From Dehalococcoidia bacterium (lineage in GTDB: Bacteria; Chloroflexota; Dehalococcoidia; Lucifugimonadales; UBA2985), in the NCBI GenBank assembly GCA_965219025.1, contig OZ244716.1, positions 1,351,812 to 1,415,811 of the forward strand: DNA of 64,000 nt, in the 5' to 3' direction. Every line of letters starts with the position of its first letter. Positions within the stretch are counted from its first letter, which is position 1. The position numbers and the translations under genes were made by a program. The notes beneath the pieces are model-generated. The model made no database searches and was not told where the DNA came from. It saw nothing but the letters and a program-made list of their open reading frames with translations. This document shows positions 1-64,000 of the stretch, in pieces.

Positions 1-22
1 GAGCGTGAGGTGACAGTCTCGT

Positions 23-49
23 ACCGCTCATGGTGAGCTCGTCGAACCA
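23..49. repeat. REP-like palindromic element arm
   Basis: ACCGCTCATGGTGAGCTCGTCGAACCA matches the reverse complement of 3814-3840 at 26 of 27 nt. Confidence 0.75.
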
Positions 50-99
50 TTTGAGGGGTGCGAGACACAAACTAGGGACGGCAGAGCGGGCCATGATGC

Positions 100-1260
100 T
101 TGGAGGCGTATGCGATGGCCATATACAGAATGGTCAATGGGAAGGAGAGGCTAGACAGAATCGCTCAGACCTCCTTTGGCAAGGAAGGAGTTCTGGAACG
201 TTGGGATTTGCAGCGCATTCTGCGCGACCAGGCTGAAGTGCTGGAAGACAAGCTACTAATCATCTATGAGGAATTCGGCGATTGGCAAGACTCAAAGCGA
301 AAGATCGACTTGCTAGGCCTGGACGACAAAGGTAGATTGGTGGTGGTTGAGCTGAAGCGTGGCGAGACTGGCGAGCATATGGATCTTCAGGCGATTCGGT
401 ATGCCGCCATGGTAGCGAATATGACCTTTGAGCATATAGTTCAGACCTATCAAGAATATCTTGCGAAACGTGCTAGCGAAGAGGGCAAGACCGTTGAAGA
501 GAATGCTGCCTATGACAGTATCCGGGAACATCTGAATATCAAGGAATCAGATAGCGAAGCGGTACATACAGACATTCCCAGAGTAATTCTGGCTTCCGAA
601 GACTTTAGTAAGGAACTTACTACTTGTGTGATGTGGCTAAACGATTCGTGGCTCAGGAGCATCGATCGGGAGATCAAATGTGTCAGGCTGCAACCGCACA
701 GGAATGGGGATGAAATACTGATAGAAGCCAGCGTTGCAGTTCCTCTACCTGAAGAGGCGGACTACAAAATTCAACTCGGAAAGCGGCAACAGGAAACAAG
801 AGAGAGTGGCTCTGCGAAGTCCGAAATCCTACTAGGTGGAGATAAGTTCAATGAGAGTATCGCTAGGGCGGATGAGAGTTACCGGCCTGGATTGGAACGT
901 CTTTATGAATGTGCAATTCGCCTAGAGGAGAGTCACCTTGCCGAACTTTTCACTTACGTCAATGGCAAGGGAGACTATATTCAACTGCGGCTATGGGTCC
1001 CCGACGGTAGCGAGATGTTGGTATCTTTCAATATGCTGCTGTTTAACGGAGGTGTTGGAGAGATCAGCCTCTGGGGAGGCTGGAATGAGCGTGCCTCTGT
1101 GTCAAGAGACCGCATGAATGAGTTAGTTGGTTCTGCTAAGTCTCCATCGGGAGTTCGTCACCGCAGGCTGTCAGTCGCTAAGACTTACGGTGACTTGGAA
1201 GAGATCTTGGGGGCCATACGTGAGGCTTATTGGGCATTGGCTAGCAGTCCTTCCGACTAG
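100..1260 (+). CDS. NucS/DUF91-like PD-(D/E)XK endonuclease domain protein
   Basis: 386 aa; motif [21 protein letters not shown]...QAIRYAAM typical of NucS-like domains; visibly more AT-rich than its neighbours. Confidence 0.7.
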
Positions 1261-1288
1261 GCCAACGCAGTGGTGTGAGGAATCGTCA

Positions 1289-1972
1289 ATGGGAGCCACG
1301 ATCACCGTTGGGCTGCGTACGCAGGCGCCCGCCCGCTTCGGCGGCGGCCTCTGCGCATTGCTGACGGCGCTACCGCTCGTGCTGCTCGCGGCGGCGTGCG
1401 GAACGGACCCCACGCCGACCTCCATCCCCACGGCAACCCCGGTGCCCACGCCAACCCTGCAGCAGTACGGCTCGCCTCCGCCACTGACGATAGACCCGGA
1501 CAAGAGCTACACGGCAACGCTGGAGCTGGAGAAGGGAGGAGAGATCGTCATTGAGCTGTTCGCCAAGGAGGCGCCGGTGACGGTCAACAACTTCATCTTC
1601 CTGGCGCGTGAAGGCTACTACAACGGGGTGACCTTCCACCGCGTCATACCGGGATTCATGGCGCAGGGCGGCGACCCGACGGGCACGGGCAGCGGCGGCC
1701 CGGGATACAATATACCGGACGAGTTCAGCCCCCTGAGACGCCACGAAGGGCCCGGCGTGCTGTCGATGGCAAACGTCGGCCGTCCCGACACCGGCGGCGG
1801 CCAGTGGTTCATCACCTTCGCAGCCACTCCACACCTGGACGACGCGCATACGGTGTTCGGCCTGGTGGTAGAGGGGATGGACGTGGTGAACGGCATATCG
1901 CCACGCGACCCCGGAACGGCGACCTCGCCGGGCGACGCGATCTCCACCATCACCATTCAGGAGGGCGCATAG
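1289..1972 (+). CDS. cyclophilin-type peptidyl-prolyl cis-trans isomerase, lipoprotein
   Basis: [15 protein letters not shown] and LSMAN...GQWFIT motifs; lipobox LAAAC and Pro/Thr linker; start moved to ATG 1289 (GTGAGG upstream) from the track's 1127. Confidence 0.92.
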
Positions 1973-2068
1973 GCGGGGCAGCACCGGCCGCGGCGCGAGC
2001 CGGGGAGGGGCGGCGGTGAGTGTTGCGGACGAAGTAGCGAGTGTGCCAACTGAAGGAAGGAGACTTCG

Positions 2069-2761
2069 ATGGGTATTCTGGGGATCAAGAACCGCACGGA
2101 GAACTGGAAGACAGCGCAGCACTTTGCGCCATTCTTCTGGGATGAAGACGCCCGGGTGCGCCTTGCGCAGAAACTTGGCGAGCCTAATGGAACCAACGCG
2201 AAAGAAGTTCATGTGGAACTCTTCTGGAAGGGCTTCCGCGACTATACTCATAAACAAAAGACAACCCCGGACAAGGTGGCGTCAATCTATATGACGAAAT
2301 TTCACGACCTCCGGCAAAGTATTGAGGACTATGGCTCGCGTCATCCAAACCATCGTCTCCAGCTTCAGGCACACAACTATGATGCGTCTCCGAACAATCG
2401 ATCCACTTTGCTTGGCAACCTAGAAGGCACAGAAATCGACATCGCTGTCGAAACCAACGACTGCCTAATGATCGGCGAAGCCAAGGACGAAAGCGGCCTA
2501 GATACCGATGCAACGTATATCTTGGTACATCAGCTAGTCCGGGAATACGTCATGGCAAGGATCCTGCTTGAGCTTGTTGGTAGCCAGAAGAAGGTGGTGC
2601 CATTTCTTGTCAGGCCCAGCCCAAGCGGTAGAGAGCAAGCTCAGGTTGAGTTTATGATTGCTCATTACGGAATGAGGCGCACCAATGTGCTCACTTGGGA
2701 GGACATTGAGGCACTTTGGCCCGAGCACCTGCGCCGGAAGCGTGACGCCCCGTTCCAATAG
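2069..2761 (+). CDS. hypothetical protein, putative PD-(D/E)XK nuclease
   Basis: 230 aa, RBS AAGGAG; TEIDIAVETNDCLMIGEAKDES resembles a D...ExK catalytic motif; AT-richer codon usage. Confidence 0.55.
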   Translation: MGILGIKNRTENWKTAQHFAPFFWDEDARVRLAQKLGEPNGTNAKEVHVELFWKGFRDYTHKQKTTPDKVASIYMTKFHDLRQSIEDYGSRHPNHRLQLQAHNYDASPNNRSTLLGNLEGTEIDIAVETNDCLMIGEAKDESGLDTDATYILVHQLVREYVMARILLELVGSQKKVVPFLVRPSPSGREQAQVEFMIAHYGMRRTNVLTWEDIEALWPEHLRRKRDAPFQ

Positions 2762-2815
2762 GGTCCCGCTCAACCTTTGTTAGGCCGCAATTTCGGATTT
2801 TAATGGGAGGGTAAC

Positions 2816-3745
2816 ATGAGCAACTTTGAGAGAATGCAGGCCCGCATCGCTGCAGGAGAGACGATCCTGATGGACGGTGGCATGGGCTCGGAGTTCGAGC
2901 TGCGAGGGCTGGCGAGTCCCAAGGTGTGGTCGGGCGGCCCGATGCTCACGCATCCCGAGCTGGTGAGGGACATTCACCAGGAGTACATCGATGCGGGCGC
3001 CGAGATCATCATCACGAACACCTTCGGCACCGGGCGCGACATGCTGGAACGGGGCGACCTCGGGCACAGGGTGGCCGAGGCCAACCGGCTGGGCATCGAG
3101 GCGGCGGTGCAGGCGAGGAGAAACGCCGGGAAGGAGGACTCGGTCGTGATTGCGGCTTCCGTATCGACCATGACCCCCAAGGAGCACGCGCAGACCCCGG
3201 TGCCCTACGAGGAGGCCCTGGAGACCTACCGGGAGCAGCTGGGGGAGCTGGCGAAGGGCGGCCCGGACGTGGCGGTGGGCGAGATGCTGATCCGGATATC
3301 GGACACGCTGGCGTCGATAGACGCGGCGGCGGAGCTGGGCCTGCCGGCGTGGGTCGGGCTATCGCTGGTCCGGGACGGCGACGAGCTCTACCTGGGCATC
3401 CGTGGCAGACAAGGAGAAGGCACGCACGGAGGCGAGACGCTTCAGGACGCGATGGACGCCATCAAGGACAGGGACGTCGCGGCGGTGTTCGTGATGCACA
3501 CGCCGGTGGATAACACGGGGCCGGGGCTGGAGATAGTCAAGAGGAACTGGTCGGGGACATTCGGCGCCTATGCCCACTTCCCTGGCAGCCGGGGCCCGAA
3601 CCCGCGGGCGAACGTCCTGGACCCGCAGCAGTACCTTGAGTACGCCAAGGGTTGGCGTGAGCAGGGTGCGCGGATAATCGGCGGTTGCTGTGGCACGAGA
3701 CCCGACCACATCCGGGCGCTCAGTGAGTGGCTGTCGGGCGCGTAG
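2816..3745 (+). CDS. homocysteine S-methyltransferase family protein
   Basis: LMDGGMGSE, AGAEIIITNTF and IIGGCCGT motifs; RBS GGAGG. Confidence 0.88.
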   Translation: MSNFERMQARIAAGETILMDGGMGSEFELRGLASPKVWSGGPMLTHPELVRDIHQEYIDAGAEIIITNTFGTGRDMLERGDLGHRVAEANRLGIEAAVQARRNAGKEDSVVIAASVSTMTPKEHAQTPVPYEEALETYREQLGELAKGGPDVAVGEMLIRISDTLASIDAAAELGLPAWVGLSLVRDGDELYLGIRGRQGEGTHGGETLQDAMDAIKDRDVAAVFVMHTPVDNTGPGLEIVKRNWSGTFGAYAHFPGSRGPNPRANVLDPQQYLEYAKGWREQGARIIGGCCGTRPDHIRALSEWLSGA

Positions 3746-3749
3746 GGGG

Positions 3750-3840
3750 GGATTCGCTCGTCTTGGCCTTGTCCAAGGACCTGAGCGGGCGACGAACGTG
3801 CTGCACGCTCAATTGGTTCGACAAGCTCACCATGAGCGGT
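3750..3840. repeat. REP-like element between convergent genes
   Basis: Right arm TGGTTCGACAAGCTCACCATGAGCGGT is nearly identical to revcomp(23-49); degenerate left arm resembles 62328-62365. Confidence 0.65.
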
Positions 3841-3869
3841 GATGCTTCGCTGGCGCCGCGCCTGTCCCC

Positions 3870-5963
3870 TTACCCCGGCAGGAGCTTGACGGGGCCGAGG
3901 CCGCCCGGGTCCAGGGCGCCGCCGGGGCCGTCCGGCGCGTCCAGCTGCTCCGCAAGCTCGCCCGCGTCCGTCACCGGCCGTTGGCAGACGTAGCTGTGGC
4001 ACACGTAGGCAGTCGGCCGGCCGCCCTGCATCACCTTGTCCTCCAGCAGTGGCATGTCGGGGTGGGAGGTGCCGCCGGCGGGGTCGAAGCCGGCCAGCAC
4101 GCGGTTCGGCAGGTAGCGGCGGTGCACGGCGTTGAGCAGCGACCGCGTGGCATCGTCGTCGAGCGGGCCGACGATGGCGATCTCGTGGGGCGACGACAGG
4201 TGGAAGTCCAGCGCGCCGAGCCAGTTGCCGAAGCCCTCGGGAACGCGGGCCATGTACGGCTGAACGGACCTGAGCGCAGCCGCGGCCGTGCGGGAGTAGG
4301 ACGGCTCGTCGGTGAGCACGCTCAGGCGGAGCACCACGTCCGTGGCCGCGGAGCCGCCCGATGGCATCGCGTTGTCGGTGATGTCACGCGGGCGCACGAT
4401 AAGCGTCTCGTGGTCGGTGCCCGTGTCGTAGAACTTCGCCTCGCGCTCGTCCCAGAACAGCTCCAGCATCCGCCGCGCCAGGTCGCTCGCCTCGTCAAGC
4501 CACCTGCGATCGAATGTGGCCTCGTACAGTGCTATGAGGCCGCCGGCGAGCATGGCATAGTCCTCCAGGTAGGCGTTGAGCCTGGCCTGGCCGTCCCGGT
4601 AGGTGCGCAGCAGACGCCCGTCGGGCTTCATGTTCGACAAGATGAACGTGGCGTTGGCGATTGAGGCCTCCAGGTAGTCCGGCCTGTTGAGCACGGCCGC
4701 GCCAAGGGCGATGCTGTGGAGCATCAGGCCGTTCCAGGCAGTCAGCACCTTGGTGTCGGTTGCGGGCGGTACGCGGCCGCCGCGGCTCTCAAGCAGCAAT
4801 CGCTTGCCCCTGGCGATAACGCCGTCCGTTTCCGAACCGGCCGCGTCCTCGCTGCCGGCGGGCAGGTGGAGGATGTTCCGCCCCTCGAAGTTGCCCTCGT
4901 GCGTCACGCCGAAGTGTGCCTGCACAACCGCGCCGTCCTCGCGGCCGAGCACGCCGTCGATCTCGCCGGGCGTCCACACGAAGAACTTGCCCTCCTCGCC
5001 CTCGCTGTCGGCGTCCTGCGCTGAGTAGAAGCCGCCGAGCGGGTCGGTCATCTCGCGGAGCACGTAGTCGATGGTCTCCTGCGCGATGCGGGCGTAGAGG
5101 GGGCTGCCGGTGGCTTGGTATGCGTGTATATACAGGCGGCTCAAGAGAGCGTTGTCGTAGAGCATCTTCTCGAAGTGTGGGACGAGCCAGAACGGGTCGG
5201 TTGAGTAGCGATGGAAGCCGCCGCCAAGCTGGTCGTACATGCCGCCGCGCGCCATGCGGCCGAGGGTCAGCTCCACCATTTCGAGTGCGTGGGCGTCGCC
5301 GGTCGCGGCGTGGTGCCTGAGCAGGAAGTCGAGCGCCATGGGCTGCGGGAACTTCGGCGCGGTGCCGAATCCCCCGTGCTCGGCGTCGAAGCCGTTGCGC
5401 AGCCGCGCGTAAGCCAGGGACATGGTGTCCTTTGAGAGAGGCGTGTAGTCCGTGAGCGCCTGCCCCATGCTGCCCATTGCCGCGGTGATCTCCTTTGCGG
5501 AGCTGGCCACGTCGCTGCGGCGCTGCCTGTAGGCGTCCGAGATGGCGGCCAGCACCCGCGGAAAGCCGGGCATGCCGTGGCGGTCCTCGGGCGGGAAGTA
5601 GGTGCCGCCGTAGAACGGCTCGCCGGCGGGCGTGAGGAACATCGAGAGGGGCCAGCCGCCGCGGCCGGTCATGGCCTGGATGGCGCCCATGTAGATGGAG
5701 TCGATGTCCGGGCGCTCCTCACGGTCCACCTTCACGCTTACGAAGCTCGCGTTCATGAGGGCCGCGATGTCGTCGTTCTCGAACGACTCCCGCTCCATGA
5801 CGTGGCACCAGTGGCATGCGGAGTAGCCGATGCTGAGGAAGATGGGCCTGTCGTCCGACCGCGCCCGTGCGAGAGCCTCCTCGCCCCAGGGGTACCAGTC
5901 CACGGGGTTGTGAGCGTGCTGCAGCAGGTATGGGCTGGTCTCGTGAATCAGGCGGTTTGGCAT
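3870..5963 (-). CDS. thioredoxin domain-containing protein (YyaL/DUF255, SSP411 family)
   Basis: [28 protein letters not shown] and [11 protein letters not shown] signatures. Confidence 0.93.
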
Positions 5964-6209
5964 GGGAGTCCTTCCGGGAGAGGTTGGCGCCGACGCGTCT
6001 CCATTCTCTCAGAAGCGGCCCCGAAAGGGAATGAGTCGGTGGGCGGTGCGATCTTCCGGGCGTTCGTGAATGGCGACTTGACTATAGGGGCGCTCGTGTG
6101 TCAAGTGCATACTCGGAACTCTGCTAACACCCCATCCTGTAATGGACTGCTCTTGCTATAGCGTGGGAACGCGTATAGAATTGCCCTTACGCGTGGCAGA
6201 GGGGGAAGC

Positions 6210-6806
6210 ATGAAGGTCATTGGTCTGGCGGGCGGAATCGGGACCGGCAAGAGCGAGGTTTCCCGCATCCTGGGCGAGATGGGGGCTGAGGTGCTCAACG
6301 CCGACCGGTACGGCCACGAGGTCTATCTGCCCGGTACGGACGGCCTCCGTGAGGTTGTGGAGGCGTTCGGAGAGGACGTGCTGCAGCCGAACGGCGAGGT
6401 GGACCGGCGCGCGCTGGGCGGCAAGGTGTTCGGCAACCCGGAGGCAATGGCCCAACTGAACGCGATCGCCTGGCCGCGCATCCGTCAGAAGCTAGAGGAT
6501 GGCATCGAGGAGCAGCGGCAGCTGGGCACCGGCGTTGTCGTGCTGGACGCTGCTGTGCTGATAGAGGCGGGCTGGACGGACGCCGCGGACGAGGTGTGGG
6601 TGGTGACGGCGCCCGAGGGGGACGTCGTAAGCCGCCTTCAGGCCCGTAACAATCTCACGGAGGAACAGGTCAGGGCCCGCATGGCTTCGCAGATGTCCTC
6701 GGAAGAGCGAGTGAAGCACGCGGATGTGGTCGTGGCCAACGATGGTGACCTGCAGGGCCTCCAGAGCAATATCGAAAAGCTGTGGCAGGAGCGGCTGGAC
6801 GGCTAG
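6210..6806 (+). CDS. coaE: dephospho-CoA kinase
   Basis: [13 protein letters not shown]-loop, [18 protein letters not shown]. Confidence 0.93.
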
Positions 6807-6825
6807 GCGCCTGCCGGGAGGAGCA

Positions 6826-7713
6826 ATGGCTGAAGCTGAAACATACACCTCCTATCGTACCGAGGAGTACGTCATCAAGGAGGAACCCTTTTACCTGCCC
6901 GTTGGCGACGAAGTTGAGCTGTTCGAGGTGGCATACTCGCAGCAGATGCCGGTCCTGCTGAAGGGGCCCACGGGCACCGGCAAGACCCGCTTCGTCGAGT
7001 ACATGTGCTATCGCTTGGGTCGGCCCGTAACCAGGATCACCAGGGGCAAGCGCTCCGGCAGCCGGTCGACAGGCGCCAGCGTCCCGCTCATGACGATAGC
7101 CTGCCACGAAGACCTCACGGCAAGCGACCTTGTGGGCCGCTACCTGCTGGAGGGAGACGAGACCCGGTGGATGGACGGGCCGTTGGCAAGGGCCGTCAAG
7201 GTGGGAGCCATCTGCTACCTGGATGAGGTGGTGGAGGCCAGAAAGGACACCACCGTGCTCATCCATCCGCTCACCGACCATCGACGCTTGTTGCCCATTG
7301 ACAAGCGTGGCGAGATAATCGAGGCCCACAAGGGCTTCCTGATGGTGCTCTCCTACAACCCCGGCTACCAGAGCGCGCTCAAGGACCTGAAGCACAGCAC
7401 GCGGCAGCGGTTCATGGCCATGGAGTTCAACGCGCCGCCGCCGGAGCTTGAGGCCGAGATCATCAAGCACGAGAGCGGGGCTTCTGCGTCGGTGTCCCTG
7501 GCCCTTGCCAAGCTGGGCGAGAAGGTGCGCAACCTGAGAGACCACGGCCTGCAGGAGGGTGTGGGCACAAGACTCCTGATCTACGCCGGCAAGCTGATTA
7601 ACAACGGGATTGCCCCGCGCAGAGCATGCCAGGTGGCCGTCACCTGGGCGCTGACCGACGACCAGCAGGTCCAGCGCAGCATAGACGAGGTCATTAACTC
7701 CATCTTCGAGTAG
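6826..7713 (+). CDS. CbbQ/NirQ/NorQ family MoxR-type AAA+ ATPase
   Basis: [48 protein letters not shown]; start ATG 6826 after GGAGGAG. Confidence 0.92.
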
Positions 7714-7794
7714 GCCGTCGCATTCGGCAGCCCCTGGGCCGGACCGGCAGACGATGCTTACCCTCAGCCCCGGAAGGCTCGGGCAGATTGCACC

Positions 7795-10700
7795 ATGCAG
7801 CAAGTGACACTAGCCGAGACCGAGGAGAAGTTCCAGCGCTACCCCAAGGATCTCTCTGAGGCGCTCAGAGAGGCCTGGACACCCGTCTCAGAGTCGCTCA
7901 GCGATGAGGAGATGGTGGCATGGGTGGACTGGGGTCTCGCCATCTCACAGCAGGCCGGCCGCTCCTGGGAGGCGGCGAGGGAGTACTTCCGGGCAAGCCC
8001 TGCGGCAGTCCGGGCGCTTCCCTTTGTGCACCTGAAGCAGTGGGGCTACTGGGGCAACTCCATTGCGGAGGAGTCACCGGCGGCATCCGGGGCATACTTC
8101 CGGGCCAGCCCGCGCATAGTCGTCAGCCTCAAGCCGTGGGACGTGTCCGAGTGGGCCCAGATCGGAAAGAGACTGTACGGCAGGGGCAGGCGGTCCGGCG
8201 TGCTGACCACCCGCTACTTCGAAGTGAGCGGAGACCTGCTGTCCGTCCTGACCTTCAGCGAGCTTCAGCATCTCGTGACGATGATGGAGTCCATCGCCGA
8301 GCGGTCGGTTGACGAGGCCGCGTCCTTTCTGTCGCTGTCCGGCGAGGTGCTGCCCACGCTCAGGGAGGATACCAGGTCCTGCCTTTCGCTCATCTCGGCG
8401 CTCTTGGGTAAAGAGTGGCAGCAGGCAACGGGTTGCCTGCAGGTGGTGGGCGAGTCGCTTGCCCGCGTGGAACGCGTGGAGCGCTCCCGCTACCTGTCGC
8501 TGGTTGGTCGCATTGCAGGGTTCGGCGGCCTGAACGTACCGGCCTTCCTTCGGGACAGTTCTTCGGCGCTGGGCCAGCTGGATGGATACGTGCACGTTCA
8601 CGTTCTCAACATGGCGGACTCGCTGTCCCGAATAGACCACGGGGTGGTGCTGGACTACCTGAAGGGCGTGCCCCAGGTGCTCCGGCGCGTCAGCATCAAC
8701 CAGCTGGAGGCGTGGTACGAGACGGGGGTCGCAATCCTTAAGGAGAACCCGGAGGGCGGCGCGGCCTACTTCAAGGGCGAGTCATCGCGTTCCGAAGAGG
8801 TGCTCGAAAAGCTGTCGACGGGTGTGGAGTTCGGCCGAGTCAAGGAGGTGATGCGCCTCTACTGCCGCGCCCTTTCGGCGCTGGACGTGGAGATTTCAGC
8901 CCACGAGGCGGAGGATACGCAGGGCAAGGGCTGGGTGGCCCTGGAGAAGATGATGGCGGAAGGCGCCACCGTCTATCTGCCGCCCGTTGCGGAGCGATTC
9001 GGGAACAAGGATGAGAACTTCGACTGGTACAAGGTGGTGGCCACGCACCAGGTTGCCCACCTGGAGTTCCAGAGCTTCGATTTCTCCTTCGACAGGCAGG
9101 CAACCCAGTTCACCGACATGCGGAGTCGACTGCTTCCTGAGCCGTCCGAGGACGACGGTGACGCAGCGCCGCCCGACGGCCGCGCCGTGGGACTCGCGGA
9201 CATTCAACGCTTCTTCGCCATGTTCGTGGAGGGCAACCTGGCGAGGGACATATTCACCGCCGTGGAGGACTGCCGTCTGGACTATCGCGTAAAGGTGGAG
9301 TACCCGGGCATCCGGCAGGCGTACGCCGGAGTGCAGGGCCTGGCCCTCTCGGAGCGGCCGCGGCTGGAGGAGATGCCGGCGCGCGAGGCCATGGTGGAGC
9401 TGCTCATTCGTTTCAGCCTGCAACAGGGCAGGGAGTTGATGGTTCCGGAGCGATTCGCAGGGTCGGCCAGGGCGCTCTGGGACGTAGTCCGGCCGCTGTC
9501 CAGCCCTCAGGCGCTGGTAGAAGACAGCGCGGAGGCCACCATTCGCATATACCAGATCATTTCGCAGGTGCCCAACGAGGAAGTGCCCGAGGAGGAGTGG
9601 CAGCAGGGCGACTTCCCGGATGAGCAGACGCCGTCCATGAGCGATGAGGAGTGGGAGGAGCTGCTTCAAGAGCTGCTCGAGGCGCAGCAGCAGTTCGGCG
9701 AAGGCGAGGAGCAGTCCTACGAATCGCCGCCGCAGGTGGATTACCGCGGCGATTTCAAGCCGGAGCTAATGCAGGTCATCTCCATGCTCCGGGAGTCGCA
9801 GAGGGAGCGCGGGGCCAAGGGCGAGACAATCTCCAAGGGTGAGATGGAGAGGCTCCTGGCAGAGGCAAACCAGCCCGTCACCAATACACCGGGCGTTGAC
9901 CCCCAGCGCAAGGGCATGTTTGTTACGGACCTGGTCAAGGAGATTGGCTCTCGCGGAAGTCCGCAGGGCGCCATCCAGCAGACCAGCATGGCCTACGACC
10001 CCTCCTACGACGAGGAGGAGCAGGGAGGGCCGCTCGAGGTCAAGGAGCCGGCCTCCTTCCTCTACGACGAGTGGGACTATCGCATGTCGGACTACCGCTC
10101 GCGGTGGTGCTTGCTGCGCGAGAAGGACATGTCGGAGGGGGACGCGACCTACTTCACCGCCACGCTGGACGGCTATGCGGGCCTGGCGGCGCAGATACGG
10201 CGGCAGTTCGAGCTGATGGTACCTCAGGGCCTGCAGAAGGTGAAGCGGCAGCAGGACGGCGACGAGCTGGAGCTGGACGCGGTGATTGAGGCAATGGTGG
10301 ACAGGCGCTCCGGGACTTCGCCGTCTGAGAAGGTGTACGTGCGGCGCAACAAGGTGCATCGCGACGTGGCTGTCGTGTTCCTTATGGACATGAGCGCGTC
10401 CACGGCTGAGGCTATCGACGAATCGCGGCGCCTCGCGGACGAGTGGGACGCGCCGGACGACCCGCTGGAGTACATGTTCTGGCTGCGAAGCCGCAGGGGC
10501 GAGGGAGTAAGACGCAGCTACAAGCGCATTGTGGACCTGGAGAAGGAGAGCCTTGTGCTTCTCATCCACGCGCTGGAGACCATCGGCGACACCTACGGCA
10601 TATACGGCTTCTCCGGCTACGGGCGGGAGAACGTGGACTTCTTTGTCATCAAGGACGTCCAGGAGGCGCTTTCCGACAGGGTGAAGCGCCGGATCGACAA

Positions 10701-11049
10701 GGTGTCCCCGCTTCAGGCAACGCGAATGGGGCCGGCCATACGCCACGCCGTGACCAAGCTGGACCAACTGGAGGCGCGCACCAAGTTCCTGGTGCTCATC
10801 AGCGATGGGCGGCCGCAGGACCGCGGCTACAGCCGCGAGGGCGTGGAGAAGGAGTACGCCATCCACGACACTCGGGTGGCTCTCCTGGAGACCAGGCGCC
10901 GCGGGATCACCCCGTTCTGCCTTACCGTGGACAAAGAGGGCCACGACTACCTGCGGTCGATGTGCCAGGACATGGGGTACGAGGTGCTGGCGGACATCCA
11001 CTCGCTGCCCCGCCGGCTGCCCGCGCTGTACCGCAGCCTCACGGTCTAG
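7795..11049 (+). CDS. NorD/CbbO-like von Willebrand factor A domain protein with long helical N-terminal region
   Basis: 1084 aa; YDEWDY motif, MIDAS-like LMDMSAST, TRMGPAIRH, LVLISDGRPQD; directly follows the CbbQ/NorQ gene. Confidence 0.88.
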   Translation: MQQVTLAETEEKFQRYPKDLSEALREAWTPVSESLSDEEMVAWVDWGLAISQQAGRSWEAAREYFRASPAAVRALPFVHLKQWGYWGNSIAEESPAASGAYFRASPRIVVSLKPWDVSEWAQIGKRLYGRGRRSGVLTTRYFEVSGDLLSVLTFSELQHLVTMMESIAERSVDEAASFLSLSGEVLPTLREDTRSCLSLISALLGKEWQQATGCLQVVGESLARVERVERSRYLSLVGRIAGFGGLNVPAFLRDSSSALGQLDGYVHVHVLNMADSLSRIDHGVVLDYLKGVPQVLRRVSINQLEAWYETGVAILKENPEGGAAYFKGESSRSEEVLEKLSTGVEFGRVKEVMRLYCRALSALDVEISAHEAEDTQGKGWVALEKMMAEGATVYLPPVAERFGNKDENFDWYKVVATHQVAHLEFQSFDFSFDRQATQFTDMRSRLLPEPSEDDGDAAPPDGRAVGLADIQRFFAMFVEGNLARDIFTAVEDCRLDYRVKVEYPGIRQAYAGVQGLALSERPRLEEMPAREAMVELLIRFSLQQGRELMVPERFAGSARALWDVVRPLSSPQALVEDSAEATIRIYQIISQVPNEEVPEEEWQQGDFPDEQTPSMSDEEWEELLQELLEAQQQFGEGEEQSYESPPQVDYRGDFKPELMQVISMLRESQRERGAKGETISKGEMERLLAEANQPVTNTPGVDPQRKGMFVTDLVKEIGSRGSPQGAIQQTSMAYDPSYDEEEQGGPLEVKEPASFLYDEWDYRMSDYRSRWCLLREKDMSEGDATYFTATLDGYAGLAAQIRRQFELMVPQGLQKVKRQQDGDELELDAVIEAMVDRRSGTSPSEKVYVRRNKVHRDVAVVFLMDMSASTAEAIDESRRLADEWDAPDDPLEYMFWLRSRRGEGVRRSYKRIVDLEKESLVLLIHALETIGDTYGIYGFSGYGRENVDFFVIKDVQEALSDRVKRRIDKVSPLQATRMGPAIRHAVTKLDQLEARTKFLVLISDGRPQDRGYSREGVEKEYAIHDTRVALLETRRRGITPFCLTVDKEGHDYLRSMCQDMGYEVLADIHSLPRRLPALYRSLTV

Positions 11050-11106
11050 GCACCGGGCGCGGCGCGAACGGAACGCCACCTAATGGGCCGCACAGCTACC
11101 CACCGT

Positions 11107-11345
11107 TGTCATTTCGAGAGAGGCGCAGCCGAGTCGAGAAATCTAGGGCCTGCGGAAGGTCACGCCACCCTCCGTGCGTTGGCCTGCCGCGGGCGAATCG
11201 TGGTGGCGTGCGAGACGCCTCTGGATTCCTGCCTGCGCAGGAATGGGAGGCAGGCGTGACGTCGGCTGCCTCTACCGTACCACCCCTGCGTAGGCAGGGG
11301 TCTATCCCCCCCCCTCTGGATTGCGGCTTCCGCCGCAATGACGGT
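11107..11345. repeat. composite REP-like palindrome cluster
   Basis: TGTCATTTCGAGAGAGGCGCAGCCGAGTCGAGAAATCT, GGATTCCTGCCTGCGCAGGAATG, CCCCTGCGTAGGCAGGGG and CTGGATTGCGGCTTCCGCCGCAATGAC hairpins between convergent genes; the first unit is related to 62440-62587. Confidence 0.7.
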
Positions 11346-11405
11346 AGTGTGTGGCAGCAGCCTGCCGCCAGACGAGTCGTTCAAAGGTCTCCACTTGATG
11401 TAAGC

Positions 11406-12650
11406 TCAGGCGTGAAAGTTTGGGTTGAGGCGCAACAGCTCCCACAGCTCCAACAGCGCTTGCACGGTGGCCCGCTGCTTGATGAGCGCGCGCTGTCCGG
11501 GGAACCGCCGGCTCACGTGATGCTCGCCCCACTGGTGCGAGAACCCCATGTGCACCGTGCCCACCGGCTGCCCTTCCAGCTCGTCCGGTCCGGCCACGCC
11601 CGTTATGCCGATGCCAACGTCCGCGTCCATGGCCTCCCGGCATGCGCGGGCCATGTCGCGGGCCACCTCAGGGCTGACCACGCCGTGCTCCTGAATGATT
11701 GAGGGGTTGACGCCCCAGGCCGCCTTCACCTCGCTGGTGTAGGACACGATTCCGCCCAGGAAGTACTCCGAGCTGCCCGGGACCTGCGTGATGGAGTGCG
11801 CCAGCAGGCCGCCGGTGCAAGACTCCATCACGGCCAGCGTCAGGCCCCGGCGGGCCAGCTCGCGGCCGACCTGCTCCTCCAGCACGTCTTCGTCGGCGCC
11901 CCACACGTGCTCTCCCAACAGGCGGCGCAGCTCCGCCTCCACCGGCGACAGCATGCGCGCGGCCTCGTCTGAACTGGCTGCTCGGGCCCGCAGACGCACC
12001 TGCACGCCCTGCGCCTGCGCGTACATTCCCAGGGCCACGTCCGGCAGGTGGAACAGGGGGGCAATCAGCTCGTTGATGGCCGACTCGCCGAGGCCGTGCG
12101 TCTTGAGGCTTCGGGTTAGGATTACTGACCCGTCGGAGTGCTCGCGCAGGCGGGGCTCCACCTGTGTCTCCCACATGGGGTGCATCTCGCCGGGAGGACC
12201 GGGCATGGCGACGATGATCCTGCCGTTGGACTCAACCCACCAGCCGGGAGCGGTGCCGTGGTCGTTGGGTATGGAGCGCGCCGAGGGGATGAGGTTAGCC
12301 TGCTTGACGTTGACGTCCGACATGCTCGCGCCCCGGCGCCGGAAGGTCTCGCGAAGATGCTCCAGCGACTCCGCGTCCACGTACAGCGATTCACCCAGGA
12401 GCGTGGCGATGGCCTCGCGCGTCAGGTCGTCGTCGGTCGGGCCCAGGCCGCCGGTGGTGAGCACTAGGTCGGAGCGCTGCCACGCCTGCCGGAGCACCTC
12501 CGCGAGGGCGTAGAGGTTATCGGGTGCATGGGTGATTCGCTGCAGGTCGATGCCGATGGGCGGCAGGCGGGCTGCCAGGTAGGCGGAGTTGGTGTCCACC
12601 AGCTCACCCATGAGGAGCTCTGTGCCAATGGATACTATGTCTGCCTTCAA
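11406..12650 (-). CDS. cinA: competence/damage-inducible protein CinA (MoCF domain + PncC NMN deamidase)
   Basis: IVSIGTELLMGELVDTNS, TGGLGPTDDDLT, AVMESCTGG, GITGVAGP. Confidence 0.92.
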   Translation of the reverse strand: MKADIVSIGTELLMGELVDTNSAYLAARLPPIGIDLQRITHAPDNLYALAEVLRQAWQRSDLVLTTGGLGPTDDDLTREAIATLLGESLYVDAESLEHLRETFRRRGASMSDVNVKQANLIPSARSIPNDHGTAPGWWVESNGRIIVAMPGPPGEMHPMWETQVEPRLREHSDGSVILTRSLKTHGLGESAINELIAPLFHLPDVALGMYAQAQGVQVRLRARAASSDEAARMLSPVEAELRRLLGEHVWGADEDVLEEQVGRELARRGLTLAVMESCTGGLLAHSITQVPGSSEYFLGGIVSYTSEVKAAWGVNPSIIQEHGVVSPEVARDMARACREAMDADVGIGITGVAGPDELEGQPVGTVHMGFSHQWGEHHVSRRFPGQRALIKQRATVQALLELWELLRLNPNFHA

Positions 12651-12701
12651 GGAATGTGTCCTGCCGGTCCAGGCAGCGTGGTTCGCCGGGCCCGCTTCGT
12701 A

Positions 12702-13691
12702 CTACTGGCCTGAGGTTTCCGTGCCGTCGGCATGGGGGTAGCCGGCTGCCAGGGCTTCCAGGGCCTCCACCCATGAGGCCTCAGTCGTGAAGATCTCTTG
12801 GAAGGGAAACTCGCCACGCACGGTCTGCGCGTAGTAGGCGCTGCCGTCCTCCGTTGGCCCGCCTATCAGATAGCGGGAATGCGAAACGACGTTGAAGCCC
12901 TCGTCGTCCAGCTTCTGCGTCTCCAGGAAGAGGGAGACGACCGGCTCATCAAGGCCGAATTGTGCAAGGTCCAGAGTATCGGGTGCTATGAGCTCCTGTT
13001 CCGGATTCTCCAGATGCGCAAGTATAGCGGGGAGTTCCGCGGGATCGACGGGGGCTGCCTCATCGTCGTTGAAGCGCCATTCGTCTCCTTCCCTGATGAG
13101 GGACAGGAATCCCTCTTGGGTGAAGAGCTCAAAGCGGTTGACCGTCTTGGCATCCGCGTTGTAGAACCACTCCGGATACGGAGGGTCATCAATTAGCTTG
13201 GTCAGGCTCTCGCGCCACCCGGTGAATACCGTGAACACCTGCGGGAAGCCTTCCACCTGGGCGTAATCGTTCTGGCCGTCGGGCGTGGTGAGCCCCAGGA
13301 GCACGTTGATGCTGCGTCCGTCCTTCAGGTCCACTTCCACAACGGTAGGCGGTGCGTCCAGGCCGTAGGGGACTAGTTCGGCCGGCTGTTCGTCCAGCAG
13401 GCGGCGGCTGCGAGGGCCGGTCAGCAGCAGTGTGATGCCACCCCAGCGCTCCAGACCCACGGGAATGCCGTCCGGGTCGCCAATGCGCCAGACATTGTCC
13501 TCGCCCAGGTGGAAGGAGGCGTTCTCCTCCCCGTCCTTGATGTGGATGCGAGTCAGGTCCGAGATGTCCAGGTTGTAGAACCACGGCGGCTGCTCTTCCT
13601 CCTCCTCGACCTGCCTGAGCTGGATGAAGAAGACGTAGCCGGCTACCATTGCAAGGGCTACCACCAGAATGATGGACGTGCGAATGCTCAT
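12702..13691 (-). CDS. DUF4340 domain membrane-anchored protein (two repeated domains)
   Basis: N-terminal TM; two PxWFYN...YGL/FGLD repeats; follows a GldG-like gene as is usual for DUF4340. Confidence 0.7.
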   Translation of the reverse strand: MSIRTSIILVVALAMVAGYVFFIQLRQVEEEEEQPPWFYNLDISDLTRIHIKDGEENASFHLGEDNVWRIGDPDGIPVGLERWGGITLLLTGPRSRRLLDEQPAELVPYGLDAPPTVVEVDLKDGRSINVLLGLTTPDGQNDYAQVEGFPQVFTVFTGWRESLTKLIDDPPYPEWFYNADAKTVNRFELFTQEGFLSLIREGDEWRFNDDEAAPVDPAELPAILAHLENPEQELIAPDTLDLAQFGLDEPVVSLFLETQKLDDEGFNVVSHSRYLIGGPTEDGSAYYAQTVRGEFPFQEIFTTEASWVEALEALAAGYPHADGTETSGQ

Positions 13692-13700
13692 GGGTGCGGA

Positions 13701-15422
13701 TTACCTTCTGCGCCACCATGAGATACCGGCCAGAAGCATGAGGCCGGTGGGGAGCAGGAACCAGCTGGAGTAGCGAATGAAGTCGAACTCCCTCTGGTCG
13801 ATAACCAGGAGGCGGAAGGCTTGCGGCTTTGCGCGTATGGAGATGAGGTCGTACTTCTGGGCCAGCCAGTCCACGGAGTTGAGGAAGAGGTCGCTGTTGT
13901 TCAGGGCGTAGTAGAACTTGTTGCCTGCGAAGTCCGAGTCGCCGAAGATGATCATGGAGGCGAGGGTCGGCTGCTGGCCCGGTTCGAGCGCCGGCGCCTC
14001 TTCGCCGACGAAAGCTACCAGCTGGACCGCCATTGCCAGGGCAAACGGGCCGGGGATGTCGTCCTCGTCGGAGCAGTCGGAGGCGTCCCGTTCGGCCGTA
14101 ATGCAGCTGAAGAGGGAGGAGAAGGCCAGGGGCGTATGCTGGATGTTGATCTCGTCCGGGTTCGGGGGAAGCCCCTCGGGCGCACGCTCGATGACGCTAA
14201 CGATGCCGGTAGAGTCCGTGAGGAAGGTGTCGTCCAGCTGCCTGGTCACGGGGTGCTCCTGGTTGTAGGCGCTGCGCCGGATGATGGGGCTGCGCGGGTC
14301 CGCCACGGTGGAGCTTGCGGTGTCAACGATGGTGCCCTGAGGCAGCTGAATGCCGAACTTGGCAAACGTGGTGTTCATCTGCGTGTTGATGGCGTCGTCG
14401 ATCAGGAAGAGGCCGCGGCCGCCGGCCTTCAGGTAGCGCTCCACCATCTCGCGCTCGTCCCTGAGGATGCTGTTGCTGGGCCCCGCCATGATCAGGACAG
14501 CGGCATCCTCCGGAATCTCCTCCACCTCCCTGAGGTTCAGCGTCCTGACGATGTAGTTGTCGCCGAGAAGGCCGGCCCGTGCGAGGCCGTAGCCGTCGCC
14601 GTCCTCCGAGGAGTCGGTGGTGTTTCGTTCGCTGTGGCCGGTGGTGAAGTAGACCACCTTCTGCTCCTCGCCTGTGGAGATGAGGAGGGCGCTGACCAGG
14701 TCCTGCTCGGCAAGCGTGAAAGCCTCACCAAAGAACTGAGGCGTGAGCAGGTATGGATTGCGCTCTGACTCCGTGGCGCGGAACGCAATGGTGGGGTACT
14801 CCTGGACGCCGTCGCGGCGGGCCTGGGATGGCGTGAGGTCTGGGTCCACAAAGTCGAAGGTGAAGCTCCTATTGCGCCTGTTGAACTCGAAGAAGAAGTC
14901 CTCGGCCTGGCGCCGGATGAGCTCGTGGCGCGCGTCCTCAGGACTGGAGTAGATGGTGGCGTGAACCGGCTCTGCCACCGCTTCCAGGACCTGCTCCGTT
15001 TGGGGAGCAAGCGTGAACTGCCGGGTTGCGGTGACGTCCAGCCGGTAGGAGTTTTCGTAGGAGATGAAGCCCAGCAGGACCAGTATCGCGGTGAGGGCGC
15101 TCACCATGATCAGTGTGTTGGCGGCGTAGCGCCCGGCACGTGCTCTGACGGCGCTCTTTACAGCCGGGAAGTTGGTCACGGCGGCCGTGGCCAACATGAG
15201 GACGGCCAGTGCCATTAGAAGCTGCCCCGGGCCGCGCAGCTCCCGGATGGTGATAAACACCACCAGGCCGCCCACGAAGATCACCGCGCCGGAGAGCGAG
15301 AAGATGGGGCCGGCATCGGCAAGCGCTGTCCACAGCTTCTCGCGGCTGAAACGGCCCTGGGTCTCACCGCTTACGCGGCTGCGGCGCTCTCTTCGCCGGT
15401 CGCCGCTGGTGCTCATCTCCAC
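13701..15422 (-). CDS. GldG-like ABC transporter auxiliary component
   Basis: RLDVTATRQFTLAPQT, VYFTTGHSE, IIFGDSDF, NSDLFLNSVDWL, C-terminal TM ending WWRRR. Confidence 0.85.
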   Translation of the reverse strand: MEMSTSGDRRRERRSRVSGETQGRFSREKLWTALADAGPIFSLSGAVIFVGGLVVFITIRELRGPGQLLMALAVLMLATAAVTNFPAVKSAVRARAGRYAANTLIMVSALTAILVLLGFISYENSYRLDVTATRQFTLAPQTEQVLEAVAEPVHATIYSSPEDARHELIRRQAEDFFFEFNRRNRSFTFDFVDPDLTPSQARRDGVQEYPTIAFRATESERNPYLLTPQFFGEAFTLAEQDLVSALLISTGEEQKVVYFTTGHSERNTTDSSEDGDGYGLARAGLLGDNYIVRTLNLREVEEIPEDAAVLIMAGPSNSILRDEREMVERYLKAGGRGLFLIDDAINTQMNTTFAKFGIQLPQGTIVDTASSTVADPRSPIIRRSAYNQEHPVTRQLDDTFLTDSTGIVSVIERAPEGLPPNPDEINIQHTPLAFSSLFSCITAERDASDCSDEDDIPGPFALAMAVQLVAFVGEEAPALEPGQQPTLASMIIFGDSDFAGNKFYYALNNSDLFLNSVDWLAQKYDLISIRAKPQAFRLLVIDQREFDFIRYSSWFLLPTGLMLLAGISWWRRR

Positions 15423-16126
15423 CTCCTGGACTCCAGCGACCGCGCCGTGAGGAACAGCATGAAGATGGTGAAGATGGCGAAGTAGACTATGTCGTGCGTG
15501 TCAATCACGCCGCGGGCAAAGCTCTCCAGGTGCGTGGTGATGGATATCTGCAGCACCAGGTCCGCAAATATGCCTCCCGCATAGGAGGATGCAAGGTCTA
15601 TGATGGTGAGGATGAGTAGGATGCCCATCGCCAGCACGGCGGCCACTATCTGGTTGCCGGAGAGGGAGGAGGCGAGCAGCCCCACGGAGAGCGTGGCCAT
15701 TCCGAACAGCACAAGGCCGAGGTACCCGCTGAGTATGGGGCCGATGTCCGGCGTGGCGAACCACGACAGCATTAGCACCAGGTAAATGGTCGGCACCAGT
15801 ATGGAGAGCAGGCTGGCCATGGCGGCCAGGAACTTGCCCATGACGATCTCGTAATCGCGCACCGGCGCGGTCATGAGAAGCTCCAGCGTGCCCAGCTTCT
15901 GCTCCTCCGCGAGCAGCCTCATTGTGATGATGGGCGAGAGGAGGGTGAAGATGAAGGTGCTGGGGATGATGTAGCCGCGGATGGTGGCTTCCGGCAGGAC
16001 CCCGCTTATGCTGGTAACAAAGTAGTATGCGGCCAGGGCGGCGTAAACCGCCATTATGATGTAGGCCATGGGGGAGGCGAAGTAGGTCCTGGTCTCCTTC
16101 CAGGCTATGGTTATTGTGTTCTTCAT
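15413..16126 (-). CDS. ABC-2 type permease (GldF-like)
   Basis: AWKETRTYFASPMAY, ITMRLLAEEQKLGTLELLMTAPV. Confidence 0.9.
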   Translation of the reverse strand: MKNTITIAWKETRTYFASPMAYIIMAVYAALAAYYFVTSISGVLPEATIRGYIIPSTFIFTLLSPIITMRLLAEEQKLGTLELLMTAPVRDYEIVMGKFLAAMASLLSILVPTIYLVLMLSWFATPDIGPILSGYLGLVLFGMATLSVGLLASSLSGNQIVAAVLAMGILLILTIIDLASSYAGGIFADLVLQISITTHLESFARGVIDTHDIVYFAIFTIFMLFLTARSLESRRWR

Positions 16127-17088
16127 TCCTTGTCCGAATCCGGTTCCGTGAGGCGCAGGAAGATCTCCTCCAGGCTCATCTGAATGGGCTGCAGCCTTAG
16201 GAGGCCCCAGCCGCGCTGCAATACGAGGTTGGAAATCTCCTCGCGGAGGTCCTCACTGCCCGTGGTCTCAATGCGGTAGATGCCCACGTCGTCCTTGTCT
16301 GTGCGCGTGATCTCCTGGACGCCGGGCAGATCGCGGAGGGCCGTCATCACCTGCGCCGAATGGCCGCGTATGTCCACCTCCAGCCGCTCGGTGCCGCGGA
16401 GGCGCTCGGACAGGTTGTCCGGCCGATCCACTGCCACCACCTGGCCTTCGTGGATGATGATTACGCGCTGGCATACCATGCTGACCTCAGGGAGTATGTG
16501 GGTGCTGAGGATGACGGTATGGTCGCCACCGAAGCCCTTGATCAGGTTGCGCGTCTCCACCACCTGGATGGGGTCTATGCCGATGGTTGGCTCATCCATG
16601 ATGAGCACCTCCGGCTCGTGGAGGATGGCCTGAGCAATGCCCACCCTCTGCCGGAAGCCCTTGGACAGCTTGGCGATGAGCGACGTCCGATAGTCGCCCA
16701 GCCGGCAGATGTCGATGACCTCGCCGACGCGCCGCCGGCGCCACTCCTTGTCCATGCCCCGGATGCGGCCCATGAAGTCCAGGTAGTCGGAGACGCTCAT
16801 CTCCGTGTACAGAGGCACGGTCTCCGGCAGGTAGCCGATGTGGCGTCGCACCTCCAGTGACTGGTCGACCACGTCGTAGCCTGCGATGCGCGCGGTGCCG
16901 GAGGTGGGCGGCATGAAGCCGGTGAGGATGCGCATGGTGGTGGTCTTGCCGGCTGCGTTGGGTCCGAGGAATCCCAGGACCTCGCCGCGGTTGACGGTGA
17001 AGCTGATGTTCTCGATTGCCGGGTATTCGCCGTAGTACTTGGTGAGGTCTTCGACCTCTATCATGGGCGTACCAGTGTTCTCTTGCAT
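16123..17088 (-). CDS. ABC transporter ATP-binding protein (GldA-like)
   Basis: Walker A variant GPNAAGKTT, LSKGFRQR signature, IMDEPT; start ATG 17088 with upstream AAGAGGA. Confidence 0.9.
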   Translation of the reverse strand: MQENTGTPMIEVEDLTKYYGEYPAIENISFTVNRGEVLGFLGPNAAGKTTTMRILTGFMPPTSGTARIAGYDVVDQSLEVRRHIGYLPETVPLYTEMSVSDYLDFMGRIRGMDKEWRRRRVGEVIDICRLGDYRTSLIAKLSKGFRQRVGIAQAILHEPEVLIMDEPTIGIDPIQVVETRNLIKGFGGDHTVILSTHILPEVSMVCQRVIIIHEGQVVAVDRPDNLSERLRGTERLEVDIRGHSAQVMTALRDLPGVQEITRTDKDDVGIYRIETTGSEDLREEISNLVLQRGWGLLRLQPIQMSLEEIFLRLTEPDSDKE

Positions 17089-17212
17089 GCTTTTCCTCTT
17101 CTGCGTCTCGCCGCGGGCCGAGATGCGCATTGGAGGATTATAAGGGTAACAGCGTAACAGCTTCAAGGGGATAGGGTTGCTCGTAAGGAATGTGAAGGAA
17201 AGATTGCGAAGT

Positions 17213-17241
17213 TTGCAGGAACAACAGCGAGTCGCTATACT
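17213..17241 (+). promoter_or_regulatory. sigma70-type promoter of rel, probably leaderless
   Basis: TTGCAG-N17-TATACT; ATG 6 nt after the -10; no SD sequence. Confidence 0.55.
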
Positions 17242-17247
17242 CTCAAC

Positions 17248-19470
17248 ATGGCAAGACCGCGTGTTGCGTACGAGACACATACCGCCGAGGACATCCTGTC
17301 GAAGGCGAGGGGCTACCTGCCGCTCGACAAGCTCTCGCTGATTGAGGATGCCTTCGACTTTGCTTTCCGCGCCCACGACGGCCAGAAGCGTCTCTCCGGG
17401 GAGCCCTACGTGGAGCACCCCATCAACACCGCCCTGTTCCTTACCGAGCTGAACCTGGACGCTTCCACGCTCGCCGCCGCTCTGCTACACGACGTGATCG
17501 AGGACTGCGGCGTCACCTTCGATGACCTGCGCCAGCAGTTCGGCCAGGAGGTGGCCCGTCTGGTGGACGGCGTCACCAAGCTGAGCAAGATGGACCTGAT
17601 GTACTCGGAGGACGGCCCGCGCTACGACTACGACGACGGCCAGGCGGGGAGCCTGCGCAAGATGCTGGTGGCCACGGCCCAGGACGTACGCGTGGTGCTG
17701 ATCAAGCTGGCGGACCGGCTCCACAACATGCAGACGCTCAGCGCTCATTCGCCGGAAAAGCAGGTTGCCATCTCCAGGGAGACTCTGGACATCTACGCGC
17801 CCCTGGCCCACAGGCTGGGCATCTGGGACTTCAAGTGGCGTCTGGAGGACCTGGCGTTCAGCTTCCTGGACGCATCCCGTTACCGGGAGATCTCCCGCCT
17901 GCTCACCACCAAGCGTACGGAGAGGGAGATGTACATTCTCCAGCTGAGCCAGACGCTGCGGGACGAGCTGAACGAGCGAGGACTTGAGGCGGAGGTTACG
18001 GGCCGCCCCAAGCACATCTACAGCATCTACCAGAAGATGAGGAAGTATGCGGAACAGGGCAAGGAGTTCAGCCAGATTTACGACCTGTTCGCTCTGAGGG
18101 TATTGGTGCCGGAGGTGCACGACTGCTACAGCGCCCTCGGCGTCATCCACGGGCAGTACCACCCCATACCGGGGGAGTTCGACGACTACATAGCCAACCC
18201 CAAGGACAACATGTACCAGTCGCTGCACACGGCCGTGATGTACCAGGGCAACACGCCGCTGGAGATACAGATCAGGACGTACTCAATGCACCAGGTGTCC
18301 GAGTACGGGGTGGCGGCCCACTGGCGCTACAAGGAGGGGGAGACCAAGGACCGCCGCTTTGAGGAGAAGATGAGCTGGCTCAGGCAGCTGCTGGACTGGC
18401 AGAGGGAGGTTGTGGGAGCTGAGGAGTTCGTGGAGTCCGTTAAGATGGACCTGTTCCAGGACCAGGTATTCGTATATACACCCAAGGGCGATATTAGAGA
18501 GCTCCCCGCCGGCTCGACGCCCATTGACTTCGCTTATCGTATACACACGGACCTTGGCCACCGCTGCATTGGAGGCAAGGTGAACGGCAAGCTGATGCCT
18601 CTTTACACGCAGCTCAAGAACGGCGACACGGTCGAGATTCTGACGAGCAAGCTGGAGCGAGGGCCAAGCCTGGACTGGCTCAACACCAACCTGGGCTACG
18701 CAAACACGGCGAACGCCCGCCAGAAGATACGGCTGTGGTTCCGAAAGCAGGAGCGGAGCGCCAACATCCAGCGCGGCAAGGAGCTGCTGTCCAAGGAGAT
18801 GCGCCGCCTGAGCGTGAAGATGGACGAGAGCGACGTGGCCGCGCTGCTGAAGTACGATACGGGTCCGGAATTCCTGGCGGCGCTCGGCAGCGGGTTTGTG
18901 AGCATAGCGCAGGTGACGTCGCGGCTGGCGGCGCAGCAGGATCAGTCGCCGGTGGAGCCGGCGGCCGCGCCGGTGCTCACGTGGCCGTCCTCCGGCATCG
19001 AGGTGCTGGGCGTGGGCGACCTGCTGACGCGCGTCTCCCAGTGCTGCAGCCCCATACCGGGCGACGGCATAATCGGCTACATCACGCGCACCCGCGGAGT
19101 GTCCGTGCACAGGACCGACTGCCACAACGTCCGGAACGAGAGCGAGCAGGAGAGACTGGTCAGCGTGAACTGGGGCAGCGGGCAGACGCTGTATCCGGTA
19201 CGGCTGCGCATCGAGGCGTGGGACCGCGTGGGCCTGCTGAGGGACATAACCACGCTGGTATCGCAGGAGAAGGTGAACATCGCCAGCGTCATAACCACCG
19301 AGCACGAGGACAGCAGCGCCTCCATATACCTGACGCTGTATACCACGGGCGTGGGACAGCTCAGCCGGCTGTTCTCCAGGCTCGAGGGCGTGGTGGGCGT
19401 GTTCTCGGTAACGCGAAGCGCTCCGGAGGAGGAGCGGATCCTGCGGGTTGGCGCAGGAAGATCGAACTGA
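17248..19470 (+). CDS. rel: bifunctional (p)ppGpp synthetase/hydrolase RelA/SpoT (Rel)
   Basis: AALLHDVIED, IKLADRLHNM, GRPKHIYSIY, YQSLHT, TGS and ACT domains. Confidence 0.95.
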   Translation: MARPRVAYETHTAEDILSKARGYLPLDKLSLIEDAFDFAFRAHDGQKRLSGEPYVEHPINTALFLTELNLDASTLAAALLHDVIEDCGVTFDDLRQQFGQEVARLVDGVTKLSKMDLMYSEDGPRYDYDDGQAGSLRKMLVATAQDVRVVLIKLADRLHNMQTLSAHSPEKQVAISRETLDIYAPLAHRLGIWDFKWRLEDLAFSFLDASRYREISRLLTTKRTEREMYILQLSQTLRDELNERGLEAEVTGRPKHIYSIYQKMRKYAEQGKEFSQIYDLFALRVLVPEVHDCYSALGVIHGQYHPIPGEFDDYIANPKDNMYQSLHTAVMYQGNTPLEIQIRTYSMHQVSEYGVAAHWRYKEGETKDRRFEEKMSWLRQLLDWQREVVGAEEFVESVKMDLFQDQVFVYTPKGDIRELPAGSTPIDFAYRIHTDLGHRCIGGKVNGKLMPLYTQLKNGDTVEILTSKLERGPSLDWLNTNLGYANTANARQKIRLWFRKQERSANIQRGKELLSKEMRRLSVKMDESDVAALLKYDTGPEFLAALGSGFVSIAQVTSRLAAQQDQSPVEPAAAPVLTWPSSGIEVLGVGDLLTRVSQCCSPIPGDGIIGYITRTRGVSVHRTDCHNVRNESEQERLVSVNWGSGQTLYPVRLRIEAWDRVGLLRDITTLVSQEKVNIASVITTEHEDSSASIYLTLYTTGVGQLSRLFSRLEGVVGVFSVTRSAPEEERILRVGAGRSN

Positions 19471-19483
19471 AGGAGATAGGGCA

Positions 19484-19738
19484 TTGCCAAGTGAAAGATC
19501 AGCCCGCGTGGTGGCTCGGAAGACGGAGCGAAACCGGCCGATACGCACGGCAACACGCACCTACGTGAAGAGGGCACAGGACGCCATCGCGCAGGGTGAG
19601 TCGGAGGCCGCGACGGTGAGCGTGCAGCGTGCGATCAAGGCGCTGGACAAGGCGGCGGTGAAGGGCATCATCCACCCGAACAACGCGGCGCGCCGGAAGT
19701 CCCGGCTGATGGCAAGACTGAACCGCCTTAGCGCCTAG
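19484..19738 (+). CDS. rpsT: 30S ribosomal protein S20
   Basis: DKAAVKGIIHPNNAARRKSRLM; TTG start at 19484 after AGGAG. Confidence 0.93.
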   Translation: MPSERSARVVARKTERNRPIRTATRTYVKRAQDAIAQGESEAATVSVQRAIKALDKAAVKGIIHPNNAARRKSRLMARLNRLSA

Positions 19739-19775
19739 CCGGGCGTCAGCGCGACGAGCAAAGATTAGGAGTACT

Positions 19776-20000
19776 ATGGTGAAGGTCAACAAATATTGGC
19801 CCAATGCAATCTATCTGTTTGGAGTGGGCACTTTCCTCCTGATCTGGGGGGGCGTCCTTGCCAGGAGTGAGAACCCTCCTCCTATGGAGTTCCTGGTAAT
19901 CCTCCTCGTCATGGGCGTAGGGAGTCTCTTTACGGGCTACCTCGCGATTCCCACGTCGCCAAAGCGCCGCCGCAGGCGGCGGCGCAGGCACGTTATGTAG
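19776..20000 (+). CDS. small two-TM membrane protein with poly-Arg tail
   Basis: 74 aa, RBS AGGAG, two hydrophobic stretches, C-terminal SPKRRRRRRRRHVM. Confidence 0.55.
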   Translation: MVKVNKYWPNAIYLFGVGTFLLIWGGVLARSENPPPMEFLVILLVMGVGSLFTGYLAIPTSPKRRRRRRRRHVM

Positions 20001-20015
20001 AAGGCTTCTCAAGGA

Positions 20016-21488
20016 ATGATCCAAGTGGCCGAGCTCAACTTCCAGAACCGCACACTCTTTCACGGGGATAATCTCGACTTCCTGCGTGGAATGAATAGCG
20101 GTACCGTGAACCTCATTGCCACGGACCCGCCGTTCAAGAAGGGTCGGGACTTTCACGCAACGCCGAACTCGCTTGCTGCGGGAGCGAGCTTTCAAGACCG
20201 GTGGAGATGGCGAGACGATGTGCATGATGACTGGCTTGAAGCGCTCCAGCGAGACGAGCCAGAGGTTTGGCAGGTCATATCGACCGCAAAGACCGTTCAC
20301 GGAGAGTCGATGGGAGCTTTCCTGTGTTGGCTGGGAGTACGGCTGCTGGAGATGCACCGTGTCCTTGCTGACGACGGTAGCCTGTACTTGCACATTGACC
20401 ACACGGCTCATGCGTGGGTGAAGTGCTTGCTTGACGCCATCTTTGGACGCGAGAACTTCAGGAATGAACTTGTATGGCATTACGATGGCCCTCAACGTCC
20501 GAGCGTTCGGGATTTCGGAACAAAGCACGATACGATTCTTCGCTATTCCAAGTCGGATTCTTACACGGCGAACATGCGAGTCCCCGTCGTCCTCACCGAG
20601 GAAGAAGCGAAACAGCAATACAAGCAGACCGAGGATGGACGCTACTACTATGACCTGCCAAGAGGTGACTATACTGATGCCTCTATCGCTAGACTGGAAC
20701 AGGAGGGACGCATACGGTACACCCGGAACGGTACAGTCCGTGTGATGTATTTCCTAGACACGGACAGCGCGGGAAACGTGGTGCGCCAAAAGCAATTGCA
20801 CGATGTGTGGGAAGACATCCCAAGTCTTGGGATGGCGGCACAGTCGAAGGAGAACACAAAGTATCCCACGCAGAAGCCTCTAGCCCTCTATGAACGCATC
20901 ATCAAGGCTAGCAGCAAACCTGGTGATGTAGTGCTCGATCCCCACTGCGGCTGCGCAACGACCTGTGTCGCTGCAGAGAGGCTTGGAAGGCAGTGGGTCG
21001 GAATCGACATATGGGACGGCGCTGTGGATGTTGTGCGGAGGCGCATGGAGAGAGAACTTGGTCTGTTCAGTCTCGGGATTGCCTACCGTGACGACGTGCC
21101 AGTTAGGACGGATGCCGGAGAAACGGCGGCGCAGGCGTTTCGGACCCCTCTGGGTCGCACCCGGGAGCGCTATCCCGCACCGCGCACTCAGCACGGGAAG
21201 CTGGTGGGTGACATAGGCCCGTTGTGCCAGGGCTGTGGCGCGGACTACACTTTTGACCCGCGTGTGTTGGAGGTAGACCACATTCGTCCACGATCCGACG
21301 GCGGAAGCAATGCCTACGACAACCTCACCTTGCTTTGTCCGCCGTGCAACAAAGAGAAGCGAGACTACTACACCTTGTCAGCGCTCCAGGATCGGAACCG
21401 GACTAACGGCTACATGAAGCACGAAGGCAACCTACGAATGGGGCGCGCTGCTCGCGCTCCGGCTCGCAGGGGCAGGCGGCGCCGTTAG
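20016..21488 (+). CDS. N4/N6 DNA methyltransferase (beta class) fused to a C-terminal HNH endonuclease
   Basis: Motif IV DPPF precedes motif I DPHCGCATT; YPTQKPLAL; C-terminal CQGCG...VDHIRPRSDGGSNAYDNLTLLCPPCNKEK. Confidence 0.85.
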   Translation: MIQVAELNFQNRTLFHGDNLDFLRGMNSGTVNLIATDPPFKKGRDFHATPNSLAAGASFQDRWRWRDDVHDDWLEALQRDEPEVWQVISTAKTVHGESMGAFLCWLGVRLLEMHRVLADDGSLYLHIDHTAHAWVKCLLDAIFGRENFRNELVWHYDGPQRPSVRDFGTKHDTILRYSKSDSYTANMRVPVVLTEEEAKQQYKQTEDGRYYYDLPRGDYTDASIARLEQEGRIRYTRNGTVRVMYFLDTDSAGNVVRQKQLHDVWEDIPSLGMAAQSKENTKYPTQKPLALYERIIKASSKPGDVVLDPHCGCATTCVAAERLGRQWVGIDIWDGAVDVVRRRMERELGLFSLGIAYRDDVPVRTDAGETAAQAFRTPLGRTRERYPAPRTQHGKLVGDIGPLCQGCGADYTFDPRVLEVDHIRPRSDGGSNAYDNLTLLCPPCNKEKRDYYTLSALQDRNRTNGYMKHEGNLRMGRAARAPARRGRRRR

Positions 21489-21755
21489 GATAGTGCATAG
21501 AGGAGGAGTGCTGGCGGAATTCAACGTGAAAGGGCCCCCACCCTTTGGTAGATATCCTTCGCGCCAGACTTGTCCTCTTCATTTTACACCCTGGTCATCG
21601 GAACTCGAAAGGGCACCTGCCTTTCGGCGGATGCCCCTCTTGCGCCACGCTGCCACCTAATTCAACACTGGCTCGAGACCTTCTAAGCGTCAAGGCCAAG
21701 GGCAGCTTACTTGCTTGGGAAAATGCCGAGTAGGTCCCAACGCAGGACGGACCCC

Positions 21756-21989
21756 TCACGCCACGTGCAGCTGCCTGACCACTCCGTCCACCACCGTCCC
21801 AACCACGTGCCCGCCCACAGCTCCGCGGAGTCGCTCGTCGTCCCAGTCGTCGCCCAGGTCATAGGTGTAGCTCTTGTAGTCCGACGCCGGTTCAGCCTCG
21901 AACGCGAATACCTGTACCTCCAGGGTCAGCTCCCTCCTGGCAGTGTCTACGCTCAGCAGCGTTCCGGAGATTCCGTCCCTGCTCGCCAT
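21756..21989 (-). CDS. small hypothetical protein
   Basis: MASRDGISG..., 77 aa, RBS AGGAGG upstream of ATG 21989. Confidence 0.55.
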   Translation of the reverse strand: MASRDGISGTLLSVDTARRELTLEVQVFAFEAEPASDYKSYTYDLGDDWDDERLRGAVGGHVVGTVVDGVVRQLHVA

Positions 21990-22082
21990 CCGGTCCCCCT
22001 CCTGTGATTGTCCTTCAACCGAGGATAACACCGCGGCGCCCATCCGGGCAATCCATGCGGCGGCGCGGAGGGCGCCAGCCCG

Positions 22083-22457
22083 TCATCCGAACCAGATGGC
22101 GAGGTACTTCGTGAACCAGAACAGGCCGGCGTACGTGGCAACGGCCGATGCCGCCAAGACGATCAGCATGCGGCGGTACCGGTACGCGCCGCGTACGTTG
22201 CAGACGCCGCGGCCGCGCAGGAACAGGACGACGGCCAGCGTCGCCACTGCCAGGCCCGCCGCCCGGAAGTACCAGCCGTAGTCGTAGTAGAGGGTGTCGC
22301 CGAGCGTCACCGCCTCGGCTGCGGTTGCGATGCCCAGCAATGCCAATACCACCGGCGATACGCAGCAGGTGATGGCGACCAGGCCCGAGCCCACGCCCAT
22401 GAGGACCCCACGCTTCAGGGACCTGTTGGCTGCCTCGGGCGCCGTGCGTTCAGACAT
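22083..22457 (-). CDS. MerT/MerF-like small metal transport membrane protein
   Basis: ITCCVSPVVLALLG vicinal Cys pair in TM1, three hydrophobic segments, further Cys in GVCNV. Confidence 0.65.
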   Translation of the reverse strand: MSERTAPEAANRSLKRGVLMGVGSGLVAITCCVSPVVLALLGIATAAEAVTLGDTLYYDYGWYFRAAGLAVATLAVVLFLRGRGVCNVRGAYRYRRMLIVLAASAVATYAGLFWFTKYLAIWFG

Positions 22458-22603
22458 CGTAGATTCTCTCGTTCGGAGGGCCACCTATGGGGCTTGCCCG
22501 GTTCAACAGGCTAGCCTCTTGCGGTGACACTCGTCAACAGGGGTTCGATGCCGTGAGGAGTCAGGACGGTCCGCCTTCACGCGCGCGTGTCGTCACACTC
22601 CCG

Positions 22604-22632
22604 TTGACCAAAGAGAACAGGCGTGCTATTCT
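22604..22632 (+). promoter_or_regulatory. sigma70 promoter overlapped by a LexA-like box
   Basis: TTGACC-N17-TATTCT; AGAAC-AGGC-GTGCT at 22614-22627 differs at one position from AGAAC-N4-GTTCT. Confidence 0.55.
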
Positions 22633-22658
22633 CCTCCCTGCACGTCTCCAAATCAGGG

Positions 22659-22979
22659 ATGACGGCGCAGGAGGAAGCCTTGCCGGACTCTCTGCAGATT
22701 CTGATACTCGCTCAGGGGTCGCTTACCGCCCTGTCCGGCGGGTTCAACGCCGTCTACTTCGCCCGCTACTCCGCGTCCGACCGTAGCAGGCGCATTGCCT
22801 CGCGAGTGCTTGCGCTGGTCAACGTGAGCTTCCTTCTGCAGGGCCTGTACTGGGCCGCGGACGCGGCCGGCGATCAGGGAGATGGCCCGCCGCCGTGGCC
22901 GGGACTCGTAACGCTGCTGGCGTCGCTGGCCATAACCGCCATGGTGCTCCGTCGAAGGTCCGGCGGCCGCCGCCGCTAG
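22659..22979 (+). CDS. small membrane protein, first gene of the packaging-like operon
   Basis: 106 aa with about 3 hydrophobic segments and an Arg-rich C-terminus. Confidence 0.6.
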   Translation: MTAQEEALPDSLQILILAQGSLTALSGGFNAVYFARYSASDRSRRIASRVLALVNVSFLLQGLYWAADAAGDQGDGPPPWPGLVTLLASLAITAMVLRRRSGGRRR

Positions 22980-23010
22980 CAGCATAGCATTCATGGAAGG
23001 GAGGGGGCCA

Positions 23011-23169
23011 GTGAGCGCCATGTCGAAGGCCATCGAGAAACGTGAGTGGGAGGTGGTGGCCGTGTGCCTGCTGAGGGGGCTTGTGCAGGCGGCCTCCGCG
23101 CTGCCTCCGGACGCCGTGCACCAGTTGGTGGAAGCGCTGGAAGGAGACGAGCGTGCCAAACCCCGCTAG
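23011..23169 (+). CDS. small hypothetical protein (52 aa), below the ORF-track cutoff
   Basis: Translated by hand: MSAMSKAIEKREWEVVAVCLLRGLVQAASALPPDAVHQLVEALEGDERAKPR; GGAGGG upstream; overlaps the next gene. Confidence 0.55.
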   Translation: MSAMSKAIEKREWEVVAVCLLRGLVQAASALPPDAVHQLVEALEGDERAKPR

Positions 23170-23485
23170 CGGAAGTTCGCCGGAGCCGGGCGCCTTCTAC
23201 GAGGATGCCATGTCCCGGGCGGAGCGCGTGCGCCTGTCGCGGGCGAGGCAGCTTCAGGGCCTGGACGAGGAGATCGCTCTGCTCAGGGTGCGCCTGGGCA
23301 GCCTTGCAGAGGAGCAGCCGGACAACGTGGAGCTTCTCATAAAGGGGATCGGGATGCTGGTCAGGGCGGTATCCGCCAAGTACCGGCTTTCGCCCAGGTC
23401 CGAGAAGGACCTGTACCAGAGCCTGCTAGGCGTGCTGGAAGGCGTGGGCAGCGTCCTTATGCCGGAGGCGTCGGATGGGCAGTGA
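23153..23485 (+). CDS. putative terminase small subunit-like helical protein
   Basis: GTG start after GGAG; GLDEEIALLRVRL helical motif; position upstream of the large terminase. Confidence 0.5.
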   Translation: MPNPASGSSPEPGAFYEDAMSRAERVRLSRARQLQGLDEEIALLRVRLGSLAEEQPDNVELLIKGIGMLVRAVSAKYRLSPRSEKDLYQSLLGVLEGVGSVLMPEASDGQ

Positions 23486-23690
23486 CGAGATGGAGAAGGC
23501 GCTGGGGAAGTTTCGCAAGCCGGGCGTGGACGTATCGCCGCTGTCGACGTTCGACGCGCTGCTGGACCAGCGAATGGGACACCTGGAGCGGAGCGTAGAG
23601 GAGCTGAAGACGCGAGTCAACGGCCTGGTGTTTCTCGTGGCGGGAGCGGTGATTGTGCAGGTGCTGCTGCGCCTGCTGGAGTGGAGCTGA
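23475..23690 (+). CDS. small coiled-coil protein with C-terminal TM (XhlA/holin-like architecture)
   Basis: LDQRMGHLERSVEELKTRVN heptads followed by GLVFLVAGAVIVQVLL. Confidence 0.55.
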   Translation: MGSDEMEKALGKFRKPGVDVSPLSTFDALLDQRMGHLERSVEELKTRVNGLVFLVAGAVIVQVLLRLLEWS

Positions 23691-23694
23691 GCGA

Positions 23695-25113
23695 ATGAGC
23701 GGGATGGTGAATCTGAGGCCGTACCAGGTGGAGATCGGCCGGGCCGTAATGGACAGCGTGCTCAACGAGCGCGGCTTGACGTTCACGGTGGAGATCGCGC
23801 GACAGGGAGGCAAGAACGAGCTGTCGGCGCAGATGGAGGTGCTCCTGCTGGCCATGTTCGCGGCGAAGGGCGGCAACCTGGTGAAGGCCGCACCCACGTT
23901 CGACCCGCAGGTCCGCATCAGCATGTCGCGGCTGAAGGAGCGGCTGGGTCAGGCCGGCCTGGGCGGCCTGTGGAGCGCGGAGGCGGGCGGCGCCGTCCGG
24001 CTCGGCAGGGTGAGGCAGCTGTTCCTGAGCGCCGAGCCGTCGAGCAACGTAGTCGGCGCCACGGCCCACGTTCTCATCGAGATGGACGAGGCGCAGGACG
24101 TGGAGAGGGACAAGTTCTACAAGGAGTTCCGGCCCATGGGCGCCTCCACCAACGTGACAACCGTCCTCTATGGCACGCCCTGGCGCGGCGACTCGCTGCT
24201 GGAGGAGGTGAAGCAGTCCAACCTGGAGCTGGAGCGGAGCGACGGGGTAAAGCGTCACTTCCGGCAGTCCTGGGAGGAGGTGGCCGCTCACAACCCGCTC
24301 TACCGCGATTACGTTGAGGGCGAGCGGCGGCGGCTGGGGGAGAGCCATCCCCTCTTCCGCACGCAGTACATGCTGGAGTCGCTGAGCGGCGGGGGAGGCT
24401 TATTCTCGGCGGAGCAGCTTGCGCAGATGGATGGCCGCCACGGCCGCCGCCGCTCGCCGGAGCCGGGGCGGGTCTACGTCGCCGGCGTGGACGTGGCCGG
24501 CGAGGCGCCCGATGGCGAGGGTGTGGATGAGGCGCTGCGCGCCGCACGGCCCACCCGCGACTCCACAGTGGTCACCATCGGCGAGCTGGACTTCAGCGGC
24601 TGCGACGAACTATCGCCGGACCCGGCCGTGCGCATCGTGGAGCACCACTGGTGGACGGGGCAGAGCCACGCGGATCTCTACCCCAGGCTCGTTGACGTGC
24701 TGCGCGAGGTGTGGCGCTGCAGGCGCGTGGTGATAGACGCCTCCGGACTGGGACAGGGCATTGCCAGCTTCCTGGAGCGAACGATGGGCAGGGGCGTGGC
24801 TGTGCCCTTCGTGTTCACGGCGCAGAGCAAGTCGCGGCTGGCGTTCGACCTGCTGGCCGCGGTGAGCTCGGGCCGGCTGAAGATGTACGCGGCGGACGGG
24901 TCGCCGGAGTACGCCGAGATGCGCGCCCAGACCGAGCGTGCCGTCGGTCGGGTGAGGCCAAACCGGACGATGAACTTCTACGTGGAGTCCCGCGAGGGGC
25001 ATGACGACTTCCTGATGAGCCTTGCGCTGCTGGTCGGCGCCGCCGAATACAGGCCGCGTCACGCTCGGGGAAGAGCAGCGGTGAGAGCGGGCGCCGTCCC
25101 GCCGAGGGGGTGA
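23695..25113 (+). CDS. phage terminase large subunit-like protein
   Basis: LRPYQ (Q motif), ARQGGKNE Walker A-like, IEMDEAQD Walker B, VAGVDVAG and HDDFLMSLAL RNase H-like nuclease acidic residues. Confidence 0.85.
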   Translation: MSGMVNLRPYQVEIGRAVMDSVLNERGLTFTVEIARQGGKNELSAQMEVLLLAMFAAKGGNLVKAAPTFDPQVRISMSRLKERLGQAGLGGLWSAEAGGAVRLGRVRQLFLSAEPSSNVVGATAHVLIEMDEAQDVERDKFYKEFRPMGASTNVTTVLYGTPWRGDSLLEEVKQSNLELERSDGVKRHFRQSWEEVAAHNPLYRDYVEGERRRLGESHPLFRTQYMLESLSGGGGLFSAEQLAQMDGRHGRRRSPEPGRVYVAGVDVAGEAPDGEGVDEALRAARPTRDSTVVTIGELDFSGCDELSPDPAVRIVEHHWWTGQSHADLYPRLVDVLREVWRCRRVVIDASGLGQGIASFLERTMGRGVAVPFVFTAQSKSRLAFDLLAAVSSGRLKMYAADGSPEYAEMRAQTERAVGRVRPNRTMNFYVESREGHDDFLMSLALLVGAAEYRPRHARGRAAVRAGAVPPRG

Positions 25114-25117
25114 GTGC

Positions 25118-25420
25118 GTGAGTCCAAGAAGGAACGAACCCGTCATTGACGTGCTGCCGGAGCAGCACCAGTACCGGGACGAAGGCTGCAGCGTGTCGCC
25201 GTCGTGCCTGCGCTGCCCGCTGCCGTGGTGCAAGTACGACGACCCGGCCGCCTACCACCGGGAGCTGCGGCTGAGTCGTGACCGCGAGGTGATGCAGGTG
25301 AAGCGCGATCAGGGCAAGACCGTACCGCAGCTGGCGCGCCACTTCGGCCTCAGCGAGCGGACGATACATCGGATCCTGGAGCGCGCCAGGGTCGTAACGC
25401 TCGAAGGCGATGGGCTGTGA
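25118..25420 (+). CDS. Cys4-motif / helix-turn-helix DNA-binding protein
   Basis: CSVSPSCLRCPLPWC, then KTVPQLARHFGLSERTIHRIL HTH. Confidence 0.7.
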   Translation: MSPRRNEPVIDVLPEQHQYRDEGCSVSPSCLRCPLPWCKYDDPAAYHRELRLSRDREVMQVKRDQGKTVPQLARHFGLSERTIHRILERARVVTLEGDGL

Positions 25421-25452
25421 GGTGGACGTCTTGAGCAGTTCAGGAGAACGAC

Positions 25453-26757
25453 ATGAGTAACCTTTCGCTTCCGCAGCAGCTGGCCCGGATGGACGGCGAT
25501 AGGCTGAGGGCCTACCGCGAGAATCTGGAGTTCTACGCAGGCGCGCAGTGGAAGGGTACGCCGCACCGGTGGGAGCGACGGCTCACCTTCAACTACGCTC
25601 GCACGTTCCTGGACAAGGTGACCTCCTACCTGATGACGGAAATGTCCTTCGTCATCGGCCCCACGGACTCGTCGGCGGAGGCGGTGGAGCGGGCGAGCCG
25701 CGCGGATGAGGCGCTGCGCGGCGTGTACGATGACAACCGGCTGGAGCAGCTCGACTTCGATACGGAGCTGGACACCGCCATTCTGGGCGACGGCTGCTAC
25801 AAGGTGACGTGGGACTCACAGGAGCGGCGAGTGAGGATCAGCGCGCCGGACGTGCAGGGCCTGTTCGCCTGGTGGGTCGCGGACGACGTGGGTCGCGTGT
25901 GGCAGGTCGCAAGCCGCTACCACCTGACGCCGGAGCAGGCGCAGACGCTCTACGGAGTGAAGCCTGCACAGATGAACCGCCGGGCCGGCCGAGCGACCGT
26001 GGTGGAGGCGTGGACCCCGCGTGAGCTCCGGCTGTGGGTGGACGATACGCTGGTGCAGGAGCGGGCCAATCCCTACGGATTCATACCGTTCGTCATATTC
26101 CCCAACCTGCGCGAGCCAAAGCGGTTCTGGGGCCAGTCGGACATCCCGCCAATCGTGGAGCCGTCACGGGAGCTGAACAGGGCCGTATCGCAGCTGTCGA
26201 TGATACTGGAGCTGTCGGGCAACCCCATCGCGGTTGTGGAGGGCGTGGAGCGTGCGGAGGACATCGCCGTACAGCCTGGCGCGGTGTGGGAGCTGCCGGA
26301 GCGCGCTCGTGCGTACCTGCTGGACCTGCTGCAGGGCGGGGGCGCCAAGCTCCACGTGGACTTCATCGACGTGATACACCGCGCGCTGCACGACCTGTCG
26401 GAGGCGCCTCGCATCAGCTTTGGCGACAACCCGCGGAACCTGTCCGGCGTGGCGCTGGAGATGGAGATGGGCCCGCTGCTCCAGCGCGTGCGGCGGAAGA
26501 GGCTCATCCGAGCGACGGCCTACCGGGAGCGGAACGAGATGGCGCTGCGGATACTGGAGAAGCGCACGGGCGTGAAGTACCTGCCGGTGAGGCAGCGAGT
26601 GGTGTGGGGCCCGCTGCTTCCGCAGGACCGGAGCCGGCTGGTGAGGGAGCAGCAGACGCTGGTGGAGGCTGGGATCCAGAGCAGGCGCCGCGCCATGGAG
26701 AACCTTGGCATCGATGACCCGGATGCGGAGCTGGAGCGTCTGAAGGCTGAGGGGTGA
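25453..26757 (+). CDS. phage portal protein (SPP1 Gp6-like)
   Basis: RLTFNYARTF, ILGDGCYKV, NPYGFIPFVIFPN, GQSDI...RELNRAVS, NLSGVALE; RBS AGGAG. Confidence 0.85.
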   Translation: MSNLSLPQQLARMDGDRLRAYRENLEFYAGAQWKGTPHRWERRLTFNYARTFLDKVTSYLMTEMSFVIGPTDSSAEAVERASRADEALRGVYDDNRLEQLDFDTELDTAILGDGCYKVTWDSQERRVRISAPDVQGLFAWWVADDVGRVWQVASRYHLTPEQAQTLYGVKPAQMNRRAGRATVVEAWTPRELRLWVDDTLVQERANPYGFIPFVIFPNLREPKRFWGQSDIPPIVEPSRELNRAVSQLSMILELSGNPIAVVEGVERAEDIAVQPGAVWELPERARAYLLDLLQGGGAKLHVDFIDVIHRALHDLSEAPRISFGDNPRNLSGVALEMEMGPLLQRVRRKRLIRATAYRERNEMALRILEKRTGVKYLPVRQRVVWGPLLPQDRSRLVREQQTLVEAGIQSRRRAMENLGIDDPDAELERLKAEG

Positions 26758-26810
26758 CGCCGGGTCGGGAGACAGATCGCGCCTCCCGACCAAGACCTTT
26801 GCGCCTTGCC

Positions 26811-28139
26811 CTAGTCCGGTGTGGCGCTCCAAACGACCGAGTAGCTGAAGTCCGGCATGAACGCGCCCGACACGCCTATCTCCGCCGGCTTGTGTATCTG
26901 CCGCGCGCCCGCCCTGCCCTGCAGCTGCTGCACGCTGTCGATGTGCAGCCAGAAGCGAGTGCGACCGGCCCCGGCGTTGCCGCCGCTGGGCGACGCGGGG
27001 TTGGGCCCCTCGATCGAGATGTCGGTCTGGTAGAAGTCCAGCGCCTCGCCGCGCTGAACCCCTGCGAACCGCAGCCCCTCCAGGTGAAACTGGTGGAACA
27101 GCGTGAAGCCGTCGTACATGTTCTCGAACGTCAGGTCGCTGGGGCCGATGCCGGCGCCCTCGTACAGCTTTCGGCCCGTGAAGTCGGCGGCGTCCTGCCA
27201 CTCCTCCAGCGTGGGCACCACGCTGCGAGACGCAGGCAGCGTTCGGTTGTGGTTCAGGATGTAGACCGGCTTCTGCTTCATGTCCTTGGCCCGCTCGGCC
27301 GTGGTGTATACGAAGGCCGCGGAGACGCAGATTGGCAGGTCGTTGTCGAAGAGGTTGGCGGGCTTGGCGATCCAGCGGGCCGCCAGGTAGTCCTCGACCG
27401 ACAGAGCCTCGGGTCTGTGCTGCGCCCAGAAGCCCTCGGGGAACAGCAGGCCATTGCGCTTCTCCTCGACCACGAACTGCGCCATCATGTCGTGGCTCTT
27501 GCCGTACTTGCGGCAGTAGGATTCGAAGATCATGGCGGTGGTGTAGCAGGCGACGGTGCCCCACAGGCCCTGCCACTTGCCGGGACCGGCGATGGTGTTG
27601 CCCGCGGCGTCACCCTGCCCCACGTAGTACCGCCCGCCGAAGTTGTGCCATCCGCGCACCACCAGGCAGGTGTTAGTCATGCCGTCCCCCACGGCCTGCG
27701 CCGCCACAACCAGGGCGTTGGACATGCAGATGGGCGCATACATGACGAACTTGACGTTGCTCAGTTCCGGCATATTCTTGAGGATCCAGTCCGAGCTGAG
27801 CTTGGCGATGCCGTCCATGGGGTCGTCGGTGGACTGGTACATATTGAGGAAGTCCTCAGGGATGGGCTTGTCGGACGGCCAGGGCGAGCCGGTGGAAGTC
27901 TCCGGTGTGAGCACCAGCCCGTCGACCTGGTCAGGCGTTACGCCCGCGTCCTCCATTGCCCTGCGGATGGCGAGTATGGTCCACGCGCCGACGCTGGTAT
28001 CGGCGGTCTCGTCCCAGCGCCGCGCGGTGGGCGACACTCCGACGCCAACGGCCGCCACCTTGCCTCGGTGCTCCCACACACCCAGTCCCTCGGTGCTTCT
28101 GTAGATCGAATCCGGGGCCATCTGTGCTTGCGTTACCAC
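26811..28139 (-). CDS. thiolase-superfamily protein (SCP-x/Ltp2-like)
   Basis: VAAVGVG, AMEDAGVTPDQVDG, DNDLPI, NMYDGFT, SGGNAG, QQLQG; RBS GAGGAGG. Confidence 0.85.
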   Translation of the reverse strand: MVTQAQMAPDSIYRSTEGLGVWEHRGKVAAVGVGVSPTARRWDETADTSVGAWTILAIRRAMEDAGVTPDQVDGLVLTPETSTGSPWPSDKPIPEDFLNMYQSTDDPMDGIAKLSSDWILKNMPELSNVKFVMYAPICMSNALVVAAQAVGDGMTNTCLVVRGWHNFGGRYYVGQGDAAGNTIAGPGKWQGLWGTVACYTTAMIFESYCRKYGKSHDMMAQFVVEEKRNGLLFPEGFWAQHRPEALSVEDYLAARWIAKPANLFDNDLPICVSAAFVYTTAERAKDMKQKPVYILNHNRTLPASRSVVPTLEEWQDAADFTGRKLYEGAGIGPSDLTFENMYDGFTLFHQFHLEGLRFAGVQRGEALDFYQTDISIEGPNPASPSGGNAGAGRTRFWLHIDSVQQLQGRAGARQIHKPAEIGVSGAFMPDFSYSVVWSATPD

Positions 28140-28262
28140 TTCTCACCTCCTCGAAAGTCTCTCTGCCGCATCCGCAGCGCAATTCGACTGGCGCACCGCC
28201 GCGCCCTGTGTTCCGGGCACCTGGATTGTAACTCAGGGGGCCTCCCAAGTCGAGCCGCCGCG

Positions 28263-30695
28263 CTAGCGCAGCCTGAACAGGGCCGCCCACTTGATGCGGC
28301 TCCACGCATTCGCCAGCCCGGGCGCCTCGGCGGCATCGGGCCGCACGCCGCCGTACCTGTGGCGCACGTAGGCACGCGTCACAAGCTCCACCTCCGACCG
28401 CGCCTCAGGTAGCAGGCTCGAGAGGCTGTGCGAGTACTCTAGGGCGGTCTGCGAGGACGGCGCGCGGAATCCGAGTAACGTCGCCAGGCGTTGCATCCTG
28501 CGGTAGGCGGCCTGCGCGGACCAGGGCGCGCCGTACTGCGCGACCCACAGAATGCGCATCACCGACGCTCCGGCCAGCATGAAGCCGGCAAACATGAGGC
28601 CGCCCGCGCCCAGCGGCGTCCCGACCCTCACGCCGGGATCCCGCGAAGCCTCCTCGTCCGCGGCCGGGGCATCGGCTTCCACCGCCATCGATAGGTTCCG
28701 CGGCGACAGCTGGTCCGGACCGCGGGGGCGCACGGGGTAGATGGGCGACGGTTCGAACGGCGCCCAGCCCAGGCCGGGGAAGTAGACCTCCGGCCACGAG
28801 TGGTTGTGGCTGTCGCGCACCAGGTACCCCTCCGGGTCGACCTCGCCGGGCGCGAATCCGAGTACCAGCCGCGCGGGTACTCCCTGCGTCCTCAGCATCA
28901 TCGCCATCGCAGAGGCGAAGTAGTCGCTGTAGCTCTCCCTGGACTCGAACAGGAAGTAGTCAACCGCGTCGGCCTCGTTGGGCAGGAAGATTGGGACACT
29001 ACTGTACTCCAGAGTTCGAAGGTAGGACTCCACGGCAAAGGCCATGTCGTACGGGTTGGCCGCGCCGTCGACCAGCTCGTCGGCAAGAGAAGAGACCCTC
29101 TCGGGCAGAGACGGCGGTATCTGTAGGTATCGCTCGACTATGCGTGGAGGGTAGTCCCGCGGGGCGGCGCGCAGTAACGCCTCGTCCGCGATCAGGATGT
29201 CGGAATCGACGGCGTAGCTGTTGCCAAGCCCGAGCTGGCCCTGCGTGGTGAAGAGTACAGGGGAGTCTTCCAGCGGTGCGCGGACAACCTCCAGCGCGAG
29301 GGTCTGGCCGGGGCCGTCCAGGGCGCTCCGCAGGTCCTCCGTGTACGCGGGCGAGCCTGGGTCAACGACTACGACCGACTCCTCGCCGGCAGGTCCGGCC
29401 GACTTGACGACGGCGGAAACGCGCAGGTGGGCGGGCAGCCGCGATACGTCCGGCGACCCCGCCGTGGAAGCCAGCTCCGACTCCAGGGCGCGCAGGTCGC
29501 CGGACAGATCGTCGCTGCGGCCGGGGTCGGCCAGGTCCAGCCGGTGTGCCGACGATGAGGGCGCCTGCAGCTGCGCGTCGGGGTCGACGTCCGCAGGGTT
29601 TCCGGCGATGAACAGGTAAGGCGTCTCCACGTACAGGTATATGGTGTAGGTGGTCGGCCGCGTGATGGGAGGCCCGTCGCTTTCCCCGGAGGCAGGCACT
29701 TCCGGCGGGGGTATCACGTCCAGCGTGGCCGTGTCCTGCACCTTCCAGACCTTGGACGTGTAGTGATCGTATGCCACCGCCGACCAGTAGTACGGATAGT
29801 CGGCCTCCGCAAAGAGGATCGGTTCGGTGCTGTTGGACACCGGCCTCACGAGTGACAGCACGGAGCCCAGGAACCGGACGGAGAGTATCTCACGGTCGCT
29901 TGTGCCGCCAAAGACGCGGCTCACCTCGTCGCGGATCTCGCCTCTGGCGGTCCCGTTAACGGGGTTGTAGAACCAGTCCAGCGGCGAAGATGGCGATTCG
30001 CCGAGGGGTAGCACCGCTGCCAGCACCACCAGGGCAGCGCTGATCCACAGGCCGTGCACCAGCGACCTCCGGTGAAGCGATGCGGGATGCGCCGCGCCCT
30101 GTGCCAGCAGCGCCTCGATCCGTACCCGGCTGGCGGCGTGCGCGATCATGAGCAGGCACAGCAGGAGGAACGTCCACAGGTAGGGAGAGGTGCTTCCGGG
30201 CTGGTAGGTGACGTTGATGATCGTGACGGCGCCCACCGGCAGGAGGGTCATCCACACACTGCGATAGCGCAGAAACGTCAGCGTGGTCAGGTAGGACATG
30301 GCCCACGTGAGGGCCGTTATGGTGACGGACAGAGGCAGCTGGTCCGAGACCCTCTCGCCGCTGCGCAGGGCTGAGATCCAGCCGGAGAGGCCCGAGAGCA
30401 GCGCGTCGAGCTTGTCGAATGGCCCATCGCCTTCGGCGACGAGCGTGCCGCAGGCGCAGGCCACGATAGCGCCGGCGGCCAGGGCCCGAAGGTGCAGGTA
30501 AGCGCGACGTTCACTGGATGCGAAGGCGTGAGCGGCGAGGATGGCGGCCAGGAATGCCGCCGGCGCCAGAAGCGGCGCTTTCACCCAACCTGCGAACTGC
30601 AGCGACGAGGCCGCCGTTACCAGCAGGGCCGCCTGAAGCCAGAAGGCCGCGCCGGTCCTCTGCAGGAAGCGCGGAATGTAGGCTGTTGGTGGCAA
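28263..30695 (-). CDS. transglutaminase-like membrane protein (TgpA/DUF3488-DUF4129 architecture)
   Basis: N-terminal multi-TM region; YFASAMAMMLRTQGVPARLVLGF and HSWPEVYFPGLGWAPFEPSP; the usual catalytic Cys (GYC) appears as SYS. Confidence 0.8.
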   Translation of the reverse strand: MPPTAYIPRFLQRTGAAFWLQAALLVTAASSLQFAGWVKAPLLAPAAFLAAILAAHAFASSERRAYLHLRALAAGAIVACACGTLVAEGDGPFDKLDALLSGLSGWISALRSGERVSDQLPLSVTITALTWAMSYLTTLTFLRYRSVWMTLLPVGAVTIINVTYQPGSTSPYLWTFLLLCLLMIAHAASRVRIEALLAQGAAHPASLHRRSLVHGLWISAALVVLAAVLPLGESPSSPLDWFYNPVNGTARGEIRDEVSRVFGGTSDREILSVRFLGSVLSLVRPVSNSTEPILFAEADYPYYWSAVAYDHYTSKVWKVQDTATLDVIPPPEVPASGESDGPPITRPTTYTIYLYVETPYLFIAGNPADVDPDAQLQAPSSSAHRLDLADPGRSDDLSGDLRALESELASTAGSPDVSRLPAHLRVSAVVKSAGPAGEESVVVVDPGSPAYTEDLRSALDGPGQTLALEVVRAPLEDSPVLFTTQGQLGLGNSYAVDSDILIADEALLRAAPRDYPPRIVERYLQIPPSLPERVSSLADELVDGAANPYDMAFAVESYLRTLEYSSVPIFLPNEADAVDYFLFESRESYSDYFASAMAMMLRTQGVPARLVLGFAPGEVDPEGYLVRDSHNHSWPEVYFPGLGWAPFEPSPIYPVRPRGPDQLSPRNLSMAVEADAPAADEEASRDPGVRVGTPLGAGGLMFAGFMLAGASVMRILWVAQYGAPWSAQAAYRRMQRLATLLGFRAPSSQTALEYSHSLSSLLPEARSEVELVTRAYVRHRYGGVRPDAAEAPGLANAWSRIKWAALFRLR

Positions 30696-30841
30696 GCTAG
30701 GCCTCCGGGCCCGACTCTACCGGGCTGCCGGCCTGCGCGCCGAGGAAGCCTCGCGGCCGCCGGCCGCCGCGGGAGCGGCGCCGGCTACCCTGATCGCTGG
30801 GCGGCCGGCCTCGCTCCCTGCGTGCTCGAGCATGCTCTAGG

Positions 30842-32179
30842 CTACGACGGGACGTTGGAAAGGCAGAGGTAGGCGGAGCTGGTGAAGGGAGCGAAGGCGC
30901 AGATGGCCGTCTCCGCCTTCACGCTGACCTGACGACTGCCGGCGGTCCCTCGGAGCTGCTGGATGCTGTCGATGTACATGGACGTGCGGGTGCGCCCGTT
31001 GCCCAGGTTGCCGCCGCCGGAGCAGAATGGGTGAGGCCCTTCAACGCTGATGTCGCCGTTGAAGAAGTCCCTTGCCTCGCCATAACCCACGTCGTGCCAG
31101 CCGAAGGCCTCCAGGAAGAACGGGAGGAACCAGGAGTAGCCGTCGTACGGGTTGAAGATGTCCACGTCCCTGGGCGTCCAGCCTGAGCCTTCGTAGGCCA
31201 TCTGGGCGGCCATGGCGTTTGCCACCTCCTGCTCGTCGCAGGTGATCTGGCTGCTGCGGGGTCTGCCCGTGTTGCCCTGGTTGTGGTTCATCACGTAGAC
31301 CGGCTTCTGCTTCATGTCCTTCGCGCGCTCCGCAGTGGCGAAGACAAAGGCGCCAACGGCGTTGATCGGCCTGTCGCAGTCCCAGATCTTGATTGGCCAG
31401 AAGGTGGGTCGGGAGTTGAGGTAGTCCTCATGGGTGAGGCCGGAGGCCCCGTTCTGGTAGTAGAAGCTCCAGCCCTCCATGTCGGAATCCTGCTTCATGA
31501 GGCCGTTCCGGTGCTCGTTGATGATGACGGGGGCCATCATGTCGTCCCATTCCACGCCGTACTTGTGGCAGTAGCCCTGTAGCGGCAGCGCGTCCTGCCC
31601 CCCGGCTGCGCCCCACGGCGTGTTCCACTGGCGAGCGCCCCTGGAGTGGTCCTCGGCGTTGTCGCCGCCGCGGCGGTAGCGGCCTTCCAGGTTGTTGGCG
31701 GTGTAGACGTACACCCCGACCTGGTACTTGCCCTCGGCGCAGGCCTGGGCTGCGTAGCCCATCCCCTCACCGATTGCGGGTATGTCGTCCGCCGTGTACG
31801 TCACGTTGGACAGCTCCGGCATCTGGCTCAGGAGCCAGCGGTTGGTGACGATGCTGATGCCCTCCTCGGAGTCGTAGGGCGGCGCGAGGTATGGGCGATA
31901 GGGCCCCCACTGGCCGGCGGGTCCGGCCACGTTGAAGCCGGCCATGTTGTCCGGGCAGCAGAGCAGGCCGTCGACCTCCTCCGGCTTCACGCCCGCGTCG
32001 TCCAGGGCTCGTCGGACTGCCTGTATGGCGTAGGCGCCCAAGATAGTGTCCATGGTGACGCCGTCCCATCGCCGGTCCACCGGCGAGTGGCCCCATCCTG
32101 TGATCGCCACCTTGCCCTGGTGCGGCCAGACGCCCAGGCCGGTCGTGTCCCTTCTCCAGCTAGTTTCCTGTGTGGTCAC
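30842..32179 (-). CDS. thiolase-superfamily protein (SCP-x/Ltp2-like), paralog of 26811-28139
   Basis: VAITGWG, ALDDAGVKPEEVDG, WDCDRPI, NPYDGYS, GGGNLG, QQLRG. Confidence 0.85.
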   Translation of the reverse strand: MTTQETSWRRDTTGLGVWPHQGKVAITGWGHSPVDRRWDGVTMDTILGAYAIQAVRRALDDAGVKPEEVDGLLCCPDNMAGFNVAGPAGQWGPYRPYLAPPYDSEEGISIVTNRWLLSQMPELSNVTYTADDIPAIGEGMGYAAQACAEGKYQVGVYVYTANNLEGRYRRGGDNAEDHSRGARQWNTPWGAAGGQDALPLQGYCHKYGVEWDDMMAPVIINEHRNGLMKQDSDMEGWSFYYQNGASGLTHEDYLNSRPTFWPIKIWDCDRPINAVGAFVFATAERAKDMKQKPVYVMNHNQGNTGRPRSSQITCDEQEVANAMAAQMAYEGSGWTPRDVDIFNPYDGYSWFLPFFLEAFGWHDVGYGEARDFFNGDISVEGPHPFCSGGGNLGNGRTRTSMYIDSIQQLRGTAGSRQVSVKAETAICAFAPFTSSAYLCLSNVPS

Positions 32180-32236
32180 GTTCCACCTCTTTTCTTATGC
32201 GGTGATTGGCTCCGTATCGGCCGTGCGACGCGTTCG

Positions 32237-32644
32237 CTACTCGACCAGCTTCCACTCGTGTATCAGCTGGCCCGGAGCGACCTCTTCGAAGACGATCTCC
32301 ACGGCGGCCCCCACGGGCACCTCTCTGACGGGTACGCCGGGCAGGTTGGAGTAGAAGTTGATTCGGGGGTCGTCATCCAGGGCGATGAGGGCGATGTTGA
32401 AGGGCTGGTCGGGCACGCGCCTCTGGAGCCGGGTGTCCGCGGACACCATGAACGTGGATATATGCCCCTTGCCGCTGGTCTCCTTCCACCCCAGGTTCTC
32501 AGAGTTGCAGTCCTGGCAGCGAGGCCTGGGTGGGTATTGCAGCGTGGGGCAGTCGTTGCAGCTCTGGACCACCAGCTTCCCCTCGTTGACGGCGTCCCAG
32601 AACGGCTTGCTCAAGTCATCGGCCACGGGAATCATCTTTGGCAA
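32237..32644 (-). CDS. DUF35 Zn-ribbon/OB-fold protein (thiolase partner)
   Basis: PFWDA, CNDC...PPRPRCQDC, SGKGHI, VGAAVEIVFE; RBS GAGGAGG, TTG start. Confidence 0.9.
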   Translation of the reverse strand: MPKMIPVADDLSKPFWDAVNEGKLVVQSCNDCPTLQYPPRPRCQDCNSENLGWKETSGKGHISTFMVSADTRLQRRVPDQPFNIALIALDDDPRINFYSNLPGVPVREVPVGAAVEIVFEEVAPGQLIHEWKLVE

Positions 32645-32888
32645 TGGATACCTCCTCTGCGTGCTACCTTTTCGACGACATAATATGCTACTCCGAAGAT
32701 TTCGGCAAGCGGCAGGCGTGCGATGATTGAAGGTCGCGCCGCCGGCCCTCAGGCTTGCCCGCCGTCTTCAGGGGAATGTATACTCATAGGCACCCGCATC
32801 GAGGGGCGTCGAGTGCCTCGCCCGGCCGCCGAGCGTTGATGGGCGCCCAGCCCTGCCCGGCGTGTCACGACGTGCGATTGCGGGACAC

Positions 32889-32965
32889 GGGCGGTTAGCT
32901 CAGCTGGTTAGAGCGCTTGCTTCACACGCAAGAGGTCAGTGGTTCAAGTCCACTACCGCCCACCA
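32889..32965 (+). tRNA. trnV: tRNA-Val (anticodon CAC)
   Basis: GGGCGGT/ACCGCCC acceptor stem, CTTGC-TTCACAC-GCAAG anticodon arm, TTCAAGT T-loop, encoded CCA; 77 nt. Confidence 0.96.
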
Positions 32966-33051
32966 CGACTTGGTAAAAGAAGGCCCTTCACCTTGAGGTT
33001 CAGCCCAAGAGTGTAGACCACAGGGCTAGACTTGCAGCGTCCACCTTCATC

Positions 33052-35013
33052 TTGGAGCTCCAATTGCGAAAGGACATCGGTGGAGTCGGGGGAATCGTGT
33101 CGTTATGCTTAGTGGGTGCCGCTATGCTGTTGGCATGCGACGACGGCCTGCAGATCTCGTCTACTCCCAGCGCTACTTCGATGCCCGTGCCAACACTCGC
33201 TCTGGTTGTCACTTCTACGTCCACACCGGAGCCTTCTCAAACTGAGCCAAGGCCTGTCTACACGCCGACGACTAGTCCGAATTCCACAGCCACGCTTGAG
33301 CCTCGTTTCACGCCTATCAGCAGTGGCCATCTGCACACCTGTGCACTCACTCAGAGTGGAGCCGCCATTTGTTGGGGGAACGATGAGTATGGCCAGTCAT
33401 CACCACCGGATGGCGAGCAGTTCATCTCCATAAGCAGCGGCAGCCGACACACTTGCGCCCTTACTAAAGACAAGACCGCTCTTTGTTGGGGCGACAATGA
33501 ATACGGTCAGTCATCACCGCCAGAGGGCGAGCAGTTCATCTCCATAAGCAGCGGTGGTGATCTGTTCGGCTATTCATTGTTCGACGGACACACCTGTGCG
33601 CTCCGCCGCGACGGCTCCGCCGTTTGCTGGGGAGACAACAGCTCGGGGCAGTCATCGCCACCGGAAGGCGAGCGCTTCACGTCCATCAGCACCGGAGAAG
33701 GGCACACCTGCGCCCTCCGGGAAGATGGGACAGCCGTATGTTGGGGTCATTCAACGGAACCGCCGAAGGAAGAGCAGTTCACCACTATAAGCGCTGGCGA
33801 GGAATACACGTGTGCTCTGCGCGGCGACGGTTCTCCAGTCTGCTGGGGATATGGTCATCATGGGGCGGCAAATCCGCCACAAGAGGAGCGCTTTACTGCT
33901 CTCAGCAGCAGTGAAGGATACGCTTGCGGTTTGAGAAGTGACGGCTCGGTTGCCTGCTGGGGGCTGGTCCCTCCTATAGATGCCTCTCCTCTATGGAATG
34001 ATTTCGGTCAGGCTGCACCGCCGGAGAGTGAACGCTTCACGGCCATTAGCAGCGGGCCGCTCCATACCTGTGCACTTCGAGAGGACGGTACGCCCTTCTG
34101 CTGGGGTGTGGATACGATACCAAAGGGTGGCGAGCGCTTCATACCAGTTGCCGGGCATTGGACATCGGCTGAGATGGATGGAATGCCGGTGGGGAATGAG
34201 CGCTTCACTACAATCAGCAGTGGCAGCCGCCAGACCTGCGCGCTCCGAGAGGATGGCTCCGATCGCTGCTGGGGACCATGGGGCGTGTCCAGCAGATTCC
34301 GGCTCTTGGATGAAAACAGGGACTTCCTGGAGGACGCACGGTTTGCCGCCATCAGCTCTGGGAAGTACTTCGCCTGCGGGCTTCGCGAGAACGGCTCAAT
34401 AGCCTGCTGGAATTCAGGTTTCTGGCAACCCTTCTCACCCCCGGAGGACCACCGCTTTGAAGCGGTCGGTGTTGGGGGTGACACCTGCGCCATTAGGGAT
34501 GACGGCGCTCTCATCTGCTGGGGTTGGTCTTTTGACGATGCAGTTGTGCTGGACGGTGGCCCCATCATCGCGATAAGCCCGGGCTACGACCATGTCTGCG
34601 GGCTACGTGAAGACGGCTCTCCTCATTGCTGGAACTACGTCGAATTCACCCAAGTGTCTGTCCCGGATGGAGAACAATTCACCGCAGTTAGCAGCGGTCG
34701 GGGGTTCGCCTGCGGACTGCGCCAAGATGGGACTCCCGTTTGCTGGGGCCGGGCCACCGACAGTTGGCTATCGCCACCGGAGGGTGAACGTTTCATTGCT
34801 ATAAGTAGTGGTCGTAGTCATAGCTGCGCACTCCGACAGGATGGCTCTCCTGCTTGCTGGGGCGAGAATGGCGCAAACCAGTCATCGCCACCGGAGGGTG
34901 AACGTTTCATCGCCATTAGTAGTGGTGATGACCATAGCTGCGCCCTCCGAGAGGATGGCTCTCCCGTCTGCTGGGGTTGGAGTGACTTCGGCCAAGCCTC
35001 ACCTCCGCGATAA
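33052..35013 (+). CDS. RCC1/BLIP-II repeat beta-propeller lipoprotein
   Basis: Lipobox MLLAC, Pro/Thr linker, about 14 repeats of the type FxxISSGxxHTCALxxDGxxxCWG (about 39 aa); true start may be downstream (33064 or 33097). Confidence 0.85.
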   Translation: MELQLRKDIGGVGGIVSLCLVGAAMLLACDDGLQISSTPSATSMPVPTLALVVTSTSTPEPSQTEPRPVYTPTTSPNSTATLEPRFTPISSGHLHTCALTQSGAAICWGNDEYGQSSPPDGEQFISISSGSRHTCALTKDKTALCWGDNEYGQSSPPEGEQFISISSGGDLFGYSLFDGHTCALRRDGSAVCWGDNSSGQSSPPEGERFTSISTGEGHTCALREDGTAVCWGHSTEPPKEEQFTTISAGEEYTCALRGDGSPVCWGYGHHGAANPPQEERFTALSSSEGYACGLRSDGSVACWGLVPPIDASPLWNDFGQAAPPESERFTAISSGPLHTCALREDGTPFCWGVDTIPKGGERFIPVAGHWTSAEMDGMPVGNERFTTISSGSRQTCALREDGSDRCWGPWGVSSRFRLLDENRDFLEDARFAAISSGKYFACGLRENGSIACWNSGFWQPFSPPEDHRFEAVGVGGDTCAIRDDGALICWGWSFDDAVVLDGGPIIAISPGYDHVCGLREDGSPHCWNYVEFTQVSVPDGEQFTAVSSGRGFACGLRQDGTPVCWGRATDSWLSPPEGERFIAISSGRSHSCALRQDGSPACWGENGANQSSPPEGERFIAISSGDDHSCALREDGSPVCWGWSDFGQASPPR

Positions 35014-35088
35014 GGCGCTTCTACTGAGCCATGAGTGCCTTCTATCGTTACAGCATTGCCAGCTACCGAATTATTCGCAGTTCAGTGC

Positions 35089-35219
35089 GCCTTGACCCAC
35101 CATGCGCTAAACTTGTCCGAGCCAGCGAAGAGTCCTTCGAAGTTTTCGCATCGCAAACACCGTTAACTCTTCTCCGACGGTTCGTCGCAGGGCTTGTCAA
35201 GTTAGCTTAATCGTTAAGC
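35089..35219 (+). other. degenerate integron attC site
   Basis: 3' end GTTAGCTTAATC-GTTAAGC (core GTTRRRY at 35213-35219); imperfect arms GCTAAACTTG/CAAGTTAGC, AGCC/GGCT, GAAGAGT/ACTCTTC; 5' inverse core eroded (GCCTTGAC). Confidence 0.55.
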
Positions 35220-35922
35220 CGAAATTGAATCGAGCACAAGAGTGAAGAAGTACATTCTCTTTGACCATGATGGGGTTCTGGTCGAAACGGAACAGTGGTA
35301 TTACCTGGCAAACAAACGAGCGCTGGCATCTCTCGGAATTGATCTCCCGCGAGACGCATATTTGGTGAATATGGCCAATGGAGTTTCCGCGTGGGAGGCT
35401 GCACGAGTTTCAGGAATATCCGAATCTGAAATCAAACGTGGCCGAGAACTAAGAAACCGATACTACCAGGAATACCTGATGACCGAAGACATCGAAATCG
35501 AGGGTGTCCTGCAAACACTGGCCGAACTCGCTGGTACGTACAGGATGGGTATCGTTACCACATCCAAACGACCTGACTTCGCCCTGATACACGAAAAGCG
35601 ATCCATTCTGGACTATATGGAATTCTATCTGACTGAGGAAGATTACGAGCGAGCCAAACCACATCCCGAACCCTACCTGAGAGGGCTCCAACGCTTTGGC
35701 GCTACTGCCGCTGAAACGGTAGTTGTTGAAGACTCGGCCAGGGGGTTGAAGTCAGCAATAGCGGCCGGTATTGACTGCATCGTGGTTGCAAACGAGTTCA
35801 CTGCATCTCACGATTTGTCCAAAGCAACTGCCAAGGTCGATACGTTTAGGGAATTGCCATCTACTATTAGGGGCTTAACAAGTTTAGCCAGGCGACGCTG
35901 AAAAGCGCGCCTGCCAAAAGCG
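35214..35922 (+). mobile_element. integron-type gene cassette carrying the HAD phosphatase
   Basis: Core GTTAAGCC at the 5' end is the exact reverse complement of the inverse core GGCTTAAC at the 3' end; single promoterless AT-rich ORF. Confidence 0.72.
35242..35901 (+). CDS. HAD-superfamily phosphatase (Cof/BPGM-like, family IA)
   Basis: LFDHDGVLVET, VTTS, AKPHPEPY, VVEDSARG. Confidence 0.9.
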   Translation: MKKYILFDHDGVLVETEQWYYLANKRALASLGIDLPRDAYLVNMANGVSAWEAARVSGISESEIKRGRELRNRYYQEYLMTEDIEIEGVLQTLAELAGTYRMGIVTTSKRPDFALIHEKRSILDYMEFYLTEEDYERAKPHPEPYLRGLQRFGATAAETVVVEDSARGLKSAIAAGIDCIVVANEFTASHDLSKATAKVDTFRELPSTIRGLTSLARRR

Positions 35923-35928
35923 TTAGGT
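35873..35928 (+). other. integron attC site (56 bp)
   Basis: R'' GCTTAAC ... R' GTTAGGT; arms TTTAGCCAGGCG-A-CGC / GCG-CGCCTGCCAAA with unpaired C and A as in canonical attC. Confidence 0.78.
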
Positions 35929-36111
35929 GTTAGGAGACGATAGTCATAGAATGGTTGAGCCTCCAACCCTGGCGGATCGGAAGCTCGTGAGGCGCCTTCC
36001 GGAGTCGCTTGACCGCCTCCTCAGATACGAACCTCCCACCGAATAGCTCGCAAATCAGTACGCCTTTTAGCTCCACCACCTTCAGCTGGACTAGTTCAGA
36101 GATTGCTCGAT

Positions 36112-36804
36112 TCAGCCTGACTTGCGTGCGAAGAGGACGCAGTGGTCCATCGGCTTGGGATCCTTGAAGTAGATGACGCCTCCCAGCTTGCCGCCCTCCG
36201 GCGCCACCACGCTCAGGCCACGGTCTGCCAGGATGCCGACGACTTGGTCAACGCCGTAAAGCTGGAATGTCCTGTCCGCGTCGTAGTCCTTGTCGTACAC
36301 CGTTGCAACGCCGACACCGATCTTGAACATGAGTTGCAGAACGCCACCATTCCCAAGCACCCTGATGAACTCCGGCAGAGTGACGCCCAGGGTCGTCTCC
36401 GGGTCGATGTGCTGGATGACGGCGTTGCACGTCAGAAAGTCGAAGCGGGCGTCGGGGAACGCCAGGGGCTTTCGGAGATCGGCAACGGACACCCTCGCCG
36501 CTATCTCCGGGTGGAGCCTGCGAGCCTCCGCGACGTTTTCCTCGACTGCGTCCACGCCGTAGATGTCGTAGCCCTTCTGCCAGTAGAAGTACACGTCCCG
36601 TGCGCCTGCGCCACAGCCGGCGTCCAGCCCCCTGGAACCGGCGGGGACGAGGTCCTGCAGCCGTTCCGCGAGGTCCATGTCGCTCTTGAGGGCCGGATGA
36701 GAGACGTCGGTATACACCGACTGGATGAAGTTGTGGCTGACCTCGGCGTAGCGCCGTGCGTGGTGTCTGTAGAACGACTCTGAGTAATCGGGTTTCTGAT
36801 TCAT
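36112..36804 (-). CDS. class I SAM-dependent methyltransferase
   Basis: GLDAGCGAGARD, YGVDA, FDFLTCNAVIQH. Confidence 0.88.
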   Translation of the reverse strand: MNQKPDYSESFYRHHARRYAEVSHNFIQSVYTDVSHPALKSDMDLAERLQDLVPAGSRGLDAGCGAGARDVYFYWQKGYDIYGVDAVEENVAEARRLHPEIAARVSVADLRKPLAFPDARFDFLTCNAVIQHIDPETTLGVTLPEFIRVLGNGGVLQLMFKIGVGVATVYDKDYDADRTFQLYGVDQVVGILADRGLSVVAPEGGKLGGVIYFKDPKPMDHCVLFARKSG

Positions 36805-36898
36805 CGGCGCAACCTCAATGGATGGGCTGTACTTTACCGCCAGGCAGGTCTATGAGCGGCTCGATATTGGTCTGCCTGTGCAATCCGGTCGCCGGCCC

Positions 36899-38293
36899 CT
36901 AGAACCCCAGCTCCAGGCGAGGCTTCATAAGGCGCTCCGGCACTGCGGTCTCCTGCATGAACTTGACCAGGTACTGGTGCAGGTCTCCCGCTATGTCCTT
37001 GTGGCCCCCTATGACGTTCTCCTGCTGGCCGGGGTCCGAGCTGAGATTATACAGCTCCGACCAGCCCTTCCGGGGGCTGTAGAGCAGGCTCCAGTCCTGG
37101 ACGGTAATGGTCGTGACGGGAGAGTCGACCAGCGGGCGCAGCAGGTTGTCGACGGAGTGCACTGGGTCGCCGGGGTTTGCGAAGGGTATGCTGCTGACCA
37201 CGTACTCCCTCCCGGGCACGGAACCGTCCCTCATTCCGGGAGCGAGAGACCTTCCCTGGACAGAATTGGGGACCTCCATCTCAAGCAGGTCAAGGACGGT
37301 GGGCATGACGTCCACGGCCGAGCTCAGGCCGCTGTACGCTCCCGGTGGAACGCCGGGTGCGTGAATGAGAAGCGGGATGTGTACGAGCTCCTCGAACAGT
37401 GGAGAGTGGGCCCACATTGACCCCGGGTCTCCATAGGGCCGCAGGGTGCCGTCCGGGTACTTGTCGCCATTCATCTTGCCAAAGAGGCCGCCATGCTCTC
37501 CAAAGTAGAAGCCGTGGTCCGTGGTGAAGATGACCGCCGTCTTGTCCGTCAGGCCCATGTTCTCAACGGACCTGAGCAGGTGGCCCAGCCACGTATCGAC
37601 CATGGTGATCTCGCCGCAGTAGGTGGCGTGCCCCTTGTGCATGGTCTCCTCGCTGTAGCCGCGCACGTCGTGCCAGTTGCCGTAGAGGGGCAGCACCATC
37701 TCGCCGTCGTATCCGGGCCAGTAGAGTTCCGTGTAGTAGGGAGGCGCATCCCAGGGCTCGTGGGGGTCCCAAGTGTCGACGAGGAGGAAGAAGTCGTCCT
37801 TGTAGTGCTGCTCCAGCCACCGGATGGCCGTCGTGAAGGTGCGCGGGGCATTGCGGTCCGACTCGTGTCTCCACGCCGCCCGTACGTCCAGGGCCTCGTT
37901 GTGGTAACCGGGCTGCGGGAGTAGTGACCACAAGGTGTCCTGCCCACGGTTCATGAAGAACGACTGAAAGCCCCGGTCGTAGTTCATCCCGTCTCGCAGG
38001 TAGTACGGGGTGTCAACCGACGCGGCAGTGTGAAATCCACGCTCGACCAGCATCTCTGCCAGGGTGGTCACGCCCTCCGGGAGGGGCTGCCAGCCCATGA
38101 AGGACATGGTCCAGCGGCCCGTCTGGTGGTCGGCCCTTGTGGGCATGGTAGGAAAACCGGCGGAGTAGTGCCTGTCGAATCGGACGGATCTGCCTGCAAG
38201 CGCGTCGAGGGACGGCGTCCGAATCGTGGGGTTCCCGTAGGCGCCGATGTGGTCTCTGCGGAATGTATCGGATACCACCCAGATTACGTTCAA
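36899..38293 (-). CDS. sulfatase-fold (alkaline phosphatase superfamily) hydrolase with Thr at the FGly position
   Basis: VSDTFRRDH, PTMPTRADHQTG, DPHEPWD, FTTDHG, HIPLLI. Confidence 0.85.
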   Translation of the reverse strand: MNVIWVVSDTFRRDHIGAYGNPTIRTPSLDALAGRSVRFDRHYSAGFPTMPTRADHQTGRWTMSFMGWQPLPEGVTTLAEMLVERGFHTAASVDTPYYLRDGMNYDRGFQSFFMNRGQDTLWSLLPQPGYHNEALDVRAAWRHESDRNAPRTFTTAIRWLEQHYKDDFFLLVDTWDPHEPWDAPPYYTELYWPGYDGEMVLPLYGNWHDVRGYSEETMHKGHATYCGEITMVDTWLGHLLRSVENMGLTDKTAVIFTTDHGFYFGEHGGLFGKMNGDKYPDGTLRPYGDPGSMWAHSPLFEELVHIPLLIHAPGVPPGAYSGLSSAVDVMPTVLDLLEMEVPNSVQGRSLAPGMRDGSVPGREYVVSSIPFANPGDPVHSVDNLLRPLVDSPVTTITVQDWSLLYSPRKGWSELYNLSSDPGQQENVIGGHKDIAGDLHQYLVKFMQETAVPERLMKPRLELGF

Positions 38294-38465
38294 GGTACGG
38301 CCTCCTAACTGGGATAAGAGGTAAATCTATCACAAAAGCCGGGGACTCCGAAAGTGCAGGCGTGGTTTTCCCCCATTCTTTTGATTCGCAGTGTACGTTG
38401 TGTGCGGACGCGCATACGAATACAATCGATCTGCATCACCCGTTATTGGCACACGGGAGGCCCTG

Positions 38466-38963
38466 ATGACTGCTACGGATGATGTCCTCAAGAATAACGC
38501 CCAATACGCCGAGAGCTTTGACCAGGCGGACTTGCCACTGCCGCCGGCGCTCAACATGGCGGTTGTGGCGTGCATGGACGCGCGCCTGGACACCCACAAG
38601 CTGCTGGGGATCCAGGAAGATGACGCGCACGTCATTCGCAATGCCGGCGGTGTGGTCACCGACGACGTGATCCGCTCCCTGGTGATCTCTCAGCGCCTGC
38701 TGGGCACAAGGGAGGTGGTGCTGATACACCACACCGATTGCGGGATGCTGACCTTTCGAGACGACGAAGTGAAGGACGCAATCCAGGCCGACACCGGCCT
38801 CCGGCCATCCTTTGCAATGGAGGCATTCGGTAGTCTGGAGGGGGACGTGCGGCAGTCCATCGGACGAATCAAAGCCAGCCCGTTTGTCCCGGCCAAGGAC
38901 CAGATTCGCGGCTTCGTGTACGATTGCGCCACCGGGCGTCTCAATGAGGTCTCGCCAGCCTGA
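38466..38963 (+). CDS. beta-class carbonic anhydrase
   Basis: VACMDARLD, IRNAGG, HHTDCGM; start ATG 38466 after GGAGG. Confidence 0.92.
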   Translation: MTATDDVLKNNAQYAESFDQADLPLPPALNMAVVACMDARLDTHKLLGIQEDDAHVIRNAGGVVTDDVIRSLVISQRLLGTREVVLIHHTDCGMLTFRDDEVKDAIQADTGLRPSFAMEAFGSLEGDVRQSIGRIKASPFVPAKDQIRGFVYDCATGRLNEVSPA

Positions 38964-39185
38964 CGGTACACGCGCCTTAGTTGGTTACACGTTGGGCCGG
39001 TTCCGAAAGACGATCCTGCTTGCCGGCAGTCGAGTCCTTCAGCGGTAGCCACCCCCGCCGTCGGAATCCACCTCTGCAAGTCGTCGGCGTAAGGCCTCCT
39101 CCAGCGCGGCAATTCTATGCCCGGCCTGATGTGTAGCGTTGTTCCCGAAGTCGCAATGCCGGCAGGGCGGACGGCAGGAAGTCTC

Positions 39186-39249
39186 GGGCGGTTAGAGCGC
39201 TTGCTTCACACGCAAGAGGTCAGTGGTCCAGGGCCACTACCGCCCACCA
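39186..39249 (+). pseudogene. defective copy of tRNA-Val(CAC)
   Basis: Identical to 32889-32965 except for a 13-nt D-arm deletion (CTCAGCTGGTTAG) and 3 changes in the T-loop (TTCAAGT to TCCAGGG). Confidence 0.9.
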
Positions 39250-39447
39250 TGACGGGCCAAAACCTGTGAGGACTCGAACTCTTCCGCTGGGGCGTACAAT
39301 TGAGCTCCAGCTAGGGGAGCGTACCGTGGCCGGCTTGTATTCGACGTAGCGCGAGATTTTGCAGTAATGCTCTTCTTCTACGGTGATCGGGTGACTCCTT
39401 TGCCCACGCCGTCCGTCTCCACCTCCGCAAGCCGCCGGCGCAGCCAC

Positions 39448-41157
39448 CTAAAACAACCCTTCGAGGTTTTCCCGGAGGTTCTGCCACCATCCCCGATCCG
39501 ATCCATAGTCCGGTACGAGGTGTACTGCGTATGTCTTGTCCTCTTCCACTTTGAGCCGACCGGCCAGGGTGACCACGCGGCCCAAGGGGATTGCTCCGAG
39601 AACCTCCGATGGGCCGAGCACGTTCACGCTCTGCACGAACTCGCCCCGATTCATCTCCGCCACCAGCACGCCGGCGTGCTGGAATACGACCTCGCCCCTG
39701 ACCCACACACACTCATCGCGGAACAGGTCGCTGGCCACCGCAATCTGTGCGGGTGTCGGGATCACGGGAGAGTCCAAGGGACACGGTTTCTCGCGAGGCG
39801 AGACCACGTCTAGGCTGAACAGGACGACCAGAACCAGCGCCCCTATGCCCACCAGGCCTACCACCCCTGTGAAGCACCCGCGGAGGCACCCTCCGCCCTT
39901 CTTCTCCTCAACCGCCCCCTCCCACCTCTGCGGCTGATACTCCGTTGACGACGCTCTCGCTGTGGCTGTCGGAGGACTGCCCTGCGCCTCCAGCTCACTA
40001 TCAATCTCTTCGACTGCGTCGGCGTTCCCGCGGTGGGCAGTCTTCCCGGTATCCGATGACTCCGGGTCTAGCACCTCGAGCTCCAGCTCATAGCCGTACT
40101 GCGCAGCCGCTTTCGCCGCATCGTCCGACCTTCCGTCCAGGTACCACTCCGGTGCGTGCATGAAGGCGCGATAGGCCGCGTCCAGGTCGGCGCCCCGCAG
40201 GGAGGATTCCCCTCCGGACCCGAACCACGGCGGAGCCGCGGCCTCAACGTCGAGCCACGGCTGGGATGCATTGAACGCGACGGCGTAGGCCAGCACGGGA
40301 TCTGACTGGTTCCGAGCACCGGGCGGGGCAGATCCGGCCATGAACTCTTTCCAGCCAAGCCACTGACTTATCTCAAGCGCCCCCGCCTGCGTCGGTTTCA
40401 GCATGCCTGTCCTTATCCTCGTCGGCACTGTAACAAACGAGTACACGAGACCCGCGAACAAGCCGATCAGGGCGTTCGCCCACCACTGGTCCAGCCATAG
40501 AGCCGCCCAGAGCCCGCTGCCAACAGCCGTCAAGATGCAAGCGAGCATCCACCATAGACCTCCGTCGTCAGAGTTTTCCCTCCTCACGCGCACCGGGTTG
40601 TCATGGAATAGGCCTCGATGCTGGAGGTAGTCCCCAATCTGGTCGCCGATGGCATCTTCGTGCTTGTCTATCGCTTCATCCAGAGCGTCAACCGTTGTTG
40701 GGCGCGACGGCAGGCTGTCGCATATCGTTCGCTCCCAGCCATACTGCGCCGGGCCCTGCCGGGACAGGCGATACAGAAAACCGACCCTTGTTCCGACGGC
40801 CTCGATTCGCAGTGTGCCGCGTTGACACATCTCGATGATGGAGGCCAGCATCGTTCGGCTCAAAACCATGTGGCCTTCGAGCGCAGATACGGCCGCCGCG
40901 GGCATTGAACCGGGCAGCGGGGTCCCCGAGTACCACGGGCTCGCCTGCGGGGGCCGGTACTTGGGCCACAGGTTCAGCACTATTATGAGCAGCTGCGCCA
41001 GGACTACGCCTATCGTGCGGAAGCCCCAGACCGCCAGCTGCTTCCAGTCCATCTCCTGAAAGTCGGGAAAGCCGCCTTCTGCGATTGCCCCGCCTGGGTC
41101 CATCGCGAACAGCAAGCCGATGGCGGCAAGGGCCGCCACTGCAATCAGCAGACTCAC
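39448..41157 (-). CDS. membrane protein with a DUF2207-like central region
   Basis: Several TM segments; MPAAAVSAL...LASIIEMCQRG and LAYAVAF motifs; acidic linker then TM and C-terminal domain. Confidence 0.6.
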   Translation of the reverse strand: MSLLIAVAALAAIGLLFAMDPGGAIAEGGFPDFQEMDWKQLAVWGFRTIGVVLAQLLIIVLNLWPKYRPPQASPWYSGTPLPGSMPAAAVSALEGHMVLSRTMLASIIEMCQRGTLRIEAVGTRVGFLYRLSRQGPAQYGWERTICDSLPSRPTTVDALDEAIDKHEDAIGDQIGDYLQHRGLFHDNPVRVRRENSDDGGLWWMLACILTAVGSGLWAALWLDQWWANALIGLFAGLVYSFVTVPTRIRTGMLKPTQAGALEISQWLGWKEFMAGSAPPGARNQSDPVLAYAVAFNASQPWLDVEAAAPPWFGSGGESSLRGADLDAAYRAFMHAPEWYLDGRSDDAAKAAAQYGYELELEVLDPESSDTGKTAHRGNADAVEEIDSELEAQGSPPTATARASSTEYQPQRWEGAVEEKKGGGCLRGCFTGVVGLVGIGALVLVVLFSLDVVSPREKPCPLDSPVIPTPAQIAVASDLFRDECVWVRGEVVFQHAGVLVAEMNRGEFVQSVNVLGPSEVLGAIPLGRVVTLAGRLKVEEDKTYAVHLVPDYGSDRGWWQNLRENLEGLF

Positions 41158-41343
41158 AATGGATTGCCCTCCTTCTCGGCTGGTACTGCCTCAGTAGACT
41201 CCGCTGGACAACCGTCCCTCACACTACTAGCGGAGAGCAGTTGACGCCAGGCGATACCCGCGCCCAGCCGTATCGGCGGCGATCCTCTGGAGGCGTAGGA
41301 CGGGCGGCGCTTCCGTCCAACACGGCGGCTGCGACCATCTTGG

Positions 41344-42144
41344 TCAGCTAACCCTTCCAGAGGACGGACCGGGCATCGCGGCGCAGCCAAGGCTGCCCAG
41401 AATGATCCTTCTCCCATAGTAGCACCTCCCACCGAAAAGTGCGCAGCACAGTCCCCTCCAGGGCGCCAACCAATCCCAATATCCCGCGCTGTCCGTGACT
41501 TGGACTGTGACGATGTCCACGCCGTGGAACTTCTGGTGGCGCACGGCAGCGGAATGGTGTCTCAGCAGACGGAGCGAGAGGTCATCGAAAGTCTGTACGG
41601 AGGCCTCGTCGCTCAGGTAGGCCAGCTGGTCATCCACGTTCTCCTGTCGCGTTGTGGCCACGAACTCAAGCTCCACTATCGTCCCCTGAGGCCGAGCGTT
41701 GATGATCAGGCGTGGGTGCTCCGAGCCCTCGTCATCGTCCACCTGCATCTGCAGGCTTGCGAGCGTTTCCTCGCCGGCGGCGCGCAACCGTAGCGTGGAG
41801 GTCTCGTTCCATCCGAGCCTGGCTGCCAGTCCGGTCAGAAACTCGTCGATTGCGGGGAGCGAGTCCATGTCCATCGTGGTCTCGAGGCGCGAGCGGCGCG
41901 TGCCGGTGGCCTCCAGCACAAGCGTCATCCCGATTGCAACCACGGCGCCGATCGTGACCCCATTGCCGAGCAATCCGCCCACGTCGTCGCCGAAGAGGTC
42001 CCTCATGATGTCGTGATTGTGGAGTCCTAGTCCCGGCGCGCTTGCGAGCGCGACCACCAGCACACGCCTGGAGTCGAGGCCGTCGCGCAGGATCGTCTGC
42101 CAGTCACGAGCAAAGAACGGTAGATGTATAATGAGGTTGTGCAT
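41344..42144 (-). pseudogene. 3' fragment of a putative NCS2 (xanthine/uracil) permease fused to a HATPase/anti-sigma-like domain
   Basis: Begins mid-TM (RRVLVVALA...GLLGNGVTIGAVVAIGMTLVL), then LRLRAAGEETLASL...LSLRLLRHH...HQKFHGVDIVTVQV; N-terminal transporter part absent. Confidence 0.5.
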
Positions 42145-42173
42145 CTACGACGAGAACACGAAAGAGGGTTGTC

Positions 42174-42578
42174 TTGGCCATGGTCTCGCGGATAACCGGC
42201 GCACTGATGCTGGCGTACTCGGCGGTGTACACCGCCCATTTCATCTTCGATACCCTCTACAACGCCCAGCCCATCTGGACCGTCTTCAACATCATCTCCG
42301 CTGTAGGCATACTCATCGCGCTGGCGGTCAATCTCGCCCACATGCGAGCACAGGCAGGCCATGAGCCGGTCGCCGTCCCGCGGGTCGGTCCATAGGTCCT
42401 ATTCTATGCCAACGCCGCCTTGGCCATCTGGTTCTTTCGCAACTGGGTCCACCTGCTTACGCTGGAGGAGGGCGAATCCGTCAGCGTCCACTCAGACGTC
42501 ATCTGGCTCGTCATCGCCGTTCTAATTCCTCTCGTCCTAGCCACCACGGGATGGCGGCTCTGGCACGAGTCAGACTGA
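42174..42578 (+). pseudogene. four-TM membrane protein interrupted by an in-frame TAG
   Basis: TAG at 42393-42395; the frame continues VLFYANAALAIWFFRNW...LATTGWRLWHESD to TGA 42578. Confidence 0.7.
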
Positions 42579-42727
42579 ACAGGGCCTCCGGGGAAGAGTG
42601 AGATGGTAGCGCGGCGGCGGCTATTCACACCAAATGAGGGAACCTTTTCCAGCGACTATATGTATTTCTGAGTATAGGCCCCCGGAATTGAGAACCGATT
42701 GAAGCGGGCACCCGATGGAGGTGACAG

Positions 42728-44077
42728 ATGGATGAGAGTATTACCGGCCTGAGTAGGCCGAGGCGGTCGGCACGGTTGACCTCAATCGTTATAATCCTAT
42801 GCTTGACGGCAGCCGCCTTGGTGTCGGCGTGCGGTGAGGCGCAAGAGCCTGTTGCCATGTCTGGCGGCGAGATTCGCTCGGCCAAGGAGCGAGCCGAGCC
42901 ATCAGCCGCCAGTGCGGACCTGGCTGCCCTCGGCAATGGCAACAGAGCTTTCGCCTTCGACCTGTACCGGACTCTGAGGTCCCAGGATGGGAACCTGTTC
43001 TACTCGCCCCACAGCATCTCTCAAGCCCTCGCCATGACCTACGCAGGGGCCAGGGGTCAGACGGCAAGCCAGATGGCGGACACGCTCCGCTTCTCCCTAA
43101 CCCAAGACCGGCTTCACCCCGCGTTCAATGCCTTGGACCTGGATCTCGCCTCTCGGGGCAAGGACAGTCAAGGCAAGGACGGCGAAGGGTTCAGATTGAA
43201 CATCGTCAACGCGGTCTGGGGCCAGGAAGACTACGAGTTTCTGGAGCCGTTTCTCGACGTTCTGGCGGAGAGCTACGGGGCAGGCGTGAGGCCCGCCGAC
43301 TTCATTGACGCTCCCGAGGAGTCCAGGGTCGCAATCAACGACTGGGTCGCAGAGAGCACGGAGGACAGGATCAAGGACCTGATTCCGCCGGACGTCATCA
43401 ACTCGCTGACCAGGATGGTGCTGACCAACGCCATCTACTTCAACGCGGTCTGGAGCTATCCCTTCGATGAAGCGAACACCCGCGAGCGACCTTTCCACCC
43501 GCTGGACGGCGGCAGCGTGGACGTTCCGATGATGAGGACATCGGAGGGTTTTGGCTATGCGTCGGGAGACGGGTACCAGGCCGTGGACCTGCCCTACGAT
43601 GGACACGAGCTGTCCATGACCGTCCTGCTGCCGGACAGCGGGCGGTTCGGAGAGTTCGAGGACTCCCTGGACGCCGCCTTGGTAGACCGGGTTATCGCAG
43701 ACCTCGAGGGCGCCTACGTTACCCTTGAACTGCCGAAGTTCAAGTTCGAGTCCCAGTTCCGGCTGGCCGAAACCCTCAAGGCGATGGGGATGTCCAACGC
43801 ATTCGACAGATCTACCTCCGACTTCTCGGGCATGGACGGCAAGTCGTGCATCGCGGGAGACGCTGAGTGCCTGTACATCAGGGATGTTATCCACAAGGCC
43901 TTCGTGTCGGTGGACGAAAAGGGCACCGAGGCGGCCGCGGCCACCGCTGTAGTGATGCAGCTGGAATCTGCTCCCATGAATCCGGTCAGCGTTACGGTGG
44001 ACAGGCCTTTCATCTTTCTGATCCGGGACCTGGAGACGGGGGCCGTCCTGTTCGTGGGGCGCGTGACAGAGATATAG
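42728..44077 (+). CDS. serpin (serine protease inhibitor) lipoprotein
   Basis: NLFYSPHSISQALAM, LTNAIYFNAVW, DEKGTEAAAATAV hinge, DRPFIFLIRD; lipobox LVSAC. Confidence 0.93.
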   Translation: MDESITGLSRPRRSARLTSIVIILCLTAAALVSACGEAQEPVAMSGGEIRSAKERAEPSAASADLAALGNGNRAFAFDLYRTLRSQDGNLFYSPHSISQALAMTYAGARGQTASQMADTLRFSLTQDRLHPAFNALDLDLASRGKDSQGKDGEGFRLNIVNAVWGQEDYEFLEPFLDVLAESYGAGVRPADFIDAPEESRVAINDWVAESTEDRIKDLIPPDVINSLTRMVLTNAIYFNAVWSYPFDEANTRERPFHPLDGGSVDVPMMRTSEGFGYASGDGYQAVDLPYDGHELSMTVLLPDSGRFGEFEDSLDAALVDRVIADLEGAYVTLELPKFKFESQFRLAETLKAMGMSNAFDRSTSDFSGMDGKSCIAGDAECLYIRDVIHKAFVSVDEKGTEAAAATAVVMQLESAPMNPVSVTVDRPFIFLIRDLETGAVLFVGRVTEI

Positions 44078-44753
44078 GGTGGCTACCTGCTCCCCAAGCC
44101 TGCCCAGCGGAAAGCGGGGGACAATGCTTCTGGGCAGGGTTCGAACCTGCCTGGCGGCGGCATCGGCCTTGGCGCTTTTCTCTCTAGCGTCTGCGGGCTG
44201 CACCAACCCGCAGACGCCGACAACCAACGCAGTCGAAAGAGAACAGGCCTCCTCGGGTTCAAGTCGGATGGGCTGGTCCGCGCTCCTGGAAGTCAACGCT
44301 CGGCCGTACTCCCCGGCGCCTCCCTCGAATCGACACTTCTCGGGGATGCCTGCCTGTAGTCGCCCCAATGGGCAAGGCTTGCCCGAACCTTACCGATTCG
44401 GACTTGGTGCGTCAATAGGCCGAGTTGCCTCACAATAAACGTTACCGAAGGGGGTATCGTTGCTTCATAAATCATGTTACCGGGAGGGGACATGAGGAGA
44501 GGCAGAGTGAGCGTGACGTAGCGCATGGTGCGAATGCAAGAGCCTTACCGGACAGCGCGACGGCAGGACTCACGAGCTCCGAACAGGTAGCCCGTTCACG
44601 ACGTGCAGCTGGGACACGGCTGCGGGGAGCCTTAGACGTGCTCAGCTCCAGGTTGAGGCTCCGCGCTTACTTGCTCCTATTCCGCCGCCGCCGTGCGCCA
44701 AATTGAGCCGGGACTATACGCCGAACCGCTGTCGCACTAGACTACATTGCCAT

Positions 44754-46844
44754 ATGAGAATGCTCGGCTTTCTTCGACCCAGCCCAACCCTGACCCCTCG
44801 CGAGGTGCGTTTCAGCCTGCGCATGATGGTCTGGGAGGGCCTGACCAGCGAGGCACTGACAACCGTCCAGGTCATGGGGTACCTTGCCGCCTACGCCCTT
44901 GCTTTGGGGGCCAACAACCTACAGGTCGGCATAGTCTCGGCAGTCCCCCTGGCGTCTCTGGTGGTGCAGCTGCCGGCCATCCTGCTCATCGAACGGTTTC
45001 GCGTTAGGAAGGCCATTGGGCTTCCGGCGTGGCTGCTGGCACAGCTGCTGATGGTGCCCATTGGCGCGGTTCCATTCTTCATTGACGCACCGAGCCCGCT
45101 CGCGGTGCTGACCGTGATCTTTCTGCTGGCGTTCCGCGGCCTGTTTGCGCCGATGTGGATCACGGCGTGGATGAGCTGGATGCACGATCTGGTGCCGCGG
45201 AAGATTATGGGCGGCTATTACGGACGGCGGCTGGCTGCCAGCACCGCGGTGCTGGCCGTGCTGGGGCTTGGCGCGAGCTTCTTCATCAGCTGGTGGGAGG
45301 GGCAGGCGCCGGCTGGACAGGAGGCCTATGGCTATTCCTTCTTCTTCATCGTCGGAGCGCTTACGCTTGGTGTCATCGGTCCGTTGATGGTGGCCCGGGC
45401 CAGGGAGCCGCTGATGCCGGCAGCCCCGGAGGTGAAGCAGTCGCCCCTGGATATGCTGACAGAGCCTCTTCGGGACAGGAACTTCTCGCACCTCCTGCGG
45501 TTTCTATGGGTGTGGGGCGTGGCGTCCAACATAGCGATTCCGTTCTTCGTCGTGTACATGCTCACGGACCTGGAGCTGGAGCTTCCCGTGGTCATGTCGC
45601 TCGTGGTTCTGAGCAACATCACGCACGTCCTCTTCGTGCGCGTTTGGGGTGTGATGGCCGACAGGGTCGGGAGCAAGACGGTGATGTCGCTATCGGCGTC
45701 GCTATTCCTCCTCGTGTTCCTGGGTTGGGTCTTCGTGGCCCACACGGAAAAGCACGTGCTGACCATGCCCCTACTGATCGCTCTCAACGCATTCGTGGGG
45801 ATCGCGCGAGCAGGCGTGCTGCTCACCCTAAACACGCTTGCGCTCAAGATTGCGCCGGACAACAAGGCCACAGCCTTTCTGGGCGTGGCCGGGATTGCGG
45901 CGTACGTCAGCATGGGTATCGGACCGATAATTGGAGGCTTCCTGGCAGACTTCTTCGCCGCGAAGACGTTGCGGTTCGATCTCACCTGGATTTCGCAGAC
46001 GGGCGTGGTGGAGATACCCGCCCTGCAGCTGATCGGGTTTGACTTTGTCTTCCTCATCGCCTTTTTCTTCAGCCTGCTCTCCCTGAATCTGCTGGTGGCG
46101 CTGCGAGAGGAAGGCGAGATTCCGCGCGAGGTTGCTCTGGCGGAGCTGCTGGCGCACGCGACGCCGGCAAGGCGGGCACTCACCTCGGTGCCCGTCATCG
46201 GCCCGCTGACGTCCAGGTCCTACGGGTACCTCAAACGGCTGCCCGGCGCGGACGTGGCACTGGGCGTGACGGCATACCAGATTGCCGCGTCGACCCAGGC
46301 GGCGGTTACGTCGGTGGGCCGCGGCCGGATCCTGGTGCGAGAGGTCGCTCACGCGGTGGGCGAAGCGGTGGAGGAGGCTGTCGAGGATGTGGGTGACTTT
46401 GCCGAGCATGGCCTGGAGCTGGCTCGACACGCGACACGCGGCGCGGTCCACGTGGGCGATGATCTGGCTGACCAGATGGGCCGCGCAGTGCGGGGCGCTG
46501 TGCTGGGAACGCTGCGCACGCTGACAGAGCGGCAGGTGGACTTCCTCGACGCTCTGCACGGCGCGGGTTACGGAGTGGTGGAGGGTGCGGTGGAGGGCGG
46601 TCTCAGCGCCGGCGAGGCAACGACCGAGGCGCTGGAGGCGGCAAGGCAAGCCGCCAGGGAGCTGGGCGTCCCCGCCGAGGCTGCGGATACGGCGCTGGCC
46701 GCAGGCATGCTGGAGGCCGCGGAAGCAGCCGGAGAGGAAGCGCTGCTGGAAGTGCGCGAGGCGCTGCCCTCGGAGCTGGCAGAGATCGTGAACGAGCCTG
46801 CGGCAGAAGCCGGGGAAGGGGAGCCCGCGAGCGGCAGGGATTGA
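44754..46844 (+). CDS. MFS transporter with Ala/Glu-rich C-terminal extension
   Basis: About 12 TM; WMSWMHDLVP..GGYYGRR and GVMADRVGSK loops; about 200 aa soluble tail. Confidence 0.82.
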   Translation: MRMLGFLRPSPTLTPREVRFSLRMMVWEGLTSEALTTVQVMGYLAAYALALGANNLQVGIVSAVPLASLVVQLPAILLIERFRVRKAIGLPAWLLAQLLMVPIGAVPFFIDAPSPLAVLTVIFLLAFRGLFAPMWITAWMSWMHDLVPRKIMGGYYGRRLAASTAVLAVLGLGASFFISWWEGQAPAGQEAYGYSFFFIVGALTLGVIGPLMVARAREPLMPAAPEVKQSPLDMLTEPLRDRNFSHLLRFLWVWGVASNIAIPFFVVYMLTDLELELPVVMSLVVLSNITHVLFVRVWGVMADRVGSKTVMSLSASLFLLVFLGWVFVAHTEKHVLTMPLLIALNAFVGIARAGVLLTLNTLALKIAPDNKATAFLGVAGIAAYVSMGIGPIIGGFLADFFAAKTLRFDLTWISQTGVVEIPALQLIGFDFVFLIAFFFSLLSLNLLVALREEGEIPREVALAELLAHATPARRALTSVPVIGPLTSRSYGYLKRLPGADVALGVTAYQIAASTQAAVTSVGRGRILVREVAHAVGEAVEEAVEDVGDFAEHGLELARHATRGAVHVGDDLADQMGRAVRGAVLGTLRTLTERQVDFLDALHGAGYGVVEGAVEGGLSAGEATTEALEAARQAARELGVPAEAADTALAAGMLEAAEAAGEEALLEVREALPSELAEIVNEPAAEAGEGEPASGRD

Positions 46845-47080
46845 AGTCGGGAGGTTGAGGGCATGATCCCGGCCTCGCTGTCCCCGGTGGCCTTGATCAT
46901 CACCATTACGCGCATAGATACAGCCCTCCCAGCGATTGCCGGCTCCATGGTAGACGACCGGGATGGCCGCGGGCAACCGGATTCCTTGACACCCCAGTTT
47001 GCGCGCTCGTATCATGGACGGCGAGACGCGATGGGGCAGAGCGTGTGTGGGAGGGTTGCTTATGCCTTGTCTGCTCGAGC

Positions 47081-47154
47081 GGGCCATTAGCTCAGGTGGT
47101 TAGAGCGCGGTCCTGATAAGACCGAGGTCCCTGGTTCGAATCCAGGATGGCCCA
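47081..47154 (+). tRNA. trnI: tRNA-Ile (anticodon GAT)
   Basis: GGGCCAT/ATGGCCC acceptor stem, CGGTC-CTGATAA-GACCG anticodon arm, TTCGAAT T-loop; CCA not encoded. Confidence 0.95.
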
Positions 47155-47228
47155 CATACCCGGATCCAGGCTTGAGAGAGATGCGAAGGAATCGCCGCTA
47201 AGGCTACCAATCCATAATCCTCACGTAG

Positions 47229-47956
47229 GTGGGCAGAGATGTAGGTAAGCTCTGCTGCCGGTTGGTCACTCATCCTTGCCGTGGTCATTGGCCTTGTTGG
47301 GTCGATGCTCACACAGGGCGGTTTCCTGATCGATCCTGTAGACTCCGCCAGCTTCGGAGAGGCTGCACGCGTCCTGGGCGACAACGGTCAGTTGGCTCAA
47401 TTCTCGACATTCCTGTTCGTAGTCAGCGTCCTGCTCTACTGGTTCGGGCTGCACAGCTTGAACCGGGCGTTCAGCGTCGGGTCCGTCATGGGCAACGTGT
47501 CCCGGTTTGCCCTGAACGTGTTTCTGGTTGGCTACGACTTTCTCGTCATTGAGCTGAGCGTCCGGCACATTCCTGACCCACGTGCTGGAGCATGGCGTCG
47601 GAGGCACGGCTGCGGAAGAACAGGCTATGGCAACCACTCTCTTTGCCGCGGCCTCGGGTGTTCACATTGCATTCCTCTACGTCACGGCCATCGGCTCGAC
47701 GATATTTGGGTTCGGCCTGGTGCGCCGGTGTGAGGGCATGAGCAACTTCAAGCTGGCGTCCATAGGGCTGACCCTCACAGGTGTGCTCAGCTTCATAGTG
47801 CTGATGGTCGCAGAACACGTGCCGGAGATAGACCTGCATGGAGTTGCCGTCGTGAGCAATATCGTGCTGTTCTTCGGCTCCTTCTGCATCCTGGCCATCG
47901 GCGTGGGAATCATGCAAGGTCGACAGGAATTCGTGGGAGAAGAAGCTGCGGCTTAG
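47229..47956 (+). pseudogene. multi-TM membrane protein with two single-base frameshifts
   Basis: Removing one base near 47253 and one near 47567 joins MGRDVGKL-AAGWSLILAVVIG...VRHI-LTHVLEHG...EEAAA into one hydrophobic ORF. Confidence 0.7.
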
Positions 47957-48127
47957 CCATCACTCCTGGCGACAAGACCAACGGAAGGTGTCCACGCCCG
48001 AGGCCCTGGACTTTCGGCACGGCGCGAGGGCGGTTCGCAATGCGGATTGCCGCTGCATACGGCCCGCAGTTGGAATTCCGTTTAGCTGGACGGATAGCAA
48101 GCCGGCAAGAGCGAGGCCCCTGGCGCG

Positions 48128-48583
48128 TTGGAAAGCACGTGGACGGCGGCCATTCACAAGGGCCGGTACGAGGTCTTCAACATCGACCTCACCGAGATTG
48201 CCAACGCCATTGCGCAACGCGACCCTAGTCTGGTCGTCCAGCTATTCCGACGCATCACCCCCGACCGGACGGCAACGCCCTTGTCGCAATTACCCTACAC
48301 CTGCGCCACGCCGTGCGAGGGTGGGACGCTGACGCTGTACCGCCAGTACTCGACGCCCAAGCTCATCAAGCATGACACCTTCCATGTCTACGGCGACCAC
48401 CTGTTTACCAACGAGGGGCAGACGTGGGAGCCTCAAACGCACACTGAGGGCCAGACGACCTTCGAGGGCAACCCGCTCAACTGGCTAGGCACCTTCAAGC
48501 GCGAGCTCATCAATGACCTCGGCGAGGAAGTGTGGGATGATATTATGGACCTCGTGGACACGCTAAGGGGGAGCAATGACTAA
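48128..48583 (+). CDS. hypothetical protein (possibly 5'-truncated)
   Basis: 151 aa, plausible composition, stop overlaps the next start; no recognisable motif. Confidence 0.45.
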   Translation: MESTWTAAIHKGRYEVFNIDLTEIANAIAQRDPSLVVQLFRRITPDRTATPLSQLPYTCATPCEGGTLTLYRQYSTPKLIKHDTFHVYGDHLFTNEGQTWEPQTHTEGQTTFEGNPLNWLGTFKRELINDLGEEVWDDIMDLVDTLRGSND

Positions 48584-49292
48584 GCGCCAAGCACTCGCCA
48601 TCACCACGACGCTGGGCGTCATCATCCTGGCCGTGACCCTGCGGGCGCTCTTCACGGCGGACACGGCGGACGTGAACGCACAGGTGGTCACCGACGCCTG
48701 CACCAAGACGACCCAGGCCACGCACATTGACCTCAGCATCTCCCACGTCGGCAAGTACCTCGCCGGAGAGGGCACTGACTCGGCAGGGGAAGTCAAGGCG
48801 CGCATTGCCGGGGCGGACTTCCACTACAGCGGGCACGTCACTGGGGATCCCCATCTCCCCTACAATACCTTCGAGGCAGTCTACCTCGATGGCGTAGGCT
48901 ACTCGCAGGTTGACAATGGCCCCTGGGCAGTCACGCGCGAGGTGGACCAGGAGGTCCTCGCCCGGCTACTGCAACTCCAGCCCGCGGCCGACGGCAGTTG
49001 GGACTTGTGTCCGCAGGTCACCAACATCGAGAAGGTGGGACCGGAGACGCTCGACGGCGTGGCGACGACGCACTACACGTCCTTGTCGGAGCAGACCACC
49101 AAGATGGGGAAGACGGACGTGGTCTTCAACCTCGCCCTGGACTACTGGCTCGACGAGGAGGGGCTGCTCGTGCAACTCCAATTCGACGTGATACACCGCC
49201 AAGGCGAGTACGAGACCCTCAACCGCACCACCACCAAGGTCTCCGGCGTCGGCGAGGTCAACACCATCACGGCGCCGACGTTGGGGCAGTAG
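48576..49292 (+). CDS. membrane-anchored LppX/LprAFG-like protein
   Basis: N-terminal TM; beta-rich pattern EAVYLDGVGY...GPETLDGVATTHY...DYWLDEEG. Confidence 0.6.
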   Translation: MTKRQALAITTTLGVIILAVTLRALFTADTADVNAQVVTDACTKTTQATHIDLSISHVGKYLAGEGTDSAGEVKARIAGADFHYSGHVTGDPHLPYNTFEAVYLDGVGYSQVDNGPWAVTREVDQEVLARLLQLQPAADGSWDLCPQVTNIEKVGPETLDGVATTHYTSLSEQTTKMGKTDVVFNLALDYWLDEEGLLVQLQFDVIHRQGEYETLNRTTTKVSGVGEVNTITAPTLGQ

Positions 49293-49618
49293 TCTCATGG
49301 CTGGCGCATCTGCAAAGCCCTGCGGTGCTGCCGTCGACGCGGCGCTTCGACAAGCTGCCGGTCTGGAAGGTGCTGCTGTTTACCAATCCGCTATTCATCG
49401 CGCTGTTTCGCCGCTGGAAGGCGGCGTGGCCGGACTGGTACGAGAGACCGGTTCGGTAGTTCGCGATCCTCGCCCTTCTACGCCCAGCGCACCGGGTGCG
49501 AGTGTTAGCGGAGTTGTAATGGTTCGGCCCGCTCCCTGCTCGGAATCGTGTTACGATTAAAGCGACAGCCGGCGAAGGAACTTCGTCGCAGGTGCGGTGG
49601 AAAGGAAGGTGACCGATC

Positions 49619-50923
49619 TTGAAGAAGATACTCTATATGGCAGCAGTCCTGTCTGTCGTGGTTGTGGCGCTGGCAGCCTGCGAAAGCGAACCTGACCCGA
49701 CATCGACCATCGTGCCTCCTACTCCCACCCCAACGGCCGCGCCCACGAGCACGGCCACGGCCGCGCCTACGAGCACGGCCACGGCCGCGCCTACGAGCAC
49801 GGCCACGGCCGTTCCGACACTTGTTCCCACGGCCACCCCGGCCCCAACTCCTACCCCCACGCCGACCCCTGAGCCCACAACCGCACTCAGTCCGGACACT
49901 GAGGTCAGCGGCGGGGAGACCCTCTCCGATGGGGATTGCCCAACCGACGGCTCCCTGGACAGCGCCGTAGCGGTCGCATCTTGCAGCGCGGCGGCGTTGG
50001 AGGACGTCAGGAGCTTCTCCTTTGAAGGAGTGATCGACCTGCTCGCGCTCTTCCCGTTGGGAGAGAGCGATGGCGGCGAAGCCGCTATGCGGCTGAGCGG
50101 CGCCATGATCAGACCGGACAGACTCCGCTACCGGATAGACATAGGCCCCGAGGAGGAGATGGCTTCGATCACAGGGGTGCAGATCGGCATGGACATCTAT
50201 GTCCAGGACCCGGATTCCGGCCTGTGGTTTAAGGGCGCTCCAGCAGACTCAGATTCGCTAGGAGCCCTGCAGCTGGTTGGCATGTTCTCGCTGCCAGGCG
50301 ATGCCGGCGCGTCCCTTCACGGTATTGCGGATCTTGACGACGGCGCCTCGGCGTACCGCCTGGTTTCGAGCCGGCCCCCACTCGGAAGCGAGGCCCTGTT
50401 CCTTTCCGGCACGGGGACCTCCATGACCGTTCTGGTGGGCGTGGCTGACTTCCTGACCAGGGAGGTCCGGATTTCCACGGAGACCGCGGACGGCGAGGCC
50501 AGGGACTTCATAGCGATCAGCTACCACGGCTACAACGAGGCTTTGGAAATCGAGGCACCCGCCAACTTTGTGGAACTGCCCGAAATTACGACGGATGTAG
50601 GGGTTCCGGGGCCGCCGATGGTGGTCAGCCTGATACGCAACGACGACAGCGACGTGGAGGTCATGTTCAACGAGCCCGTATTCGTCGAAGGGAGCGTTGA
50701 GCTCTACGTCCTGGAACCCTCCACGGGGGGCTGGGGGCTTCCGCTGCTCGGCGGGAGCGGCACCGATACCCTCACCTTCGACGCGGACGCAGAGGGCAGA
50801 CCCACGCTGGTTCTGGGTGAGAGCCAGATCGCCGGCTTCACCTTCCCCGACTTCGATTCCAACCTCGTGGACGCCGAGGGCACGCGTGCGAATCTCAACT
50901 TCGACGTCTGGACGTACGAGTAG
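49619..50923 (+). CDS. lipoprotein with Pro/Thr/Ala linker and LppX-like domain
   Basis: Lipobox LAAC, PT-rich linker, SFSFEG...RPDRLRY...IGMDIYVQD. Confidence 0.7.
   Translation: MKKILYMAAVLSVVVVALAACESEPDPTSTIVPPTPTPTAAPTSTATAAPTSTATAAPTSTATAVPTLVPTATPAPTPTPTPTPEPTTALSPDTEVSGGETLSDGDCPTDGSLDSAVAVASCSAAALEDVRSFSFEGVIDLLALFPLGESDGGEAAMRLSGAMIRPDRLRYRIDIGPEEEMASITGVQIGMDIYVQDPDSGLWFKGAPADSDSLGALQLVGMFSLPGDAGASLHGIADLDDGASAYRLVSSRPPLGSEALFLSGTGTSMTVLVGVADFLTREVRISTETADGEARDFIAISYHGYNEALEIEAPANFVELPEITTDVGVPGPPMVVSLIRNDDSDVEVMFNEPVFVEGSVELYVLEPSTGGWGLPLLGGSGTDTLTFDADAEGRPTLVLGESQIAGFTFPDFDSNLVDAEGTRANLNFDVWTYE
49733..49804 (+). repeat. 24-bp tandem repeat x3 encoding TAAPTSTA
   Basis: ACGGCCGCGCC(C/T)ACGAGCACGGCC three times, inside the lipoprotein linker. 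Confidence 0.9.
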
Positions 50924-50945
50924 ACGCTCGCGCATTGCAGCGCTC

Positions 50946-51467
50946 ATGAGTCGGTTGTGGCTGCCTCCCGTCATGACGCTGGCGCTCCTGTCCGCGTGGG
51001 GGTGCGATTCCCCGTCTCCTTCCGAGCCGGTTGCAGGTGAGGATGCTGTAAGGATCAAGGCAGAGCTGGAAGGCCGTTCCTTCCGGCAATTTGAGCCGTC
51101 CAGGGACGGGGACCCGAGGAAGGGCGTCATCCTGGACTTCTTCGGCCCCATCGCCATCTGGGCCCAGAACGCCGAGGGCGAGTGGGCAGTCAACGAATGG
51201 GAGATCTTCGCCGACGACTACCGGATCGAGGGGTACGCCGACGGCTCGTAGGTCACCATATATCTCGAACAGCCGAGGTCGCAGCAAACTATTCCCACCG
51301 AATGCGACGACTGCATTCCAACCGACAACGTGTCGCTCTCGGTCAGGAACGTCTTTGACAGCGAGAGCATATCGTTCAAGCTGAACGATCCCGACGGCAA
51401 CCTGCCCCTGCCGTTTCCGGTATTCCACTCATGGACGACGTTCTCCGAGGACGAGTATTTCGAGTGA
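50946..51467 (+). pseudogene. lipoprotein interrupted by an in-frame TAG
   Basis: Lipobox SAWGC; TAG at 51249-51251; the frame continues VTIYLEQPRS...FSEDEYFE to TGA 51467. Confidence 0.7.
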
Positions 51468-51666
51468 ACCTCGGCAGACCTGGAATCCACACGCAGTGGT
51501 CCGGCGCGCCGGTGACTTGGGGAGGAAGCCCGGTTGGTGACCGCTGCAGTGCCGCGGCCGGGGTATTCCCTTTGAGTCACCGGGGCGGCGTGTTGCCTAC
51601 AGAGGCGTCCGAGACTATACTGAATATGCCGAAATCAGAGCGCTCCTTCACGAAAGGTTGCACGCC

Positions 51667-52014
51667 ATGATGGTCGAGTTCGTCGGGTTCAGAGGTCCAG
51701 CGTGTCTGCTTCAGGCAAGTGGACGCGTCAACGTCCTCAACGCGAACGTGTTTGAAGCCCATGCCATGAGCGCGATGGCGGGCACGGACTGTGACGTCAT
51801 CATTGACGCCTCCCGGGTGACCTACCTCAGTACATCCGGCCTGCGGGTGTTCCTGCACGTCTGGCAGGAGTTGCAGAAGAGGAACCGCAACCTCTACGTA
51901 TGTTCGCTCCAGCCGTATATTCGGTACGTTTTCGAGATAATCGGATTTGACAAGCTCATAGCCCTACAGGCGGACATCGACTCCGCCCTTGAGGCCTCCG
52001 AGAGCGGGGCGTAG
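51667..52014 (+). CDS. STAS domain anti-sigma factor antagonist
   Basis: ASGRVNVLNA, IIDASRVTYLSTSGLRVF, VFEIIGFDKL. Confidence 0.85.
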   Translation: MMVEFVGFRGPACLLQASGRVNVLNANVFEAHAMSAMAGTDCDVIIDASRVTYLSTSGLRVFLHVWQELQKRNRNLYVCSLQPYIRYVFEIIGFDKLIALQADIDSALEASESGA

Positions 52015-52066
52015 AGGCTCTTACGCCGGGGTGTTGAAGGTTGGAGCCCGGCCGCCGATTCAGATC

Positions 52067-53911
52067 TCAATCGCCCGTATCAGAACGTTCGTCGTCGCCG
52101 AGGAACGCCTGGCCGAACATGGGGTTGAGAATCCTGTGGACGCGGAAGGTCGCCGCAACGAGCAGCGCAACAATTCCCGCGATGATCAGAAGCGACAGCG
52201 GCGCGCTAAAGCTCCCCAGGGCCAGCAGCCTTGAGACCATCGGTAAGCTCCAGATGCCCGGCACTGCCAGCAGCGGGATGAGTGCGGTGTCGCGGAACGC
52301 CATTCGCAGATTGCCGCGCGTCCAGTTGTCCGCAACCCCCAGGTAGCCGGGCAGTCTGAACGCCACCAGCGTATCGGCGAGGTTTCGCAGCGCCCTCCAA
52401 ATTGCGAGTCCCGGCGGAATGCAGAAGGCCAGCACGGCGCTTCCTATCAGGAGTCCCAGCATGCTCTCACTCAGGCGGACCATGGAGGACAGCTGGCCGG
52501 TCAGATTCAGGAGTCCTGTGCCAAGCGCCAGGAATATCCCCACAATGCCCAGGTCCAGCATGATGAACCTGGTGCTCCGCTGGATCACCCTGGCCCTGGG
52601 ACCGCTGAACCGGAAGGCGCCGCGATGCGTGGCAAGCAGAAGGACCAGTTCCTTGGCGTATTGCCTCAGGAACCGCGGCGACCACCGCTGCAGCAAGTTG
52701 GAGACGGAGTCTGTGGCGCGGAAGAGGATGGGATAGGCCAGCGCCGTAATGGCCGTGGCTCCCGCGACCACTGGAAACATGAAGCTCCCCACCGCGCCGA
52801 AACCGGCCCCAGTCTTGACCATTGCAAGCGAGAACTCGCCCATCTGAGGCATGCCAAGCCCCACGCTGAGCGATACCCGCTCGCTCTCCCCGGATATGAA
52901 CGTCCCCAGCGTGTCCGCGACCACCTTCCCAACCACGAAAACTGCGGATACCAGAAGGATCGGGATGATGAAGTCGTCCGCCAGCGAGAGGTCTATCAGC
53001 ATGCCCGTGGAGACGAAGAAGAGCGAGGCGAACAGCGTACGTACCGGGCCCATGGCACGGCCGATTTGCTCCGCGTGCTGGGAGTCGCCAAGGACGGCGC
53101 CGATGAGGAACGCACCGGCCGCGCCGGAAAGCCCCACCTGCTCGGCTGCCAGCGCAAGCCCAAAGCACAGGGTCAGCCCCGCTATCAGCAGGGTTTCCTC
53201 CGACTGGAAGCGGTCCACGAAGCTGACAAGCTTGTTGGCAAAGGCTGCGCCCAGGACAAGGGCAAGGACTGCGAAGGCTGCTAGCTTCACCACCACCGGC
53301 CCTATGCCGGCGATGTCGGCCTGCCCCGTGCTGGCTATTCCCGCAAGGACCGAGAGCAGGACAACGGCCGCGAAGTCCTCCACCACCAGGATCCCGACTA
53401 TCAGCCGTCCTCGAGTCTCCAGCAGCTGTCCCGACTCCCGCAGCATGGTCATCAGAATCGCGGAGCTGCTGATGCTCATGGCCGACCCCAGGAACACTGC
53501 CTCTATGTCGGTCCACCCCATGAGCTGCCCTATCTGGAATCCCAGGGTGAACATGACCGCCATCTCCACGGAGGCTATTAGCACGACCCTTGCTCCGACC
53601 TCGCGGATGCGCCGCCAGCCGCACTCCAGGCCAATGCCGAAGAGGAGCAGCACCAGGCCAAGCTCCGCAAGCAGCCCTATGGTCTCCTCGTTTTGCACGG
53701 CCCCCAGAACCGACGGGCCGATGAGCACGCCCGCGCCCAGATAGCCGAGGATGGGGGGCATCTTCAACATGCGGAGCAGCAACATGGCCGCTCCTCCGCA
53801 CGCCGTGATGACCGCGAAGTCGCGCAGGAGGTGGGGCTCACCCGCGACGGTGGCCGCTGAAAGGCTGAAGAATGCGCTATCGATCATGTCAAGCGACTTG
53901 GGGCGAGCCAC
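52067..53911 (-). CDS. CPA2 family cation:proton antiporter (KefB/KefC-like)
   Basis: PPILGYLGAGVLIGP, LLLFGIGLE, GILVVEDF, GAFLIGAVL, QMGEFS. Confidence 0.88.
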   Translation of the reverse strand: MARPKSLDMIDSAFFSLSAATVAGEPHLLRDFAVITACGGAAMLLLRMLKMPPILGYLGAGVLIGPSVLGAVQNEETIGLLAELGLVLLLFGIGLECGWRRIREVGARVVLIASVEMAVMFTLGFQIGQLMGWTDIEAVFLGSAMSISSSAILMTMLRESGQLLETRGRLIVGILVVEDFAAVVLLSVLAGIASTGQADIAGIGPVVVKLAAFAVLALVLGAAFANKLVSFVDRFQSEETLLIAGLTLCFGLALAAEQVGLSGAAGAFLIGAVLGDSQHAEQIGRAMGPVRTLFASLFFVSTGMLIDLSLADDFIIPILLVSAVFVVGKVVADTLGTFISGESERVSLSVGLGMPQMGEFSLAMVKTGAGFGAVGSFMFPVVAGATAITALAYPILFRATDSVSNLLQRWSPRFLRQYAKELVLLLATHRGAFRFSGPRARVIQRSTRFIMLDLGIVGIFLALGTGLLNLTGQLSSMVRLSESMLGLLIGSAVLAFCIPPGLAIWRALRNLADTLVAFRLPGYLGVADNWTRGNLRMAFRDTALIPLLAVPGIWSLPMVSRLLALGSFSAPLSLLIIAGIVALLVAATFRVHRILNPMFGQAFLGDDERSDTGD

Positions 53912-54715
53912 CTACGGGCGCCGGCGGTGGAAGCGAAGCCAGGCGGAGTACGCCTCTGGGTAGAGTTGTCAGTTGCTCAGTCGGGAGGTTGGAATCCGGC
54001 AGGTTGCGCCGGCCATCGGCGTCATGTCGGTCGTGAGATTGGGGCGTACTCCCGCAATTTGGCGGCGTGGCAGGGATCGGGCCGGAGTCCTCACTCGTGC
54101 GGGGCCATCAACCCTTGTTGTCCGCTGAGACTCTCTACGTGAATTGACTCCAGTTCGTCTGCAGGCTCGAATCCGAAGACGCTTGAGTGAAAGCGGAACC
54201 GGGCTGAGGGGCGCTTCATGTTGGTCAACGCCTCGCTAAGTCCGTGGCGCTCGTTTTCACACGCAGGGTAGGCGGCTGAGATGCGTTCCTCCTTCAGCGC
54301 TCTGGTGGCGGCGCGAGTACCGGCGTTCGGCGAAACGTGAAAGGGCAATGTGTCGCGGGAAGCGAAAACGGGACGTTCCATGGTCTGCGTGGTATAGAAT
54401 AGACGGCCGGTGCGCAACAATGAGGTCTAAGTTCAGATTATCACAGTTCAACCCTCCCCGCTATGGACAGGCGGGGAAGGATCGAACTTTACTCGCGGCG
54501 TGCCCACTTTCGCACTGTCTGCGGGGATGGGCCTCTCAGCTTCCAAGCGCGCCCGTTGCCGGCCTGCTCGCTGAACTCGCGACCGGAGGCTCGGCCAATC
54601 GCCGGCTCCGTTCCGCTAGACCCGGATCTTGGCGGATAGTATCATCGCAGAACGCGCGGGCGCCAGCGATCCGGGAATCCTGCGCCGCGGGTGAGAGGCG
54701 AATGGAGGCGCATTC

Positions 54716-55129
54716 ATGTGGAAGGTGATACTGGGTTGCGTGGCCCTGGCGGCCGTAACAGCTTCCTGTACCGGTTCGGACGCGCCTGCATGTCCGGACG
54801 GGACCGAGCACTATGTCGAGTACCGGCTGTTCATGGGCCGCGGTGGCGACTCCGGCGAGGTCGTGGATGACGCCGCGTGGGAGGCCTTCCTATCCGATAC
54901 GGTTACGCCGCGCTTCCCGGACGGCCTCACCGTGCTGGATGCGCGCGGTCAGTGGCGCGGATCGAGTGGGGCGATTCAGTCGGAACGCTCCAAGGTGTTG
55001 TTGGTTCTCGCGCCGCCCGGAGGTGCCGCGCCGCGCCTCATCGCCGAGATCGCGGACGAGTACATCCGCACATTTCAGCAGGAGTCCGTGCTCCGGGTCA
55101 TCGGAGACGCCTGCGCGTCGTTTTCCTGA
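54716..55129 (+). CDS. DUF3574 family lipoprotein
   Basis: Lipobox TASC; RLFMGR, WEAFLSDTVTPRFPDGLTVLDARGQWR, FQQESVL. Confidence 0.85.
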   Translation: MWKVILGCVALAAVTASCTGSDAPACPDGTEHYVEYRLFMGRGGDSGEVVDDAAWEAFLSDTVTPRFPDGLTVLDARGQWRGSSGAIQSERSKVLLVLAPPGGAAPRLIAEIADEYIRTFQQESVLRVIGDACASFS

Positions 55130-55196
55130 CGACGAGACCTGGGACCCGTTCGCGCTGTCCAGGTTGTACCACAGCGCCATCTGCTAGAATGCTGTC

Positions 55197-55940
55197 ATGC
55201 CCAGCTACGGGATCACTCTCCTCTCCGGTGGACTCGACTCCACAACGGTCGCGGCCTACGCGAAGGGCCGCGTCGATCACCTGACGGCGGTCACGTTCAA
55301 CTACGGCCAGACACACGCCAGGGAGGTCGAGTGCGCGGCGAGCATAGCCGGCATCCTGGGCATCGAGCACAGGCTGCTGGACATCTCCTTCCTCTCCGAG
55401 GTCGCCTGGTACTCAGCGCTCACCAGCCCGGAGCGGTTCCATGTGCCGTCGGATCGGCCCGGCGAGGACATTGGCCACGGCATCCCGATAACCTACGTGC
55501 CAATGCGCAACACGATCTTCCTGTCGCTTGCCGCCGCCTACCTGGAGAGCCGCGTTCTGAACGCCATCGAGGTTGAGGAGGTCGGAGCCGCGGACGTGGC
55601 GGCCTGCGTGTACATGGCGCCGAACGTGCTCGACTACAGCGGCTACCCGGACTGCCGCCCCGAGTTCTACGAGAGCATGAGGCGTACGCTGGAGCTGGGC
55701 AGCAAGCTCTGGACTGAGTACGGGGTGCCCATCAATGTCGAGACGCCGATCATTGACATGGCGAAGGCGGAGATAGTTGCGCTAGCAACCCGGCTCGGAG
55801 CGCCGCTGGAGCACACCTGGAGCTGCTACAGGGGAGGCGACGTGCCATGCGGCTCGTGCGACAGTTGCGTCCTGCGCGCGAAGGGGTTCGCGGAAGCGGG
55901 CGTTCCCGATCCGCTGCTCGTCAGACTTGGCCGAGCCTGA
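55197..55940 (+). CDS. queC: 7-cyano-7-deazaguanine synthase
   Basis: LLSGGLDSTT, TYVPMRNTIFLS, YPDCRPEF, TWSCY...CGSCDSC; extended -10 TGCTAGAAT 6 nt upstream. Confidence 0.93.
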   Translation: MPSYGITLLSGGLDSTTVAAYAKGRVDHLTAVTFNYGQTHAREVECAASIAGILGIEHRLLDISFLSEVAWYSALTSPERFHVPSDRPGEDIGHGIPITYVPMRNTIFLSLAAAYLESRVLNAIEVEEVGAADVAACVYMAPNVLDYSGYPDCRPEFYESMRRTLELGSKLWTEYGVPINVETPIIDMAKAEIVALATRLGAPLEHTWSCYRGGDVPCGSCDSCVLRAKGFAEAGVPDPLLVRLGRA

Positions 55941-56067
55941 ATCCGCTTCGAAAGGGCTGGGCAACCGGGAGTGTGGCCGGAGCCGGGCGCATACTGCGCC
56001 CGGCTCCTAACGCACCGGTCTTCGCTCTCACCTGAGCTGTGGCTCGGTTGCCGCGAGCGGGCTGGTC

Positions 56068-57078
56068 CTAGCCCTCCGGCCAGCCGTCCGGAATTCTGTT
56101 CTCCGCCAGTGCCTCGCTGATGGCGGCGTCTGCGTCGCTGGTGACCCAGGTGCTCCAGATGCCGGGGTTCTGCTTCAGCCACCAAAGTGCGGAGTCGTTG
56201 ATGCTGGCGTCTTCGTTTTCAAATCGCCATACCCCAACTTCCAGGTAGCGCTCGATGTTCATGTCCCAAGCCCGCAGCATGTCGACTACTTCAGGGGCTC
56301 TATCTATGAGATCCTGACGCACCGCTACAATTATGTTGGCGGGGCCGTAGCCGCAGGCTTTGGTTGTGGCCCAGCATTCCTCGCTGTACGGAGGCTCTTC
56401 CAGCCGGACTAGGCCAAGCTCTACGGTGGGATCGTTGGAGCCCCACTGGTAGCCAAGCCAGGGCTCCCGCTTCTCATAAGCGCCGTACAGGTCGGCGTTG
56501 GCCGCCGCGCCGTCCCCGGGGTTCAGTAGGTGCACGTGGTCGGACAGCCCGTACGATTCGATCTGCTGGGCGTTGACCTCCTCGCACGCCCAGCCGATGA
56601 TGCAGGACACCAGGCGCGCCTTGCCGCCCGTCTCCGCAGTTGCGAACAGCTCCTTGAACCGGTCCTCCTTGAGGTCCTCGATGCTGTCCAAGTCGGGGTA
56701 CTGCTCCTGGAGATAGGCCGGGATGACGAAGGCAGACTGCCAGTCTTCCCCCAGGCTCTCCCCTATGGGAACCACCTCACCGTTGTCCACTGCCTCCGTC
56801 CATGCTTCTTCCTGGTTGGGGAGCCAGATCTCCATTGTCACATGGGTGTCGCCGTTGCGAAGGCCTTGGAGTAAGGGAAGCGTGGCACCAAATACGACCT
56901 CCGTTGTATAGCCGTAGCCCTCCTCCACGATGTACTGCGCGATCCTGTTCTGAAACTGGGCGCTGGTCCAGTTGAGATCACTGAAGATGATGGGATCCTT
57001 TTCTTCTGCACATGCCAGCGTGGCCAGTCCGACCAGCAACGCCGCCATCAGTGCAAACACCCTTGTTTTGGTTCTCAT
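56068..57078 (-). CDS. proX: glycine betaine/proline ABC transporter substrate-binding lipoprotein
   Basis: Lipobox TLAC, LNWTSA, MEIWLPN, CIIGWACE. Confidence 0.82.
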   Translation of the reverse strand: MRTKTRVFALMAALLVGLATLACAEEKDPIIFSDLNWTSAQFQNRIAQYIVEEGYGYTTEVVFGATLPLLQGLRNGDTHVTMEIWLPNQEEAWTEAVDNGEVVPIGESLGEDWQSAFVIPAYLQEQYPDLDSIEDLKEDRFKELFATAETGGKARLVSCIIGWACEEVNAQQIESYGLSDHVHLLNPGDGAAANADLYGAYEKREPWLGYQWGSNDPTVELGLVRLEEPPYSEECWATTKACGYGPANIIVAVRQDLIDRAPEVVDMLRAWDMNIERYLEVGVWRFENEDASINDSALWWLKQNPGIWSTWVTSDADAAISEALAENRIPDGWPEG

Positions 57079-57356
57079 TGCTGCTCACCTCCACTCGTTC
57101 AACATTCGTGCCGCGTCCAAGGCAACTGGTGTGCCCATGTTACCACCGATGTGGACTCGATTCTAGCCGCAATCCTTATCCGGCAGTGTGCTGTTCAAAC
57201 GGAATGTGATGCTCAGTGGGTCGCCTGGAAGTGAAGAATGCCCGACCGTGAAATAGTGAGGGACGGACTGTTCCTGGATAGGCGGACTCGTACATTAAGA
57301 AAGGTGATTTGTGGTACAACTATAGGGTAATGCGCGACACGGCCGGGTGGGAGAGG

Positions 57357-58559
57357 ATGGCAGACATGAGCTCGGAGAGGGCACTGATTGAGGTCGAGGG
57401 CCTGTGGAAGGTGTTCGGCGACAGGCCGGACAGGGTCTTCCAGTCGGAGTATGAGTCGACGAGCCGCGCCGAGATCCAGGAGGCGCTGGGCTTGGTGGTG
57501 GCCCTGAGAGACGTCTCGTTCCGGGTTCTTGCCGGTAACATATTCGTCGTGATGGGCCTGTCCGGCAGCGGCAAGTCCACGCTGGTGCGCTGCCTCATCC
57601 GGCTCATTGAGGCTACGAGCGGGCAGATCTGCTTTGACGGCGAAGACATCCGCAACTACTCGCCCAAGGAGCTCATGCAGTTCCGCCGGACCAAGATCGC
57701 CATGGTATTCCAGCACTACTCCCTGCTTCCCCACAGGAACGTCCTGGACAACGTGGCGTACGGCCTGAAGATCCGGGGTACGGACAAGGAGGCAAGGTAC
57801 AAGGCGGCTGAGGAGGCCATTGAGGTTGTGGGTCTGGGCGGCTGGGAGAACTACTTCCCGCGTGAGATGAGCGGTGGTATGCAGCAGCGCGTCGGGTTGG
57901 CGAGGGCCCTGGTGATGAACTCCGAGGTAATCCTCATGGACGAGCCCTTCAGCGGTCTCGATCCCCTGATACGAAGGGAGATGCAGGACCAGCTTATCAC
58001 CCTGCAGTCGAACCTTCATAAGACTATCGTCTTCATCACTCACGACCTCAATGAAGCCCTCAAGCTGGGCGACCGCATCGCGATAATGCGGGACGGGGAG
58101 ATCATCCAGGAGGGTTCGCCCGAGGAGATCGTGATGCTGCCGACCGATGACTACGTCATCGAGTTCGTGCGTGACGTGTCCAGAGCAAAGATCATCAGGG
58201 CCAAGGCAATCATGCGAGAGCCCGACGTGGTGGTGTACGAGAGGCAGAACCCGCGGGTCGCACTGCACGCCATGCTGAATCACGGCATCGATGCGGTGTT
58301 CCTGATAGCACGAGACTTCACGCTGCGGGGGATACTCACCCGACAGCTGGCAAACGAAATGGTGTCGGAGCGAAGGGAGTCGTTGGAGGGCGCACAGGTC
58401 GTCGAGCCGGTTACAACCGACCCGGAAGACCATATCGAGGACATTGTACCGAAGTCTGCCCAGTCCGAGTATCCGATCGCGGTCGTGGGCGAAAATGGGA
58501 GCCTGCTGGGGGAGGTCCCCCGTAGCGTACTGCTGGCGAGCATTTCCGAAAACGGTTAG
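57357..58559 (+). CDS. proV: glycine betaine/proline ABC transporter ATP-binding protein with CBS domains
   Basis: VMGLSGSGKSTL, MSGGMQQRVGLARAL, DPLIRREMQDQL; start 57357 or 57366. Confidence 0.92.
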   Translation: MADMSSERALIEVEGLWKVFGDRPDRVFQSEYESTSRAEIQEALGLVVALRDVSFRVLAGNIFVVMGLSGSGKSTLVRCLIRLIEATSGQICFDGEDIRNYSPKELMQFRRTKIAMVFQHYSLLPHRNVLDNVAYGLKIRGTDKEARYKAAEEAIEVVGLGGWENYFPREMSGGMQQRVGLARALVMNSEVILMDEPFSGLDPLIRREMQDQLITLQSNLHKTIVFITHDLNEALKLGDRIAIMRDGEIIQEGSPEEIVMLPTDDYVIEFVRDVSRAKIIRAKAIMREPDVVVYERQNPRVALHAMLNHGIDAVFLIARDFTLRGILTRQLANEMVSERRESLEGAQVVEPVTTDPEDHIEDIVPKSAQSEYPIAVVGENGSLLGEVPRSVLLASISENG

Positions 58560-58569
58560 GAGTTCTGAC

Positions 58570-59622
58570 ATGGCACAAGAACAGAGTGTTGAGTCCCGCG
58601 GTGTCGAGACACAGACGGCGCAATCGGAGTGGCGCATTCGCTCGCTAGTCTACAGCTGGGGGATAGGGCTGGCGGCGGTGGTGGCAATACTCGCGGCGAG
58701 TCTCGTGGTCTGGGGCTCTGAGATGGACTTTCCAACCACCGTGTCCAGCAGGACCATCGGGGACGTAGTCCTCGACAGGTCGCTCAAGGACGTCACCGCG
58801 GGCGCCATCGATGACTCGGTTGACTGGATTACGCTGCAGGGCGCCTGGCTGTTCGACGGACTGAGCACAGGGGTTACGTACGCGTTGATAAACATCGAAG
58901 CGGTCCTGAAGTGGACGCCCTGGCCCGCCGTCGTGGCCGGCCTGGCCCTGGTTTCCTTTGCCGTGGGCCGTTGGGGCCTCACGGCCTTCACTGCCCTATC
59001 CTTGCTCTTCGTCGGGTTCATGGGGCTTTGGGAGAACATGATGGACACGGTAGCGCTGATGGTGGTGGCGGTGGTCATCGCAGTGGCCATCGGGCTGCCG
59101 CTTGGCATCCTGGCCGCCCGCAACCGTACTGCGGACTACCTCTTGCGTCCCATCCTGGACGGGATGCAGACCATGCCCAGCTTCGTCTACCTGCTGCCCG
59201 GCATTCTCTTCTTCGGGCTGGGCAAGCCGGCGGGAATCTTCGCCACCATCATCTATGCGGTCCCGCCCGTGATAAGGCTCACGAACCTGGGAATACGTCA
59301 GGTGGCCGCGGAGACGGTGGAGGCTTCCCGCTCATTCGGCGCGTCGCCGTGGCAGCTGCTGACCACGGTGCAGATACCCATGGCTCTCCCCACGATCATG
59401 GCCGGCATCAACCAGACCACGATGATGGCCCTGGCAATGGTCACCATCGCGAGCATGGTGGCCGCGGGCGGGCTTGGGGACGACGTGCTGCGGGCGCTGC
59501 AGAAGAACCAGTCGGGCAACGGGGCAATCGCCGGCCTGGCCATCGTGTCCCTGGCCATCATCATCGACCGCTTGACGCAGTCCGTTGCCGCCAGCAGGCG
59601 GGATAGGATGAGCGTAGGCTAG
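58570..59622 (+). CDS. proW: glycine betaine/proline ABC transporter permease
   Basis: PILDGMQTMPSFVYLLP, RLTNLGIRQV, IMAGINQTTMMAL. Confidence 0.92.
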   Translation: MAQEQSVESRGVETQTAQSEWRIRSLVYSWGIGLAAVVAILAASLVVWGSEMDFPTTVSSRTIGDVVLDRSLKDVTAGAIDDSVDWITLQGAWLFDGLSTGVTYALINIEAVLKWTPWPAVVAGLALVSFAVGRWGLTAFTALSLLFVGFMGLWENMMDTVALMVVAVVIAVAIGLPLGILAARNRTADYLLRPILDGMQTMPSFVYLLPGILFFGLGKPAGIFATIIYAVPPVIRLTNLGIRQVAAETVEASRSFGASPWQLLTTVQIPMALPTIMAGINQTTMMALAMVTIASMVAAGGLGDDVLRALQKNQSGNGAIAGLAIVSLAIIIDRLTQSVAASRRDRMSVG

Positions 59623-59747
59623 CGGCGCGGCGGAGACATGCGCAGCCGCTCCTTCTCCCGCTTGCCGCAACGGGCACGCTTCCTTGCCTGCCGAATTGAG
59701 GCTTGCTATACTAGCGCCTACCCGAAAGCGAAGGGCCTTGAACGGAC

Positions 59748-61238
59748 ATGGTCAACGGAGCTAAGTACGAGACGGTCATTGGTCTGGAGGTGCACGCACA
59801 GCTCCTCACCAGGAGCAAGATGTTCTGCGCCTGCCCCGCGGAGTACGTGCAGGGCGCGCCCAACACCGTGGTCTGCCCGGTATGCCTGGCGCTGCCCGGC
59901 GTGCTGCCCGTCATCAACCGTCGCGCGGTGGAGTGCGTCATCATGACCGGCCTCGCGCTCAACGCATCCATCGCCGGGACGACTCAGTTCCATCGCAAGA
60001 ACTATCCGTACCCGGACCTGATGAAGGGCTACCAGATCTCCCAGTACGACGAGCCCATCGCCTCCGGCGGCTGGCTCACGATAGACGTCGACGGGGAGCG
60101 AAGGCGCATCGGAATCGCCCGCGTACACCTGGAGGAGGACGTGGCCAAGCTGCAGCACCGGCAGGACACGCAAGGCGAGGGTTACAGCCTCGTGGACGTG
60201 AACCGTTCGGGCATACCGCTCATGGAAACCGTAAGCGAGCCGGACATGCGATCGCCGGAGGAGGCGCGGCAGTACCTCATGAACCTGCGCGTCATCCTCC
60301 AGTACCTGGGCGTATCCACGGGCAACATGGAGGACGGCAGCTTCCGGTGCGACGCCAACGTGAGCATACGCCCCGCCGGCAGCACAGAGCTGTTCACCCG
60401 CACCGAGGTCAAGAACATGAACAGCCTTCGCGCAGTCTTTCGCGCCCTAGAGTACGAGGTGGAGCGGCAGACGAGAGTGGTTGAAGAGGGCGGTCGCGTG
60501 GTGCAGGAGACCCGCGGCTGGGTGGAGGAGCGTGGCGTGACCATGTCGCAGCGCACCAAGGAGTTTGCCCACGACTACCGCTACTTCCCTGAGCCGGACC
60601 TGCCGCCCCTGTCGGTCAGCCGGGAGTGGGTGGAGGAGATCAACGAGCGCCTGCCGGAGCTGCCGGGAGCCCGCCGCGACCGGTTCGTGAGCGAGTTCGG
60701 CCTGTCCGCTTACGATGCGGGCCTCCTGACCGCCGCGAAGAACACGGCGGACTACTTCGAGGAGAGCCTGCGAGCAGGCGACTCGAAGCGGGACTCCCTG
60801 CCCGCGAAGGCCAAGGCCATCGCCAACTGGATGATGGGCGACATGGCCGGGCTTCTGAACGCTTCCGGCATCGAGCTGGAGGAGTCCTTGATCGGCCCTC
60901 ACGCCCTGTGCAGCTTCACAGACCTGATAGACTCGGGCGTGATCAGCGGCCCCGCGGCCAAGGCTGTGTTCGAGGAGATGTTCAGGTCGGGGCGCGCCGC
61001 GATGGACATCGCCGAGGAGCATGGACTGACGCAGCTGAACGACGACGCACAGCTGATAGGGGCCGTGGACCTGGTGATCCGGAGCAACTCGCAGGCTGTT
61101 GAAGACTACCTTGGAGGCAAGGAGACCGCGATCAAGTTCCTCCTGGGCCAGGTGATGAAGGAGACGCGGGGCAGGGCCAACCCCGCATCCGTGACCAGAC
61201 TCCTGGAGGAGAACCTTAAGACCGGAGCTAAGGGATAG
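59748..61238 (+). CDS. gatB: Asp/Glu-tRNA amidotransferase subunit B
   Basis: [45 protein letters not shown]. Confidence 0.97.
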
Positions 61239-61465
61239 TGGACGCATTCTTCCAAGCTGCAACTATACTGGTTTCCATCCTGCTGGTGGGCATCATCCTG
61301 ATCCAGGTCAGGGGTCAGGGTTCGGGATTCTTCGGCACGGCGCAGGCATCGTTCCGCACGCGCCGCGGCGTTGAGAAGACGCTGTTCCAACTCACCATTG
61401 CGCTGGCCGTCGTGTTCACGCTGCTTGCGATTCTCAGCGCCGTGCGGCCCCCGTTCATTTTCTGA
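61238..61465 (+). CDS. secG: preprotein translocase subunit SecG
   Basis: ILIQVRGQGSG...RTRRGVEKTLFQLT, two TM segments. Confidence 0.88.
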   Translation: MDAFFQAATILVSILLVGIILIQVRGQGSGFFGTAQASFRTRRGVEKTLFQLTIALAVVFTLLAILSAVRPPFIF

Positions 61466-61494
61466 GCGCCGGCGGCCGCTCGAGAGGCCTCCCC

Positions 61495-62316
61495 GTGATC
61501 ACCCTCCTCACCGACTTCGGAACGCGCGACTCCTACGTTGCGGAGATGAAGGCGGTCATACTTCGGCTGGATCCGCGAGCCACAATCGTCGACATCACGC
61601 ACGAGGTGGCGCCGCAGGCGGTGGCGGAGGGAGCGGTGGTGCTTGGCCGTGCGCTCAGGGTATTCGCCCCGGATGCGGTGCACGTAGGCGTGGTGGATCC
61701 CGGCGTGGGCACCGACCGCCGCGCTCTGCTCCTGGTGACGCCGGACGGCCGGTTCCTGGCTCCGGACAACGGCCTGCTCACGTACGCAGTGAGAGATGCG
61801 CCGGAGTACGAGGAGGCCATAGCCAGCGTCGAATTCCTGCAGACCGCGGCGATGCCCGTACCTGCCGGGTGCGCCGCCTACCGGCTCTCCAACGAGGCGC
61901 TGTGGCGAAAGCCGGTTAGCGACACATTCCACGGGCGGGACGTGTTTGCGCCCGTGGCAGCTCACCTGTCGCTCGGCTTGCCACCTCAGGATGTGGGCGA
62001 ACCCGTTGCGTCGTTAGCGTGCCTCAGCATTCCGCACCCGCGCCGCCGCGGCGATGAGATCGCGGGACACGTTGTGCACGTGGACAGGTTCGGCAACCTG
62101 GTGACCACCATAGGCTGCGACGCACTGGCGGAGCGAGACGCGGAGGTGGTCGTGCGTGGCCACAGCATCCGCGGAATCAGCCGCTCCTACACGGAGGGAG
62201 GCGAGCTTCTGGCGATCATCGGCAGCGGCGGCAGCCTGGAGATTGCGGCGCGGGACAGTAGCGCGGCTCAGGCTCTGGGTGTGATTGTGGGGGAGCTCGT
62301 CGTGGTAAAGCAGTAG
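61495..62316 (+). CDS. SAM hydroxide adenosyltransferase (DUF62, halogenase family)
   Basis: ITLLTDFG, VVDPGVG, TFHGRDVFAP, HVDRFGNLVT. Confidence 0.88.
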   Translation: MITLLTDFGTRDSYVAEMKAVILRLDPRATIVDITHEVAPQAVAEGAVVLGRALRVFAPDAVHVGVVDPGVGTDRRALLLVTPDGRFLAPDNGLLTYAVRDAPEYEEAIASVEFLQTAAMPVPAGCAAYRLSNEALWRKPVSDTFHGRDVFAPVAAHLSLGLPPQDVGEPVASLACLSIPHPRRRGDEIAGHVVHVDRFGNLVTTIGCDALAERDAEVVVRGHSIRGISRSYTEGGELLAIIGSGGSLEIAARDSSAAQALGVIVGELVVVKQ

Positions 62317-62326
62317 CTGACTGTCG

Positions 62327-62587
62327 GCCCGTTCGCCCTGAGCTTGTCGAAGGGCGTGAGCGGTCTTGGGGCCCCATTCATGCTTCGACACGCTCAGCAC
62401 GAACGGGCTAGACACCGAGCCCGCGGCGCCACCACAATCGTCATTCCGAGCGGAGCGAAGCGCAGTCGAGGAATCTGGGACGATCGAGTGCCCTACACGC
62501 ATCGAGAAATTACGCCACGTGGAGCCATTGGGCGGGGTGTGTCAGAAGGCGAGACGTCCTGGATTTCTCGACTACGCTCGAAATGAC
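62327..62587. repeat. composite REP-like cluster between convergent genes
   Basis: GCCCGTTCG...CGAACGGGC inverted termini enclosing CCTGAGCTTGTCGAAGG / CTTCGACACGCTCAG; then GTCATTCCGAGCGGAGCGAAGCGCAGTCGAGGAATCT ... GATTTCTCGACTACGCTCGAAATGAC. Confidence 0.75.
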
Positions 62588-62598
62588 AACAGCCTGTC

Positions 62599-62931
62599 CT
62601 ACTCAGCTGCCTCCGTCTCGGCCAATACGACGGCCGTGCCATAGACCAGTATCTCGGACGCGCCGCCCATGATGGCCGACGTCATGAACCTCACGCCCAC
62701 AATGGCATTGGCGCCCATGGCCTCCGCCTCTTGCGTCATCCTGCCCACCGCCACCTGTCGGGACTCGGAGAGCAGCCGGCTATACTCCGAGATTTCGCCG
62801 CCCACGATGTTGCGCAGACCGGCGATGATGTCACGCCCAATGTGTCTGGCCCGGACGGTGTTCCCTCTCACCAGACCCAGCACCCGTTCGATGCTCTCGC
62901 CCTTGATCTCGTCGCTGGTCACCAGAATCAT
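62599..62931 (-). CDS. YbjQ/UPF0145 family protein
   Basis: GLVRGNTVRARHIGRDIIAGLRNIVGGE, GANAIVGVRF, VYGTAV. Confidence 0.92.
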   Translation of the reverse strand: MILVTSDEIKGESIERVLGLVRGNTVRARHIGRDIIAGLRNIVGGEISEYSRLLSESRQVAVGRMTQEAEAMGANAIVGVRFMTSAIMGGASEILVYGTAVVLAETEAAE

Positions 62932-63164
62932 CAGTCAACCTCCTCGAACCTCTCGGTCCTGCTCGTGCGAACCCTGTCAACGACCACGTAGAGCATGAGT
63001 ATCGCAAAGCCGACTGTGATGGCGGCAACAGCGATGCTGATAGCAAGGGGTACCTCGTCCGACCTGAACAGCGCCGTGAGAATGGCGTAGGCGGCGTAGC
63101 CGAATAGAACCAGCAGGCCTCCGACGATGAGAATGGCCGCCGCTCTCTGAAGTGCAGAGCCCAT
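62931..63164 (-). CDS. small two-TM membrane protein
   Basis: 77 aa, two hydrophobic helices, coupled to the ybjQ-like gene. Confidence 0.65.
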   Translation of the reverse strand: MGSALQRAAAILIVGGLLVLFGYAAYAILTALFRSDEVPLAISIAVAAITVGFAILMLYVVVDRVRTSRTERFEEVD

Positions 63165-63173
63165 GTGTGCCTC

Positions 63174-64000
63174 CTACAGCCCCAGTCTTCCTGGGTTCAT
63201 TATGCCACGCGGGTCCAGGGCGCGCTTGAGTTCCCGGAGCGTCTGCATGGATTCTCCGAGCTCGCGGCCCATGAGGTGCGACAGCCTTGTGCCGACGCCG
63301 TGCACGTACTCCATCGAGCCGCCCATGTCCTGCGCCAGGGCCAGCACCTCGTCAACGGCCTCATCGAGTCCCCCAGCGGCTCCGTTCTCCTCCAGCCCAA
63401 CGTCCACCAGCACCACGGAGAACAGCTCAGGCTGAGTCCACAGCGCGTACTCGCGTATCTGCAGGCCGGCGCGGTCGGCGATCTGCTGGCAGCGGCGGCG
63501 GTACTCCGGCACACACGAGGCCGGAATTGCGACGTGCGGGTAGGCGCTGGTGCGGGGCCACCCCCTGCTTTCGGGGCGCACCTGCAGGGGCGCGTCTAGG
63601 AATCGCTCCTTGTAGCGGTAGGCAGAATCGTGACGCTTGGCCCAGTACTCGAGGGCAGGCTCCGGGCCGATGTCGCTGCCGCGGCTGGCGTCGCATATGC
63701 GAGCGGCGCGGGCGCACTGAGCCTCCACCTCCTCCGCGTACCCTTCGAATACCATGTACAGCCATATCTTGAATGGCGGAGGGCGGCCGGGCGCTCCGGC
63801 CCGCGAGTCGTCCGGCTCCTCGGTCAGGTCCACGAGCGCGGGCCGCAGACCTATTGCGAACATCTCGAGCATGGCGTTGTAGCCGTCCTCAAACGTCGGA
63901 AAGTCATAGGCACGGAACTCGCGCGCCTCCGGTTCGCGGAACACCCTGAGAGTGGCCTCCGTTACGATGCCGAACACCCCTTCCGCGCCGATGAACAGGT
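63174..64000 (-). CDS. FAD-binding oxidoreductase (VAO/GlcD/alkyl-DHAP synthase family), C-terminal part; runs off the window
   Basis: FGIVTEATLR, SMEYVHGVG, KRALDPRGIMNPG. Confidence 0.85.
   Translation of the reverse strand, partial: LFIGAEGVFGIVTEATLRVFREPEAREFRAYDFPTFEDGYNAMLEMFAIGLRPALVDLTEEPDDSRAGAPGRPPPFKIWLYMVFEGYAEEVEAQCARAARICDASRGSDIGPEPALEYWAKRHDSAYRYKERFLDAPLQVRPESRGWPRTSAYPHVAIPASCVPEYRRRCQQIADRAGLQIREYALWTQPELFSVVLVDVGLEENGAAGGLDEAVDEVLALAQDMGGSMEYVHGVGTRLSHLMGRELGESMQTLRELKRALDPRGIMNPGRLGL

Follow-up and report, generated by a model that had tools for sequence, protein, structure and literature searches.

A phage-derived packaging operon as the probable DNA-packaging unit of a multi-locus, GTA-like system in Dehalococcoidia

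The stretch 22589-26757 of the window, the 64-kb length of DNA analysed here, is a single transcription unit. It supplies one half, DNA packaging, of a gene set that derives from a phage; to judge from distribution and divergence, the set is passed on vertically in the class Dehalococcoidia as a stable trait of the chromosome. It appears probable that the operon is the packaging unit of a multi-locus, likely SOS-controlled system resembling gene transfer agents (GTAs). Such a system of Dehalococcoidia, ancient, phage-derived and switched on by DNA damage, would probably be previously undescribed.

The packaging operon and its setting

One conserved promoter and seven co-oriented genes occupy 22604-26757 (Table 1), as the original prediction had it; all seven ORFs were confirmed, and each gene is kept across dozens of species with its own invariant residues. 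They encode a small-terminase (TerS) homologue, the large terminase (TerL), the portal and four small conserved proteins. In the window's lineage the packaging unit stands alone between rpsT and a thiolase gene, and the abrupt end proposed for the operon is borne out by a thiolase-like gene convergent with the portal gene at a stop-to-stop distance of 53 nt. The flanks, predicted to lack an integrase, indeed hold none in the ~15 kb downstream of the module or in the upstream flank, and att sites and replication genes are likewise absent from the locus, which is bordered by housekeeping genes syntenic across species. The description “capsid-less” can be kept for this locus and for the whole window, where tblastn with the scaffold, capsid, adaptor and tail proteins of this same family gave no match, but it is limited to these. 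Similarly, a host-like composition applies to the module (GC 0.66-0.69), but not to the methylase-HNH islet of low GC (0.55) directly upstream. Indel hot spots flank the module, namely this islet and a variable spacer downstream.

Table 1. Features of the operon, with positions in the window
Feature	Position	Strand	Basis or remark
Upstream promoter element GTCGTCACACTCCCG	22589..22603	+	conserved across clades, neighbouring sequence not
Sigma70-type promoter TTGACC-17-TATTCT	22604..22632	+	same place before first module gene in many species
-35 TTGACC	22604-22609	+	followed by 17-nt spacer
-10 hexamer	22627-22632	+	within extended -10 TGcTATTCT
Operator AGAACAGGCGTGCT	22614..22627	+	in spacer and -10; LexA (Cheo) box-like, GAAC-N4-GTTC with one mismatch
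g1, 106-aa membrane protein	22659..22979	+	three hydrophobic segments, strongly basic C-terminal tail RRRSGGRRR
g2, 52-aa conserved protein	23011..23169	+	present in 41/70 loci with enough upstream sequence
g3, 110-aa TerS homologue	23153..23485	+	hhalign to L164 phage TerS
g4, 71 aa	23475..23690	+	coiled coil and one C-terminal hydrophobic helix
g5, TerL, intact	23695..25113	+	ATPase and nuclease motifs invariant in 26 species
TerL Walker A ARQGGKNE	23797-23820
TerL Walker B VLIEMDEAQ	~24067-24096
TerL YGT coupling motif	24169-24177
TerL nuclease D266	24490-24492		acidic residue
TerL nuclease D348	24736-24738		acidic residue
TerL nuclease D437/D438	25003-25008		acidic residues
g6, 100-aa Cys4-HTH	25118..25420	+	four invariant Cys: C24, C30, C33, C38
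g7, portal (SPP1 gp6-like family)	25453..26757	+	PF05133 E 1e-19; phrog_64 E 1.7e-28

The g3 family profile aligns in hhalign with the TerS of the phage-like element L164 at 99.7% probability (E 2e-26), and the latter matches phrog_1889, phrog_509 and phrog_370, all “terminase small subunit”. The N-terminal GAPxGNQNARKHG motif known from phage relatives is missing from g3. Of the chromosomal copies 59 of 61 are without it, and the phage-like ones have it. TerL has no Pfam and no PDB sequence match and only weak matches in PHROG; against annotated phage terminases tblastn reached E 1e-47, and the terminase of Bacillus phage vB_BboS-125 is 30% identical (E 5e-57) with all ATPase and nuclease motifs in common, which, together with their invariance across species, supports the original reading of an intact enzyme with Walker A, Walker B and nuclease residues. 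TerL is truncated in L005, L035, L044 and L056, and the packaging system is thus not intact in every lineage. The top Foldseek matches of the portal are all phage portals (best 80alpha, 1.6e-11), and its homologues exceed 4000, the top 120 being at least 65% identical.

As to the small proteins, g1 bears a conserved motif (GFNA.YF..Y....RR) and looks holin-like by topology alone; family searches gave no match for g1 or g2. Eight of 26 members of the g4 family match NCBIfam NF048001, although even the best match (E 2.7e-4) falls short of the curated cut-off, and g4 weakly resembles the small head-formation protein rcc01685 of the Rhodobacter capsulatus GTA (RcGTA) rather than a dedicated membrane component. 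With g4 and g1 so characterised, the suggestion of a membrane-embedded, capsid-free DNA translocase gained no positive support. g6 consists of a zinc-ribbon-like Cys4 segment followed by a C-terminal HTH (sigma70 region 4 / Mor / HTH_23-like). It is confined to chromosomal, operator-bearing members, is absent from integrase-bearing phage-like relatives, and is preceded in many lineages by its own copy of the promoter-operator; it is a candidate module-specific regulator.

A promoter-operator common to all units

The single sigma70 promoter that had been predicted is the only one of its kind found in 21400-27200, which is not significant by itself, but it is backed by phylogenetic footprinting, in which the promoter is conserved and the surrounding sequence is not. 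Homology between the window and L008 and L009 resumes at ~22580-22590, just before the -35, and the upstream element GTCGTCACACTCCCG (family consensus GACA(A)/GCCAC, ~8-10 nt 5' of the -35) is possibly an activator site. In all units the -35 reads TTGAC and the -10 is extended, and a palindromic operator, AGAAC-N4-GT(G/T)CT, overlaps the spacer and the -10; the logo from 105 sites is T-AGAAC-ATAT-GT(G/T)CT-A. The window operator, whose mismatch lies in the right half-site (GTGC), is the sole match to AGAACNNNNGTKCT in the 64 kb, and the composite promoter-operator likewise has exactly one site there. Across ~2 Mb of related loci and the window, 106 of 113 composite matches are directly upstream of packaging, HTH-portal or scaffold-MCP (major capsid protein) units.

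We infer that the operator is a repressor site, and host LexA is the most likely repressor, as the operator matches the Gram-positive GAAC-N4-GTTC box, known from B. subtilis as GAACN4GTTC (PMC4234289). The only lexA promoter available as a positive control, that of L011, carries a perfect box, AGAACATTAGTTCA, just upstream of the gene; the recA promoter in L034 is without a LexA-type box. The LexA box of Dehalococcoides, too, is GAAC-N4-GTTC. It is also possible that g6 rather than LexA binds the operator, since operator and g6 co-occur strictly.

Descent of the module and the rest of the particle

A portal relative is present in at least 571 species-representative genomes, of which the best 80 are all labelled Chloroflexota, mostly Dehalococcoidia, with many complete chromosomes among them, and g3, TerL, g6 and portal stand colinear in this order in 51 of the 70 loci with enough upstream sequence. 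In comparisons with L008, L009 and L168, module dS equals that of the flanking relA, rpsT and thiolase genes. The portal (omega 0.06-0.10), TerL (0.12-0.135) and g6 (0.08-0.12) are under strong purifying selection, relA having an omega of 0.09-0.12, and the constraint on the module spans a divergence of dS ~0.3-1. Portal identity in 19 genomes correlates with that of the adjacent host genes HD and HIT (Pearson 0.97 and 0.93, Mantel p ~5e-4), and the portal is the more conserved. Six genomes of the window's clade have all seven genes intact, and the module keeps the same place in the chromosome of a relative with only 86% portal identity. Because complete long-read chromosomes show the same context, it is not an assembly artefact. 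The idea of a domesticated, vertically inherited module thus gains support from a distribution that is class-wide rather than patchy, from synteny with host genes, from divergence in step with housekeeping genes and from purifying selection. The taxon, Dehalococcoidia, had also been predicted correctly.

All sequences come from uncultured MAGs. Relatives of the module carry downstream of the portal a scaffold gene, an HK97-type capsid gene (296 aa, HK97-fold; phrog_212 E 2.5e-72; PF05065; SU10_MCP), an SU10-type head-tail adaptor (PF24175) and a tail protein of ~660 aa (phrog_1887), and the set also includes a ~70-aa protein. By these homologies the gene set specifies a short-tailed head; neither an endolysin nor an obvious receptor-binding fibre was identified in it. 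The units are contiguous in some lineages and in others progressively split apart by host genes, up to fully separate loci. On one 71.6-kb contig, for example, ~18 kb containing host genes separates HTH-portal-scaffold from MCP-adaptor-tail; the two have opposite orientations, and both are preceded by the promoter-operator. The predicted split GTA-like arrangement therefore holds for sister lineages, with capsid, adaptor and tail at other loci under the same promoter-operator, but the capsid half was not found for the window's own lineage. Like the tblastn search of the window, two further searches were non-exhaustive: on the 2.42-Mb and 1.98-Mb contigs of the closest relatives, one that relied on the best 120 matches or on shared 5-mers gave no scaffold homologue, and none of the best 120 capsid matches falls there. 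Within 10 kb of the module, L001, L007 and L168 hold neither gene. We presume that another part of the 2.0-2.4 Mb chromosome carries the capsid half of this lineage.

A model of particle formation and its alternatives

The model proposes that LexA-type repression acts at the shared operator, and as LexA would sit at the operator of every unit, DNA damage would induce the units at all loci jointly. In this scheme g6 acts as a module-specific co-regulator or, alternatively, is the protein that binds the operator. The expressed portal, scaffold and capsid proteins would then assemble into procapsids, which TerS and TerL would fill by headful packaging. The DNA packaged would be host DNA taken up non-specifically, as in gene transfer agents, because the chromosomal TerS has lost its N-terminal motif and genes for replication, excision and integration are absent. 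g1, by its hydrophobic segments and basic tail, may supply holin-type release.

The proposed Dehalococcoidia system resembles the RcGTA type (Rhodobacter capsulatus, Caulobacter) in that phage-derived head and packaging genes are fixed in the chromosome, inherited vertically and evolving slowly under purifying selection, and in that host-level regulation would be joined by a dedicated HTH/sigma-like activator (GafA in RcGTA). The RcGTA “genome” is also spread over multiple loci (PMC5026251), and its TerS is without the phage-type DNA-recognition part (PMC6854486, PMC11841831), the TerS DNA-binding domain being reported as lacking in all known GTAs (PMC11841831; PMC6854486). However, the module is of independent origin and shows no RcGTA family membership except the weak match of g4 to the ~70-aa rcc01685. 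Its HTH gene sits between TerL and portal, its host is a member of the Chloroflexota, its adaptor and tail genes are of SU10-like short-tail type whereas the RcGTA tail is siphovirus-like, and no prohead protease was seen in the set, unlike RcGTA. Control would apparently be exerted by a LexA-box-like operator on each unit, rather than by CtrA, GafA or quorum sensing.

PBSX of B. subtilis is damage-induced. PBSX and its like in Bacillus are chromosomally fixed and SOS-inducible, package host DNA non-specifically and have an operator of the Gram-positive GAAC-N4-GTTC class. It is conceivable, though unlikely, that the set specifies such a defective-phage particle, which would be SOS-induced and package host DNA but kill in a bacteriocin-like manner or lyse with no gene delivery: since every unit carries a LexA-box-like operator, induction by damage is implied, just as in PBSX, and the set is fixed in the chromosome with head and short-tail genes and without integrase or replication genes. 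The lost TerS motif and the class-wide conservation would fit either a GTA-like or a PBSX-like reading. However, PBSX, restricted to a narrow host group, is a single contiguous, myovirus-like cluster that includes a contractile tail and the lysis cassette xhlA-xhlB-xlyA, whereas the Dehalococcoidia set is dispersed, short-tailed and class-wide, its tail being minimal (adaptor and one 660-aa protein, without contractile sheath or tube) and not an obvious killing device. Next in rank, and likewise improbable, is a capsid-independent or helper-dependent module, in which the window's clade would have lost scaffold and capsid and repurposed TerS, TerL and portal, for example to hijack or sabotage procapsids of related phages (a satellite-like interference or defence) or to process or export DNA at the membrane. 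The gaps around the module in the window and in L001, L007 and L168 agree with this, as do the scaffold search, which found sister-clade proteins but none from complete contigs of the window's clade, the strong purifying selection still acting on the module, the two small hydrophobic proteins of the operon and the existence of related integrase-bearing phages as possible helpers. However, sister lineages without capsid genes near the portal carry them elsewhere, and the searches covered the best 120 matches or relied on common 5-mers. Further, PADLOC gave no match, the mobility gene that a satellite needs is absent, and g4 is like a head-formation protein.

A decaying remnant of an ordinary prophage, produced by a deletion or an assembly break beside the thiolase gene, is very improbable. 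Although the structural module breaks off suddenly behind the portal, both flanks contain indel hot spots and a few relatives have a truncated TerL, decay is contradicted by seven intact genes in six clade genomes, low omega in the large genes (0.06-0.13), a dS that equals the value for the host neighbours, a position retained at 86% portal identity, a conserved promoter-operator and an unchanged context in complete long-read chromosomes. Hardly credible at all is an active temperate phage or mobile element with its remaining genes beyond the window; the same gene family does include elements with an integrase, an Xre-like repressor and RepO, but here integrase, att site and replication gene are all absent, the flanks are syntenic housekeeping genes, divergence matches the host, and the relatives' units are interspersed with host genes.

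The basal relatives that carry a tyrosine integrase or RepO are compact, lack g6 and operator, and have kept the TerS N-terminal motif. The Chloroflexota (pro)phage-like elements L164, L159 and L101 (IMG/VR) share the gene order and have homologues of TerS, TerL (54-58% identical), portal (54-58% identical), scaffold, MCP and adaptor, but differ in their tyrosine integrase or RepO with Xre-like HTH, in lacking g1 and g2 as well as g6 and the operator, and in keeping GAPxGNQNARKHG. Phage SU10 (Kuravirus) is remotely alike, at the family level only, in that Pfam SU10_adaptor and SU10_MCP match the relatives' adaptor and capsid; SU10_portal is among the precomputed Pfam matches of some portal homologues, with the window portal itself only at E 0.081, and SU10-type nozzle, fibre and prolate-head genes were not identified. 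The nearest deposited phages are only 25-42% identical. Those nearest for TerL and portal, Bacillus phages vB_BboS-125 and BCD7 and Streptomyces phage BRock, are infectious and have complete genomes. In TerL their Walker A is the very same variant (RQxGKNE) and the nuclease motifs agree too, but their identity (TerL 25-30% over >90% of its length, portal ~25%) is far below the 55-99% among Dehalococcoidia chromosomal copies.

Module genes and their descent

The seven genes of the module belong to a class-wide, vertically inherited and selected set of head, packaging and short-tail genes that is distributed over multiple loci, and a promoter-operator is common to all of its units. As the original prediction had it, seven co-oriented reading frames lie on the plus strand between 22.6 and 26.8 kb, with gaps or overlaps of 4-32 nt between them and with starts refined here by comparison with relatives, and the series stops against a convergent thiolase-like gene, 53 nt separating the portal stop from the stop of that gene. 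In the family comparison, each of the seven proteins has invariant residues specific to its own family.

Genes of the module and conserved particle genes found with it in relatives
Gene or product	Position	Strand	Length	Features and matches
g1, membrane protein	22659-22979	+	106 aa	
g2	23011-23169	+	52 aa	role unassigned
g3, TerS homologue	23153-23485	+	110 aa	
g4	23475-23690	+	71 aa	coiled coil and hydrophobic helix
g5, TerL (large terminase)	23695-25113	+	472 aa	
g6, Cys4-HTH protein	25118-25420	+	100 aa	
g7, portal	25453-26757	+	434 aa	
Scaffold-like protein	3' of portal in relatives		~150 aa	coiled coil
Major capsid protein	3' of portal in relatives		296 aa	phrog_212, E 2.5e-72; PF05065, SU10_MCP
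SU10-type adaptor	3' of portal in relatives		211 aa	PF24175
Tail protein	3' of portal in relatives		~660 aa	phrog_1887
~70-aa protein	3' of portal in relatives		~70 aa	

The product of g7 is unambiguously an SPP1 gp6-like portal, in both Pfam score (PF05133, E 1e-19, 71.3 bits against a cut-off of 25.5; also phrog_64, E 1.7e-28) and fold, as the PDB matches returned by Foldseek for its AlphaFold model, of low mean pLDDT (60), are phage portals only (best 80alpha, E 1.6e-11). The portal has no NCBIfam match. TerL has no Pfam or NCBIfam match and weak PHROG matches, and profile HMMs built from family alignments of TerL, g3 and g6 gave no significant match among PDB sequences; TerL was instead validated against the annotated terminases of deposited phages, where tblastn matched Bacillus phage vB_BboS-125 (E 1e-47) and BCD7 (E 6e-31). 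The alignment with vB_BboS-125 has in common a variant Walker A ((A/T)RQxGKNE), a Walker B ((D/E)EAQD) and a coupling motif (YGTPW/YGVAW) in the ATPase, and three acidic positions (VDVAGE, (I/V)DA(S/T)G and HDD) in the nuclease, and these ATPase and nuclease motifs are invariant across 26 species. Judged by its motifs, g5 possesses the N-terminal ATPase and the C-terminal RNase H-like nuclease triad of a tailed-phage TerL. In g6, an HTH with scores to HTH_23, sigma70 region 4 and Mor comes after four invariant cysteines; its single-sequence AlphaFold model is poor (pLDDT 60), and only the C-terminal three-helix HTH is predicted. The coiled coil of g4 precedes a single, strongly hydrophobic helix, and 8 of 26 family members match NF048001, the NCBIfam family of the head-formation protein rcc01685 of RcGTA, the alphaproteobacterial type of gene transfer agent (GTA), with a best E of 2.7e-4 that lies under the curated cut-off. 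g4 thus appears weakly but recurrently similar to rcc01685, and with this sole weak match the module has no member of an RcGTA NCBIfam family. g1 has three hydrophobic segments, one of which passes a strict hydropathy cut-off, and a C-terminal tail of charge +6, and is predicted to be holin-like only by such features. Scans of Pfam, PHROG, NCBIfam and PADLOC gave no match for g1, g2 or the window's g3.

The window is collinear with the relative loci L001 and L007 at 95-98% nucleotide identity, except for a 2-kb islet 5' of the module. Measured against two further relatives, L008 and L009, dS is 0.18-0.40 in the module and 0.23-0.35 in relA and the thiolase gene, and omega (a dN/dS-type measure) is 0.06-0.08 for the portal, 0.12-0.13 for TerL, 0.08-0.12 for g6 and 0.17-0.5 for the small genes g1-g4, compared with 0.09 for the host gene relA and 0.05 for the host thiolase. 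Over all comparisons, the portal, TerL and g6 have omega values of 0.06-0.135, which amounts to strong purifying selection with no relaxation in these three genes. A more remote relative, L168, has a portal 86% identical to that of the window in the same context (ABC transporter, relA, rpsT, module, thiolase), with dS of 0.65-1.3 and omega of about 0.1 against the window, alike in module and host genes. HIT and HD genes have been retained about 5 kb upstream in 19 species, and among these the pairwise identity of portals follows that of HD and HIT (Pearson 0.97 and 0.93, respectively; Mantel p ~5e-4), with the portal more conserved (mean identity 68%) than the host HD (46%) and HIT (54%) proteins. 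The vertical inheritance originally proposed is therefore borne out by dS equal to that of host neighbours, by the tracking of HD and HIT by the portal, and by synteny of the module locus in six or more of the clade's genomes.

Several kinds of mobile or defensive element may be weighed against these data. A decaying prophage remnant is ruled out by omega well below 1, intact genes and conserved synteny, and the data on descent and selection also exclude a recently acquired prophage. An active prophage would carry mobility or replication genes, which the module does not, and its flanks are without integrase. A PICI or other phage satellite is likewise rejected, as an integrase, a replication/primase module and a helper-responsive repressor are all missing and the module, fixed in its place on the chromosome, descends vertically; a known defence system finds no PADLOC match.

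Distribution, dispersal and common promoter-operator

The database holds more than 4000 portal homologues. The best 120 have identities of 65% or more; many lie on multi-megabase contigs, and those with a name are labelled Dehalococcoidia or Chloroflexota. In a scan of one genome per species, at least 571 genomes have a portal relative, and the best 80 of these are all Chloroflexota, mostly Dehalococcoidia, with many complete chromosomes. Of 70 loci whose upstream sequence is long enough to judge gene order, 51 have g3-TerL-g6-portal in colinear arrangement, and g1, g2 and g4 are detectable in 31-47. Clustering of all ORFs of long loci brought out the further conserved genes 3' of the portal that are listed in the table. 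On short IMG/VR fragments these particle genes are contiguous with the portal; on chromosomes they lie apart from the portal and from one another by 0.1 to >10 kb of host genes, and in some genomes host genes separate g6 from TerL or from the portal. A split set is seen on one 71.6-kb contig, ERZ4756918 NODE_942. Here g6-portal-scaffold lies at ~58-65 kb, with no TerL adjoining g6; a second locus at 41.4-47.3 kb, of opposite orientation, carries the capsid gene, four small genes, the adaptor gene and the genes for a tail protein of 649 aa and a protein of 70 aa. Metabolic genes separate the two loci. Many genomes have the particle set in contiguous or dispersed form.

Two variations in content were also observed. 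In L005 (9302-9421), L035 (9825-9962), L044 (9146-9652) and L056, an intact portal, usually with g6, stands beside a TerL fragment or no TerL, so that TerL was either lost in these lineages or relocated to another locus. The interval between capsid and adaptor (L096 5157-6587 and 7371-7706; L140 7897-10046; L169 11095-13059) holds variable extra structural-looking genes. They include small ORFs, a gene for a 574-aa protein and one for a LamG-like protein of 225 aa that matches a PHROG of virion structural proteins, and they may encode decoration or fibre proteins that vary with lineage.

Upstream of g1, the expectation of a single sigma70 promoter held, as TTGACC-17-TATTCT (22604-32), with a TG extension, is the sole sigma70-like match in 21400-27200. 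One match against 0.5 expected is not significant alone, and the promoter is taken as real because, in an alignment with two clades of relatives, the element is conserved and its surroundings are not, rather than because of match statistics. Nucleotide homology with L008 and L009 restarts exactly at ~22580-22590. Within the spacer and -10 lies the operator AGAACAGGCGTGCT (22614-22627), which has one half-site mismatch against GAAC-N4-GTTC and is the only match to AGAACNNNNGTKCT across the 64-kb window. The composite motif TTGnn-N5-8-RGAAC-N4-NTNCT has 113 matches in ~2 Mb of fetched loci plus the window, 106 of them directly before a module unit, and the units are of three kinds: packaging (with g1, g2 or g3 first), g6-portal, and scaffold-capsid. 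A logo of 105 distinct sites reads T-AGAAC-ATAT-GT(G/T)CT-A-nT-nT, preceded by a -35 TTGAC and, further upstream, by GACA(A)/GCCAC; where the right half-site has its frequent G, this gives rise to the TG of an extended -10. The capsid gene of NODE_942 has its own promoter with a perfect AGAACACCTGTTCT, and operator and g6 co-occur across family members.

Many operator sites of the family are perfect GAAC-N4-GTTC, which is reportedly also the LexA box of Dehalococcoides. The same palindrome is the LexA box of B. subtilis (PMC4234289). As a control, the sole lexA among the fetched loci (L011, 12655-13272) has a perfect box, AGAACATTAGTTCA, between promoter and start codon; in a second SOS control, the recA promoter in L034, a LexA-type box was absent. 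The lexA of L011 was observed immediately 3' of the scaffold gene of a phage-derived set (12612-13272). In L066, a promoter-operator copy (5141, minus strand) drives an isolated 81-aa ORF with an N-terminal GAPxGNxNAxKxG (motif at 5037) that elsewhere occurs only at the N-terminus of phage-type small terminases, and this ORF may be a split-off remnant of such a TerS N-terminal domain.

Phage ancestry, the capsid half and class assignment

The nearest deposited phages are distant (identity at most 30% for TerL, 25% for the portal and 42% for the capsid). IMG/VR holds basal compact elements of the order TerS-TerL-portal-scaffold-capsid-adaptor, and their portals share 54-58% identity with that of the window. 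In L164 and L159 a tyrosine integrase gene lies immediately 5' of the element's genes, and L101 has an Xre-like HTH gene and RepO. These phage-like relatives differ from the chromosomal copies in that they are without g6, g1 and g2 and, unlike chromosomal members, have no operator copy anywhere. Their TerS starts with GAPxGNQNARKHGFYS and matches PHROG small-terminase families. The window's g3 is a full-length homologue of this phage-type TerS (hhalign 99.7%, E 2e-26), and the N-terminal GAPxGNQNARKHG motif is missing from it and from 59 of 61 chromosomal copies. The lost motif may be a DNA-recognition element, in which case g3 would be a TerS without its sequence-specific DNA-binding part, as has been described for every known GTA (PMC11841831, PMC6854486). 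If this reading is right, the differences brought by domestication are discrete: an HTH gene and an operator were gained, the TerS motif and the integrase were lost, and the units were dispersed. At least 338 IMG/VR 'viral contigs' (among them loci L087-L166) carry the portal family, those inspected being fragments of 5-27 kb. Because many carry the HTH gene and operator, such fragments are probably pieces of Dehalococcoidia chromosome and not phage genomes, which bears on the annotation of IMG/VR entries. Public annotations of the family are limited to 'phage portal protein' or 'phage major capsid protein'.

That the flanks are devoid of capsid genes, as first noted, stands for the window, in which tblastn with family proteins over all 64 kb found no scaffold, major capsid protein, adaptor or tail gene. 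These genes are also absent from the 10-kb flanks of four close relatives, and in the clade that includes the window the capsid gene is not within 10 kb of the portal. When the nearest available scaffold, that of L010 (portal 82% identical), was used in a non-exhaustive database search, the 93 matches included scaffolds of sister clades, 45-88% identical, and none lay on the complete contigs of 2,420,026 bp and 1,977,289 bp from the window's lineage; the best 120 of 5626 matches to the capsid include no contig of this lineage. Since strong purifying selection implies that the packaging genes still function, a capsid half at a second locus is the economical expectation. An alternate scenario, which we consider improbable, is that the lineage truly lost scaffold and capsid and that TerS-TerL-portal and the four small proteins, which have long (dS up to ~1) stayed under strong purifying selection, were co-opted to a capsid-independent or helper-dependent role. 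Conceivable roles in that event include the capture or sabotage of procapsids of infecting relatives, and damage-induced DNA processing or export; the module would then be more than a single locus within a GTA-like set.

For a complete set, the mechanism may be pictured as follows. The operator would be occupied by a repressor, for which LexA is the best candidate and g6 an alternative, and DNA damage would de-repress all units together. As g6 is encoded inside the regulon and has a sigma-region-4/Mor-like HTH, it may be a co-regulator dedicated to the module, possibly acting through the GACA element upstream. Procapsids would then assemble on portal and scaffold, TerS and TerL would package host DNA with no sequence preference, and release of particles could be aided by the holin-like g1; no endolysin was seen. 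By definition, a GTA particle packs random host DNA, in pieces too short to hold its own genes, and brings them to recipient cells. Such a gene set would work either like a GTA or like PBSX, the SOS-induced defective phage particle of Bacillus, that is, in killing instead of gene transfer, and sequence does not separate the two. The likeness to GTAs, as read from the genes, lies in the absence of mobility genes, vertical descent, purifying selection, the multi-locus layout of the family, the truncated TerS and what looks like host-type regulation. As in GTAs, these are resident phage genes with no integrase, excision or replication functions, and the module consists of packaging genes only, flanked by relA-rpsT and thiolase. 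A split GTA-like packaging module in Dehalococcoidia, one of the two options of the original prediction, is partly supported: the family is vertical, class-wide and split on one contig, and the capsid half of the window's lineage was not found in the window or in the two non-exhaustive database searches. Overall, the family looks like a short-tailed GTA-like system that was domesticated independently and is apparently controlled through LexA boxes, and it can be studied in phage-like as well as domesticated relatives.

Dehalococcoidia, nearly all of them uncultured, abound in communities of the subsurface, soil, groundwater and deep ocean; one capsid homologue of the family is labelled SAR202. 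Literature searches turned up no account of such a system, be it a GTA or a domesticated phage module, from Dehalococcoidia, Chloroflexota or SAR202. Experimentally known GTAs are those of a few lineages, namely Alphaproteobacteria, Bartonella, Brachyspira, Desulfovibrio and Methanococcus (PMC11841831), and the true prevalence of GTAs is an open question in the field. If the GTA-like reading is true, a whole bacterial class has independently domesticated a particle system that is short-tailed, spread over several loci and equipped with a regulatory code both simple and readable, and DNA damage is predicted to switch this system on. It would be a candidate means by which genes move horizontally among organisms without a known one and, since phage-like and domesticated relatives share one family, a new model of phage domestication.

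Neighbourhood of the module

Between rpsT and the module, the window has a low-GC (0.55) islet (19750-21750) in which the ORF at 20016-21488 encodes a fused N6/N4 DNA methyltransferase-HNH endonuclease of 490 aa. The same gap holds a PIN/DUF7662 toxin-antitoxin-like pair in L001 and nothing in L168, and this varying content marks it as an insertion hot spot. Two divergent minus-strand ORFs follow: one at 21756-22043, near the module promoter, encodes a 95-aa protein with no matches, and the product of one at 22083-22484, just 5' of the promoter, has 133 aa, three hydrophobic segments and a faint MerT/DsbD-like match. The latter ORF is absent in L008, and in L009 it is followed by a 1.6-kb insertion.

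On the other side, synteny with L001 and L007 stops at a tRNA-Val gene (32889-32965). Past this gene L001 has a large serine recombinase island, and the window (33000-36000) encodes an RCC1-repeat protein of 653 aa and a HAD hydrolase and has a stretch where GC is 0.51; the region beyond tRNA-Val is probably an unrelated tRNA-linked variable island. Between the module and this point (26811-32179, minus strand), two paralogous thiolase-like (Thiolase_C_1) genes, 42% identical, lie on either side of a gene for an 810-aa TgpA-like transglutaminase, and in L001 a ChsH2-type OB/zinc-ribbon gene comes next. The arrangement looks like a cluster of the steroid or side-chain thiolase type.

Follow-up and report, generated by a model that had tools for sequence, protein, structure and literature searches.

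The attC site of an integron cassette is recombined as single-stranded DNA, its bottom strand folding into a hairpin. The integron integrase, IntI, recognises the paired R and L boxes of this hairpin together with its extrahelical bases, and its strand exchange falls between G and TT in the motif GTTRRRY. Isolated cassettes lacking an integrase are common, the published counts of SALIN and CALIN running into thousands, and the published routes by which they arise are loss of the integrase, rearrangement mediated by IS elements and insertion by attC × attG recombination. The two terms denote single (SALIN) and clustered (CALIN) attC sites without an integron integrase (Cury et al. 2016, PMC4889954; Loot et al., bioRxiv 10.1101/2022.09.11.507474), and the Chloroflexota (Chloroflexi) are already on record as holding integron material (Cury et al. 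2016, PMC4889954).

The locus described here lies in a 64-kb stretch of a sponge-type Chloroflexota genome, which we call the window. As in SALIN and CALIN, its complete attC site (attC2, below) has the orientation of the promoterless ORF directly 5' of it, and there is no intI near. Unlike a CALIN, its second attC (attC1) is truncated, and the locus is best described as a SALIN plus a remnant. Since isolated cassettes are common and integrons are known in Chloroflexi, the bare finding adds a member, not a kind. What sets it apart from the published SALIN and CALIN is that the piece is found inside a tRNA-linked unit, across some 180 species, and that its junctions in the window fit none of the three published routes.

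Among characterised sites, the attC of the class 1 aadA1 cassette (attC-aadA1, 60 bp) falls in the same 58–60 bp length class as attC2. The order of elements is also the same, namely an R'' box with YTAAC, a spacer, an L'' box with an extrahelical base, a short loop, L', a 6-nt spacer ending in AGC, and GTTAG. Side by side the two read AACAAGTTTAGC(C)AGGCG...AAAAGCGTTAGG (attC2) and AACAATTCGTT(C)AAGCC...TCAAGCGTTAGA (attC-aadA1). Unlike class 1 sites, attC2 is hosted by a member of the Chloroflexota with no IntI1 context, scores below the sites used to train our model, and, as it stands in the array, pairs R'' with R' over only 4–5 bp, R' being a hybrid with the sequence that follows. Sedentary chromosomal arrays, with many small unrelated ORFs on one strand and an attC after each, are the pattern shown by two of the related loci (L025 and L100); the window has no such array, and the Chloroflexota loci have no further attC matches around the unit.

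The units of the window and its relatives resemble the tycheposons of Prochlorococcus (bioRxiv 10.1101/2020.12.28.424599) in adjoining tRNA genes, in being flanked on either side by tRNA repeats, full or partial, in the displacement of successive units deeper into the island, and in the existence of remnants that consist of cargo only. They differ in size (about 1–4 kb) and in having neither an integrase nor a replication module in the units examined, and we do not claim membership of that family.

The HAD cassette

The cassette and its sites are as follows.

35104..35220, plus strand: attC1, truncated; retains L'', the variable stem, L' and R' (GTTAAGC, 35213–35219), the R'' box being lost
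35214..35922, plus strand: HAD cassette, from predicted crossover to predicted crossover; 709 bp
35242..35901, plus strand: HAD-IA family phosphatase ORF; 219 aa, GTG start
35872..35929, plus strand: attC2; R'' GCTTAAC (35873–35879), extrahelical C (35888) and R' GTTAGGT (35922–35928), from covariance-model match and fold

An earlier sequence-only reading of this DNA had picked out an exact inverted pair of 8-mers, a 56-bp imperfect palindrome ending in GTTAGGT and an ORF whose stop codon lies inside the attC. All are present: GTTAAGCC occupies 35213–35220 and its reverse complement, GGCTTAAC, 35872–35879; the palindrome has GTTAGGT at its 3' end (35922–35928); and the stop codon of the HAD ORF (TGA, 35899–35901) falls in the hairpin loop of attC2. 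By itself the 8-mer inverted repeat is not significant, several chance inverted repeats of 10–11 nt occurring in the same 1.2 kb.

The product of the ORF was assigned through Pfam HAD_2 (E = 6e-30), and it also scores above the model's own cut-off with TIGR01509 (NCBIfam); no equivalog was reached, and an exact-protein look-up with the window HAD gave no match. The psp cassette of class 1 integrons, although annotated as a HAD hydrolase, proved unrelated to the window protein beyond the superfamily. With a GC3 of 0.51, against approximately 0.85 for host genes, the ORF is atypical for the genome. Its GTG start is found 21 nt beyond GTTAAGCC, and no promoter-like or terminator-like sites were called between 34900 and 36200. 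The hairpin which follows the ORF has no T-run, continuing instead into CCAAAAGCG, and does not qualify as an intrinsic terminator.

The first seven bases of the cassette, TTAAGCC, are complementary to the R'' of its own attC (GGCTTAA), giving 8/8 when the G and C are counted. Complementarity of 8/8 is seen in 20/55 loci, and in L023 a double change preserves it. The window contains what defines a cassette, a promoterless ORF (rarely two in cassettes generally) followed by its own attC, with a start complementary to its own R''.

The complete site, attC2

An attC core was defined as RYYYAAC (R'') and GTTRRRY (R') at the ends of a site, 55–140 bp apart; in attC2 the inverse core GCTTAAC and the core GTTAGGT span 56 bp. 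The predicted crossover is G35922|T35923. Rfam holds no attC family, and only tRNAs were matched by it in the window. We relied on a home-made covariance model, R1, built from 16 class 1 attC sites, which is distinct from the attc_4 model of IntegronFinder. Long attC sites were reduced to their first and last 31 nt for training, a trimming adopted after MAFFT alignment of full-length sites put the L' box in the wrong place; calibration was short.

R1 matches 35872–35929 on the plus strand over its full length, at 23.5 bits and, with E-values of this model being rough, E = 0.0027 in 146 kb. IntegronFinder retains attC matches with E < 1; attC2 is the sole R1 match in the 64 kb below that value, the next best in the window scoring 11 bits. 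The orientation is clear (23.5 bits on the plus strand vs 6.2 on the minus). All 62 model positions are aligned, with 14/15 modelled pairs and one non-standard pair (15/15 in the attC2 of L018), and the spacer lengths and the place of the extrahelical base are canonical. Orthologous attC2 sites in 24 loci score 14–31 bits (maximum 30.9), and over 1.04 Mb of related Chloroflexota loci nothing besides these orthologous sites reaches 18 bits. For comparison, of the real attC sites held out of training, R1 gives OXA-1 29.7, IMP-1 29.3 and dfrA14 13 bits, and misses dfrA16.

As the sequence-only reading had proposed, the bottom strand was folded. The segment 35868–35932 folds at -15.7 kcal/mol (z = -3.5, equalled by 0/200 shuffles), the top strand at -12.6 kcal/mol (z = -1.5). 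In the consensus copy the two strands fold alike, at -14.1 and -15.2 kcal/mol. The window copy is slightly degraded relative to the family consensus, its L box containing one A·C mismatch and its stem having lost 2 nt by deletion; owing to the mismatch it fails a strict structure-only rule. With this rule the canonical 5-nt and 6-nt spacers were confined to real attC sites, the attC1 of 16 loci and the sites of the Opitutales genome. Variation within the attC2 family is too small to reveal real covariation, and an apparent signal of changes on both sides of the stem was dropped when two non-orthologous rows were found to be behind it. The architecture first read from the letters, an attC-bounded cassette, stands.

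The truncated upstream site, attC1

Upstream of the HAD gene an eroded palindrome had been noted earlier. A palindromic element does exist there, although it amounts to three-quarters, the 3' part, of an attC-like element of 131 nt. The element is complete in relatives; the window copy has lost its R'' box. The complete form consists of AAC, 5 nt, 3 bp, an extrahelical base and an 8-bp stem at its left, and 6 nt and GTT at its right (16 loci), and its bottom-strand fold agrees with the canonical geometry. The predicted crossover of the window copy is G35213|T35214. R1 matches attC1 in L018 only, at 17.3 bits; it does not match the window copy, nor does attC1 yield a match with the filters off.

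By definition a CALIN has no intI and contains at least two same-strand attC sites separated by less than 4 kb. Only attC2 is complete in the window, and so the assignment to the CALIN/SALIN category, which was right, is more exactly SALIN. Relatives that carry the full unit yield both attC1 and attC2 under the structural rule, on the same strand and approximately 660 bp apart.

The purC-attC1-HAD-attC2 unit

In the Chloroflexota the HAD cassette belongs to a unit of approximately 2 kb, purC-attC1-HAD-attC2. HAD homologues of 82–95% amino acid identity exist, and a scan of species-representative genomes gave 181 related stretches; the near-identical copies come from about 180 other species. 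The unit is widespread at about 90% nucleotide identity (85–98% between loci), while the flanks are unrelated. The block in common usually spans 35099–35947 or reaches about 36078, rather than coinciding with 35214–35922; in other loci its ends are scattered. Left junctions are scattered too, and most unit junctions are not at G|TT. Two features follow attC2.

35923..35947, plus strand: tail after R'; 25 nt, conserved alongside the cassette in over 20 loci, after which there are at least seven different continuations
35948..36078, plus strand: right-end segment of the unit; common to nine other loci, which diverge beyond it, and ending in repeat copy 2

The second GTTAGG (35929–35934), which the sequence-only reading took for a further core, is present as letters, yet it is a window-only variant; relatives carry a conserved CTTAGA. 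A 49-codon ORF on the minus strand (35930–36079) has no family match. More divergent HAD copies (80–88% identity; L050, L061 and L075) keep a GC-rich hairpin there and have lost the GTTAGG core. The 'Type B' 3' ends of L002, L003 and similar loci were considered as an ancestral C-terminus and rejected, as some 35 nt of a presumed IS are fused to the ORF; from its translated end we read this stretch as a putative IS5-family terminal repeat.

The tRNA-linked island

The surroundings of the cassette contain four further features.

32889..32965, plus strand: tRNA-Val(CAC), the island anchor; ARAGORN and Rfam (71.5 bits)
33052..35013, plus strand: RCC1-repeat protein gene; Pfam RCC1_2 (E = 8e-92), GC3 0.61; cargo of the first tRNA-linked unit, outside the cassette
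35065..35103, plus strand: terminal repeat, copy 1; approximately 40 nt, ending CCCACCA and resembling the right end of tRNA-linked units in nine loci
39186..39246, plus strand: pseudo-tRNA-Val, the distal bracket of the island; a copy of 32889–32962 without the D arm; Rfam 34.6 bits, no call by ARAGORN

The HAD unit lies within a 6.2-kb island extending from the tRNA-Val to the pseudo-tRNA-Val, which adjoins a tRNA gene and is bracketed by a repeat of the tRNA 3' end, as a tRNA island should be. The order is tRNA-Val, the RCC1 unit, the HAD unit cut inside attC1, a segment with methyltransferase, sulfatase and carbonic anhydrase, and the pseudo-tRNA-Val. Inner repeats ending in CCACCA are found at 35103 and 36078. 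The first of these (direct repeat D1, copy 1) is 79% identical to 36038–36066, and homology with relatives breaks just past it; copy 2 occupies 36038–36078 and terminates in ...GCTCCACCA.

The tRNA linkage of the junctions is evident in the relatives, where at least six different tRNA genes have the unit at their 3' ends, among them those for Lys, Ile, Met, Ala and Val, and tRNA duplicates bracket units in three loci (L004, L015 and L055). The left junction of the unit reads ...GCCCACC|TCGTATAGG and its right end ...GCCTTAGCCCACCA; in nine loci the right ends of units terminate in GCCCACCA. That CCACCATG opens a minus-strand gene (peptides beginning MVGQG) was considered and rejected: L009 and L057 have it as a genuine tRNA 3' end, and the repeats are therefore treated as att-like remnants. 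One metagenome contig, single and of low depth, joins 35085 to 39232.

Pfam scans of 54 ORFs of the window revealed no integrase or recombinase, in agreement with the earlier reading, and tblastn with IntI1 gave no match in the window, so that no complete integron, with intI adjoining attC, is recognised there. The same search found no integron integrase within 6–10 kb of the HAD gene in 83 related loci; its sole matches were to an IS91-linked recombinase and, weakly, in L012. The former, a recombinase beside IS91 in L025, has the integron-integrase model as its best match, but was rejected as IntI, since it lies in two pieces and its 184 bits fall short of the cut-off of 265. Nor was an integrase of the unit's own found in the intervals separating the tRNA copies of the window, L004, L015 and L055.

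Cassette arrays elsewhere

The sequence-only reading had proposed checking whether HAD homologues lie in cassette arrays. They do, in an Opitutales genome (L025) and in two metagenome contigs (L098 and L100), and R1 matches attC2; neither of the two observations named as counting against a cassette was thus made. In L100 four consecutive attC sites (21.6–34.1 bits) separate the HAD gene, a small ORF, a second putative HAD gene, and two adjacent small ORFs which, judged without a family scan, we take for a putative toxin-antitoxin pair. Ahead of purC, L098 carries an attC of 25.4 bits, with attC2 following HAD, and its homology to the window is limited to 35217–35927, nearly the exact predicted cassette. 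In L025 unrelated ORFs lie on the same strand with an attC-like site after each; here the cassette begins TTATCCA, as against the TTAAGCC expected from its own R'', and on the 5' side homology with the window does not stop at the crossover point. Insertions after CTTAAC in L025, L047 and L052 had the appearance of cassette junctions in opposite orientation and were discarded, being IS91 together with two further IS elements for which the assignment was made by eye on ORF translations.

Origin of the cassette

We consider it quite probable that 35214–35922 is a genuine isolated integron cassette (SALIN), derived from a two-cassette piece which is now the cargo of a tRNA-linked unit. The sequence-only reading had instead supposed capture at this locus by a resident or transient IntI, that is, insertion of a circular HAD cassette in trans, with attC1 or a secondary genomic site (attG) as target and the enzyme encoded elsewhere or only passing through. 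The attC1-HAD-attC2 block with its tail is, however, common to dozens of genomes at about 90% identity, and was therefore inherited whole, not assembled at the window locus. Capture would account for the 8/8 match of the first cassette bases to their own R'', for the R' of attC1 directly preceding the cassette and for the restriction of the L098 homology to the cassette, and IntI-driven insertion outside att sites, with SALINs as the result, is documented (bioRxiv 10.1101/2022.09.11.507474). But attC1 has no R'' box, the block ends elsewhere, its junctions in the window (35103/35104 and about 36078) lie beside tRNA-like repeats ending in CCACCA and not at G|TT, and searches of the window and of 6–10 kb around the gene in 83 related loci gave no IntI. 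Local capture is not supported and seems improbable.

Marginally less probable again is that the likeness of the hairpin to an attC is coincidental, the structure being a mere 3' stem-loop of the HAD transcript, concerned with stability or termination, or a generic repeat. A score of 23.5 bits is moderate, the hairpin is directly 3' of the ORF with the stop codon in its loop, and L050, L061 and L075 retain it without the GTTAGG core. A coincidence of this kind would nevertheless have to extend to a full-length match with canonical spacers and the extrahelical base in place, strand-specific and unique in 64 kb and a further 1 Mb, to a second element of the same geometry upstream (attC1), and to homologues in arrays whose attC sites score much higher, and the hairpin has neither a T-run nor a terminator-like call.

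That attC1 and attC2 are the recognition sites of a putative recombinase moving the 2-kb unit, and not IntI substrates, seems very improbable: the unit does move without a visible integrase and its breakpoints are concentrated near the beginning of attC1 (window, L037) and 25 nt past attC2, but the actual unit ends are GCCCACC(A) junctions, not hairpins, and the same hairpins bound genes in the tRNA-free arrays L098, L100 and L025.

Returning to the isolated cassette from a two-cassette piece, IntI would originally have made the HAD cassette, and the purC-attC1-HAD-attC2 piece still resides within true arrays in some genomes (L098; HAD alone in L100 and L025). In the sponge-type Chloroflexota the piece presumably became the cargo of a unit, about 2 kb long and without an integrase, at tRNA 3' ends, and such units stack in tandem. 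The junction anatomy suggests that a trans-acting, tRNA-targeting recombinase may have moved the unit; none was found for it. At the window locus the cassette is presumably now immobile, and its attC2 may be inactive owing to the mismatch and the deletion.

Implications

One might tentatively go further, though with rather less than even confidence, and see in the two-cassette fragment the cargo of tiny (about 1–4 kb), integrase-less, stacking, tRNA-targeting units, which would have spread at about 90% identity through more than 100 sponge-associated Chloroflexota species and would still be exchanged with true arrays in other phyla (Opitutales). If true, cassettes would have a means of spreading that needs neither a local IntI nor IS elements, and the finding would point to an undescribed family of trans-mobilised elements carrying eukaryote-like proteins (RCC1, ankyrin). 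Such RCC1 and ankyrin proteins are typical of sponge symbionts. The question it raises is which recombinase serves integrase-less tRNA-linked units.

The value of the locus lies in scale and vehicle, the cassette pair being nearly unchanged in about 180 species, in unrelated surroundings and at many different tRNA ends. It might serve as a handy marker for how cassettes exit integrons and stay mobile in uncultured symbiont communities. Further value comes from the sequence link to real arrays in another phylum and from an abundance 10–50 times that of the host genome in the same metagenomes; in metagenome contigs the HAD region has a depth 10–50x that of the flank.

The HAD cassette and its attC sites

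The HAD locus has the anatomy of an integron cassette. Its gene, a HAD-IA phosphatase of 219 codons (35242–35901, + strand), matches Pfam HAD_2 (E = 6e-30) and, above cut-off, TIGR01509 of NCBIfam, in which no equivalog was reached. With a GC3 of 0.51 against ~0.85 in the surrounding genes (genome 63% G+C) its composition is foreign. All of the motifs listed by the sequence-only reading are present: GTTAAGCC at 35213–35220 and its reverse complement GGCTTAAC at 35872–35879, a 56-bp imperfect palindrome reaching GTTAGGT at 35922–35928, an extra GTTAGG at 35929–35934, and the TGA stop codon of the gene within the hairpin loop. Measured against shuffled sequence, this palindrome has a more favourable fold on its bottom strand (−15.7 kcal/mol, z = −3.5) and an unremarkable one on its top strand. 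No promoter-like or terminator-like sites were called in 34900–36200.

Because Rfam holds no attC family we built a covariance model, R1 (15 pairs, covering the R and L boxes), from 16 attC sites out of six annotated class 1 integron arrays, having confirmed the aadA1 attC in plasmid R100 beforehand. R1 matches the downstream site, attC2, over its full length (35872–35929, + strand) with 23.5 bits, E-values being rough (0.0027 when 146 kb were searched, 0.00023 for 12 kb without filters), and the alignment puts an extrahelical base where it is canonically found. On the opposite strand the score drops to 6.2 bits, and the second-best site anywhere in the window reaches 11 bits. Scores of the orthologous site range from 14 to 30.9 bits in 24 related loci, 15/15 pairs being standard in one of them (L018), and a search of 1.04 Mb of related Chloroflexota DNA revealed no other site of at least 18 bits. 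True attC sites outside the training set gave 29.7 (blaOXA-1), 29.3 (blaIMP-1) and 13 bits (dfrA14), that of dfrA16 going undetected; the attC2 candidate therefore falls within the range of true sites.

A sequence-free rule was also applied (AAC, 4–6 nt, 3 bp, one bulged base, a stem of at least 5 bp ... 4–7 nt, GTT). It recovered 20 real attC sites, 18 with 5-nt/6-nt spacers and two with 5/5, and gives 0.4 hits per 64 kb of random sequence, the spacer lengths differing in such chance hits. The family-consensus form of attC2 was recovered, and the element upstream of HAD passes in 16 relatives with exact 5/6 spacers and an 8-bp stem. The window's own copy of attC2, which has lost 2 nt relative to the consensus and carries an A·C mismatch within its L box, fails the strict rule.

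The upstream element, attC1, spans 131 nt between the upstream gene and HAD in relatives, and its bottom strand folds into an R box, unpaired spacer, 3-bp L box, bulged G and long stem. R1 matched it in L018 only (17.3 bits, default filters only). The window retains L'' to R' (35104–35220; R' GTTAAGC at 35213–35219) with ...GACCCACCA in place of the R'' box; the upstream palindrome was rightly described as eroded. In a true cassette the start is expected to be complementary to R'' of its own attC, and this holds here for TTAAGCC, the first bases past the predicted crossover, and R'' in the downstream attC. Complementarity is complete (8/8) in 20 of 55 loci, and in locus L023 a double change preserves it.

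HAD homologs in cassette arrays

The HAD cassette family is still present in arrays elsewhere, its homologs being cassette-associated in three independent contexts. In metagenome contig L100 a 78%-identical HAD is followed by four attC sites on one strand (21.6–34.1 bits), with a small ORF, a further putative HAD gene, and an adjacent pair of small ORFs read as a putative toxin-antitoxin pair set apart by them. L098, which comes from a 215-kb contig, has the order attC (25.4 bits), purC, HAD, attC2; window positions 35217–35927 are homologous to it, an interval that agrees with the predicted cassette within 5 nt. In L025, part of a 5.7-Mb Opitutales contig, a 92%-identical HAD lies among unrelated same-strand ORFs (PhyH, peptidase M14, cupin, a putative membrane protein without Pfam match, UDG and BNR), each followed by an attC-like site. 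There the cassette starts with the array's TTATCC, not its own TTAAGCC, and an IS91-family element (6639–9172) is inserted in the HAD attC exactly after CTTAAC. Class 1 integrons of the sul3 type carry a psp cassette (L085 5743–6351) annotated as a HAD family hydrolase; beyond the superfamily it is unrelated to the window gene.

tRNA-linked units in relatives

A scan of the species-representative genome collection found the HAD gene in 181 stretches, with 82–95% amino-acid identity among the 80 kept. Nearly all of the genomes are Dehalococcoidia or Chloroflexota MAGs, some with isolate names resembling sponge-metagenome bins. The flanks are mutually unrelated around a block of ~0.85–2 kb that is 85–98% identical in DNA and which, in ~40 of 83 loci, comprises purC, attC1, HAD, attC2 and a 25-nt tail. 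This purC is a full SAICAR synthase (e.g. L004 4774–5763; NCBIfam equivalog, 424 bits, above cut-off), a housekeeping gene that accompanies HAD in ~40 loci besides L004 and passes between species with 90–98% nucleotide identity.

The left end of the block, TCGTATAGGC, directly adjoins the 3' end of tRNA-Lys, -Ile, -Met, -Ala or -Val genes; L098 and L006 carry a fuller cassette leader from G|TTAGGCT, a near match to R'' of attC1. On the right the block either stops with the tail, which lies past R', is carried along with the cassette and is followed in many loci by the end of a putative IS5-family element (judged by its translated end), or extends a further 130 nt to ...GCCTTAGCCCACCA, after which nine loci diverge. 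Copies with HAD only have scattered left junctions. In three loci complete tRNA duplicates bracket the units, with no integrase between the copies; the 3–4 kb of cargo includes an 833-aa ankyrin-repeat protein, an SMC-like ATPase and purC-HAD.

Tandem full-length tRNA copies
L015 496–8152: three tRNA-Lys
L004 249–4737: two tRNA-Lys
L055 4661–9127: two tRNA-Ile

In L022 a perfect 13-bp inverted repeat (GCTAATCAATTAC / GTAATTGATTAGC) flanks the purC-HAD unit (~4725–4743 and 6691–6703), and the motif TTAGCATCGTTAAGCC, the usual predecessor of HAD, recurs after it.

The island in the window

The window shows the pattern of these tRNA-linked units. A tRNA-Val and a near-identical pseudo-tRNA-Val, the latter with no D arm and an altered T loop, bracket a 6.2-kb region.

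Order of features in the island
32889–32965: tRNA-Val
RCC1 unit, ending in a 40-nt repeat (35065–35103)
35104–36078: HAD unit, ending in a second copy of the 40-nt repeat
Segment with methyltransferase, sulfatase and carbonic-anhydrase genes
39186–39246: pseudo-tRNA-Val

Metagenome contigs from the four runs holding this sequence (X1–X3 and X5) show the HAD region at 10–50x the depth of its RCC1 flank (assembler word depth across 35010–36114, 145–1550 vs 15–30 in the RCC1 gene); hence many co-occurring genomes carry the cassette. The unique metagenome contig stops at 35174, and one low-depth contig joins 35085 to 39232.

Pfam scans of the 54 window ORFs found no recombinase. Searching the window and 83 loci by tblastn with IntI1 returned only a weak match in L012 and, beside the IS91 element of L025, an Xer/IntI-like tyrosine recombinase without the IntI-specific insertion; its best match is the integron-integrase model, in two pieces (184 bits vs a cut-off of 265). 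In the Dehalococcoidia/Chloroflexota lineage the cassette pair has the behaviour of cargo carried by an integrase-less, tRNA-linked unit, and the copy in the window is cut short at its left side with a slightly decayed attC. We accordingly class it as a stranded cassette of the SALIN type; local capture by IntI, which the sequence-only reading had proposed, is not borne out. The literature already describes CALINs along with integrons of Chloroflexi (PMC4889954), SALINs as well as insertion by IntI at places other than att sites (10.1101/2022.09.11.507474), and tRNA-targeting elements that accumulate in islands and leave partial tRNAs (10.1101/2020.12.28.424599).

Other features of the window

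Directly after tRNA-Val lies the low-GC3 gene of the 653-aa RCC1-repeat protein (33052–35013; 10 repeats), which we count as eukaryote-like together with a serpin gene at 42728–44077. RCC1-repeat proteins and serpins are typical of sponge symbionts. At 47081–49292 several small ORFs with lower GC3 and no Pfam match come after a tRNA-Ile; the region may be another tRNA-linked island. ORFs 100–1260 and 2069–2761 have atypically low GC3 (0.53 and 0.61) and no Pfam family. A phage-derived cluster (20016–26757) contains a DNA methylase fused to an HNH nuclease (20016–21488), a terminase-sized ORF without Pfam match (23653–25113) and an SPP1-type portal protein (25453–26757).
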